Source of the DNA: Styela clava
Taxonomy: Eukaryota
Direction of reading: 5' to 3'
NCBI RefSeq assembly: GCF_964204865.1
Contig: NC_135260.1
Coordinates: forward strand, 6,820,001 to 6,884,000
DNA: 64,000 bases
Shown: one piece after another, positions 1 through 64,000 of the stretch
Numbering within the stretch: position 1 is the stretch's first letter
How the letters are laid out: each line of letters opens with the position of its first letter
Translations under genes and position numbers: made by a program
Notes under the pieces: model-generated
The model's input: only the letters and a program-made list of their open reading frames with translations
The model's database searches: none
Told to the model about the DNA's origin: nothing

Positions 1-229
1 AAATTCAGTAGCTTTTCAAAAGACTATAAAATATGTTTTGATCCATATTTGTCTTTAGATTCAGATTACCATTGAATCATTATTGGAGAGACTCTGGACT
101 CTAGGTTTTTGTATTCAATGAAGTTGCTGGATTTGATTTTTAAAATATGAAATGTACGATATTGAGACATAAAACTACTGATATTTATAAGAAAAGCGGA
201 ATTTTGTATCTCTTGGTTTTTTTTTATAG

Positions 230-3200
230 AGTGTGTTGGTGACAATGAACGGTAGAGAGATGAATCAAGGAGTTGTATTCGCTAGAAATAAGGAATGGAA
301 AAGAATGCGGTGAGATATTTTAATATTTTTATGCAATTATTTTATGCTTTCATATTCATTCATTTTATTCCCAGAATAGATATAAAGCATAGTGTTCTTT
401 TATCTTCCCAAAACATTTTATTGTGTTCTTCTCAGTAGCCGATTTGTGAGATTGTCCCAAAATAGAAGTAGGAAATGTCCCGTTATTTGAGTGTAACAAA
501 ATTTCAAATCATAATTATTTGAAAAGTTTTATTCATTCTTGAAAGAGGAAAATTATTGTTTTATGCCCAAATAACACTGAAATCATGATATTAACATTGA
601 TAAATTGGTGGAGCTTAATAGTGTACTCATCGCAAAAACCTGTTGTTTCAGCTCGACATTAACTCCTTCATTTACCATGTCAAAGCTGAAACAGATGTTC
701 TCAATTGTTGAGAATTGTACAGGTCAAACTGTTGCAGTGTTAGAGGGGAAGTTAAAAGATGAAAGCGGAGAATTTATTGCAAGAAAGTAAGTGCAGAAGT
801 ATCCTATTTCATAAACTACCTTGACATTTGAATATATAAAAGTCTTGCTTTGTAATTGTTTGTTTCTGTTTTTCTTTATATGGCCATGGTTGCCTTGACA
901 TGTACCGTAATTTTAAAAAATGATCATAGGATATACAAAATTATCAAATTATTGGAAGTGTGATACTTATGGGATTGCAAAAGTTACAAATGTTAAATAA
1001 AAAACGATAGTTTGAATATTCTAAAGTTTTTAAACAGTTTGAATGAATAGCTGTCATTTTTTTTTCTTTGGAGCTTTTAAAAATTTCCACATTTTTAATT
1101 TTTTAGCAACCTCTTCAGAGGTTGGTAATCTGTACTAAAGAATTGAATCAAACCGATATATCATGAATTATCTAATTGGGAACAAATATAGTCTAAATAA
1201 TATTATTACATTCAGGTTATTTTCAAATTTATCGCTGGATATGATAGTTTCTGCTGCATTGGGAACGAGAGCACATATTCAATCTGTTGATGGGAAAGAT
1301 TCCCAACTGGTATTGGAAGTTCGAAAACTGTTCGCTACTGGATTTGCTGGTCCTACTGCATTCATGTGTTGTAAGTTCTAGGAATTTATAGGATTATTGG
1401 GTACTTCTGTAGTGTGTGTACCAGGTTAGGGTTAGGCCATAATTTTATTCCGTTTTTGCTTGTTTTAGTTCTATTACGAGCTCGGGGACTGTCTGTGTTA
1501 GCCAAGTGAATACATCCCTTGCCCATAGGTTCCAGTCCCTTTACACAACTTGATGTAAAATAGGCGAACAAAATTAGTTACCTCCATATTGATACACATA
1601 TTTCTGGAGTGCTGATTATTGGACTATTTAGACACACTGTCATTTCTCCTCAATTAAGAGATCAAAAATGAATATTTTACAAGTTTTACATCATTTTTTC
1701 AGTCATCTGTCCACCATTTGAAAGGATTTGCAATAAATTAGACATCAGTATATTCGATTACAAAGCATTACAATATATCAGTAATTTTACCAATGTCGTC
1801 ATTGAAAGAAGAAAAAGGGGACAGGTTAGTTTTCGGAAGTTTATCGTATGCTTTTAAACAAAGATGACGCTAAAAAAAATCTTTTTCAAGATCAAATAAA
1901 TTCATTTGGTAAATAAATTAAATTTATGTGTATTTATAAACTGAATATACAAAACTTAAATTTTTAATCTACCGATTTATTTTGCTGTGTTTGCTGTTAA
2001 CTCGGTATATTTGTATTTAAAGTTGACTGAAAAATTTTCCTTTATTTGATTATTATTTAATAATTTGTGTTCTATTGGACACTCCTTTATATCAGCATAT
2101 GCTGGCAATCAGGACTTCGGGTATTGAAAAGGAGGAGTTAAGTGTTTTATATTTAACCATGCTTGCCAACTCCAGATATGTGGTATGGAATTGTAGCTTG
2201 ATTTGCTAGGACAGAAACCTGAGATTTAAAGCTCACTGTTCTCACTCAAAAGTGGCAATCATCTACAATCTTCATCATTAATAATATATTTTCACATCAG
2301 GAAGAAGTTGCCAAAGATTTACTCCAACTTATGTTGGACGCTGAAGTCGCGGATGATAAAATTAATGAAGATTCAGAAAGAGGTAAAGATGAAGTTTTAT
2401 TTAAAGTTCTATTTCCCATATTTGTTGTATTTTTGATTAGCTTATTACTTTAAACTATGATTTGGACACTGGTCATGTCACAAGGTTTTGAATCTTGAGG
2501 TTTTTTTCATTCATGATTCACTCGGGTTTGGAGTTTGATATCGACCTATCTTGAGTTTATCATAGTGAATATTTTAAATTTTAGAAAATCTTTAATTGAC
2601 CAGTATCAGTTTAGTGAAATAAATCAAATTGGATTGAAAAAATTAATTATTGAGTCATAGGTTTATAGAATCATTTAAATGAAGTAAATGGAGAGCACAA
2701 ATTGATCTGATTTATTTATCTAATTGATTTATTTATTCTGTGGTTGGGTGATTTAACTTCCGTGCATTGTTTTGTTTGACTCATTACCCGGTGTCTTGAA
2801 ATCTGGTCTGTGGAGTCGGTGTTTGTACTTTTGAGTTTTTACTGGTCATGAGAACTAGAGTCATCCTTTTGTTTGCACATTTCAGTCAATCTGCAGGGTC
2901 AAAAAAATTTCAACAAACAATAATGAATGCAATTGCAAACCTTCTGTAAAATTTGGTTATACTGGAAAACAGCAGACTGTCAACTTTTTTGGAACTTTTA
3001 ATGACTTTAGCGTTCTTGTGACAGGTTTGAACCGGCAGGAATTGATTGGGAATGCAATGCTCATGATTGGAGCTGGGTTCGAGAATACAGCAAATACAAT
3101 GACTTTTCTTGCTTATAATCTTGCACTTCATCAAGATATCCAAGATAAACTTAGAAAAGAAATGGATGAAGCTTTTCAAGCAAAGGTAAGTTGAAACTAT

Positions 3201-6200
3201 GTGCTCACCAGGAGTGAGTGAGAGTAAAGTAAATTTTATTTGGCTAGCAAGCTATGTCTTGACTGAAAATTGTTGATCTTTATCTGGTACCTGCTTTAAT
3301 AGTTGCTTGTTCTTGTGTTTTTAGTTTCTAGTAGGTTTGGTTCCCACTTAACTTCCATGTGTTTCTCTCATTTTTACTAATTTTCTTGTAAAATATCTAT
3401 TATATATGAATTTTCATATAAAGGTTCTGCAACTCGCTTCTATAAATCAGATGTTTTTTGTGAAATTTTTTTCAACCTTTGACATCAATGTTATATCTTG
3501 TATTTTAGGGAGGATTCGACTATGAAAGTGTCAATAATATGAAATACCTCAGCATGTGTTTGAATGAATCATTGAGACTATATATGCCAATTGTAGTGTG
3601 AGTTTATTATATTTATTGACTATCTTCCATCTTGTCCATTAATATGTAGATGTTTTTTTGTCTTGTGTTGCTCGGTGGTGTTGCGCATCGTGCCAAGCGC
3701 TAGGAATACGCTCGCCACCGCACCCCTGATTTCCATGCTTGGGTTCGAATCCCATGCGAGGATAGTTATGCACAAGAGGATTGCTGGGTTCGCCACCGCC
3801 GTAGGGTGGTTCACATAACTGCTGGTCAGTTACGGCTTCCTCCACCATTGAGTCCATGCTTCTGAAAACAAATAACTGGCTAAATAATACCATACCCGAC
3901 ACGCACTTATTGGCTTTCCTTTCCCCAGGATATATATGTAAATCCTATCCTATCTACTGTGTGAAATTTATCAAATATAAAGAATAATTTTTTCGAATAT
4001 TTCGAATTACATGTCTTGGACCTCAGTAAATTGACAGTTTACTTGAACAAAAGTACAGTATTGTCCTGCTAATAAGTCTACCCTGCCATAAAAAATAAAA
4101 TAAGCATAGCCAGTAGCCACCCAATAAGACGGTCCCCCAAATTTGGTCCCAAAAGCGACTTAATAGTCTGGAAATACAGTATATAAGCTAGTTATTTAAG
4201 GTTGATTTAATAATGTATTTTACATTTTATTTATAGTAATTTTTGTTCTGTGTTTGCAGAAATTCCAGAGTCTGCAGAAAGGAAACCACTGTGAATGGTT
4301 TTACAATTCCTAAAGGTGTAACAGTGCAATTCCCTGTATTTGGTCTTGCTCATGATCCAGAGTTTTGGGACAAACCATGGGAGTTTATACCTGACAGGTA
4401 AACGATAAATATTGTGACATATCAGGTGTTGTGTTTCCGACTTTGAGGTCTCTGCGGTTGATTTATTGTGCCACCAATTATCATGTTTCCCAGAAAATAA
4501 GACAGGGTCATATTTAAATTATCTTTTGAAAATAACACTAGGGCTTATTTTGAGAGGATATCATTTTCTTTTCTTTTATCAAAAACAAAATTACAAGTAG
4601 AGAATTACCTGATTTTCAAATATACAAAATATGAAAACCGAGTGTATGAAACCGGTAAGTGTATGCAACATTTTTTTGGCGACATATCACTGATTACCCT
4701 GTATCGATTTGGTACACAGGTTCGAATCTTGTGAGGGACAGTTATATGCAAGAGGGTTTGCTGGACTATCTACTACTTTGTTATAACTTGCAACACCATC
4801 AAGTCTATGCATAAAAATCAAGTATCTAATTCACTATTCTCATACAAGGACCAGACGGGTAATCGGATGAGAGTCTGTGTTTGCCATAATACAATCAACT
4901 TTTCTGAATGATGAATATGAAAATCCGGCGCTCCAGAAGTATGTGCACCAAGATGGCACAAATACCATGTCCAGGTTGTGCGCCATCTTGGTGCACATAC
5001 TTCTGGAAGTCCGAAAATCCAATGATTGGTTTCCGAACAAAATTATTTTTTTATCGTATTTGTCTTGGAAGTTTTATTCTTTAAAAATCATTAATTTGAA
5101 TAAAAAGTGTCATGGAATTATTGTAGTAGATTTCAGATCAAATTAGTCTTCTAGTTCATCACAAGCTATGGTACTCAATTTAAACTTAGAAATATTATTT
5201 TTTAGAATGGAAGACATGTCACAAATTGATCCGATGGTGTTTCAACCATTTGGTGCGGGTCCTCGTAATTGCATTGGATTGAGATTTGCTGAGATGGAAA
5301 TCAAAATGGCTTTTTGTCAAATTTTACATAAATTCAAGATTATGCCTTCTGAAGACACACCTGTAAGTATAAACTTTTGTTTTTATTATCTGGATGAATT
5401 TGTTCTGTGACATTAGTATGGCCCGGTTTGAATTTGAAAAGGATTTAGTTGGGCTTGAGTGGTGTCTCGTCTTTCATTAAGAAACTGGGCGCGGCAGTGT
5501 GACTCATTGTGCTAGCGTTAGGAATACTCTCGCCACCGCACCTTTAATTACTCAAATCCGAAATGGTTATGGTTATGTGCGAGAGGATAGCTAGACTCAT
5601 CGTCGCCGTGGGGTGTTTTACGTAAACGCTGGTCGGTTACAGCTTCCTCCACCATCAAGTCCATGCTTCCCGAAAAACAAATAACCAACTAATCCCATAC
5701 CCGACATGGAATGGTAACCGAACGAGAGGCCGTGGTTCGCCATATGGTTAAGCTGTCTTACAGCTTTCCTCTCGTCGGGATAAATATGTAAATCCTATCC
5801 TAACTGCTCATTTAGATTAGTTTCCCAGTTTCATTTGTTCTGATGCATGGACATGAACTGCCATGCACCAACGAGAAGTTCAAAAATCATTTTACTTAAC
5901 CTGTGTCTCATCATACTCTGTGCAATCAGTAATTTGATGACTCATGCTTTCTATTCAAATCCTTTCTTTTGGTTTTGCCTTGAGGTATTCTAAATTACCC
6001 GATCATTGTGATGAATTATGTAAAATTCTAAATTTATTGGCACCCAGTGCAAATGTAAAATCCTCATTTGTAGTAAGTAAAATACAATACAAATATATCA
6101 TATTCTGATAGTTATGTAGTAATAGCAGTGTTGGGACGAGTCAAGTCTTCGATCACAATTTATCAAATACTCGAAGTGACTCTACTCAACTTACTGAAGA

Positions 6201-6626
6201 CGACTTGAACTCAGACTCATCTGATTGCCTGTGAGACTTTAACTCAGCGATTGACTTGGACTCACTAGTCGAGGTTTTCAGGACTTTGTAGGGTACTCCC
6301 GTAGTGTGTGCACCAGGTTGGGGTTAGGCCATAATTTTATTCCTGATTTTCCTTATTTAGTCCTATTAAGAGTTTGGGGACTGTCTATGTTAGCCAAGTG
6401 AATATATCCCCTGCCCATAGGTTTCCGTTTCTTTACACAACTTGATGTAAAGTAGGCGAACCAAATTAGTTACCTCCATATTGGTACACACACTTCTGGC
6501 GTGCCCGTTTAAAAGATCCATAACTATAATCTTTGTTAAATTTAGAAACCACCGCTGGAACTGACGTTTGCTTTGGGTGTTCGTCCTATCAAAGAATTCA
6601 AATTGAAAGTTGTTGCTAGAGATTAA
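230..6626 (+). CDS. Cytochrome P450, clan 3 (CYP3A-like); 5' exons lie upstream of the window
   Basis: Phase-consistent GT-AG exons 230-309, 652-786, 1216-1370, 1703-1824, 2301-2382, 3025-3185, 3509-3597, 4260-4397, 5206-5362, 6546-6626 (TAA). Motifs: C-helix WKRMRSTLTPSFTMSKLK, KDLLQLMLDA, I-helix AGFENT, K-helix ESLR, FIPDR (PERF-like), heme signature PFGAGPRNCIG. Confidence 0.93.
1400..1613. mobile_element. MITE, GG-terminus / 8-bp TSD family (Merlin-like), ~214-bp type
   Basis: Imperfect TIRs ggtacttctgtagtgtgtg / catatttctggagtgct; TSD GATTATTG (1392-1399, 1614-1621); many homologous copies in the window. Confidence 0.85.
3672..3953 (+). mobile_element. tRNA-derived SINE
   Basis: Pol III B-box GGTTCGAATCC near 3742, (ATCCT)n 3' tail, homologous to 5487-5801 and to fragments at ~4715-4880, 21659-21700 and 44270-44356. 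Confidence 0.8.
4927..5012. mobile_element. Short palindromic MITE (Merlin-like family)
   Basis: 86-bp hairpin ggcgctccagaagtatgtgcaccaagatggc...gccatcttggtgcacatacttctgg; perfect TSD GAAAATCC. Confidence 0.85.
5487..5801 (+). mobile_element. tRNA-derived SINE (second near-full copy)
   Basis: Homologous to 3672-3953; ends ...gggataaatatgtaaatcctatcct. Confidence 0.8.
6292..6505. mobile_element. MITE (Merlin-like family, ~214-bp type)
   Basis: Near-identical to 1400-1613; no clear TSD. Confidence 0.8.
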
Positions 6627-6705
6627 AAGTCAGCAAGTAATAGTTGACATGCGAAGATACTCTGCTGTCATTCTGAAAATAGTAATGGAAAGGGAAAGAA
6701 GGTTT

Positions 6706-6815
6706 GGACCTCCTGAAGTATGCACACCAAGATGACGCACAACCTAAACTCAAGTTGCGTGCCAGCTTAGGGTTCAGGTTGTGCGACATCTTGGTGCGCA
6801 TACTTCAGGACTACC
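6706..6815. mobile_element. Short palindromic MITE in the probable CYP 3' UTR
   Basis: 110-bp hairpin with TSD GAAGGTTT on both sides, 80 nt after the CYP stop codon. Confidence 0.85.
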
Positions 6816-9781
6816 GAAGGTTTATTTTAAATGTGTGCATATAGTTACGGTAGTTCTTACTATTGATTGTGTTCTTGAGTATTTTTTTTTATCTTATATT
6901 TTGCTATGTGTATTCTCACAAATAATACTGTCTGCACAAAGTTATTTTGAGATTATACTTAGCCTTTCAAAATCGAAATTTGATTAAATACAAAAAAAAT
7001 TATATTTTTCGAAATCAGAGGTAAATTAACAATTATAGAATCATCTGTGTGAAGTATAGACAATACATATAAATCAGTAAACCCGTTTCTCAGTATTTTC
7101 TGCCGTTTTTCATGTTCCAAATATTAGTATTCGAAAGAGTTATATTTTTTTCATCAGTTTACAAAGGATCGTTTACTGTCTATTAAATTGAAATTATCAT
7201 GTCTTTTACTTGTACATTTTATCATTTGCATGCTGCTAATTTTTTGAAAACCACAATATGAACGCAACACTTCCTTAAATGAGGTCAAAAATGTTATAAT
7301 TTAGTCGACCTTTTTGACTTATAACTTGTGGGTGTATTTTTCACTAAATGTTGAAAACAATTTATGCATTTCATTCGTAGATGTACTATATCCTCATGTC
7401 TGTTTATTGTTCGTTTCCCTTTCTTTCTTGTTTAAACTTTTAAATCGGACATTGCATCTAATGTTTTATTCATTACTCCACGAAGTTTATAATCCTGGCT
7501 TTGTGGTTTAGTGATTGTATTTAAAATGAAATGAATCGGGGTACAAGCTTAGGGTGATCTACGAAGACTAGTTAGGGGAGGCTTTGTGTTGTCTGTATTA
7601 GTAGGAAAAGTCATGGCGCAATCGCCCGAACTTTTTTGCGACGTGAAATTAGATTTTTATGTTGTGTCGAAAGCAGGAAAGCCGATCTAAAAACGCAACT
7701 AAATCTATCTTTTTATTATTGTTGTCAGATAAGGTAATGTGTTTTGAAGATAATATAATTTCTTTTGAACTGATGGTACCAGAGGTAACACACAGGACGA
7801 TATTCAGCAAAATTGGCAAATCTTCAAATGCGTTTTAGTTTCCGTTCTTTCCGAATAAGAAAGTGACATTGCAATTCTGAGACAAAACAGGCAATATTAA
7901 ATTTGTACTTGGGTATTCTCACATCACATGTTCTAACAACGCATAATTATGGGATTTTGAAGTGAAGTTTTTTGTATTATATTTCATTGCAGGAGAGTAA
8001 TTGTCTCTATGATAGGCACTTGCGCTTGTCTTTTTTATTTTTGGATCTGTCCACGTAATGACCGTTTATTGTTCTGAAAACACGATAAACATCCGGCAAT
8101 GTGATCGAGTAATGAGGCGAAACCCCTGTCCCTGAAGCGATAAATAATTCAAGACTTGAGAATTTAGAAATAAAAAGTTGTACGTTTCCAGACATGGGCG
8201 ATTGGTCGAACATGTTCGAAATGTGTTCTCCGTATTTTGATTGAAAAATGTTTTAGCTCTGACAACGTTTTAAACTCTGGTTTTGGGACGTTATCGCTTG
8301 GATTATAACTTGAGTAAAGGAGATAAAGTTCGGTGAGATAATAGACTGTACAAAGGGCTTTCACGAGGAAGTAATTTTGTGTAATCTGACTTTCAGGAGG
8401 TTGTAATTTTGAGATACTTTCGTTATGAAGGAATGGACTTCCATGTGAATATGACTTGAGCAGCATCTATTAACAGTATAAATTCTAATTTTCACAAATT
8501 ATAAATGTTGTCGCTTGCTACTAAACCCTGTTTCCAGTCATTGAATGATTCATGAAAAACGTCGTTTTTGCAAATTAAATTCTTATTAAAATAAGCTCCA
8601 AAAATACCACTCCCAGAAATATATTTGCGCAAAAGTCTGTTCTTGGAAGACTGCGTGAAATCATTATGGCAACAATTCGCTCTCTCAGAACTGCATTCTC
8701 GCGTGCAGACCCAGGAAGTTTCATGCTCTCATGGGATATCGATTTGATTCCATGAACCTCTATGACCGAAGTTGAACGCTCCCGGTCATCGCATAATTTT
8801 GAATTTTTTATTTTATTTATTGCATCGAGAAAATTGTGGTTCGTGTTACTGTGTAATAGAATTACGAACCGAAAGGCCAAGAAACGGGAAAAATTTAAGA
8901 TATATAATACTTGTTTTATTCTACATATACATCCACTTGCGTCGGTAGATTCGTATGAAGCAAGGATGCTGTAGCAAGAATATAGATGACTATATTGTGT
9001 CATTCAAGAAATTTCCCTTTACCAATCAAGGCAGGGCACTTCCAAGCGATCCTATTGAATCTGTGTCAAGAAAAGCAATAGCGTACATATAGATAGAACC
9101 TAAATAAATGATTGATTGAATGGACAGTGGTTATCAAAAATGGGTTCGTTCCCAATAGAACTAAATAAAATCATGTACAAATAATGGGGAATTGAAAAAG
9201 CAAAATAAACAAATGTATGACGAAACTCCAAACATTGCTTGTGAAATTCATGCTAAGGTCAAGGCTACAATTTCGGGTAACTGTATAATTTAACGCCGTC
9301 AACACTTTTCTTGTCATATTTGAAAATTGCTTGTCAGAATTCTAGCATCGGTCAAAGAGACGGTACACAGGAATAAGTTTTTGTTAGTGTGAAGCGAGAC
9401 TCTTGAATTGCATTATTTAGTATAGTTGCTGAATTCATTGTTCCGAATTCAGAGCTAACTTGTTCCAAGTTCGCGCTCGTGCGCTGCGTGGCATGCATAG
9501 GGATTTCTTTGTATTCAACCTCTGGGAATACCGTTTCTGAGTTCTGAAATTGCCAAAATGTGGTTTTCAACGAGAAATGCTGGAAGGTCAAGTGCCGATC
9601 GAAATGAGTAAGTTAGAAAAGGTATTTTATTATTCTATGTTTGTTTATTTTAAACTAAATTGACTTAAAAATTCTATTCTCGTGGGCTCGTTTAAAACGA
9701 TTTTTTGAATTTAATTCGCATTACTTTTTTTCTGACTGCGCATAATGTACATTTGCCAATAGGACTTATTGACATTATATG

Positions 9782-10175
9782 TAGGGCTGGGCATTTTCGA
9801 ATATCTGATGATTTCAGAATCGAATCGAATAATTTTTTCGAATCGAATCTCGAATACTTTGGAGATATAAAATTGTATGTAACTCTTTTATTGTGTTAGG
9901 TCCTCCAGACACATAAATTACTGAAAACATAGAATACATCACTCAGGCAGATTGCTGAGCGTTCACACACAATAAAAACACGTTTTCCTCAATAACTCAC
10001 AACAGAAAAGAGTCATATGTCACAATTGCGTTGAAAAAATATGGCTTCAAGAAAGAAAATGAGAAATTTAGCTCGACCATTGGCGGGAAGAAAAAAAACA
10101 AGATGGCGGCAATTCGAAATTTTGCTCTGAACCGATGCGAATAATTTCATATTCGATTCGAAGTGCCCAGCCCTA
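9782..10175. mobile_element. hAT-type MITE
   Basis: TIR tagggctgggca...tgcccagcccta, perfect 8-bp TSD ATTATATG, subterminal (T)CGAAT repeats. Confidence 0.88.
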
Positions 10176-10278
10176 ATTATATGTTTGTATCTGTTTGCGT
10201 ATTGTGCCCAAAATATGATGTCTATATTGTTTTAAATGTGTAATCAATTAGGTTGTTATTGTTTTCATATAATCGAGG

Positions 10279-10492
10279 GGTACTCCCGTAGTATGTGAAC
10301 CAAGATGGCGGGCACCGGAACGTAGTGAGTGCATCAGATCAGGGTTAGGCCATAATTTCAAGTACTAATACTACGGGAGTCACTTGGCTAGTCCCCGAAC
10401 TTGTAATAGAACTAAAATTGGAATAAAATTATGGCCTAACCTGGTACACGTTCCGGTGTCCGCCATCTTGGTTCACATACTACGGGAGTATC
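10279..10492. mobile_element. MITE (Merlin-like family, long-TIR type)
   Basis: ~45-bp TIRs ggtactcccgtagtatgtgaaccaagatggcg...; TSD AATCGAGG/AATCGAAG. Confidence 0.85.
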
Positions 10493-10827
10493 AATCGAAG
10501 ACGTTCTTTGTATCATAAGTCTGCTTGTCAATTGCAGGTGTCATTGAAACGTTTGCAAATGTCATGAAATGCGATCATATTCTCGAAATTACGTATATGC
10601 AAATGTCATATAAATATTTATCATTCATTTAGGAAATAATGACCTTCATACGCTGTGATGATGACATATATATATGACAAACGCAGCTGAAATTCAATAC
10701 GACGTTGACAAAACAACAGCTTGTGATCGTTATTTAGTATTTATTCTATTTTAGTGTGGGCTGGTATAAAAGGTAGGCAGTGGTGAGTGTAGTAGTGGGT
10801 CTATTCTTGCGATAAATAGAAATTTTT

Positions 10828-11040
10828 GGCGCTATAGAAGTGTGTGTACCAATATGGAGGTAACTAATTTTGTTCGCCTACTTTACATCAAGTTGTGTAA
10901 AGGGACTGAAACCTATGGGCGGGGGTATATTAACTTGGCTTACACAGACAGTCCCCGAACTCGTAATAAAACTAAAATAGGGAAAATCGGAATAAAATTA
11001 TGACCTAACCCCAACCTGGTACACACACTACGGGAGTACC
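10828..11040. mobile_element. MITE (Merlin-like family, ~214-bp type, reverse orientation)
   Basis: Reverse complement of 6292-6505; flanked by GAAATTT on both sides. Confidence 0.82.
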
Positions 11041-12212
11041 GAAATTTAATGTGATTCTGATCCGGCGAAAGCACTGCGGCGTAATATTTCCTGTTCAAAA
11101 TAGCCTACTCAATATATCACAATTTATGATTCTGAATCCGAGGTATATCGACTTACTATACCAATACAAGTGAAACCTTTTATCTCTACAACAAAATCAA
11201 TAGTAATGAAATGAATACAAGCTACATCCTATGTATTTCGGATACGCATCGTAAACTTTGAGTTTAACTCGTTTTCATGCTATAAATAAAGCAAAGATTC
11301 AACGTGGTAAATTTAACAATTCCAGTTTTACTGAGACGAAATGATCTTTTATTCATGTATACCTAGAAGATAAATATCGGACCGTGATTTATGGTCGGGT
11401 TCTGCCTTCAGGTTGTGTCCAACAAACAGAAATTTTGTTCAAGAATATTTGTATCGAATTTACGTAATATATACACGTTCCTAGAAATGAGTAGAGCTAT
11501 TAATCAATCGATTAGATTTTTTCATAGTTTGGTAAATTAAAGCTAATTTACATCTTTATTCTCTATCTTTGAGGCCACGTACGAATATGTACCGTATGTT
11601 AAATAATTTTGTTTAGGCGGCTTAGGTGATCGAAAAATTATGATAATTCCTACGCATACGATCCTATAATAATTGAACCAAATACGGCAATCTATAGTTA
11701 TCGGTATCTAACACGAAGTTTTTTTTATGAAACGTATAATCAGTGATTCCCAATATTTTTGGTTAAATGACTCCCTTGGCCTAATTGGGAACTTCTTATT
11801 CCTGCGTCACTATGCCTAACAAGTAATTTATTTATTTAATCTTTAATGGATCTTTAGTCAATGTTATTCGCAAGTCGCACTCTGACTTTTGTTCAACTTG
11901 CGCAAATTATAATGGGTGCATTAATGACTATTATAGTAATAATTAAGAACTAAGAAATATTATTAATACCACAGCAAATACAAAGCAAAATTACTCGCCG
12001 AGAATGAGAAAATTCTTTCCCGGTCAGGAAATGGGGGCATAATGTTTTCACAATAAAATGAAACTAATTCCCTGAAATATGAAATTTTGTTTCACTTCAC
12101 CAGATTCATGATAGTGAATTATGAAACGGAAAATTCGACAAGTGCAAGCTAAATTTAGTAAATGATTTACCATAATAATGCTCTCGTTTTCTAAATATAA
12201 TATAATATCGCC

Positions 12213-12490
12213 GGTACTCCCGTAGTATATGTACCAGGTTAGGGTTACGCCGCAATTTTATTTCGATTTTCCCTATTTTAGTTCTATTACGAGTTCGAGA
12301 ATCGCACAACCTGAATCCTAACCTATGGTACACAACCTGAATCCAGGTTGTGCGCCATCTTGGTGCGCATACTTCAGGAGGTCCGAATATATCCCCTGCT
12401 CATAGGTTTCAGTCCCTTTACACAACTTGATGTAAAGTAGGCTAACAAAATTAGTTACCTCCATATTGGTACATACACTTCTGGAGCGCC
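12213..12490. mobile_element. Composite MITE: ~214-bp type carrying a nested piece of the short palindromic type
   Basis: Outer TIRs with TSD ATATCGCC/AAATCGCC; internal ~12303-12385 matches the 6706-6815 element. Confidence 0.78.
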
Positions 12491-13128
12491 AAATCGCCAA
12501 CATTCTTGACTCTCGAACCATAATAACATTGGCTGAGGACACTCAAAGTTACCAGATACTATTGTAGATTTTGTTATAACTTATACCTCTTTCTAATTAA
12601 TTAGGATATCGTTTATTCCCAGGGTAGGGATAATCTACGATATGTATTCATAGCGTTTATATTTTCCAGTAACTACTATTTCATTCTCATGTGAGTTTTT
12701 TCGTGACAAATGAAATGATGACAATGAGAAAATTACATCGAGAGCATACTTAGTCAAATAAACTTCAAAAAGTAGGTATACAACCTTTCCAACGATGCGT
12801 ATTTTGATGGTTCGCTTCGAGTATTGTCTACAAACAGGAATTTAATATGAGATGTATAGTGCATGTATAGTCAGGAGTAGAGGTGGATATTTGGGCTTCA
12901 TTCTGTAGTAGCATAGTTCATTAAACCTCGACTTAGGTCAGTGGTTCCCAACTTTTTTGTTAAATTCCTCCGTTAGTCTATTTTGGAGCTCTGTAATCTA
13001 CGCATATAAACTACCTTTTATTCAATCTTCAGTGTTATGTGCAAGTCTCACTCTTGATTTTATGCAGTTTAAGAAGTTTATAATGTCAGAATGTGTGCAT
13101 AAATAGGTGATATTAGCTAAAGAATATT

Positions 13129-13494
13129 CAGGCTTGTCCATGGGAACGTGCCATGGGATGCACACATTCGTATTTCCCATAGGACACGAAATACCGTATG
13201 GTTTTGGGGGAAATGATGGAAAAACATTTCGTTATGAACTTCGTGTATATATTTGAGCATAGATCTCTTGTTAGTAGTCATAAAGAGCAAATTATATTCA
13301 GCATTAACAATATACTTCGTGGAGGGGCTGATGGACACATGTACAATAGAGTCGTTAAATTTTGTTGTTTTGCATGTCTCTTCGTACATGTAGTCCTCTT
13401 TAGTAGACGCTAAACCTAAATTTAACAATTTCTATTGAATTGTATTCCAATGGGATGGGATGGGACAGAAAAATATGTCCCATGGACAAGTCTG
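13129..13494. mobile_element. hAT-type MITE
   Basis: TIR caggcttgtccatggga/tcccatggacaagtctg, perfect TSD AGAATATT, subterminal ATGGG repeats. Confidence 0.88.
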
Positions 13495-16400
13495 AGAATA
13501 TTCGTAATACATCAGCAAGTACAGCACAAAATTTCTTCCCGGTTGGGAAACGTGGGCTCAGTTGGAATGAATGACGTAAACATGGTATTCAATAGATTTC
13601 AACACCAAAGCCATATAACGCAATATAATTTATTTTAATCTACCTCGATTTGCTAATGCCAACAAATACCATTTAGTTATTGATCTTGCGGTTAAATTGG
13701 GGATAAACATGAAAGGTTGCTTTAAAAAAACTTATATATAATTACTCTACTATGAATCATGTAATGACCTGGCCTAAAATATCAGATTTGCCATTTTCTT
13801 ACATAAATACTACTTTGTCATACTAATGGTTAAAACATGTCGATTCGTTATTCGTTCGATTTTCTCTTTGTTCGCTATTGACATACGTGGTATATAGTTA
13901 TGCAAAATCTGTATGCCGAGGAAACACATAATAGAAAGCGATCAATAATGGATACTATAGACATGCTCATGATGAACCATAACTTAATCCTTTATTTGCT
14001 AATACCCGTTAGGAAACGGACACAAGTAGTTGTGCAAGTATATTGTTCGTAATTTTCATAACTTTATTTTGTGATGTATTCTCAGCGAATATATATATAT
14101 ATTCTTCTCGATGGGACTAAGATTACAAGCGGAAATTGATGAAGAGTTGAAGAGATTTAGGCACTATGATTTCATTGATTATGATATTATTATAAGACAG
14201 ATCGACAATTTATAAAGATAATTCTATTTCGGATACAAGGCTTTGCGGAAAATCCAATCCATCCTCAGACAATAATATTCTGAAGTCGAATTTTGTTCAT
14301 TTCGCCTTGACCTGGTGAATTTGCGAAGATTGGTTCTTAGTAACAAATGACTTTTTGTTTACTGATGTAGATCACGTTTAATTCCCGAGAGAATCGCTTT
14401 AATTTTGGTTTTGGTCTGTTTCCTCGATCGAATTGATTTTCAATTTCATGGTGAATCAGTCAGGCAGGCACGAGCGGACGACTTTGGTTAGATACGTCAA
14501 CGAAATTCGATTCATTTCAAATCAAGTCTGTGCGCTGAAACGTAAAATGATAATGACAGCTGAGAGAGGATTTGCACTTTATATCATAGCTAAGTCAAGC
14601 TCGCCGGTTCAGAACCAAAGTCGTAGAAACATTGTGCAATTCAGAATAGCAAAGTTCTGTCTTATGGAAAATATACGATTAGAATCATTTACTTGAGTAT
14701 ATTCAATCTGTAATATATTTAATCGTGTTGACGAAACAGGACGCGACGCCCGTGGTTAGACGGATGTGTACTGGATATAGATACTCGAAGACATTAACCA
14801 GATAGTAGACATTGAACGCCGTAGCTGGGATAGAACTTCATAGCAAAATGCAAGCGCGTTCAGTTATTTATTGGCGAAGTTCATACATAAATTTGAAAAT
14901 AGGATGACTTTCAGACGCAAATTAATGAATAGTATATATTCAATGTGCCACTGGCAAGAAGTTCTCAAATATTATGAGGTATTATCCGTAATAAACTTAT
15001 ACGGTTTTGTGGTAAAAAAAATCCGACAGGATAGATAATGATTTTTTAGATTTATCATAGGAAAGGCTAGTCTATCGGTATGCGAAACAGGTCCGGTAAT
15101 CATTATAAATGTAAAGGATTGAGTTGTGAATCCAGGTTGGGATATGCCAGCACTTTTGGTTACTTCCCTGTGCCACGAAGCGAATTTTTTGCGCCATTTT
15201 AGATAAGCTGTAACGACAAATCCTAAGATTACTAGGCAGAGGACAGTAAGTTAATCTCTAGTGTTGACTACGACTACAATTTTATGAAACGCTTTGTTGA
15301 AATAACAAATCAAAATATTTATTTTGCCAGATCAGATATCATTCCTTTGGCGTGAGTTTTTGAAATATTAAATATAGTACCTTAAATGTAAAAACATTTT
15401 TGTAGTATATTCTTTATATGCAAATGAGGCACTTGTAATTTATGCTGTCTTTCAAACTAAAAAAATTATCGTTATTGACGCCAATAATACCTCATTGATT
15501 TTTCTATTGTCTTAATATTGCTAGTTCGGATAAACAAATGATCGATTGATTGGTGATTCTCCTTGTCATAACGCATCACATATTTCACCATCAGGTTATA
15601 AGTCGGATAGAAATTTTCGAGTTGGTACGGGGTTAATTTATCTTGTAAGCTTTCGTGAAGCGTTCTAAGTCAGTGGTTCTCAATGTGATTGTGCGACGAG
15701 GTTTCTTTGGTAGGTTTGCAGGATGAGTCTGTTGCCTGCAATTTTATTTTAAATGAATTAGGAATATACAATGCAACTTAACTAATCAGCAAGGGAAATA
15801 TTAATATTCACTATACGTCATTTCAATGTATTAGCAATTAGCTATAAGTATTGGTTTCATTAGGTACATTTTGCGCACGATATTGGCATATTTCTATATT
15901 ACTTTTTAAGGATCGACATTTAATCTATATTTATGATTATTTTTATAAGCTTATTTCCGTTTAAATTTATATTAAAAATCGCCAATCAAACGTACTGCTC
16001 CAAATGTATTAATTTAACGAGGACAGGAGTGAGGTTCTGAAGACTCAATTATTAGTGTTTCCTTTCATCGTGACTTGAACTGATGTTTGTAAAATGTCGC
16101 TTTCGTTATATGCAGTAGTTCTGTTTACAGTTAATGGGTGATTATGGATGAATTCATTATGAATGCTTTACTTGAAAAGTTGCGATACCGATTTTACTTA
16201 ATTAGATTTGACTATATTGGTCCGTGAAAATTTTATGTATATTTAACAACGGGCTTGCAAAAAAGTAGGGAGCCGCTGCTTGAAATGTTGAGAATTTAGT
16301 GGTGACAGGAACATTTGATATCAAAAATGGGCGGGTCACATATCAATCTGGTCATTATATATGAAGGACAAAATATGCGCATGAAGCAAGCATGTTAAGC

Positions 16401-17365
16401 AGTTTTGATTTGGGAAATTTCAAAGCAATAAAGAAAAATCAAACTGTTTTACAGTCACGAAATAAGCTTATTAATTCGTGTCCTTCATTAAAATTTCATC
16501 ACCGCTGGATTTACCGCTCGTGAAAAAAGTGTTAGCTCGTTAAATATCTTATTAACGGCATCATTTCTGACTTATCAAGGGCTCCGGTATTATTTATAGA
16601 AAATATTATGAACTTTATAAATGCACCAATTTACGGTTCAATTTAAACTTTTTGCAACTCGGGCGAACTGCAAGGAAATGCTTGTGGGGATATTTTTAGT
16701 AAATCTTCCAATTTTTAATTATATTCTATGTCATGGTGTGAGATCAACTATTGTCATTGTCATTTTTTCGTACTATGCAGTAGTTCAAGTTCTTACCCCC
16801 CAGACTTCAAAGTCCTGGAGTGTGACTCGCTCAATAACTCTTTCGGGTAATTATTCTTACTACATACAGGAGTTCAATCGTTAATCAATAACTCATCGTT
16901 TATCATTTTTGATGTTCAAAATCATGTTTACAGAATTCCTAAATTTTTGTATTCAACTGGCCAATAAAAAAAAAAACGGAAGAAAGTGACTGAAAGCATT
17001 CAGCGCCCATCAACAGTCCAAACCTAAAAAATCCATTCAACTGGCTTTTGCTTCAAGTGAACTCAAAGTCCTGTGGCTCAGTTAATTAATTAATTAATCT
17101 TTGGGTATCCCAATCTTTTCCAAACGCATGCTTCATTGGAGAGATAATTCCACTCTATTCACATTGTATAATAACATTCAATCAATACAATACCCGAGCT
17201 CATTTTTTTGTCATAAACGACCATAGCCCGTCTCGAGGATTTTTTGGACCCTCGCATCCATGTTTCCGGCTTCCGGACGGGCCCGCTGGCTGTTAACAAC
17301 CTATTGTCATAAATCACAGTGTATTTTATGTTTTCGTTTTTAGATTTTGTTGTATTGATACAGAT

Positions 17366-20126
17366 ATGAGTAGACTGGTAATAAACTCATCAAGCACAGA
17401 GAACATGGACGTGTTGCAGAAAACTACGGACTTCTTAAAAATTCATTATGCGGGGGAGCACGGAAAATTTCCAGATGATTTTGGACCAGTAATTCACATC
17501 CAGAGACAAAACGAAGGACCTTTGACTCCTGTTCATTATATTGTTATTGTTCTAATCATATACATGGGAGGAATTGCAGTCTTGATCATGAAGTCAGTTC
17601 AGGTACATACATTAATACTTCTGTATCAGATGAAATAAGTATTTTTTGCGACGGCATTAAAATACATTTCCGAATTTAATACTGTTTGGTTCGTAACAAC
17701 CATTTGAGAGACTCTAATGCAGTAGTTCCCAACATTTTATGACTCGTTCCGCTCCCTTCCTGAGGCTTTTACCTCTCATGGCCACTATTTATCATTCCAG
17801 TAGTATTTACAGCGTAATTTCAATTGGAAGATTTCAAACCCCTTTATGTTCAAACAATTCATGCTCAGCAAAGTGAAAACACCCTGTGAAATAACCTTAT
17901 CACGCAATGGAACCAAGATTGGAACCCCCCTCTAACCTATGTTCCAATGAATCGATCAATAGTATTACAACGTTTTTCAACTGTTTATCAAATTGTACTT
18001 CGGTCATTTTATTACATTTCAATCGTTAATTCCTAACCTAAATTTCATTTCCTAAATGACTTGTACACATATAACTTATACATTAGGATCTAATAGGTAC
18101 GTTATATAAGCAGGTAAATATTTTTAGTTGTAGGGGGAAAAATGGGTATCGCGCAAAAATAACAAACGAACGAGTCATAGCGCAACTAAATAATGTGCAA
18201 GTTTACAGTTGAATTTTCAAGTGTTTAGGGGTTTATGCAAGCGCCCGCTCGTATGTTTTAGTGGTAAAAATTGAGGTGGAAGAAAACACAGTATATATCA
18301 GGGGTGAGTCCCGTCAGTTACGAAGGTGAAATTGAATATTTTCATTAAATTGCATACGCTTTCCATATATTCACAAGTTTCTTTTTGTCAGGCTGTGGCG
18401 TGTATTTGCGGAGTGATGCCCTTTAGTATGGCAAAGTTTAGTCGATATGGAAATGTTGTTAACAATTGCGGAAAATTTGAGTTCGATCAATCTGTAACAT
18501 GGTCTGTAGCAAAGCGAGGTACCAGGTTTCAGTCATTTATTTTGTAAAAAAAACATATTTCAAATATTCTATAGCTAGTTTCACCAAAATGAAGTTTAAT
18601 ATAAAAGGGTTAATCTCGCGTTAACATTTTGACGACAAGTCTGTCGTCTGTGAGTTGGCCCCGATAGTATTATTTTAAGTATCTTTACGTTATTCCCGAT
18701 TACAGAGCTATCTTCGACAATCACAAAATAGGATTCATAAGATGATATCTATAACCGAATATTGATACTTTATATATTTAATCTTTATAGATTAGAATTG
18801 AATATTGCCAATAGTAAAATATTCTTGATTTTTCTGTTTCTATTCTCTAAGCAACTTTATTTTTCAAACTTATAAAAGAATCTCTTAAATATTTATGAGA
18901 CCTATTTATGCTGCGGATAGAAAGAATCAAAAGACAGACTAATTCTGCCACGAATAAATATTTCATGTTTTTGCCCTGAGAAGCTAATATCCAGCGCGAG
19001 AAGGATTATTCAAAACATTTAGTTTCGAAATTTATATTCGCGGTTGAATAAACTGCTTACTATTAGATAACTCGTTATAAAATAGAATTCATACAATTCT
19101 GGCATCGCAGACGGCCCGGAACTGTAACCACAAAAATATAATAAAAGAGAAATATTGCCAATAAGTTATCGATCGATAGTTTTACAAAAGACAGTTTGAC
19201 AATTTAATCGTTCCACATGACGTTTACCTTTATTTTCTTCAACTTTATTACAGTTTAAAAATCTGACATTATTTTTTCAGAGAGACAACGAAGTCCGACG
19301 ATACGCCAATTATTACGAAAATTTTGTAAAAAGGCCACAGTTCAAAAGACCCCAATTACTCCCAAATTATACTTTGCGTAGATCGTGGTATAAAAGCAGG
19401 TAAGTTTAGGAATATTATTTCTATATTCTATGATAGTTCATGGTCTTTAGTTTGCTTACCATCCAGTCTTACGGAAAGTGCGATTGTTAATCAACACGTA
19501 GCGTAGAGAAAATTCACACGGTACTCACCGTCCAAAAACAGTAGTTTCCTAACCCTAAGATTTCACTTTTTTAAATTAGATATTTGAACGTTGGATGTCA
19601 CTGCTCGATAACCAGCTCTGGTTCCCCGCGACTTCCCTTCTCCAGTAAAACTGTAATTTTAATTTTTTTTCCGTCTTTTCTGTGGTTATTTTTTTTTATT
19701 TACTGGTTGGAAAAATTATACTTGACTTGGCAACCCCATCCTACGTAATCACCGTGATGGTGCTACCACGAACAGCATTTTATCAGTAACAGATACATAT
19801 ATATGGGTCGGTTTACATTCGTACTTAGGATTAATACACTTTGGGGCAATTTATGAATTGAGTTTATATAACAAGTTGATTCAGTACTTATTTTTTTTTA
19901 CAGAATTCACAGAGGCTCGTGCACACCATCTCACGTTGAAACTGTAACTGATGTCGGCAGTGTGGAAGTGTTTGATCTCGATGATCACCATAGATGTGAT
20001 TCTATATCTGCCACAGCTCAATGTACATTGCATAAACAAGACAAACACTTTGACAAAAGATCATCGGCAATAATCGTGGTAAATGCAATGCCAGCGTCAA
20101 CTCAAACTGAAATTCAAGATGTATGA
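17366..20126 (+). CDS. Uncharacterised 192-aa single-pass membrane protein, KCNE/MiRP-like
   Basis: Exons 17366-17602, 19281-19399, 19904-20126 join in frame (579 nt, TGA). No signal peptide, N-terminal NSS sequon, TM YIVIVLIIYMGGIAVLIM followed by KSVQRDNEVRRYANYYENFV; AATAAA near 20435 and 20458. Confidence 0.75.
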
Positions 20127-21019
20127 ACAACTGAATTCACAGCAGGATTAACTTCGCTTCACAAAATTGCTAAATCAACGGCATTTCTACGACAACCGAC
20201 GTCGAGGTTTGAAACAGCAGACTCCCAGCAGAACGGCGTGATCTTCAAGGCCTGCGTTAGCATATATCGAATTAGATGTAGGGTTGCCTGTATATATATA
20301 TATATGTGTAATCGAATTAAATCAATGTTGTAAATCACGTTTCCATTGGTTTCAACTTTTACAATCATATGACTATTGAATCATTTTTGTCATTTTGCAA
20401 TACGCATGTGCTATGTATGTTGCGTACATTTGGAAATAAATTTGAGATTTCACACACAAATAAAATCACACTTCATTTTTCTGTATGCAGAACGATGAGA
20501 GAGCAATTTTATACGGCAGTTTATCGGGTCAAAATTCCGATATGAATGATGAAAAGTGGGTGGATAAAATCGCAGCATCGTCGTATTATTAGTCCATTAC
20601 TATATCACGCTGAGAAATATTACTTACGTGGTAGTAGGCCTATCTACTAAAGACGGCTGTATCGGCTAAATGTAGACCGATATATTAGGATTTTTAATCT
20701 GATCCAGAGTTTTAAAAAATAAGTTGGAATATGGATGTTGATATTATTTTTTGCTTACAGGGATAGTGTTCGCGGTATTGGCTCCGATAACTCTGAGACA
20801 TGCTCTCCTTCAGCCCCGCGTGTAGAAATGAGAACAGGATTCTGACCTGTTTATCAGCCAAACTAGCTCAACTAATTTGTGTTTTTTCGCTACCAATTTT
20901 TATATTGACATCTTCAATATCACATGGTAGTTATGAAGAAATATCAATCAAACATTAGCGAATTTCCCGATGTGTAAAAGACAAAATACGATTTACATTG
21001 GCCTGCACACGCAACGCAA

Positions 21020-21924
21020 CCTTTTTTTAACTTGCGGCACATTTATATAACTTGCCAAATTCGACGGCACACCACAACAATTATGTTCATATTTCCATCA
21101 GAGATTTGTGGTTGTTTTAATGAGCACAATCGCTATATATTAGGATCAATACGTGAAAGAGCAACTCGAAGTTCGCCGTCAACATCTTTTATGCAGGATC
21201 TTTTATCGTTATTGATCAGTAATAAAGAGGAAAAACTTTGTTCGCACATATAAGTTGTGCAAAACTGGAGCAATATTTCAATAGTTGCATTGGAAACGTG
21301 CGCCTGTATTCTTCTTTTATTAAAATTCAAAACACATCAAGTGGAATTTTGCTGAATTTCAGTCTTAGCGTCTGTCATTTCTTACTTCAACGAAATTTTC
21401 TCGAATACGCAGGAGTAATTCTTTCGTTAACATTTCAGCACTAGTTGAGAAAGGATTCCGGATCCAGTCGTATCGTTCATTGTTAATTGCGAAAAAGTAC
21501 CAGTGCTTATCTTTGCTGTATTAAAGTTAAGTGCTTTTTCGCCAAATTTGACACGAAACCGTATTTCGTATTTAAGTGGCGCATAAGTTTACTCGGAACC
21601 ATTGCTTCATTTGAAAGTTGCTCCCCACAAATGCAGACTGGTTTTGGAGCATCTTTGTCTCCTCTCCCCCGGGATAAATATGTAAATCCTATCCTATCCT
21701 ACGTCACAAATGCACAGTGACAGAAATTTGACTTGGTGTCGCTCAAGCTAACGTAGAAACATGTTAACTTTACGTTAGTAGAGTAGAGTAGTAGACTAAA
21801 TTAAAATTAACAAAGAATAAAAAAAATTGTAAAAAAGAGAGAAGAGTTGCAATTCCTGTGCGGCACACCTGGTATCATATCGCGGCACACCGGTGCGCCG
21901 CGGCACACCGGTTGCGGAGCAATG
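21020..21924 (-). mobile_element. Internally deleted hAT (Buster/Charlie-type) transposon relic
   Basis: Minus-strand fragments: BED-finger-like APKPVCICGEQLSNEAMVPSKLMRHLNTKY (~21560-21652), WIRNPF (~21449-21466), hAT dimerisation region LLQFCTTYMCEQSFSSL...DGELRVALSRIDPNI (21133-21290); GCGGCACACC subterminal repeats; SINE 3' fragment at 21659-21700. Left boundary approximate. Confidence 0.8.
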
Positions 21925-21932
21925 ATCTAGAT

Positions 21933-22800
21933 CAGGGGTTCTCAAACTTTTGATGTTACGGAGCCCTTGAAGAGGTTGACCATTCTTCACGGAGCCCCAC
22001 AAATAAATTTTGAAAATAAAGCAGACAAAAAATACATGTTGATATTTAGTGATTAATATTCCTGAGTAAGTTAAAAATACCTTACCTAATTTAAATGCTA
22101 AAACTTTTTATTCTAAATTGCACGGATAAATTATACATATTAGGCCTGTAAATTTGACACACATATTAATGAATACTCTTTTGATATTTTGGAAGAATGA
22201 AGAAGTCGCTCATAACATGCGCGATAGCATTTTGCTGTAATCACCGATTGTTTTCGTAGCGATGCGTGTTTTTTAGTTAGACCCTAACATCTATATGTGG
22301 TGTTTATTCTCCCTAATCACACATTTTTCTTGCTTGTTCCGCGAATGCGATAATTACGTTTTTGTCTTTGTGCGTAATTGTGAGTTTAGTATGGAAAACA
22401 AGTTAATACAATATAATCATCGGCGACGAGATGCTAAAAATAATTAATAAGGGGGTGAATCAGCAACCCAAATTTCTTGATTGGAAAGCGGTATTATATA
22501 ATACTAAAACGGAAGAAAACATGATAATTTTTATTTTAGCGGACTCGCGACAGATTAAAAACGCTTTTTTAGACATTGTGAATCACAAACTTTGATGTTA
22601 TGTTAGGTTATCAATGGGTGTTGTACCGTAGTTACTGAAATCAATACAATAATTGTGCGCTCGAATTTTATTATTGGTGTTTTTGCTTATTAACAGTTAC
22701 AGAATAACCAAGTCCGTATTTTGATCGAATATCTCGCGGAGCCCCTAGGTTTCTCTCGCGGAGCCCTGGGGCTCCGTACGGAGCACTTTGAGAACCTATG
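21933..22800. mobile_element. Non-autonomous hAT (Charlie-like) element
   Basis: TIR caggggttctcaaa...tttgagaacctatg, GGAGCCCC subterminal motifs, ATCTA-containing target on both sides. Confidence 0.72.
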
Positions 22801-23989
22801 ATCTATTCTAGATCACAAAGCACTTCATTTCAGCATTAGCCCATTCAACTGCCGAACTTATATTGATTCGATTGTCTGACATACATCAGCAAAATCAGAA
22901 TGTGCAAACTTTGTGGTAATTGTGACAAATGCGTTCACATTTTTAATGATAATGTCACGCCTGAATCACATTGTCATAATGAATTGCGCCAAACACCTCA
23001 AAGAAAAGTTCCAAGTTTGGATATGAGGTAAGTGGCCATTTTGCATTTCGGGGTTGATTAGCTGTAAGCAACCAAGTTGCGAGAACAAGAAATATGCGCG
23101 AGATTACAGTTTTGACAGAACGAACTTTTCTACTCAAATCACATATTGAGCGGTAGAATACTGCTGATATTCTATCTTTTTGTACATCCCCATTTCTTTA
23201 GGCTATGTTTCAGTACAATTTTGTTGGAGTATAACCCAGGCTGGCACCGTAATCAACGGCGCTGACAACACAGATTGGGGAAAATTTGTACATTACATCG
23301 GGGTATGGTAACAAAGGATGCTTGGAATCGTGTCCCCGATACAGGTGACATCTGTGAAGAATCTGAACTTCGAAAAAGAGTTTAGAATTTTCTGTACATA
23401 GTGTGCGTACTTTTTATTAATCGAATTTTAGATTATGTATTATACATCTTAAAGCAGATAATTTCGGTTTGAGAAATCAGCAAAACTATGGATGGATATA
23501 GATTCGGTTCCCGTACATTTGAACCCATACTAACCCTAACCCATTGGTTTTAGCAACCGTATATAGATTCAAATGAAGTTGAATTTGCACCCACATATAA
23601 AAGCAAGACGTCTTTGTTGTGTGATATGACAATAAGCATTTATTATGATCAATTAACTGTTCTCATATTCAGCATAAAGAGATCACAAAGTGCATCTTTC
23701 CGTTCCTGTTTTCTTCCATATTAAGTGATTTTATCAGTGGCTCAGTCCGATACAAATGTAGGCTTCAGTCTGTGCGATTGGTGATACCCGCCAGCCGCCG
23801 ACGTGCGCGAATACTTCCTATGCGATGGAAGTAATACCAGTCACAGATCACGGTTAACCTAATATTCCTCCGCAATGTTTATTTTATCGAATAAATACCC
23901 GAAACAAATAGGGGGAAACTCCTGCTGCCAACAATCTGCTGCGTGTATTTCCCTTCCGTCGCGCCTCGTTTCAGACCTCGTATTACGTC

Positions 23990-24047
23990 TGTGGCGTTGT
24001 ATGATTGGAGTTTCAACCGGTGGCGTGACCAATCACAGCGAGCCAGC
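23990..24047. promoter_or_regulatory. Two ER-stress-element (ERSE)-like sites upstream of calreticulin
   Basis: Minus 23990-24008 = CCAAT-N9-CCACA; plus 24029-24047 = CCAAT-N9-CCAGC (consensus CCAAT-N9-CCACG); TGACGT at 24060. Confidence 0.65.
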
Positions 24048-24320
24048 TCTTGTTTTCAGTGACGTAACTTTTACGTGTGCGTTCATTCAGGGTACACGCT
24101 TGCTATTGCTACAGAGTATTGCGGCAAGCTTACGCTCAGTTTTCAGCCGAATTGCCTTATAGATTCATGCATTTTAGTTGATATACAAGTGTAAGCTTGT
24201 TTAGATTTGCGAAGTATGTGACAGTGTACTTGAGTTTATTCAAATGGGCTTATTTTTCTTCTAATAATCTTTTTCACATCAACCAGGGTTCCAATAAAGT
24301 AGTAATTAGGACAATAAAAA

Positions 24321-27300
24321 ATGAAATTCTTTGTCACATTTATATGTCTATTAGTCTTGGCCAAAGTCAATGCGGAGGTATACTTCAAAGACTATTTCAC
24401 AGACGGTGAGTGTTTTCATAAAATTTAAGTTTACTGGTTTAGAAAAAGGTGACCGAAGTAAACGTCTGAACGTATTTCCCACAACAACCTTAAACCACAG
24501 TGTCGGGTGTGTTTTCAAGTAGCATTTGTCACAAAAGAATAAATTTCATTTCAAAACCAAACACGAGAAAAGATACCGAAAATACCACCTTATTTCTTGG
24601 GAAACAATTTAAAACGTAATAAAACTAAAAACTAAAAGCTTTATGCTGTTATATAGTTTCCTTGAAAAACTGATTAGAACGATAAACTCTTTATTCCTAA
24701 ATATATTTGAAGTGAGTGAACTCGCGACCTTTGATCACTTTTGGGTCCGCAAGTACTCCTCAAAAATTTTTGCGGCCCTTCATCCTCGCATACTTGGACC
24801 ACTCTGTCCTGTATCATTATAATTCGAAAATTTAAACGAACACAGTTCTATAACGTCAGACATAAAAATGCCTTTTAGAGAATATTAATGTGTTTTTCTC
24901 AACATTGTAACCCTGAAAAGATCGAAGTTACACTCCTATAATCTTGAAATGTTGCCGTAGAAAACCCGAAGAGACGGACAACTCACCAGAACTCTCTGTA
25001 GTCGAGTTGTCTCTGTTGAGTTGTCTGTGTAGTCGAGTTGTCCGCCTCTTATATAAAGTACCGTATAATAAATCTTCATACCATAATAAAAAACTCACTG
25101 ATGGGAACCTCAAGACTCCCAATGCAACAGCCTAAGTATTTTTCTTATTATTTATAGCGGATTGGGAAGCTCGGTGGAAAGAATCTAAACACAAATCTGA
25201 TTATGGAAAATGGATTTTAACAGCAGGAAAATTTTATAATGATGAAGAACAGGATAAAGGACTCAAAACTAGTGAAGATGCCAAGTACGTTAATGATAAT
25301 CTTTTCATGAAGATTTTTTTCAGAAATCTGCAAATTGAGGAAAATTTAAGTCCAAAAATAATCGAGTTCTAATTTTCTGACCTTGCGTAGTTTTGTACCT
25401 CAAGTACTTCTAGCGGGCGTAGCGTGAGGATTTTGACCCTATGTCTGTATGTCAATCCTAACCCTCACTTGACTAGGCCATCCAAAAATTACGTCACTAC
25501 GACGTCACAAAATTATTTGGCTACGCCCACTAGAAGCAATTGAGTTATGAAACTATACTAGACCCTAATTTTCGATTGACAATTTAATAGGCCACAGTAG
25601 TATTCAGCATGTTGAACCAAATTTATTAGTGTTGTGGTTTAAAGATTGTGTAGTTGCAAATTGTGAATAGTATACCCACCCAGGAAGATTTTGCTCGTAT
25701 TCGATCTTATATGCTCTCTGTCTGTTATTTATTTTGAGTCTCGTTTGTATTGTAGTGACGTATCAAATTTTTTTATTTTAGATTCTATGCAATTTCTTCT
25801 AAATTTGACAAATTTTCCAATGAGGATAAAGATCTCGTCATTCAATTCTCTGTCAAGCATGAACAAAATATTGATTGCGGAGGAGGATATATCAAACTTT
25901 TCCCATCTGCATTACAGTCTGAAGATATGCATGGAGATTCACAATATAACATTATGTTTGGTAAGATATGACTTGACCATTGAATGCAGGGTGATGTGAA
26001 TATTGTCAACTTACTGTTGTTCTTGTTGAATGAAGCCTAGCCCGGCCCAGATATTTTGAGAGCTAACTATTGTTAAATACTTGATATGGCAGTACAAAAT
26101 ATATCAATTGTTAGTTATTGCTTTGAATAAAGTTAGTGATAAGCTAGGTTAAAAAAAATTCTTGTTTTTGATCTTTCCTTTCTAAAATTAAATCATCATT
26201 AATAAGTATGTTTTAACGAACTTCATTGTACAATACAACAAAATATTATTGGACATTTCTTGCTGGTAATATTCATCAGTATCATTCACATACCCGGTTT
26301 GGTGATGAACATCTTAAGTGTTTGTCGTGTTACGTAATCCATATTTTTGCTAAGTGGCAATGATGTAGCAACTGAAACGTGTGTCTACGTTTTGTTCTTA
26401 CCAAAATAATCTTTCATTTCAGGTCCTGATATTTGTGGGCCAGGTACTAAGAAAGTGCATGTCATCTTTCATTACAAGGGAAAGAATTTACTAATTAAGA
26501 AAGATATCAGATGTAAGGATGATGAAACTACACACGTTTACACCTTAATTGTGAAACCAGACAATACGTATGAAGTTTTAATTGACAATGCAAAAGCACA
26601 ATCCGGAAGCCTTGAAACAGAATGGGATTTCTTGGAAGCAAAAGAAATTAAAGATCCTGATCAATCTAAACCCTCACAGGAAGAATGGGACGAACGTGAG
26701 AAGATCCCTGACCCAGATGCAACAAAACCAGAGGTTTGTTGGCGCTCCGGAAGTATGTGCACCAAAATGGCGCACAACCTGAATCAGAACCTGGCACACA
26801 TACTATGTTCAGGTTGTGCGTCATCTTGGTGCACATTGGGAGCACTGGTTTGTCACCTGTTACCTTTCTCAACCTTCATTAAAAAAAAATTAATAAATTA
26901 TTAGTATCTCAAGTCATATTTGAGCTATCCTTTTATTTTCCTTGCGGGGCCTGATGCAATATCTTTTAAAACTTCTGTTAAAAGATGCATTTTAATAATT
27001 GCAAAAATATTGCATTGCTAAAATCTGAAATTGACCTGCTTTCAACCATTGAAGACTATCGAACATTTTAATCAGTGGTCTAAATTCTCATTTTTAAGTA
27101 ACAATGTTTGTATTTTTATTTACTATAAATGTCTTACATAGCATAATTCAAAAGAGATGTATATTTATTACTCTTTTCTGCTGTTTAGTATTAACTTGCA
27201 TTTTTATCTGAAGGATTGGGACAAGCCCGAACACATTGTTGATCCTGATGCCACAAAACCTGACGATTGGGATGAAGATATGGACGGCGAATGGGAAGCT

Positions 27301-29300
27301 CCAATGATCGATAACCCCGATTATAAGGGTGAATGGGAAGCCCCAATGATCGATAACCCAGACTACAAAGGAAAGTGGGTCCACCCTATGATTGCCAACC
27401 CCGCTTACGTTGCAGATGATAAGTTATACTTGTATGAAGATATCGGTGCTATTGGTCTTGATTTATGGCAGGTTTGTTTAATTAATATCAGACTTGGATT
27501 AATTTTGTAAATCAAGTAAAGTCGGCTTGACCGGGACACCGGTAGCATTCCTGTGTGGCCTTCACCTACTTCATATATGCGAATTGTCCGAACTATCGCA
27601 GGGCACTTAGTGCCACTTATACACTTAATAAGGATTTAATTAAAGTTCGTACAATGCAATCTGAAATGCGAAAGCGCATATGGTTATTAAGATCGGGCAT
27701 TTTGAACTAATTTGCCAAAATGACGCTTTTTTTATTATTTCCTGTTAATAAACTGTTTTAGTTGACTCATCATGAATGTCTTTTTGCAAGATAAAAGTGC
27801 GTGTGTTGTATGTGATTTATTCTTGTGGAGTATTTTTTGACAGTAAAAATTTATGGGTGCTTGTGATTTGTAAATACATCCTAACTTCTGCAAACAGTTT
27901 TACTACTGCCTAGTTTTAACCAGTGCCAATTTAAGTAAGATATCTGATTGCTGCATTTTTCTATGTTGTATTGCTTTCTTCATTTGGTTATGTGAGATAT
28001 GCTCGATAAGTAGATGTTTTATTTATTTTCACTTTTAGGTCAAATCCGGAACTATTTTCGATAATTTCCTTATCACTGATGACATTCAAACTGCAAAAGA
28101 TGAATGCGATAAAATCATGAAGGAGACTGTTGTTGGTGAAAAGAAAATGAAAGAAGCCAAGGAGGAGGAAGATAGAAAAACGGCAGAAGCCGAGAGTGAG
28201 GATGATGATGAGGATGAGGAGGATGTAGCTGATGACGAGAGTGTGAGTAAAAACATTTTTTTTTGTGATAGTGAAGTATAGCTTCAGATTTGTCTGAAGG
28301 CTGACTGTCTTGGCTGCCTAACTGCCAGGTTAAATTGGATATCTAATTCATTTTATCAATGTTCAAATATTCTTATCATTGAATATGTGGTCATGTGCTA
28401 TATCAGGGTTGGGCAAAGATTTTGGATCAGGGGCCAAAAATTCTGTCCACTTGGACTGGTGGGCCATGTAAACGTGATCTAAAAAAACATTTTATGAACA
28501 GTATTTATATACAGTGTTACAAAAGCAAAAGTGGAAAACAATGAGCCTTGTGCCGAAACTAAATTTCCTCGCAATCTAAAAAAAATTCTTGGTCTAATTT
28601 TTAGCTAAAACATCAAAATAGGGTTTTAGTTTAGTTAATCATAATGGTTTAATGTCCCGTGTTTAAAAAATAGTAAAGCCAAAAAATTGTTACATATGGG
28701 ATACTTACCGGTAATGATTTGATATAGATTAAGGAATGGCTTGGGAAATGATTGATACATTTATTTTAGAATTAAGAAGTAAATGAATTTTTGCAGCGAG
28801 ATTATGATTTATTCCATTTTAAGTATAATTTTTTGTGTATTGTTGATTGGTGGTGCAACAGTATATGAATTACTGAAGAAAAATCGTATTGTATAACAAA
28901 AGTGTATTAGAATATTCAACTCCTGGTGTTGGGGACACTCATACTTAACTGCCCTAACTTTATTGTATCTCTATTATATTATATTAGTTCAGTTATGGGA
29001 AAAGGATTTTTTAAAAACTCTAAATTTATGTCTAATGTTTAAGATGGTCAGTTGTGCATAGTATTGTATTTCTTAAATAAAAGTTTTCTTTGTAGTGTTT
29101 ATCAAATTATAAGGCAGTATCATATTTGGTAGAAATAACCTAAATTAAAAGTCTGTACAATGTTGTCTAACTTTGACTCACTTTCACAGGACGAAGGTTT
29201 GGATGAACCAGAAGATTTAGACGAACCGGAAGATGAATTAGATCAAACGGAAGATGAAGAAGAACAAGATGAAGCGAAACAAGAAAAAGATGAATTGTAA
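24321..29300 (+). CDS. CALR: Calreticulin
   Basis: Exons 24321-24405, 25158-25284, 25782-25960, 26423-26733, 27214-27471, 28039-28242, 29190-29300. Signal peptide, [24 protein letters not shown]-domain repeats, acidic tail, C-terminal KDEL-stop. Confidence 0.97.
26741..26846. mobile_element. Short palindromic MITE at the calreticulin exon-4 donor
   Basis: Family TIRs; TSD GGTTTGTT/GGTTTGTC overlaps the splice donor. Confidence 0.82.
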
Positions 29301-31243
29301 TTTCTTCGCCACTGTTCATCAAATCAATGAAAAGTTTTATTTATATTTGACAATTCCTAATGTTCGCCCCTTAGCCAATAAGCTGTCAAAAAAGTGCAAC
29401 AAATTTGACAGCATTCTGCAGTAATTAAAATCTATTCTGGGGCAGAGTTTGAAACGATGGCCGAATGAGAATATCTCCTTTGCATTTTGGTAATAAAAAT
29501 TTTCTATAATTCTGCTAAATCATATTAGTTCATAAATTGTACTCAATTGAGAATACTAAATTGAGAAATTTTGATTTTCCGATTATGAATTTCAAAAAGA
29601 TGTTGGGAGACCTAGTTTGAGATGGCCTTAATAGAATCATTGCTCTTTACATTAAATTACTGATAGCTGCAAATTTTTTTAATATTCCCGAAGCGATATT
29701 GATCTGACTATGGAAAAGTTCAAATGCCATAGTGATTTCTTTATAAATTTGTATTCTCAGATAGGATGGTCTTAGTTTGCCATAATGAAGCATCATGCAT
29801 TTTTGGTTGGTTCCATTAAAATCTTGTTTTTTACACCTGCTTGTCAGTTTTACATTTTTTTTGCTGGAAGCTTTTGTCTCTTTAAGAAAAATAATGCAGT
29901 ATGCATGGCCGGAAAACCAGCTAGTGAAGCAATTTGTGTGTTTGTTATAGTATATTACCTGTAATTCATTTTTTTAAGGGCATTATTTTGAAATTCCATT
30001 TCTTCAGTGGCGTGAAGGCTTTTTTGTCACTTCCAATGTAGTTCTAAATATCTAGCTTACGTCTGCAACTCTATTCATTACGTTTTTGTTTATTGGGAGT
30101 GAGAGCCTTCAACATTGCCTGCTTTGTGGATTTTGAGTAAATCGTCTTGAGTAAATCGTCTTAAGTTCGTATTTAGAAACATTTTACTCACCGCCTTGTG
30201 ATGGATTTTTGCGTGAGCCACTATAAAATTAGGATTGTGCTCTTGACTATTTAGTTGTAATAGATTTTTTTTTATGAATGTTAACAATATTCTTCATCTG
30301 TTTCGAATTTCGCCTTGGTATGTCTATAATCCAGGGCAATTTGGCAATACCTTTTGTGATTGGATCCAGTCCATTAAAATACAAATGTTATTAAAAAAAA
30401 GTACTTGCTTCTATTAAAGAGCGTGGTATGTTAATTCTTTCTACATAAGCCGAAAGGACATACCCACTGCATCGTCTAGGACAGGGGTTGGCAAGGTTTT
30501 GGACCAGTGGCCAAAAATTCTGCACATTTAAACTGGCGGACCATGTAAGTGAAAACAATAAGCCAAAACTTAATTTAATCGCAATGTCGACGAACTACTA
30601 CAGCTGATTTGGTTGTGACATCATCAGGCAGGCCCGATTGAATAACCGAACGGACCAGATTTGGCCCGCTGGACATAGTTTGTCCATGTCAAGTCTAGAA
30701 ATAAAGCGCCGTAAATTTTTTCTCCGACACCTGTTCATATTCAATCTCCTGTACATATTTTGAACGTGACTGTGGAAAGTGTCAGTAGCGCTGATCCCAA
30801 CAGATGACATGTTTAGGTCTTAGTTTGGAAGCGGCGCTTTGACTAATAGGTTTCGCATGGCTCTTGACTCTTATGTAAAAAGACTTCGTTGTTCGAACCT
30901 TGGGTCCACTTAATGTGAATGAAATAAAAATAATCCCAAGAAAATAGACCATTTTGCTAGCTATTTCATCTCTGCGCAAGAAAATTTAATATACACAAGA
31001 ACTGGTCGCTCGTTGTGATCTTTCGACATATGCTACAGAAATTTATGCAGTCTCGATGATGCTAGATTTTACTTATCAAGAAAATTGGCGATGTCAGATG
31101 TGTGGAATGCCCATCTGTTTCTATAAGATGCTGAAAGTCGTAGGTATATCGCTTGTTGATAGGCGATGGAACTAATTTTATTGAATTGAGTGAAAGGTTG
31201 AAAATGAACAAGGGTCCGTTGTAATTAACAAATAGGTCTAGAG

Positions 31244-31535
31244 CAGTGGTTCCCAAAGTTGATTGACCGAGGGCCAGAATAAGAAGCTGAAGGATAATCG
31301 CGGGCCGGAAAAGGGTAGCTCCAGCAAGTGACCGATGCCGACGCCGGTACGTATAATTAAGATAGTGATACAATCGAATTGTTACGAAATATACACTTTT
31401 TAAACTGTGATAATGACGTAACAATTGGCGGTATGTAGAACGCGAAAAGGTAAAAACATAAAGTGTTAAACTATTTCGTTTAAGTTCGGCGGGTCATATT
31501 AAATTGTTAGGCAGGCCGCAGTTTGAGAACCACTG
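31244..31535. mobile_element. hAT (Charlie-like) MITE
   Basis: TIR cagtggttcccaaa/tttgagaaccactg; TSD GTCTAGAG/GTCTAGAA. Confidence 0.85.
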
Positions 31536-31590
31536 GTCTAGAAAGTGTCCGTCAACTTCGTGTTTGTATATCTATGTCTTGTTCATCATA

Positions 31591-34309
31591 TTATAGTTCT
31601 TTCTCGCACAGAAAATAGGTTTCTTTCTTGCATTTGTCATCAAATATTTTTCCATCTTGATTCATATCTGCGCAGCGTTGATTTGCTTTATTCGGTTGAC
31701 CTTTTTTCCAAGGTGTGTTGCTGCGAGTAGATTTTACTCCATCGCTCCAGATCCACACATTTTGAGTTTTTATATCATCGAGTCCGATGAATATGTAGTC
31801 TCCATCGGTAAGGTTAAACAAAGATAAGATTTCACTAAAATATATAATATTGAGTAAGACATTTATTCTCGTGAAGTAGGTAAAAATATTAGTACTCCCG
31901 TGGTATGTAAACCAAGACGGCAGACAGTAGACACCGAAACGTAGTATGTGTACCAGGTTAGGGTGGGCCATAATTTCAGGTACAAATACTACGTGAGTCA
32001 CTTGGCTAGTCCCCGAACTCGTAATAGAACTGAAATAAGGAAAATTGGAATAAAATTATGGCCTAACCCGAACCTGGTTCACATACTACGTTCCGGTGTT
32101 CGCCATCTTGGTTCACATACTACGGGGGTACCAAAATATACGTGGCATACGGGTTGAATATTAGACATTGATATTAATTAGAATGGTCGGTTCTGAGTCA
32201 CGAAAGAGTGGATATTTTTTTCCTCATTGAAGTTATGTTCTGATTGAAACATTCCGGCGTATGTATATGCTTAGTGTGCTTATGCTTTTTTGTTGGGGTA
32301 TGAAAGGCGAAATTAATTCGCCAATTGGTAAAAAAGGTATGGAAAAAATAAAAATACGGAAATATTTATATCAGGCAGAGATGGTGAAGCTGAGTCTTTC
32401 AAGACAGAATTGTTGGATTAATTATGTGACATGGACGAAAATTCAGTGTTATTTTATCATTTGACTTAAACCGCTTCGCGAGTAGTGGTAATATTTATGT
32501 ATTCAACAATTCTAAAGTTTGAAGTATTCAACGCATTTATGATTTGCGTTAAATAATTATATATCACTTTTATGGCAAATATATCGAGTTTCGTCAAAAA
32601 TTGCCAATTTTACGTAAAACCTATTTCTTGTATAAATATCCAAGAATGTCTGGAACCTCCTGCTTTCTGAGTAAATTACACGTTACAAACGTTACTAACG
32701 ATTGCGTACTAAAATTTAGCAATAATTGTATATATAAAAAATTACGATTTCGCACATTTTCTTATATATACGAGTATTAAACTTTAGTCATGAACAAATG
32801 TCCAAATGTTTTTCCTTTAAACATCGATATCGTCGGAACCCTAACCATGTCTTTAATTGGCTCTAAACCAAAATCTTTTTTCTTTTCTTATCAATGGAGA
32901 ATCCCACTGTCTGAAAGACAAGCACGATTATTTGCGTAACACATCTTACATAAGTCTTACATAATTCGCGATTTCATTATTTTTTGCATAATTATTTATA
33001 AATTAGTCATTTCATACTTCTTTCTGAATTGATCATACAGCCGATATCAAACAACATTTTTGATAAGATGGGTGCGTTCGATTAACCAATGCTTATTTAT
33101 TATATTTCTCCTGTGCATATATATAAATAATAAATCCGTTATTGCAACCATTTAGACTGGTAGCTAACAAAATAACGAAGTCTTTCATTATATACAAATA
33201 CTAAATGTAATTGATATACATTTATACAGTATTTGCAAAACTACTTCGAAATATAGTCATTTACTCACCCATGGACGGCGGGATCCCTCAATCCGGTAGA
33301 CGCCAATCTTGCACCTTCTTCTTTACATGCTGTTTTCGCTTCTGCATATTTCATTTTATCATAATGTACTTTGTACCAGAGACCATTCGACGCCTTATAC
33401 CATCCTGTGCTCTGTAGTTCATTAACTTCAGGGGAAACTGAAACGATAATTTTTGGGGATGTCTTTCATTATCATTCATCAAAAAGAAAATCACCAAGTA
33501 GAAAAATACGAAAATTTAAAATGTACAAAATATGAAAACCAATATCCAAGTTACTTATAAATAGCTCGTCTTTATTTAAAAAAAACTGCATTTTAAGAAG
33601 TGGGCTTATATTTAAATCATTTTCGAAATCCAGGCTAGGTCTTATTTTCAGGCTATAGGTCTTATTTTTGAAGAAACACAGTACGTCTATCCCATAGATA
33701 GAAAAAAACAACGTTCCATTGTAAATGTTTATCCTTATTCGGTTTAAAAATACACTCATCTGTTCATAAATGCATTTGTTTAATATCTATATTTCATTTT
33801 CGATACAGACACTTAAAATACATTTGGAAATGATTGTTAGGAAGTATTCCATCTAAACAATTCATAACTAGTATTATAATTTATCGGTATAAGTTACTTT
33901 GTGGATTATTGCAAAAATTTATATTTGTTCATGAAAGATAATTGTCGTAAAAACAGACATTATTATTATATTACCAGTATAGCTTACTTGTCTCACCTCT
34001 AATTTCTTTTATTGCTTTCTCTAATGCAGACAAACGAGCCTCAATATCAGTTCCCTGACTCTTGCAATCACAGTTTGCTCCGGATGGTCCGACAGAACCT
34101 TTTATTCCGGCTGGACCAGGAGGCCCTGGTGGTCCTACTGGACCACGCTTGCCAGGGTATCCCAACACTCGCTGTTCTCGGGGCATTGAGATTCCGCTAT
34201 CATCATTCTCTTTACATGTTATACTGCATGACTCAAGGAACATGCTTGCCTCTGCTCCAAAACAGAAAATACACAAGGCAAAACTGCCCAATAACAATTG
34301 CAATACCAT
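31591..34309 (-). CDS. Collectin-like protein (signal peptide, Cys-containing N-terminus, 10 Gly-X-Y triplets, neck, C-type lectin domain)
   Basis: Exons 34309-33988, 33437-33269, 31834-31591 join in frame. GYPGKRGPVGPPGPPGPAGIKGSVGPSGAN; neck IEARLSALEKAIKEI; CTLD YAEAKTAC...FIGLDD...WIWSDG...WKKGQPN...C...FDDKC...FLCE. Confidence 0.9.
31891..32132. mobile_element. MITE (Merlin-like family, long-TIR type)
   Basis: Homologous to 10279-10492; TSD AAAATATT/AAAATATA. Confidence 0.83.
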
Positions 34310-35017
34310 ACTTCGTTACAAGCCGATCGATCACTTAGTGTGATATAAATGTATTTTGTCGTAGGGAAAGGGCGTTTTCGAACCGCACTAAAGAAAGATC
34401 ATTCAACATAGATCAAGATCGACGCAACCGCGCCACGGTGGCCAACTAATGCGTTATATAACAATATATATAAATTGAATTCACGATGATACTGCTTCTT
34501 ACATTAATCGAAAGGAGGCTAAAGTTGTTTAATTTGTTTTTCGACAATATTTTTGGCTATATCGTAGAAATTTCAGTTTAAACCTCTTCCACGTTTCCAC
34601 ATCTACTGTTTTACCAAACACAAAATTGAAATAGATGTACTGGTAGGCTAGCAGTGCGACACAACGTGATAGGTGGGGAAGTTTTGAGATAGAAAATTAA
34701 ATATAAATATTAAGGATTTAGCGGTAGAAACTAAGTGGCAGCTGCAGTTTGTCGAACCGCCTTGTCCACATCTTAAGCATTGCCCACTTGTTTAAAAAAA
34801 CAAATTGGGAGGTAATGTGACAAATATGAACCTAGCTAACTTGATTTAACTGCTCCTAGAACTTCCGTAGCGTTCACATATACCCGGATAAAAATACAAA
34901 TTTTCAACGTAATTCAGATTGCATATGAAATCAATTTGTGGTTACTTAGACTTAGAGGATTAGACTACACGTAAGACGTAACCATGTGTGATTTTATGAT
35001 AGTCAGTAACTTTTGTT

Positions 35018-35232
35018 GGCGCTTCAGAAGTATGTGTGCCAACATAGATGTAACTAAAATTTTGTTCGCCTACTTTACATCAAGTTGTGTAAAATGACTG
35101 AAGCCTATGGACAGGCGGTATATTCACTTGGCTAACACAAATAGTCCCCGAACTTGTATTAGAACTAGAATAAGGGAAATCGGACTAAAATTATGGCCTA
35201 ACTCTAACGTGGTACACATACTACGGAGTTAT
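35018..35232. mobile_element. MITE (Merlin-like family, ~214-bp type)
   Basis: Homologous to 10828-11040; TSD CTTTTGTT. Confidence 0.8.
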
Positions 35233-35530
35233 CTTTTGTTTACATCAAACTTGTGTGCATTTTAATTCCGGTTCTTGAATCTCTGTTATTGTAAGCGTCA
35301 AGAAAACGAAATGTTTCTGAGAGAGTGAAATAAGCAATGGTGTCATTATTTAAATTTCCCATCGAGAGAAAAAAATGATTGTGTCGTCAACATAAAGTGA
35401 AATACTAAAAGGAATAACCAAATTTACAACATTATGATTTGAGGCTTTTTATCGTCTACAAATTTTCAACGACCTTTTCTATTAGGATACCTTAACCATG
35501 ATTTTACTTTTCAAATAGATAAATTAGACA

Positions 35531-35941
35531 CAGGGCCGGCTTCAGCTACTGCGGGGCACTATGCCAGACGTTTTGCACAGGACCTAGTTTGAGCATGCAG
35601 AATAATAATAACTGAAATTAAGATTTTGTGATAATAATTGAATTTTTCTTCATTACTTTTTAGCCAAGCACAAAATTAGGAATAAATTGGTGTAATCTTA
35701 CGAGCAATATATGTAGCAAAATTAACCTATCTTCGTGAATTGTCGATCTCAAGTAATTCTTGATTAATTGGAGGCGAGAAAAGCTTTTTTCACCGGAGGA
35801 AGGAAGCGTATGGAATATAATGAGCAATAAATTATTTGAAAAAGACGGGCATCGCCTAAAATCTAGATATACCGCTGCGCTTATGGTGGAGCGGGACCCC
35901 ACTGCGGTCGCAGAGGTTGCAGTGGCATAAGTCTGGCCCTG
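35531..35941 (-). mobile_element. hAT deletion derivative with transposase C-terminal remnant
   Basis: TIR cagggccgg/ctggccctg, perfect TSD ATTAGACA; minus-strand SSGEKSFSRLQLIKNYLRSTIHEDRL resembles the hAT dimerisation motif. Confidence 0.85.
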
Positions 35942-37026
35942 ATTAGACACATGACAACAAATAAAAATGTTTATGCAGAAAAATTTCAATATATACTGTT
36001 TTTGACTCACTAAAATCTACACGATTTTTAGAACAATGCCCCTGGACAAAAACGTCAAATCACTAAGTAGATCAGTGGTAACTAACCTTTTTTGAAAAAT
36101 ACCTACGTCAACCTATTTTTGAACTTTTTATTCCAACCTTATTAGGCTTAAACCTTTAGTTTTCGTCATTTGTTTATTTTCTAGCTAATCTTAAATGCAA
36201 CTTACACTCTATAGATTTTGTACACCGATGGGAGGGAATTCCTCCCCGTTTGGGGACCATTGTGAAATTAGACAATCAACAAGAATAAAACATGGAAATT
36301 CCAGAAAGTTTCCAAAACTTCAAAAAAAGTTTAAACATGAACCATGAGAGTACTACATGAATAATTTCATCTTGTACAATATTAGTGATAAAACACGATG
36401 ATTTACTGGCTGATCAAGCTTCAAGCATGCGGGCGTTTGTAATATTACATGCCAATGGCATACACGCAAGAGCAGGGGAATTACAAATAATAAAAGTGAA
36501 AATACAGATTTATATCGCGCGATTGTTGTATGCAATTTAAATTAAATCTACCCGTACAAGCAAGAAAAATAAGTGGGAAACTCAAAACCAACTGATTCAA
36601 CTTCGCTGTCTATGAGTCACTGATTTTTACTGCGAGATTGACGTTAGGTATAATTTGGGCGTTCACGGAATTCTGATATATTGTGTGACCAGCTGCGAAC
36701 AAATTCGTAAACTGGTATCTTTTTTCAGTATACAAATAAAAAATAAACTTATTTTGCGTTGGTTTGCTAGTCTTGAGACAGCATGCTAATGTTCGTCCGT
36801 TAGTCGTGTGCGGAGGGCTGATTAGGTAACTTTCATTGTTAAAAAAAACTGCTCGCAAATATGAGTACTGCCGAACATCGCAAGTATGCGACGTGAGTGT
36901 GCAATTACTTTGCGAACCTTTTTTCGGACACAATGATCAGACCAAAACTCGTTTATTTCGCCATAATAAAAATGCGAAATAAATTATTGAATTTACGAAA
37001 TAATTTGCACAATAGAGTAAAATATG

Positions 37027-37225
37027 GGTAATCCCGCAATGTGTGCACCAGGTAAGGGTCAGGCCATAATTTTATTCCGATTTTCCTTATTTTAGATCTA
37101 TTACGAGTTCGGGAACTGCCTGTGTTAGCAAAGTGGATGGGCTTCCGTCTCTTTACACAACTTGATGTAAAGTAGGCGAACAAAATTAGTTACCTCCATA
37201 TTGGTACAAACACTTCTGGAGCGTG
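37027..37225. mobile_element. MITE (Merlin-like family)
   Basis: Family sequence with an internal deletion; perfect TSD AAAATATG. Confidence 0.83.
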
Positions 37226-37719
37226 AAAATATGAACGTGGTAAAGTGGAATAACAGAGGGAGATTTTTGTTACCCTTTTTACAGCTTGTCGGACCAGACT
37301 CTTGATGTTAAATAACAGAACTTAGAATCGCGGTCCGCGTATTGAAGACCCCTGGAGTATAATGTATAATTTCAAGACTTCAATATTCATTACATAGAGT
37401 AGTCTCCTTTTTTGTAATTAATTTACAACCGATATAAATATGAAATTACATAATCGATATGCCCTTGCTTAAACCACTCCAATGGATAAACAGCCTGAAA
37501 ACAACCTCACAGTTTCAGAGTTAATTTAAGGCAACTTTCATGATAAACCCCTGAACAATCTTAGATGTTTGCTCTAGCAATTATATTTCGCCACAGCCCA
37601 CTTGAGTGAGTGTATTCTGACAGCGTGACTCCGATTGAGAGATGACTCATGGTTTGCAGTTCAATTTTTAATGATGCCAATATTTAAATGAAAAATGAAG
37701 TACACAAGTAAAAAGTAAA

Positions 37720-37955
37720 GGTGCTTCCGAAGTATGCGAACCAAGATGGCGGACATCGGAACGTAACATGGGTAACAGGTTAGGGTTAGGCGATAATTTT
37801 TTTCCAATTTTCCTTATTTTAGTCCTATTATCAGTTCGGAGACTAGCCAAGAGCCTCCCGTAGTATTTATACCTAAAATTATGGCCTAACCCTAACCTAG
37901 TACACATATTACATTCCGATGTCCGCCATCTTGGTTCGCATACTTCGGGAGCCCC
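37720..37955. mobile_element. MITE (Merlin-like family, long-TIR type)
   Basis: Perfect TSD AAAGTAAA; empty site visible in the paralogous flank near 53382. Confidence 0.88.
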
Positions 37956-38258
37956 AAAGTAAATATACAAACACATTTTAAATGTCAAAAAAGATATTGA
38001 GTTTGAAAAGTTCAGTATTTGTATTTTTAAGTCGCTTGAGTGTCAAGCTCAGTTGGTGCAACTGATTCATAAAACCGATGGTCTGCCAGTTTGGAAAGTT
38101 TATCACTGCAATGTATTGCTATCACCAAATTCAGCCAGTTATAAGGCATTGCAACTTAAAGATTACTTCCAATGCATATCATATTTAAAAAAGTTTAAAC
38201 AAACTGTTTACAGATGTTAGAAATTTATCTAATTTTGATCAATATTACAAATTGCTTG

Positions 38259-40257
38259 CTAATTTGGCTTAATTTTCATTTGGACAAATTTGAGGGAATA
38301 ATCATCCCCATCCCAAAATTGCCAAGATACCCCATTGCCTCCAGGCCCTGCCGAACTTTTGTAATATTTTCCATTCAGATTTGCTTTATAGCAGTCGTTA
38401 TACCACCATGCTCCGTGAAATAATACAGCGCAGTTACTACTGCTGCTATCTCTATCATGGGTACTAAATGGTTCAGCATTGTGATAACTCATCCCATCCG
38501 TTGCATTTCCGGAGTATCCCGATACAGTGAGGCGATAATTTGAATCTTCGTCTCCAATTCGGAAGGTACTGAACAAATATAAAATAATCATTTGTACAAA
38601 AATTGTTTTATGTTTACCAATTACGCCATCAATATTATATCGTCACCCTAATACCAAAATTGCGTAAGTCATTTTTATCGGTTCCAAGAAAAACATAAAA
38701 AAAACTTCTTGAAGATATTGTTATGCCATTAAGAGTAAATAATTTCCTATAGCTCAATTTTTTAGCCGTAGCCGGATTTAAATTATTTTGTATGACGTCA
38801 GCCCGTGACGTCATAGGACAGACGCAAATATTCCAACTTGACTATATCCATCTATCATGAAAACCAAACATTCGGAAAATATATGTCATGTACAATATCC
38901 ACGATCTCTAATTCCAAAACAGTTTATTTGTTTTAATAAAATAATTTATAATTCCTGAAATACATACTTTATCAATTTGACGCGCTTTGCACACCCACCG
39001 ATAATAAGACTAATATTATACTTAAATACCTATCTATTAAAGTATACACTGTAAATCGAGTGTCACGACACCGGAAGTAAGCGAATATTTAATATGTTTT
39101 CCGTGCATGTTCAATCGTGAAATACCAGTCCAGATAAGCAAGTTTTATTTTCCTTATGTTATTCATAATAAAAAAATGAGACCTGTAACCAGCATTTCTT
39201 TTTTCGCCTTCCCAGTTTAAGAGATCAATTCGTAAACTATAGCTTTTTCTTGAAGTCATTTTGTGGAGCTTATCTAGACCTGAAAAAAATTATGAAATTC
39301 AAAAATAGAACAAAAAATGAAGTAAAAGTAAAATAATACAAAGTAAAAGAAATAATAAATAAAGTTAAAGCATACAAATATTTCTTTCATACAATAACTT
39401 GTTTTATGCCATTTTTATTATGATCTTTTAAGCTTGAACCGTTTACAAAATAAGCTTTTTACCCAGCCATAACTCTCCATCAGGATTTCCGAAGCCATTC
39501 TTGTAATCCTCCCATCCTCTGTAAAAATCTACGCTTCCATCCATTCTACGTTGAATAACCTTTGAGAAAAATATGGAAATGTTTAATTTTTTGTTAAGAA
39601 GTGTCGTATCATAGAGCATTAGTTAAAATAGCTTATTATAATTTGTAACAACTATTTTTGTATATCAGATCTAATCGATGGCCATATGCCCAGCTATTTT
39701 TGTTGTTTTCCGCAATAGCTAGGTAAGAGATTCATTGGCTTCTTTCATCATAAGTGGCGCGCCCTAAGTATGAGGTATTAATAATTTATGTTTACTTGAA
39801 AAAACATCAAAATTTTAGTGAACTCGTATGCCCTCTGCGAGATTGCTTTACCTACGGGAGAACAAGGAATGAATGCACATAAACTAAAGTAATATTAGTA
39901 TTCGAGTGAGAAGCTAAGCACAAGGGTAATGCGGCGCCGTGCTACTGACAATCTTGAAGAATTATGGAATGGACTGATTTTTACCACGCTGTCAATAGGA
40001 TTAAGTCGATGTCAAAACGTTACACAAACGTGCGTCCAACGAGTTTTCTAGTTTGAAGGAGCATGTTCAAACAATTAGCAAATAATTTAATATTCTTACT
40101 GTCCATGCGTTCGATTCATCGAAAATGCAATTAACATTTGCAATCTCTCCATCTAACGTAATATAAATTGTTTCATTTCCTGTAGAAACCCTTCGTCCAA
40201 GTCGAGATAAATTTTCTTTGTATTCCGAACAATCTGCAGCTTTGTATAGTAAGTTTT
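38259..40257 (-). CDS. Ficolin-like fibrinogen-domain paralog A (open fibrinogen-domain exons; signal and collagen exons not found)
   Basis: Exons 40257-40100, 39559-39463, 39279-39183, 38568-38259 in frame: AADC...[40 protein letters not shown]...FSTHDRD...[15 protein letters not shown]. Confidence 0.8.
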
Positions 40258-41175
40258 CTGTATATTTTTGGTAATATTAAAAAAGCACTATATTAAAAAA
40301 TCAATTTTATTGTATTAATTGCATTATTGCCAAACATATACATATTTGCTACGTTGGAATGAAATTTTAGTATAAATAACTGAAGCCATTAAGTGATTTG
40401 AACAATTTTATCAACTCTAAGCAAAAAAAAAAAAAGATTTTTTGCTCTGGAAATGCAAATAAAATTTTTATGTGCTGTGTGGTGGTGCTTACAATAATCC
40501 AATCGTGGAATTTGTCATGTCAATAACGTTATAGGATCACTGACGTAGTCAATATATTGGCTCATTCGAATTATGGTTTGGTGAAGTTAGCGACTACCAT
40601 GCACTTAACTATCAACTTAAATAGCATGGCCGATGTACATATTAATCGTAAATAAAAATATAAAAAATGTTTTGAGTCCGATTGGCGCCAGCACACCTGG
40701 TTTCAACTTTTTCACGTAAAATGACTCAAGGATTTGATAGATCATATTATAAAGCATGTTATGAAGAAGGAAGATTTTTATTTCATTTGAAATGTCACGC
40801 AATGTAAATAAGTATAGGCGTTGAAAATAGCCAATATTTCAAAATATTTGTTGTATTATTGATAGGGCTCGGAGAAATTCAGCATGAGAGAGCAATTCCG
40901 GCAAGATACGCCTGCGTAAGTGAGTTCTTTCACCTACGACTGATATGTCGGAATGAACGAAAACTGATGACACCACTTGGTTCGCCCCTTTCCCGATCAA
41001 TTAAAAACTGAATACGAGACACTAAATAGGAGAGAACTCTCTCGTTTTCACCTTGGCACGGAACGGTAAAATTAAAAAAAATGATCGTTACATGGAGAGT
41101 GTTAAGTAGAAACATGTAGGAAGATCACATACTGAAGCGGCACCCTGTATTGTATATATTGAATGGTAAAATAAT

Positions 41176-42613
41176 TATGGTGGCCCATCGTTGTAAAAAA
41201 AAAATAAGAAAAATTAAAAAAAAGAATTGAATAAAAAGAAAATAAAAAGGTTGACAACGATGGTCCGCCTCGTGGCCCATCGTTGTCACGCGTTTTTATT
41301 TTTAGAAAATTTGCTTCTGCTTGGGACCAATGTTGTCAGGCATAATCCTACGCGCACAAATGTGTTCCCTGGGTTTCCAACTCACTACTGATTTTATCGA
41401 GCAATATTCAATATGAAAATGTTCTATAAATTCTCCATGTTACAAGTTCAACAAGAAGTAATATATTTATAATAATGATAAGAGAATATAGAATTGAATA
41501 CGAAAATTCGGAAAATTTGTTTTTACGTGTAGAAGGTAATTTAATTGGAGAATGTTGCTTAACTACTCAGCTGTCTGGACACTCGCGATGCCGGTACCGT
41601 ACCGTCTTACCAAATACTGGTAGTCGGTTATAGTCGCTTTGCCTCTGACCGTACCGGTAGCCATGCAATCACTCATGAAAGAATGGGAGATACGGATAGT
41701 CTCGTAGAATATAGACTACTGAAACACTCTCTGCGCCTGCCCCATACCGTACAGTCGTAACGTACCGATCTAGACAAATGATAAATCGCCCGTGCTCAAC
41801 CATTTATTTCAATCCATACCTCGACTCACTATATTCTACTAGGATCGAGGTATGGATTTAAATAAATGGTTGAGCACGGGCGATTTATCATTTGTCTGGA
41901 TCGGTACGTTGCGGCTGTACGGTATGGGGCAGGCGCAGAGAGTGTTTCAGTAGTCTATATTCTACGAGACTATCCGTATCTCCCATTCTTTCATGAGTGA
42001 TTGCATGGGTACCGGTACGGTCAGACGGTACTGTACCGGCATCGCACGAGTGTCCAGACAACTGAGCAGTTGAGCAGCATTTTCCAATTAAATTACCTTC
42101 TACAAGTAAAAACAAATTTTCGTATTCAATTCTATATTCTCTTATCATTATTATAAATATATTGCTTGTGGTTGAACTTGTGGCATGGAGAATTTATAGA
42201 ACATTTTCATGTTGAATTTATTGAATATTGCTCATGAAAATCAGTAGTGAGTTAGAAACCCAGGAAACACATTTGTGCGTGTAGGATTAAGCCTGACAAC
42301 GTTGGTCCCAAGCAGCATCAAATTTTCTAAAAATAAAAACGCGTGACAACGATGAGCCACGAGGCGGACCATCGTTGTCAACCTTTTTATTTTCTTTTTA
42401 TCCAATTTTTTTTTTTTTTTCAAATTTTTTTTTTTCGTTTTTTTTTTTTTCGTTTTTATTTTTAATTTTTTTTTTTAATTTTAAATTTTTTTTTTCATTT
42501 CTTTTTTATCAATTATTTTTATGTTTTTTCAAAACTAGTTTTTTATTTTCGCTTTTTCATTTTATTTTTTCATTTTTTTTTAATTTTACGCGTGGCAACG
42601 ATGGGCCACCATA
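41176..42613. mobile_element. Foldback-type non-autonomous DNA transposon (IS3EU-like termini)
   Basis: Inverted arms 41176-41824 and 41845-42613 around a 20-nt spacer; termini TATGG...CCATA; 6-bp TSD AATAAT (41170-41175, 42614-42619). Confidence 0.8.
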
Positions 42614-43049
42614 AATAATGCTGTCCGCTTGATATTTATTTATTTTTTTTTTTAACTTTTTCATATAGGCTAGATGTCAGTTTGACTGATTGTATTGTGT
42701 CGAATGTAGATTCTGGCAAAATTGCAAATGACCAACTTCAGATACTGTCAGACTGCTCAGCACATCCGAGTAAAATTATTGGATAAAACATACGTTGAAC
42801 TAGAGCTGAATGGATGTTTGACCTTTGACCCAACACTATTATGTTTATATTTTGTCATTAATTTTGAGAGTGTTTTTGGGACTTTAAAAACTGTTCAGTA
42901 CATCCGAATAAAATTATTGGATAAAAATTATTTCTATACTCTATTATTAATTTTGAGAGAGTTTTTTGAGAGTGAAAGTAGCACGTCAAAACGACAGCCC
43001 CAAAAAACATAAAGCGAGGCAACTGTCAGGCTATGGACGCCATCTGGAG

Positions 43050-43285
43050 TAGGGTCACCATATTTGAAAAAGCATAATTCCGGACAGTGCATGGCTATTT
43101 TCATGACCTCGTAGTAAAAATATGCGCACGGTACGAAATAACAATGTTCTGTATTAGCAGTGTGCACAGTACGATTGCAGATGCAGTAAAATTCCGGATT
43201 CCGGACATTTGAGCATTTTTTAAATTTTTCCCGGACGCTAAATTTAACCCGGACGGAAATATTCCCGGACGGTATGGCAACCCTA
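43050..43285. mobile_element. hAT MITE (TAGGG termini)
   Basis: TIR tagggtcaccata/tatggcaacccta, TSD ATCTGGAG; empty site ATCTTGAG at 45101-45108 in the duplicate. Confidence 0.9.
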
Positions 43286-43456
43286 ATCTGGAGCCAATTA
43301 TTTTACTCTGTTCTATATTAAGGCGCCTTGCAGGGATAAAGAAAATCATTTTTCAAGAATAATCTTAGGCGAACACGTTGATATCTTATCTTATAATCAA
43401 GCAAATACATTTAGTGATTTTGCGATTCGTCTTCCCATCTCACTTCAAACAAAGCG

Positions 43457-44101
43457 CTAGACAAGACAATTACTAATACATAAGGATCTACTTTGCTCGA
43501 AATCATCGCAATTTTTCCTGTTCTGGACTTCAGGTGCTGGGGAATTTCTAATTGGGATATTTGACTCGTCCTAAAAAGCGTTTAAGGGAGAAATATTGTC
43601 CGAGTGAAAAACGAGAAAGAGAAGGCCGTACCAACCTGTACTGTGTTCAACTTTTGTAGTTTGTGGGAGCACAGTGGAAAGAAAGGCTTCCTTAGTTGAC
43701 CACGGGGATGTAGCAGGAACGGTTGAAGCTTGGGCCGAAGAAGTTTCCTTGTCTTTGTATCCTGTGTGAAAAAGCTAGTTTATATTTCAAGTTTAAAGCA
43801 AGATTGATAGTTTTGGGTACTTTAATGGAAGAATGAGACAGTGGATGAAAGTGCAAATTTTTCCTTTTTTCATCGTTTTCGCATAATCGCCGTATTAATA
43901 ATTACTATGACTGAGGAAGACTTTTTGGATATCTATTCTAATGCATGCGATGGCGAAAGACTTAGATTTTCTTACCCTGGAGAGTGGTCGTTTCTTTGAC
44001 ACCATCAACAGAGGGCGGCACTGAGTTCGTGTTTAAATCTTCCGAAGTTTTTCGTAATTGATAGAGCATATTTTTCGTCTCGTCTACTTGTTCTGTTAAA
44101 G
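43457..44101 (-). other. Duplicated 3' exons of the Ser/Thr-rich gene (alternative exons or partial pseudogene)
   Basis: Open exons 44101-43976, 43761-43636, 43536-43457 with retained splice sites; upstream exons not duplicated. Confidence 0.55.
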
Positions 44102-44621
44102 CTGCGAAAAATAAATATAAAAATATATTAAATTGAGCCTTCGGTTTCACAATCCATTATCAGTGAATTTTTTGTTGGAAGATATGTACCCCTCTCTTTC
44201 CTTGGTCGTTGTACAATTTTTCTGGCTTTTTTATGTTTTGATATGGCTTTTTTTGGATTGCTGGGATCTGGCAATCCTGGTACGGTACCCGGACGAGAGG
44301 CCGTGGTTAAGCCGGCTTTCCTCTCCCCGAGGATAAATATGTAAAACCTATCCTATTTTGGTTGTGGCAGCATTAGGCGGGCAAGATTAAATTACCCAAC
44401 AGGTCTGATTTGGCCCGCAAGCCGTAGGTCGCCCATTGCCTGATTGTGCAGATGTCAGATTAAGATCCTGGACGGGGAAAACTACAACCCGTCACAGCCT
44501 TTCGTGTGGTCAATCAGGTCTTGAAGAAAGTTGTGAAAACTACTTACAGAAATTAGATTTATTCTTAAACTTAAATTAAAAGCCCGGAAAATTGCAAATG
44601 ACCAACTTCAGATACTGTCAG

Positions 44622-45030
44622 ACTGCTCAGTACATCCGAGTAAAATTATTGATTGAAAAATACGTTGCATTAGAGCAGAATGGACGTTTGACCTTTGACC
44701 CCCAACCATTATGTTTATACTTTGTCATTAATTTTGAGAGTGTTTTTGTGACTTTAAATGCTGTTCAGTACATCCGAGTAAAATTATTGGATGAAAAATA
44801 CGTTGAATCAGAGCATAATGCACGTTTGACCTTTGACCCCAAACATTATTACTATACTTTGTCATTAATTTTGAGTGTTTTTTTGACTTTAGATACCGGT
44901 ACTGTTCAGTACACCTGAGTAAAATTATTAGATAAAAAATACGTTGAACTGGTGCAGAATAGACGTTTGACCTTTGACCCCAAAACTATTTCTATACTTT
45001 TTTTTATTAATTTTGAGAGAGTTTTTGAGA
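44622..45030. repeat. ~140-bp minisatellite, 3 units (about 1.5 units at 42752-42970)
   Basis: Unit ctg(c/t)tcagtacatccgagtaaaattatt...tgacctttgaccc...ttaattttgaga. Confidence 0.85.
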
Positions 45031-45269
45031 GTGAGAGTAGCACGTCAAAACGACAGCCCCAAAGGGCATAAAGCGAGGCAACTGTCAGACTATGGACGCC
45101 ATCTTGAGTCAATTTTACTCTGTCCTATATTGGGGCGCCTTGCAGGGATAAAGAAAATCATTTTTCCAAGAATAATCTTAGGCGAACACGTTGATATCTT
45201 ATCTTATAATCAAGCAAATACATTTAGTGATTTTGCGATTCGTCTTCCCATCTCACTTCAAACAAAGCG

Positions 45270-46584
45270 CTAGACAAGACAATTACTAATACATAAGGAT
45301 CTACTTTGCTCGAAACCATCGCAATTTTTCCTGTTCTGGACTTCAGGTGCTGGGGAATTCCTAATTAAGATATTTGACTCGTCCTAAAAAGCGTTTAGGG
45401 GAGAAATATTGTCCGAGTGAAAAACGAGAAAGAGAAGGCCATACCAACCTGTACTGTGCTCGACTTTTGTAGTTTGTGGGAGCACAGTAGAAAGAAAGGC
45501 TTCCTTAGTTGACCACGGGGATGTGGCAGGGACGGTTGAAGCTTGGGCCGAAGAAGTTTCCTTGTCTTTGTATCCTGTGTGAAAAAGCTAGTTTATATTA
45601 CAAGTTTAAAGCAAGATTTATAGTTTTAGTTACTTTAAGGAGAGAATGAGACAGTGAATGGCAATGCATAATTTTTCTTTTTCATCGTTTTCGCATAATC
45701 GCCGTATTAATAATTACTATGACTGAGGAGGGCTTTTTGGATATCTAATCTAATACATGCGATGGCCAAAGAATTAGATTTTCTTACCCAGGGGAGTGGT
45801 CGTTTCTTTGACACCAACAACAGAGGGCGGCACAGAGTTCGTATTGGAATCTTCCAACGTTTTTCGTAATTGATTGAACATATTTGTGGTCTCGTCTACT
45901 TGTTCTGTTAAAGCTGCAAAAAATAAATATAAAAAGATATTAAATTGAGCCCTCAGTTTCACAATCCATTATCAGTGAGTTTTTTTGTTGGAAGATGTAC
46001 CCCTCTCTCTCTGATTAAAAATAAGGATATGAGATTGGTATTGCTAAACTACACGTCATAATTTAATTGTTAAAAATGGCGCGATAAAAATATAAAATGA
46101 TTGAAATTTTTCTAATAAAACGATTGTTTGGGGGCAATTTTGCTATCAGACTGTTTGACAAATATGGAAAAACTGGCAAACGTATTTCGATGAAAACCAT
46201 ATTGTGACACGAACCGTCCAAAGCTTCCTTTTCTTCCTTTGTGCACTGTCGTATCTGAAATAGAACAAGGGAGAAATGTTTAAATATATGGACATGGAGG
46301 CTTTAGCTGCTGGGTAAGTGTTCCCGTGAAAAAGTGTTCCCATGAATTAAATGGAAAACTTAAAATCTGGGATGAGGTAACGATTAAAGTAAGTTTCAAA
46401 CCTCCGGTACTCATAGATCGATGAAAAAAATTGCTAAAAAATTCAAGTTCCTCATTTTATTTTCAGATTTCAAACAGAACAGTTCAATTCCTGCAAATAT
46501 TACCTCCAATATAAAAATTACTACTAACGCTATCACCTTATTAACATCTTTCCAAGTGGGTTTCCCATCGCAAACCATGGCCAT
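45270..46584 (-). CDS. Uncharacterised ~148-aa Ser/Thr-rich protein (putative)
   Basis: Candidate exons 46584-46537, 46254-46198, 46010-46001 (10-nt microexon), 45913-45788, 45574-45449, 45349-45270 join in frame (447 nt): MAMVCDGKPTW...KETTTPLGYKDKETSSAQASTVPATSPWST...CISNCLV*. The start codon and terminal acceptor are uncertain. Confidence 0.5.
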
Positions 46585-47824
46585 CCTGCAATCCTCTCCT
46601 GCAAGAGAATATTGAAATTAAAAATAGAGCAGAATGACCGTTTTAGACTAAGTTTATAACAGATAAACGAAAGTTGTATTACTGAATTTTCCCATATCGA
46701 GACTAAATCAGTACCTATTACCTTAGGGCGCGCATTCGCTCATTCTCTATTTAATTTCATACTGCTACCCACGTCATGCGAACGCACTATTTTCCTCGAT
46801 GATGATTGGTCGAATCAAATTTGAATTATAACGCCCGCCATTGGGGAACCTTACAATGTTTAGCGGTCTTGGGGGCATGGGCGAAGTTCTGACCGATTAC
46901 CGCGATTCAATTTCTGGTTTCTGAATTCGTTTCAATTTTTTTGCAAGCAATAAACTCAGGAAGGTTGAATTCCACAAAGTTTGATGCTTCCTTTATACGC
47001 TTTCCTACCCAAACAAGGCTCAATCTCTCATATCGTCATGTACACTGATCGGTTCAGAAGTGAAAAAAGCGAGCGATCACTTATACGTAATTAACTGCTG
47101 TATTTTGAATAGGCAGTCATCTTGTTGATTCGGCATTGCTTACTCAATTTACATCACTCCGGGTGAAGTCGTGGGTATGAAGTTAAAATGAGATTTTCAC
47201 TCCGCAATGCCAAAATATCCGAGTCAAACGCTCCACCAATGGGCCACCACGCCCGCTAATCGCGATTTTTCACTTCTGAATATTTGAGTGTATATGACAA
47301 TATTTAAAATTTAAGTTTAAAAAACAAAACGTTTCAAATGATGAAATCCTCTCATCTTTTACAATTTAAAAGCGACTCAAAAATAAGTAACAGTTCAAAG
47401 TTGAATGATGAGGCCCCCAAGATTCGAGGCCCCTAGGCTTCAGCCTATTTTGCCCGGTAAACCCAACCTTGTTGACGGTACAGCAAAGCATCCAATACGT
47501 GACACAATAAACGAGGTATTCGAGAAAAAATCTATCATATAAAAAATCATTATTTGATATTCAAATGTCGATTTAACCTTCATCGAGAAACCGAGGTTCG
47601 ACATATTATTACATCGTCATAGTGGCCTCCCCTACGCCGGAATAAATAAATATTTCTTTTGATACAAATATGACAGCTGTGACGCGAGAAAACAGATTTG
47701 AAATATGTCAAAAGAACTGTTTCAATTCACGGTCACGTTACATTTCTGGTTTATATACTAGGAAGAGTACGAAGCGTTGAAGCTGTATAAATATCAATGG
47801 CCTGATTTTGGGGATTCTTTATAT

Positions 47825-48143
47825 CAAGAGTGTGCAACCTTGGACCCACGGCCCAAATGAGGCCCACAAGGAAAAATTGTTTTGCTCGCGGAGAAGTGCT
47901 AATTTTGAATTTGAATGTTCACTGTGCAGCCCAAGAAACGAATTTTAATTTAACGGTTTTTAAATTTAGTACGTGGGTGTAATTCCAATCCCATTGCTTT
48001 GCAAATGGTATTCCTGAGTCCAATCAATTTATTATCTATGTCTATAATATCCAGCTTGTTCAAAGCAAACAGCCCGGTGCGGCCCGCGGTTTCACCCTGT
48101 TATTTGTATTTTGCCCTCCTGTATGAAAGGTTGCACACCCCTG
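47825..48143. mobile_element. hAT MITE
   Basis: TIR caagagtgtgcaacctt/aggttgcacacccctg, perfect TSD CTTTATAT; related copies at ~52100-52397, ~57750-58095 and ~63800-64000. Confidence 0.85.
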
Positions 48144-51100
48144 CTTTATATAATATCTAAAGAACTAACCCTATGTACAAATCACCAAATTTCATAGTTT
48201 AAAATCGCCGGGGAGATTCTTAAATATTTATTTTATTTTTTTTGCTTTAGTGAAACCAGCAATTGATAATAGCCTATTAAAAAACAGCGCTAACATTATG
48301 AAATTTTGGCACAAAATTTTTATTTATGCACAAATATGCACTGTGCAGCTTCATTTAGAGCAGCACAATTATCCTGCCTGATTTATTGATGCAAAACTAC
48401 TACGTAAAGTAAGGATTACCTCGCCAGCGGCGTAGCAAATATCTAAAGAAAATTAATTATAGTATAGTGCGCCCCCAAAAAGCAAAACCCAGGCAAACAA
48501 GCAAACCCAACAAAGCGTACACGGTTATACTGACCTTTAATCAATAAACAAGCCTCCATTAACAGTATTAGTCTGATGAAACTGTGTTGAATCGGAAACT
48601 TCATTTCGAATCCAAGAATTTCGTCAACTTTTCTTCAATGAAAGTCGATTCCCGAACAACGTAGGTTAGAATGAAGCATCGGACTATTCGCATCGGAATA
48701 TATCCTATTCAAACTCACTCAGTACACGGAAAAGAGTAGCCAATGTTATTTAAACTTCCTGTGTAATTCCAGCTATCGTTGAACTAAATTTCCGTTGTAT
48801 TGTTCATGAGTAACACCATGATTTCAAAGTGTCGCTTTCCCGAAATACATTAGTGATTTTATGAGATCATTATCGTTTAAAAAAATCGCGGAAGTTCACG
48901 TCAATCATTCACTTTCTTTCCGAACAGCGCAACGCGAATTTAACACTAAATATATCAGTAAGATATTCTGTTTATAATTTCAATTAAAGCCCTCGTTATA
49001 TTTTCAAATATTGGCATATCCCACGTAGAAATGCATTGTAATATCGCGATTCTTGAACATGAAATACGTTAGATTTTTCTCCTTCGAAAATATGCAAGGT
49101 TCACGCTATATCACGTGATTTGTAACTCAAAGAGTCGGAATCGCAGACTTTCAATGACAATAAAATGAATGAAAACTTCCTACTTAATCTCAAAAAACAA
49201 TAATTTTTCCTCCTCGGAATTGCCTCCCCAATTTATCCCACTCTGGATTAGAAAAACAACACTCCAACCACTCGGCCATCGCGCTACCCCCATTCAAATA
49301 AATATTTACCATAAGTCGAAAAATTGCCGCATAATTTTGGTGCTATGAATTTAAATTATATTGGCTTCGTGACGAATCAAGCAAGCGCTGTCATACAACA
49401 TTTATGTGAGAAATCTTCTTTGTGTGCGAATTATCGTGTCAATTTTATCCCAATTCAAACTTTCTACCACTTAAAAAGATTATAAGCGACCTTTCATAGC
49501 AGTGGTAAATAAAAGGGGGGATTGAAAGTCAAAATACTATAAAAACCTATCATAATTAGAATTAAATTTTGCCGAAGTTACAACCCATCACTTGCCGGGG
49601 TGTTTGAAATTTTAAGGGGGCGTTCACCCTATAAGAGAGTAGTGCGGGAAAATCACTGCGCTCAATCAGACATTGAACAGCTATAGTTGCCAATAAATAA
49701 AGGCAGCCGTCACATAAAATGAATACAATGAAGTAAGTTGTTATTTCTTTTTCCAAGAAATGAGCTTTACTGGATGCATTGTGGGTAAACCTAGCAATCT
49801 AAGTAAATTTCTGAAGAGTTAAGAACCGCAGCTATAAACTGATATAGTTGGATTCGGGTTAGATTCCCTCCTTGTATTCCCACACAAGATAGATTTCCCA
49901 CAAAAATATTGTTCGCGTGTGTTGGATACATGTTTCATCCGGCCCACTTGCGAATGCTTAAAATACAGGTATAGTTTTTATTGATATGATTTTTCCGTTG
50001 AAAATATCGATGAAAATTGCGTCATAATAATCCCGATTGTTACATTATGCTTATTATATAAACGTTAGCCTAGCTGTTGTAAATGAACTGTTTTTTATGC
50101 ATAGTTTTTTCTATCGAGTTTTCAGCCTCTGGTCCAGTAACTAAGTCCATAACTCGTAATTAGCCCACTCGGAAAAGTAATTGCCGACCCCTGGTCAACC
50201 AATCAATTTTGAAATCGGAGTACCGAATGACGTTGCAATATTTCTGACATACCAAGAATATCCAAAATTAAAAAAAAAGTTCGTGTAAGAATGAGCGGAA
50301 ATGTTGCATGATCACTCATATTTCTAGCTTCCGTGTGTGTGATCATTGCCTGATTCATCATTGAGTAATTACCATGAATGCTATTAAACTTTATTCCAAC
50401 TTTTAGAATCCACGCTCTCAACGCATGATAGCTGTTAACAAAAAAAGGAAATTTACCACACAACTTACGGTTAGAGTTGTCTTTGACACAGCTATTTTGG
50501 GGGTCAAGTGGTCAAAGGGGGATTCAAGTGGTTGTTACCTTTTAATATTTATCACGTGGGAGTAGAATGCCAATGAGACAGTTTAGTCATATAGTGAACC
50601 CTCAGTGGCCTCAATACCCGTTCATGTTGGATTCAGAAATAGTTGAGCAGTTATTTATTTCAGATACACAGACTAGATGGTGAGGAAGCCGTAATCGAAC
50701 AGCGGTTACGTGATAGTGAGGGGTCCAGCAATCCTCTCGCACATGATCATCCCTTATTGGAACCACCAAACACCTCGGAGTTTGGAAAGTGCGATTACAA
50801 AGATACTCAAACTTAGCACGAAGCACCAACCACCGAACACCCTGAAGCTTGGAGAATTATCAACGACTAAACAGCGCTACGTGAACTTTCGAACTCTTCA
50901 TAACGGAGAAAGTGTCATAGTTTCCTTCCCATATTCAGTAAAATATATGTTTGAATTCGTCAGCTTTTTTTTCAAAGTTATGTTTACAAAATAACAGCAG
51001 ATTGATTGATTAATGAATTCCACCAAATTCGAGATACAGAAGAGTAATTATTAAGTTTTCTGACATATAGGCAGCATTTTTTGTAATACTGTTTAGACAG

Positions 51101-52029
51101 GTTGCAAGAATCCACCCGGCTAGGATTATCTTGTTTGGCCATAACATGAATATTTAGTTATCAGGCATAGTTGACCTAGGCTAATAGATTGCTCATTCGA
51201 TTTTTAGTTTTCCATGATGCCAATATTGTTAGCATATATTCCCGACCAAAACGATAGAAAGCCAGTTAACAATTTAAACTCGCCAGACACATTATTCAAC
51301 TTCGTCAGTTGACTCAGCTGACAATAACACTAGTCAATTCGGCGACACAAGTTATGTAACAATATGTAAAAAGATTTTTCTGGTTATTTTCATGACGAAA
51401 CAACACCAAATGCGACTTTTTGTTTACCTAGCCGCAAATGCGACGCGGGCCACAGACAATGAAGCGACGAGCCACATGTAGCCCGCCAGCCTGGGTTTGG
51501 ACCACCCTGAACTAAAGTGTGTACATGGCTAAGTGCTATGGTTATTTATGTTATTATTAACATTTCTCGCATTCAGCTGTTTATGATCGAAAAAAGATGT
51601 AATGATTATGACTAAATAGACAACAGTGCGATACAGTTTAGCACAAAATAAGTAATTTATTGGTAATTTTTGAAAATTTGAAATGTGAGTGAGGGAAAGT
51701 TTTTTGCGTCGACGTTTGTGTTGCACAATTGCAGATTTTTTGAAATATGTATCCATTATTTTATCAACAAACGCTAAAAGTTTGAGGTTGTTCACAGCAA
51801 ACTGCATTTCGTGCAAGATTTATTGACTTTAAATTTTTTGCAATTAAAAATTCCGAAACCTTTACAAAAAATAAAAGTGGAGTGCTTCTCAGTGCTAAGA
51901 AAACGGAGACGCAACGTTCTCAATTCTAGAATAAATATCAGATTATGAAAGAGGTAATTGCGTTTGTAAACCTGAGAAATCAAAAATTAATTCGAACTGA
52001 TACATATAAAATATAAATGTTTGAATATA

Positions 52030-52895
52030 TCTCCATTACTACTGCCGGAGACAAAGTTAGACAAAAATCGTTCCACAATGCCGAATAACCTTCATCATAT
52101 AATGTTTAAAAACTCGCCCTTTATGCAGTAGTTGCTCAAAAGTTTTGGTTACTGATCTTGTGACATGCGTTGTTTGCAAAAGCTAGCTGTTAAGTAATTG
52201 TAAATTGTAAAGACATAGATAATAAATTAGACTCGGGCGTATAGGCTTCGAAACGCAAAGAGATGAAAAATGACTCGCACATACTAAATTAATTCAAAAA
52301 CTCGTATCGGGGGACGCACATCATCCAAACTGGCACTTCTCCGCGGGTCGCACAATTTTTCCTTGAGGGCCGCATTTGGCCCGCGGCACACTCCTGCAGT
52401 AGATAATCGGAAATATATAGATCACAGAATTCATTGCAACACTGGCACTAGGTCAAAAATTTTCAGTATCCAAGCCGCCTATTCGTCGCAGTAGTAGGTA
52501 AAAATGTTCAGAAAAATCACTCGTGGCAGCATTATATCACTCAAACCATATATTCGGGGATATGGTATACGCATGTCCAAGACAACAATTTGCGAAATAG
52601 ATACCATTACTATTTTGATTATTTTTGTTATGCGATTGTTATGTGCGATTCACTGTTCAAAATAACTTTTAACTTATATAAGAATATAATATAATATTTA
52701 TGTTTCACGCATCAGAAGAAAGAGAACCAGCTTGAATATTTGTCAGCGATTGACGAAGTGTGCCGCTATCTTTGCTATAAGCCATAATCATATCATTTTT
52801 TAAAACTGCTATTTTTAGCATATATGAGAAGAAAATGGGTGTCCTGAAATCATAAGATAGAAACTTTGAACCTCTTAAATCTTTACGATAGCTGA
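52030..52895 (+). repeat. Inverted paralogous copy of ficolin-like intron 1
   Basis: Reverse complement of ~56600-58240, lacking the 56853-57486 MITE. Confidence 0.8.
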
Positions 52896-53677
52896 ACCAA
52901 CTTTACAAACAATTCTGGAGTATGATATCGAAACATGCATCCACACAAATACCAAATCATGCTTTCTTTTTTGACGGCTTTTAATAGCAATGTACATGCA
53001 GAAATGCGGATAGTTATTTGAGTCCTACCCGGGTGATGTATATGTATTCAATTTTAAGACTTCAATATTCATTAGTTAGAATAGTCACCATTTTTGTAAT
53101 TAGGTTACCAATTCGAACCGATATAGATATGAAATTACCTAATTCATATGCCATTGCTTAGACTGCTACAATCTCACAGTTTCAGAGTTGATTTGAAGCA
53201 ACTTTCATGATAAAATCCTGAACAATTTTAGATGTTTTCTCTAGCAATTATATTTCGCCTCAGCCCACTTGAGTGAGTGTATTCTAACAGCGTGACTCCG
53301 ATTGAGAGATGACTCATGGTTTGCAGTTCAAAAATTTTTAATGATGCCAATATGCAAATGAAATATAATGTACACAAGTTGAAAGTAAATATACAAATAC
53401 ATTTGAAAAGTATAAAGATATTGAGTTTGAAAAGTTCCGTAATTTTATACTCTTTGAGTGTCAAGCTCCGTTGGTGCAACTGCTCCATAAAACTGATGTT
53501 TTAAAGGGTGAAAAAGTTTATTACTGCAATGTATTGTCATCAACAAATTTAGCCAGTTATGAGCCGTTGAAACTTAAAAATTACTTCCAATACGAGGCAT
53601 ATTCTAAAAGATATACAGTGAACTGTTTACTGATGTTAGGAATTCATTCGATTCTAATCAATAATAACACATTCTTG

Positions 53678-56600
53678 CTAATTTGGCGTAATCTTCATTT
53701 CAACATATTTGAGAGAATAAGAAAACCCATTCCAAAATGACCAAGATATCCCATTGTTTCCAGGTCCTGACAAACTTTTGTAATATTTTCCATTCAGATT
53801 TGCACGGTAACAACCTTTATACCACCATGCTCCGTGATAATCTACAGCGCAGTTACCACTCATGGTACTAGTGCCGCGTTGATCATTATCTCTATCATGG
53901 GTAGTAAATAGTTTAGCATTGTGATAATTCATCCCATCCTTTGCATTTCCGGAGTATCCCGATACAGTGAGACGATAATTTGAATCTTCGTCTCCAATTC
54001 GGAAGGTACTGAACATATTAAAAATATAAAATAATAAATTTTGCAAAAAATATTTATGTTTGCCAATCAGGTCATCAATATAAATAATATCGTCACGCTA
54101 ATAACAAAATTGAGTAAGTCATTTTTATCGGTTTTGAAGAAAATATGAAAAAAAATTCCTTAATTATGCCATTAAGAGTAAATAATTTCCCATAGTTCAT
54201 TTTAGCCACAGTCGGATCTAAATTCATTTGTATGACGCCAGCCCGTAACGTCATAGGACATACGCATTTTTGCAACTTGAATACATTCATCAGTTCTGAC
54301 AACCAATCATTCGGAAAACTTACGTAATTTAAAATATCTATACGATCTTCAATACCAAAACAGTTTCTTTGTTTTGATAGCATAGTTTTTATTTTCCGAA
54401 ATATATACTTTATCAATAAAACGCGCTTTGCACATCCACCGAAAATAAAACTTATACTATATTTGAATACCTATCTATTGGAGCATACACCAAAAATCAA
54501 GAGTTACGATATCGGAAGTGAGTGAATAATAAATATGCTTTGCGCACATGTTCAGAAGTGAAAAATAATATTCTTAAGATAAAATAACACGAGACCTGTA
54601 AGCTGCATATCTTCTTTCGCCCTCCCAGTTTAAAAGATCAATTCGTAAACTATAGCTTTTTCCTGAAGTCATTTTGTGGAGCTTATCTAGACCTGATAAA
54701 AAAATACCAAATTTAAAAAATACAATAAAAAACAATGGTTAAAATTTAAGCATACAAATATTTTTTTCTTACAATAACTTGTTTTATGCCAATTTTATTA
54801 TGATATTTCGGGCATAAAATGTTTACAAAATAAGATTTTCACCCAGCCATAACTCTCCATCAGGATTTCCGAAGCCATTTTTGTAATCCTCCCATCCTCT
54901 GTAAAAATCGACACTTCCATCCATTCTACGTTGAATAACCTTCGAGAAAATATGGAAAGAGTTTATTTTTTAATAAAAACACAAAAATTGTCATATCATA
55001 AAACATTAGTTAAAATAACTGATTATAATGGATTTAAAAAATGAATTTTGTAACAGCTATTTTTTGTATATCAGATTTAATTAATGGCATATATACATCT
55101 CAGCCATATTTTTTTGTTTTCCGCAATAGCTGAGTAAGAGATTCTGGGCTACTTCAATCATCAATGACGCGCATTATCTATAATTCAATTCAAAGAAAAA
55201 AAATTTGAACTTTTCAATTAAAGAAATTTCACTTGTAAATTAAATCTGATCTCAAGATTCGCGTTAATTTAAGGATGAGAGGTCTAGCTAGCACAAGCTT
55301 TTTATCGTTTGTTATTATTCATAATCTTGAATGGCTATCGAACAATTTATTTTTTAGGATATTATGAAATTTGATTTAGTCAATATCAAGTAGTTACACA
55401 AACGTAAGTCCACTTTTCAAACCGAGGTTACAGTTTTTCTAAAGTTAGTTTGAAGGAGCATGTTCAAACAATTAACAAGTAATTTGATATTCTTACTGTC
55501 CATGCGTTCGATTCATCAAAAATGCAATTAACACTTGCAATCTCTCCATATAACATAATATCAAATGTTGCTTTTTCAGCGGTAACTCTTCTTGCAAGTC
55601 GATATTCCGAGCAATCCGCAGGCAGTAATCGTTTTAAGTTTTCTGTACATATTTTAGTATCAACATTTATTGCCAGCTCATTCATTTCGAGACGCTTGCT
55701 ACCAGCGACGAAGCTTCATGTTACACGCAATGGAAACTATTGAGGAATTGATTTATATTGTTTTAATGGCATAATTATCAAAATCATACGTATTTATTAT
55801 GTATTATTGTTTACTTTCGGGAACGGAAGTATTGGTCTAAATAACTGTAGTCATAAAATGATTTGAACAATTTAGTAATTCTGAGCAAAAAAAAAACGCT
55901 CATTCGCTCTTCAAGATGAAACATAAGATCGAGAGTAAACCAGAAAAACTTCAAATGTTAACTTGTTTCCGAAAGTTTGGAAAGCTCAGTTTGGAAAGCT
56001 TGTTAAATCATTAACACCTAGAGTTCACAATAAAATCGTATGCTTGTCGAAGTTGTACACAATACCTACGTTGCAATTGGCTATTATTTCCTTTTAATTC
56101 ATCAAATTGCAGTTGAAGTTGACTATTATTTTCTTTCAATTCGTCGAATTGCAGTTGGTATTGGCGATCATTTTCGTTCAATTTATCAAATTGCATATGT
56201 AATTTTGACAGTTCAGATCTCAAATGCGTCACTTCCTCTTCATCGACGATATTGCATTGACAGGGATCTCCCTTTTGACCTCGTTGACCTTTTTGACCTG
56301 CCAATAAGAGGGCGGTAATAAGCAATAAGAGCAGACAGTTTTGAGAGGTCGTAAAAGTAATTAAAATGAAAATGTTCGTCAAGTTTTGATCTTGCCCGCC
56401 TTATTTTAGATATTTTCATTTTTTATTTTGGATATTTACGTTCCATCCACGTAAACATAATGGATGAAACATACTTTCTCCTTACTGTTATTTGAAGCTT
56501 ATTGTTAGCTAGTTACTCTTAAGCTGGGATGCCAGACTTGACAAATTCGAAAAAGGGGCGCGGTTTAAAAAGTTTATGCACCACTGTAGTAGAGTATTGG

Positions 56601-58757
56601 GCAGCTATCGTAAAGTTTTAAGAAGTTCAAAGTTTTTAATCCATGATATCTCAGAACACCCATACACCCATTGTCTTCTCATATATGTCAAAAATTTGGC
56701 ATTTTCATAAAATGATATGAAAATGACTCAGAGACCAAAGATAGCGGCACACTTTGTTAATTGCTAACATGTACTCGCTGGTCCTTTTTCTTCATACATA
56801 CATATGATGTGATGCATAAAAATGAAATTCGTAAGTAGAGAGTTATTTTAAATAAGGCATGTCCAACCTTTTTAGTGCCGCGGGTCACTTTCACACGAGG
56901 AAATTTATTTCGGGCCGCAAACCTAAATATATATATATATATAACAGTTTTTACGTTGGAATTTAAGCGTCGCTGAAGCAAACGCTTTGATTGCACAAAG
57001 CTATTGTGAATATATGAACACAATACGCACGCATTTTTACGCAGTGACTTTATTTCATAAGTTTTATTTAACGCAAAAAAGCCAGTAGCAAAGATATTGT
57101 ACGGTACACTTTTTTATTTTACGATGGCGATAAGGATGATCGAAGCCTACACGAAAGTTATTATCTAGGTTGCAAATTTATTCCTATAATTTTCCTCGAC
57201 CTATGATAGCACAATAGCTTTCGATTTTGTAGAACGAAACGCGCGGTCCTTCCAGTATTAAAAAAAAACATCGATGTCAACCAGATAATGTGATAACGCT
57301 AGTTAGAACGATGAGGTATAATTATTTTAATAATAAGTTACTTAATTTTTTTTATTGGAGGTGTCAAATTTGTGGGGGACGTCGGCTTAAGTTTGGTTTA
57401 TTCAATTTCGAAAACTACTGAGCGGGCCACTCGGAACTTTTCTGCCGGCCACTTGTGGCCCACGGGCTACGGATTGGGCGACCCTGTTTTAGACAGTAAA
57501 TTGCACATAACAATCGCATGACAAAAATAATCAAAAAAAATTATATCTAGTTCTCGCAAATTTTTTTCTTCGTCATGCGTATACCGTCTCGCCGAATATA
57601 TCGTTTGAGTGATATAATGCTGCCACGAGTGTTTTTTCGGTACAATATTTTTACCTACTACGGCGTGTATGAAGCTTGGATACGGAAAATTTTGACTTAG
57701 GGCTAGATATTGAAATTCTGTTATCTTTACTTTTCCGATTATATACTGTGCCGTGGGCCAAATGCCGCATTCAAGGAAAATTTGTTCGGCCCGCGGAGAA
57801 GTGCAAGTTTTGAATGCCAGTGCCGCGATACGAGTTTCTAAATTAATTCGGTACGTGTGAGTAATTCCAATCCCTTCGCGCTGGAGAGCCTATACCCAAG
57901 TCCAATTTAATATCTATGCCTGCGACTCCACAATGCTTTAACATCCAGCTTGTTCAAACAACGCATGCCACAAGATCAATAACCAAAACTTTTGTGCCTG
58001 TACTACTAGGAGCATATGTTATATAAAGGTGCGGCCCGCGGTTTCACCCAATTATTTGTATCTTGCCCACCTGTATTAAATGTTAAACACCCCTGATTTA
58101 CTGCATAACGGGCAAGTTTTTAAAAATTACATGATGAAGGTTCCCTATCGCTAACGTTTATGGTAATCTTTTTTTTCCAGAAATTACGGGTCTTTGGCAT
58201 TGTGGAACGATTTTTGTCGAACTTTGTCTCCGGCAGTAGAAATAAGATTGCGTATATTCTAATGGAAGTCATATACAAAATTAAGATGTATGTAAAAAAA
58301 TACCGCAATTCGTTTTTTGTTCCCTTCGAGCGAGCGGAAATTGATTTGAAAAAAATCGCAAAGTGGAAAAATGTATTATGTTCATTTCAAAAGGTATTGT
58401 ACATGTATTTTCAAAATTGGAATTTTCCAATGTTTTGCCAAATTATTTATGTCAGTTCATTCACACCGGGAAATGGAAAACACACGTTTTCTTTGATAAA
58501 AAATTATTCCTATATAATTTAGATTCCATTTTCTTACCAACAGGGCCAATTTTTTCCGGTCTTCCTTGTTGTACTCTTGTACTAGCGATCCCTTGGGAAG
58601 AAGCCATTCCTGCCATATTTTCAGGTTTACATAAACTTGTAGTGGTAGTCGTTGTACAGCTGAATGGTGGAGATAAATTCACACCTTTGACGTCTTGCGA
58701 CAATACCAATGATGCAACCATGCTGATTATAAACGTGTAAAGAACCAGCATATTCAT
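53678..58757 (-). CDS. Ficolin-like protein, paralog B (signal peptide, short collagen, coiled coil, fibrinogen C-terminal domain)
   Basis: Exons 58757-58538, 56297-56070 (or -56066), 55642 (or 55698)-55497, 54939-54843, 54692-54596, 54008-53678 in frame; [18 protein letters not shown]; [11 protein letters not shown] repeats; fibrinogen-domain motifs through [15 protein letters not shown]. Confidence 0.9.
56853..57486. mobile_element. hAT-type non-autonomous element in ficolin intron 1 (also at ~62953-63571)
   Basis: Ends aaggcatgtccaacc / attgggcgaccctg, GCGGGCC motifs, TTTTA-containing target; absent from the inverted copy near 52655. Confidence 0.65.
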
Positions 58758-60084
58758 TTTATAGATTGTCTGCAAGTAATAAAATAATTATTAACAAAAT
58801 TTAATGATCTAGATATAACTGATTCCCGAGGTCCTGAATTAGCTAATCCTCACCGATATATTATGAAAAGCTTTCATAATAAACACAGGCTTTCTGCTAA
58901 AACTAAACTACACATTTTACAAATCGAATGATTCGTTCACGCTGAACTTCCATTTAAATAGGCGTATCATATTTTTACTAAATTCTTTATAAAATATTCC
59001 AAGAAATTTGGGAAAAAATCCTTGCTCTCGAAAATAGCATAGAATCAACTGTTTCTCTTTGGTATATACTACATTCATATATTCTATGTTTTCAAAAAAA
59101 AAAATGAAGAAAAAGGTTCTCCACAAGGAAATGGCAACTAAAGCGCTGTGTCGAGTAAGGAAAATAGGAAGTCGTTGGTCGCAAATTAATAGGTGTTTTG
59201 CAATAAACAAAAATCATAGTTTTAAAGCAGGGGTCGGCAAACTGCGATCCTCGGGCCGAATGCGGCCCATGAACTATTTTTTTTGCGCCCCTCGAACGAC
59301 TCGACTTTAAATGCATAAAACAAGAATTAATCTTAAATTTATCATTGCCTCCACACGGATTTATGTGGTAACAAGTGCTGACGTACGGCGTTTGTTTTGT
59401 AATAAGTAGAGTCAGTTCTATATCATTCACTTGTAAACGCCGGATATGTTGAACCTCATTACGAAACATGTCATTGCAAATACGAAATTCGACCCGGGGC
59501 TGGCCGACTGATCGTATGTGCGTCAGTGCAAAATGTAAAATGTGCATATTTGTAAGCACATATTGTTGATAGTAGCTTTACTCAGAATGCATTACACTAA
59601 GAATAAATTTCGAACTCGCTTGTCAGATCGTCATTTGGATGACGTATCGATCGATGGGCAATGAAGTTGCCATTTGATTTTTACGCTTTAGCCATGACAC
59701 AGAAACAACTTCATCATTCACATTGATAATAAGTAAATAAAAACACTGTATTGTTTGATAATATATTAAAAAGAGCCACATACACGTCTCATTGTGGCAG
59801 GCTTTTAACACAGCAATAGAAAGTAGAAAGTGCGCCATAATTTGGAGTTTAATGTGGCGATTGTTCGCAGGCAAAAATACCTGGGGCCACACGCTACCAG
59901 AAATGTATATATTTGGCCCGCAAGTACATAAAGTTTGCCGACCACTGTTTTAAAGTTTTTTTTTTATCAATTTCTCGAAGCGTAAATTTGAAATGCATCG
60001 GTTGAATTAATTTTCGATTGCAAAACAATTGTCGCATTGCGTCTCCGTTCCACAGCAAGCACTTCACCTCTATGTTTGCAAATC

Positions 60085-62418
60085 TTCGGAAGGTACTGAA
60101 CATGTTAAAAATATAAAATAATAATTTGTACAAAAATTGTTTTATGTTCACCAATTACGCCATCAATATTATATCGTCACGCTAATAACAAAGTTGCGTA
60201 AGTCATTTTTAATTTCAAGAAAAACATAAAAAAAATTCTTGAAGATATTGTTATGCCATTAAGAGTAAATAATTTCCTATAGCTCAATTTTTTAGCCGTA
60301 GCCGGATCTAAATTATTTTGTATGACGTCAGTCCGTGACGTCATAGGACCGACGCAAATTTCCAACTTGACTATATCCATCTATCCTAAAAACCAAACAT
60401 TCGGAAATTGTATGTCATGTACAATATTCACGATCTCTAATTCAGAAATAGCTTATTTGTTTTAATAAAATAATTTATATGTCCTGAAATACATACTTTA
60501 TCAATATGACGCGCTTTGCACACGCACCGATAACACGACTTATATTATACTTAAATAAATAACTATCTATTGAAGCATATACCGAATATCAAGTGTCACC
60601 GGGAGTAAGCGAATATTTATTATGTTTTGCGTGCATGTTCAGTCATGAAAAAACAGTTCAGATACACACGATTTATATACCTTATTTTATTAATAATAAA
60701 ATAGCATGAGACCTGTAAGCTGCATATCTTCTTTCTCCTTCCCAGTTTAAAAGATCAATTCGTAAACTATAGCTTTTTCTTGAAGTCATTTTGTGGAGCT
60801 TATCTAGACCTGATAAAAAAATACCAAATTTAAAAAATACAATAAAAAACAAAAGTTAAACTTCAAGCATTCAAATATTTTTTTCATACAATAATTGTTT
60901 TATGCCAATTTTATTATGATATTTCGGGCATAAAATGTTTACAAAATAAGATTTTCACCCAGCCATAACTCTCCATCAGGATTTCCGAAGCCATTTTTGT
61001 AATCCTCCCATCCTCTGTAAAAATCGACACTTCCATCCATTCTACGTTGAATAACCTTCGAGAAAATATGAAAAGAGTTTATTTTTTAATAAAAACACAA
61101 AAATTGTCATATCATAAAACATTAGTTAAAATAACTGATTATAATGGATTTAAAAAATGAATTTTGTAACAGCTATTTTTTGTATATCAGATGTAATTAA
61201 TGGCATATATACATCTCAGCCATATTTTTTTTGTTTTCCGCAATAGCTGAGTAAGAGATTCTGGGCTACTTCAATCATCAATGACGCGCATTATCTATAA
61301 TTCAATTCAAAAAAAAAAAATTTGAATTTTTCAATTAAAGAAATTTCACTTGTAAATTAAATCTGATCTCAAGATTCGCGTTAATTTAAGGATGAGAGGT
61401 CTAGCTAGCACAAGCTTTTTATCGTTTGTTATTATTCATAATCTTGAATGGCTATCGAACAATTTTTTTTTTAGGATATTATGAAATTTGATTTAGTCAA
61501 TATCAAGTAGTTACACAAACGTAAGTCCACTTTTCAAACCGAGGTTTCAGTTTTTCTGAAGTTAGTTTGGAGGAGCCTGTTCAAACAATTAACAAGTAAT
61601 TTGATATTCTTACTGTCCATGCGTTCGATTCATCAAAAATGCAATTAACATTTGCAATCTCTCCATCTAACGTAATATCAATTGTTGCTTTTCCAGCGGT
61701 AACTCTTCTTCCTAGTTGATATTCCGAGCAATCCGCAGGCAGTAATTGTAAGTTTTCTGTGCATATTTTAGTATCAACATTTATTGCCAGCTCATTCATT
61801 TGGAGTCATTTGCTACCAGCGACGAATCTTCATGTTACACGCAATGGAAACTACTGCACAATATTAAGAATTAATTTATATTGCTTTAATTGCATAATTA
61901 CCAAAATTATACATATTTATTATGTATTATTGTTTACTTTTGGGAACGGAAGTATTTGTCTAAATGACTGAAGTCATAAAGTGATTTGAACAATTTAGTA
62001 ATTCTGAGCAAAAAAAAAGCTTATTCGCTCTTCAAGATGAAACATAAGATCGAGAGTAAACCAGAAAAACTTCAAATGTTAACTTGTTTTCGAAAGTTTG
62101 GAAAGCTCAGTTTGGAAAGCTTGTTAAATCATTAACACCTAGAGTTTACAATAAAATCGTATGCTTGTCGAAATTGTACACGATACCTACGTTGCAATTG
62201 GCTATTATTTCCTTTTAATTCATCAAATTGCAGTTGAAGTTGGCTATTATTTCCTTTCAATTCGTCGAATTGCAGTTGGTATTGGCGATCATTTCCGTTC
62301 AATTTATCAAATTACATTTGTAATTTTGACAGTTCAGATCTCAAATGCGTCACTTCCTCTTCATCGACGATATTGCATTGACAGGGATCTCCCTTTTGAC
62401 CTCGTTGACCTTTTTGAC
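60085..62418 (-). pseudogene. Ficolin-like paralog C, pseudogene (exon 1 would lie beyond the window)
   Basis: Exons 62418-62191 (CAA>TAA nonsense at 62312-62314), 61756-61614, 61055-60959, 60809-60713; last exon truncated after STFR at ~60085. Confidence 0.85.
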
Positions 62419-64000
62419 CTGTCAATAGGAGGGCGGTAATAAGCAATAAGAGTAGACAGTTTTTGAGAGGTCTTAAAAGTTTTGATCTTGCCCGCCTAAT
62501 TTTAGATATTTGCATTTTTTATTTTGGATATTTACGTTCCATCCACGTAAACAAATTAGATAAAACATACTTTCTCCTTACTGTTATTTGAAGCTTATTG
62601 TTAGCTAGTTACTTTTAAGGGTGGGGCGCGAGACTTGACAAATTCAAAAGGGGCGCGGTTTAAAAAGTTTATGAACCACTGTAGTAGAGTATTGGGCAGC
62701 TATCGTAAAGTTTTAAGAGGTTCAAAGTTTTTAAATTAACCCAGGGTATCTCAGAACACCCATACACCCATTGTCTTCTCATATATGTCAAAAATTTGGC
62801 ATTTTTATGAAATGATATGAAAATGACTTATAGCAAAGATAGCGGCACACTTTGTTAATCGCTAACATGTACTCAAGCTGTTTCTTCTCCTTCATGCATA
62901 AATATGATGCATTAAAATCAAATTCGTATATACGTTGAAAGTTATTTTAAATAAGGTATGTCCAACCTTTTAAGTGCCGCGGGTCATTTGCACACCAGGA
63001 AATTCATTTCGGGCCGCAAACCTAAATATATATATATACATACCAGATTTTACGTTGGAATTTGTGCGTTGCTGAAGCGAACGCTTTGATTGCACAAAGC
63101 TATTGTGAATATCTGAACACAATATGCACGCATTTTTACGCAGTGACTTTATTCCATAAGTTTTATTTAACGCAAAAAAGCCAGTAGCAAAGATATTGTA
63201 CGGTACACTTTTTTATTTTACGATGGCGATAAGGATGATCGAAGCCTACACGAAAGTTATTATCTAGGTTGCAAATTTATTCCTATAATTTTCCTCGACC
63301 AATGATAGCACAATAGCTTTCGATTTTGTTGAGCAAAACGCGCGGTCCTTCGAGAAATAAAATACATCGATGTCGACCAGATACATGTGATAACGCTAGT
63401 TTGAACGATGAGGTATAATTATTTTAATAATAATTTACTTATTTTTGTTATTGGAGGTGTCAAATTTGTGGGGGACGTCGGGTTAAGTTTGGTTTATTCA
63501 ATTTCGAAAACTACTGAGCGGGCCACTCGGAACTTTTCTGCCGGCCACGGGCTACGGATTGGGCGACTCTGTTTTAAACAGTAAATTGCACATAACAATC
63601 GCATAACAAAAATAATCAAAAATAATTATATCTAGTTCGCAAATTTTTTTTCTTTGTCATGCGTATACCGTCTCACCGAATATATCGTTTGGGTTATATA
63701 ATGCTGCCACGAGTGTTTTTTCTGAACAATATTTTTACCTACTACGGCGTATATGGAGCTTGACATGGATACTGAAAATTTTTGTGTGCAAGGGTGTGAA
63801 AAGGGTGTGCAACCTGCGGGCCGCGGGCCAAATGCGGCACTCAAAGAAAATTAGTGCAGAGAAGTGCCAGTTTTGAAATGATGTGCGTCCCGCGAAACGA
63901 GTTTTTGAATTAATTCAGTACGTGCAAGTAATTTCAATCCCTTTGCGTTTCGAAGTCTATTCCCGAGTCCAATTTATTATCAATGCTTATGACTTTACAA

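What the first reader, a model, noticed from the sequence alone, without database searches (positions are those of the whole stretch)
38259..46584. Possible chimeric gene: Ser/Thr-rich exons spliced onto a headless but intact fibrinogen domain
Seen: paralog A keeps four open exons with intact splice sites, but I found no collagen or signal exons; homology to paralog B stops near 40460. Upstream on the same strand lie four 126-nt phase-1/1 exons (45913-45788, 45574-45449, 44101-43976, 43761-43636), and A's first exon starts in phase 1. Skipping the terminal exons gives a continuous ORF (...[14 protein letters not shown]...). Inference: a new gene in which a mucin-like stalk replaces the collagen stalk; the 1.4-kb foldback hairpin in between would shorten the effective intron.
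Basis: inference. Interest (0 to 1): 0.7.

Follow-up and report, generated by a model that had tools for sequence, protein, structure and literature searches.

The report
Lectin stalk fused to fibrinogen head
In a sea squirt, the front half of a secreted lectin-family gene sits in frame with the fibrinogen-like end of a ficolin-type gene, giving an open hybrid gene in two copies that likely encodes a new recognition protein and would lack the collagen site that ficolins use to start complement.

Summary
Eleven exons (48604 to 38259, minus strand, ten GT-AG introns) give an open 445-aa protein identical to an existing RefSeq prediction labelled Styela clava, 'uncharacterized'. Residues 1-225 (signal, Cys/helix segment, duplicated helix + Ser/Thr exon pair) come from a large family whose other members end in sushi or C-type-lectin-like heads. 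Residues 226-445 are a ficolin-type fibrinogen domain, joined through a phase-1 intron. A second copy lies 33 kb away. One RNA-type contig (1 of 4 runs laid on that copy) crosses the junction; it cannot be assigned to either copy. The foldback is irrelevant, since the second copy lacks it. The 'terminal exons' are most likely intron sequence. The head is not fully intact: this allele lacks one calcium-loop Asp, and the acetyl pocket is not conserved. Selection evidence is mixed (dN/dS 0.24, but dN is not below the intron rate). The same fibrinogen cassette sits on three different N-termini in this genome. Verdict: lineage-specific exon shuffling in immune lectins, a new variant of a known kind.

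The parts
48535..48604 (-).
   Evidence: shared with donor models; signal function inferred from hydrophobicity
46537..46598 (-). Exon 2: Cys-containing N-terminal segment (phase 1/0)
   Evidence: RNA-type contig joint 46254-46537 in X1, X2, X3
46215..46254 (-). Exon 3: third Cys and start of predicted helix (phase 0/1)
   Evidence: joint 45913-46215 in X1, X2, X3
45788..45913 (-). Exon 4 (S1): predicted helix plus Ser/Thr tail, 126 nt, phase 1/1
45449..45574 (-). Exon 5 (S2): Ser/Thr-rich linker, 126 nt, phase 1/1; 63 matches genome-wide
43976..44101 (-). Exon 6 (S1 duplicate)
43636..43761 (-). Exon 7 (S2 duplicate); donor side of the chimeric splice
   Evidence: equivalent joint in run X7
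42716..43635 (-). Donor-family intron DNA, including a 141-bp satellite unit and a small inserted repeat
41170..42612 (.). Foldback element inserted in the junction intron; absent from copy D
40459..41106 (.). Left part of a TTAA-bordered piggyBac-like element with its right end missing; marks the fusion point
   Evidence: same left end as the 2.4-kb insert with DDE_Tnp_1_7 remnants in copy D
40258..40431 (-). Remnant of the fibrinogen-cassette intron (72-82% to B and C, 79% to the contig C10 paralogs)
40100..40257 (-). Exon 8 (F1): start of fibrinogen domain, phase-1 acceptor
39463..39559 (-). Exon 9 (F2)
   Evidence: joint 39557-40098
39183..39279 (-). Exon 10 (F3)
   Evidence: joint 39277-39461
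38259..38568 (-). Exon 11 (F4): ligand/calcium subdomain and stop; shortened calcium loop in this allele
48605..50500 (-). Upstream DNA homologous to the upstream DNA of donor-family genes (likely the carried-over promoter region)
   Evidence: promoter role inferred
53678..58757 (-). Paralog B: intact ficolin-type gene (signal, short collagen, coiled coil, fibrinogen domain), equal to RefSeq model P0050
60085..62418 (-). Paralog C: broken ficolin-type copy (stop in the coiled-coil exon, last exon cut after about 14 nt)

Best explanation
This is an open 11-exon hybrid gene, present twice, whose 5' half belongs to a secreted sushi/C-type-lectin-like family and whose 3' half is a ficolin-type fibrinogen cassette; it likely arose by a DNA rearrangement inside two phase-1 introns and likely encodes a secreted recognition protein that would bind targets without recruiting MASP proteases. 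Shown: exon anatomy, two parent families, matching splice phase, transposon fragments at the joint, one spliced contig across the joint. Inferred: a donor copy landed upstream of a ficolin-type gene, and a deletion ending inside a piggyBac-like element removed the donor's head exons and the ficolin's signal, collagen and coiled-coil exons. Unequal crossing-over with a neighbouring ficolin then made copy D, with a swapped ligand subdomain. Predicted, untested: expression from the donor's promoter, oligomers through the Cys/helix segment, glycosylated spacers, and an opsonin, agglutinin or decoy role with a ligand other than N-acetyl groups.
For: The joined exons equal RefSeq model XP_077974233.1 letter for letter, and copy D equals XP_077974232.1; all introns are GT-AG with no internal stop. 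Residues 1-141 are 70% identical to head-bearing family member P0061 and the match ends at the junction; the match to ficolin B covers only the fibrinogen part. In 14 other genomic regions with the module, 12 show sushi or lectin-like exons downstream, 2 show none in the stretch fetched, and 0 show fibrinogen exons. In the two donors checked, S2 ends and the next head exon starts in phase 1, like F1. Run X7 has a contig joining S2 to F1 with GT-AG ends (depth 15.7, 41 nt on the short side) and one joining S2 to S1. A versus D over codons 1-225: 15 synonymous and 13 non-synonymous changes, dN/dS 0.24, Fisher p 0.0003; exon 7 has 6 synonymous and 0 non-synonymous changes. A versus B over the fibrinogen domain: dN/dS 0.46, p 0.004. 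D is mostly about 95% like A up to F1, then 92-98% like B/C in the next two introns against 79-84% like A. The fibrinogen domain folds with pLDDT about 90 over residues 231-380 and matches ficolin structures at target TM about 0.89. There is no collagen or PGKxGP motif; that motif is the MASP site (PMC3179595, passages).
Against: In X3, X6 and X7, F1 is also joined to a ficolin coiled-coil exon. Non-synonymous changes are not significantly below the intron rate (13 versus 17.8 expected, p 0.15), and the low dN/dS comes from an excess of synonymous changes (15 versus 5.3), which conversion from functional relatives could produce. The 5' joints in X1-X3 may come from an unfused relative: the X1 contig continues into a shorter S2 type found at other loci. 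This allele lacks the second calcium Asp that 7 of 7 other paralogs or alleles keep. The RNA evidence behind the RefSeq model was not visible to me.
Confidence: 0.72

Rival explanations
1. A neutral or decaying juxtaposition: a truncated lectin-family copy lies upstream of a headless ficolin, splices to it because the phases happen to match, and the product does nothing.
For: dN is not significantly below intron divergence. The calcium loop is shortened in A. The neighbouring copies C and C' are broken. The junction was seen in 1 of 4 runs.
Against: Both copies keep 11 open exons and every splice site while their introns took transposon insertions. There are six synonymous and no non-synonymous changes in the exon at the joint. 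D keeps the calcium motif.
Confidence: 0.17
2. A gets its 5' end from ficolin exons (B, C or its own), and the stalk exons are a separate gene.
For: Contigs in X3, X6 and X7 join an A/D-type F1 to a ficolin coiled-coil exon.
Against: That exon end differs from all four coiled-coil exons in this genome and matches at the protein level the second half of model P0060, which this genome does not encode. It is therefore a separate unfused gene or allele. No head exon of the donor family was found between the stalk and F1.
Confidence: 0.06
3. An assembly artefact: a mis-join at the repeats, or two haplotypes placed in tandem.
For: The junction is made of repeats. A and D are 93-97% alike over about 13 kb. 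I could not lay the DNA runs.
Against: The same junction occurs twice with about 95% intron identity and different insertions. A spliced contig crosses it in a public run. D's 3' part is B/C-like, so D is not a plain allele of A.
Confidence: 0.05

Closest known systems
Ficolins (human L-, M-, H-ficolin; ascidian ficolins; paralog B in this window)
   Same: C-terminal fibrinogen-like domain, E 4.5e-51 to ficolin-2; 73% identity to B over the domain; signal-like N-terminus.
   Different: No collagen and no PGKxGP motif. The N-terminus comes from an unrelated family. The acetyl pocket residues are not conserved.
Styela clava secreted stalk family with sushi and C-type-lectin-like heads (e.g. P0061, P0007, P0020)
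   Same: Same signal, Cys/helix and Ser/Thr exons, introns and upstream DNA; A and D nest in this family on the N-terminal tree.
   Different: The head is a fibrinogen domain, and the S1-S2 exon pair is duplicated. None of the 142 new proteins among the best 150 profile hits carries a fibrinogen domain.
Snail VIgLs: FREPs, CREPs, GREPs
   Same: One N-terminal module carrying alternative fibrinogen, C-type-lectin or galectin heads (PMC10075465, passages).
   Different: The shared module there is IgSF; here it is a Cys/helix/Ser-Thr stalk, and the fusion point is still readable in the DNA.
Collectin/ficolin pair (MBL versus ficolin)
   Same: Lectin head and fibrinogen head exchanged on a common stalk (established knowledge; shared MASP motif in PMC3179595, passages).
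   Different: The stalk here is not collagenous, so MASP recruitment is not expected.
RefSeq models XP_077974233.1 and XP_077974232.1
   Same: Identical protein sequences.
   Different: They are automatic predictions named 'uncharacterized'. A full-text search for the locus id found 0 papers.

Membership tests
Ficolin | C-terminal fibrinogen-like domain | tested here: met
   Pfam PF00147 E 3e-61; fold and Foldseek
Ficolin | N-terminal collagenous domain | tested here: not met
   0 runs of three or more Gly-X-Y; B, B' and P0060 have one
Ficolin | [quoted passage not shown] | tested here: not met
   absent in A and D; present in B' and P0060, altered in B; motif from PMC3179595 passages
Ficolin / FIBCD1 / TL5A | S1 acetyl pocket (FIBCD1 Tyr405, His415, Tyr431, Ala432, Trp443) | tested here: not met
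   A has Phe393, Tyr403, Gly419, Gly420, Asp431: 0 of 5 identical, by counting along the alignment with numbering from PMC3908420 passages
Ficolin / FIBCD1 / TL5A | Calcium site (FIBCD1 Asp393, Asp395) | tested here: not met
   First Asp kept (Asp383); second missing in a loop 2 residues shorter than FIBCD1; kept in D and six other relatives
Ficolin | Trimeric subunits and higher oligomers | not tested
Exon-shuffled chimeric gene | Two halves from two unrelated parent families | tested here: met
Exon-shuffled chimeric gene | Junction in an intron with matching phase and an open frame | tested here: met
Exon-shuffled chimeric gene | Transcript across the junction | tested here: met
   one contig in run X7, 1 of 4 runs, copy A or D not resolved
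Exon-shuffled chimeric gene | Purifying selection after the fusion | tested here: inconclusive
   dN/dS 0.24 but dN not below the intron rate
Mucin | Long Pro/Thr/Ser-dominated repeat region | tested here: not met
   two linkers of about 60 aa, Ser+Thr 30-37%, Pro 7-10%; mucin-like spacer at most
Mucin | Dense O-glycosylation | not testable with these tools
   needs glycoproteomics
FREP (strict sense) | IgSF domain before the fibrinogen domain | tested here: not met
   no Ig family hit in Pfam
Styela stalk lectin/sushi family | Shared N-terminal module | tested here: met
   70% over 142 aa
Styela stalk lectin/sushi family | Sushi or C-type-lectin-like head | tested here: not met
   head is PF00147

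The most novel reading that the evidence does not exclude
This ascidian runs an active plug-in system of immune receptors: phase-1 stalks and phase-1 heads recombine between families, one fibrinogen cassette already sits on three N-termini (collagen ficolin, membrane-anchored form, lectin stalk), and the lectin-stalk fusion still segregates against its unfused ficolin parent in living populations, so the birth of a new receptor architecture could be studied as a polymorphism.
Probability: 0.3. Interest if true: 0.65.

Novelty: new variant of a known kind. Interest (0 to 1): 0.45.

Why it matters
Swapping lectin and fibrinogen heads on a shared stalk is thought to explain collectins versus ficolins and snail CREPs versus FREPs (recalled; the domain layouts are), but those events are old. 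Here both parent families, the intronic fusion point, a later head swap and transcripts of an unfused ficolin form are all visible in one species. That makes the step testable: who carries the fusion, where it is expressed, and what a fibrinogen head does once it is cut loose from MASP. The protein itself is already predicted in RefSeq and exon shuffling is a known process, so the surprise is moderate.

Tried and rejected
Foldback as an intron shortener: rejected; D lacks it, and contigs in X1 and X2 join across the empty site. Terminal exons: an acceptor 60 nt after each S2 gives a stop after 7 codons in both A copies but not in either D copy; no joint to it is among the rows shown. Indel test for selection: the script's total included three misaligned introns (4, 5, 7), which I dropped; the other four give 8 indels in 2728 nt, about 2 expected in the exons against 0 seen, not significant. 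Single-sequence fold failed (pLDDT 32); the alignment fold was used instead, and its stalk stays below pLDDT 60. Complex prediction for a stalk trimer was not available, so there is no verdict. The fibrinogen-domain tree left the A-type heads unresolved, so the direction between ficolin and membrane forms is open. The Atlas search gave no usable hit for the stalk. No holder was on record as RNA; the runs are guessed RNA, and their GT-AG joints are my reason for treating them as such. Three look-ups of earlier findings returned nothing. Paper searches showed no description of this gene; I saw listings, plus passages of PMC5465252 and PMC3269628, which do not mention it. Subscription papers, including genome papers on this species, are outside the library, and no supplements were opened.
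Full report
Observation. They are one pair duplicated in tandem (918 nt, 93%). Three more exons lie upstream: 48604-48535, 46598-46537 and 46254-46215. The eleven exons give 1338 nt with ten GT-AG introns and no internal stop. The product is identical to database protein P0001, RefSeq XP_077974233.1, 'uncharacterized protein LOC120348181', labelled Styela clava. The gene is thus already predicted; its origin is not described in anything I could find.

Parent of the 5' half. The module is multicopy: 63 of 67 candidates match the Ser/Thr exon, on 10 contigs, and exons with introns match at about 70-85% elsewhere. Database models with this N-terminus continue into sushi domains, a MAM-like segment (my recalled label) and a lectin-like head. 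Among 8 such proteins scanned, one hits Sushi strongly and three hit Lectin_C below the curated cut-off (E 3e-4 to 0.04). The family profile also retrieves mannose-receptor-like proteins, so 'C-type-lectin-like' is the fair label. Of 14 other genomic regions, 12 show such head exons downstream of S2, 2 show none in the stretch fetched, and none shows fibrinogen exons. Homology to donors runs about 1.9 kb upstream of A's ATG and 4.5 kb upstream of D's, so the upstream region came along. Nine of ten profile hits looked up are named S. clava and one is unnamed. None of 142 new hits has a fibrinogen domain.

Parent of the 3' half. F1-F4 form a fibrinogen domain. This subfamily has 8 F1 exons in the genome: A, D, four ficolin-type copies (B, C, B', C'; C and C' broken) and two genes on contig C10 whose models have a hydrophobic segment that I read as a type II membrane anchor. 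The C10 genes share cassette DNA with A from 40355 at 77-81%. A's F1 differs from B and C and resembles the second half of model P0060, a ficolin with a coiled-coil exon that this genome does not encode. Contigs in X3, X6 and X7 join that kind of exon to an A/D-type F1. An unfused A-type ficolin therefore exists in other material, which suggests that gene content differs between haplotypes (inference).

Junction. Donor intron DNA runs to about 42716. It is followed by a fragment of a dispersed repeat, the foldback, and the left 650 bp of a TTAA-bordered element whose right end is missing (41106-40459). Four of eight other copies checked show that right end, and a relative carries piggyBac-type DDE_Tnp_1_7 remnants. 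Cassette intron DNA begins at about 40431. In the two donors checked, S2 ends and the next head starts in phase 1, as does F1. A deletion or recombination between two phase-1 introns, ending in the transposon, is the simplest route (inference).

Second copy. The whole arrangement recurs about 33 kb away (G000:C14:6891545-6902728) and equals XP_077974232.1. It has no foldback and a 1550-nt junction intron. It is mostly about 95% like A up to F1; the next two introns are 92-98% like B/C and 79-84% like A. That fits unequal crossing-over, which would give the stalk a second ligand subdomain.

Transcripts. On A, runs X1, X2 and X3 show joints between exons 2-3-4, and F1-F2 and F2-F3 joints occur in three and four of four runs. 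Only 15 of 32 joint rows were shown, and none was S2-F1. On D, where no cut was reported for the joint table, X7 has one contig joining S2 to F1 (GT-AG, depth 15.7, 41 nt short side) and one joining S2 back to S1; X1, X3 and X6 do not. The contig cannot be assigned to A or D. The X1 5' contig continues into a shorter S2 type seen at other loci, so the 5' joints may come from an unfused relative. Contigs show presence, not absence.

Selection. A versus D, codons 1-225: dN/dS 0.24, p 0.0003. This holds without exon 5 and without CpG sites. Against the rate in four cleanly aligned introns (93 of 2727), non-synonymous changes are not significantly scarce (13 versus 17.8, p 0.15) while synonymous ones are in excess (15 versus 5.3). 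The signal is suggestive only. A versus B over the fibrinogen domain gives 0.46 (p 0.004). The ligand subdomain is the variable part (0.68-0.81 for A against D, B and B').

How it likely works. The predicted protein has a signal, three Cys, a helix (residues 50-82), a disordered Ser/Thr linker, a second helix and linker, and a folded head (stalk confidence low). It lacks collagen and the MASP motif that B' carries. Mapped on FIBCD1, none of five acetyl-pocket residues is identical, and this allele lacks the second calcium Asp that seven relatives keep. I expect a secreted binder acting as opsonin, agglutinin or decoy under the donor's promoter, oligomerising through the Cys/helix part. None of this is tested.

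Comparison and verdict. It works like a head swap of the collectin/ficolin or CREP/FREP type. It is not a ficolin, a mucin or a strict FREP by the features tested. New variant of a known kind; interest 0.45.

Noticed in passing
window 34315-31591, minus strand: Collectin-like gene (signal, collagen with a PGKxGP motif, neck, C-type-lectin-like exon) directly downstream of A, so the stretch is a cluster of lectin-pathway-type receptors (identified by eye).
   Followed up: no
window about 26410-29300 and 2859-3194, plus strand: Calreticulin-like exons and a cytochrome-P450-like exon (labels recalled, not scanned).
   Followed up: no
window 60085 and G000:C14 about 6915590: Ficolin copies C and C' are cut at the same point about 14 nt into the last exon; C also has a stop in the coiled-coil exon.
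   Followed up: partly
G000:C14:6918945-6942208: A 23-kb stretch with near-perfect inverted arms (99.65-99.83%) right beside the ficolin cluster: a recent large element or an assembly feature.
   Followed up: no
G000:C10 about 22.12-22.14 Mb (L068, L069): Two genes put the same fibrinogen cassette behind a likely type II membrane anchor and a Tyr-containing N-terminal tail.
   Followed up: partly
L017:2980-5370: 2.4-kb piggyBac-like insertion with transposase remnants in intron 4 of copy D.
   Followed up: partly
G000:C5 about 6206500-6216000 (L052): Long array of the 141-bp satellite inside or after the intron that follows S2 in a donor-family gene.
   Followed up: no
window 38259-38568: Residues around the ligand and calcium loops differ in all eight paralogs or alleles aligned, while the first third of the exon is nearly invariant; possible diversifying selection.
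   Followed up: partly
G000:C14 about 6907775-6908112: Inverted fragment of a ficolin signal exon upstream of copy D.
   Followed up: no
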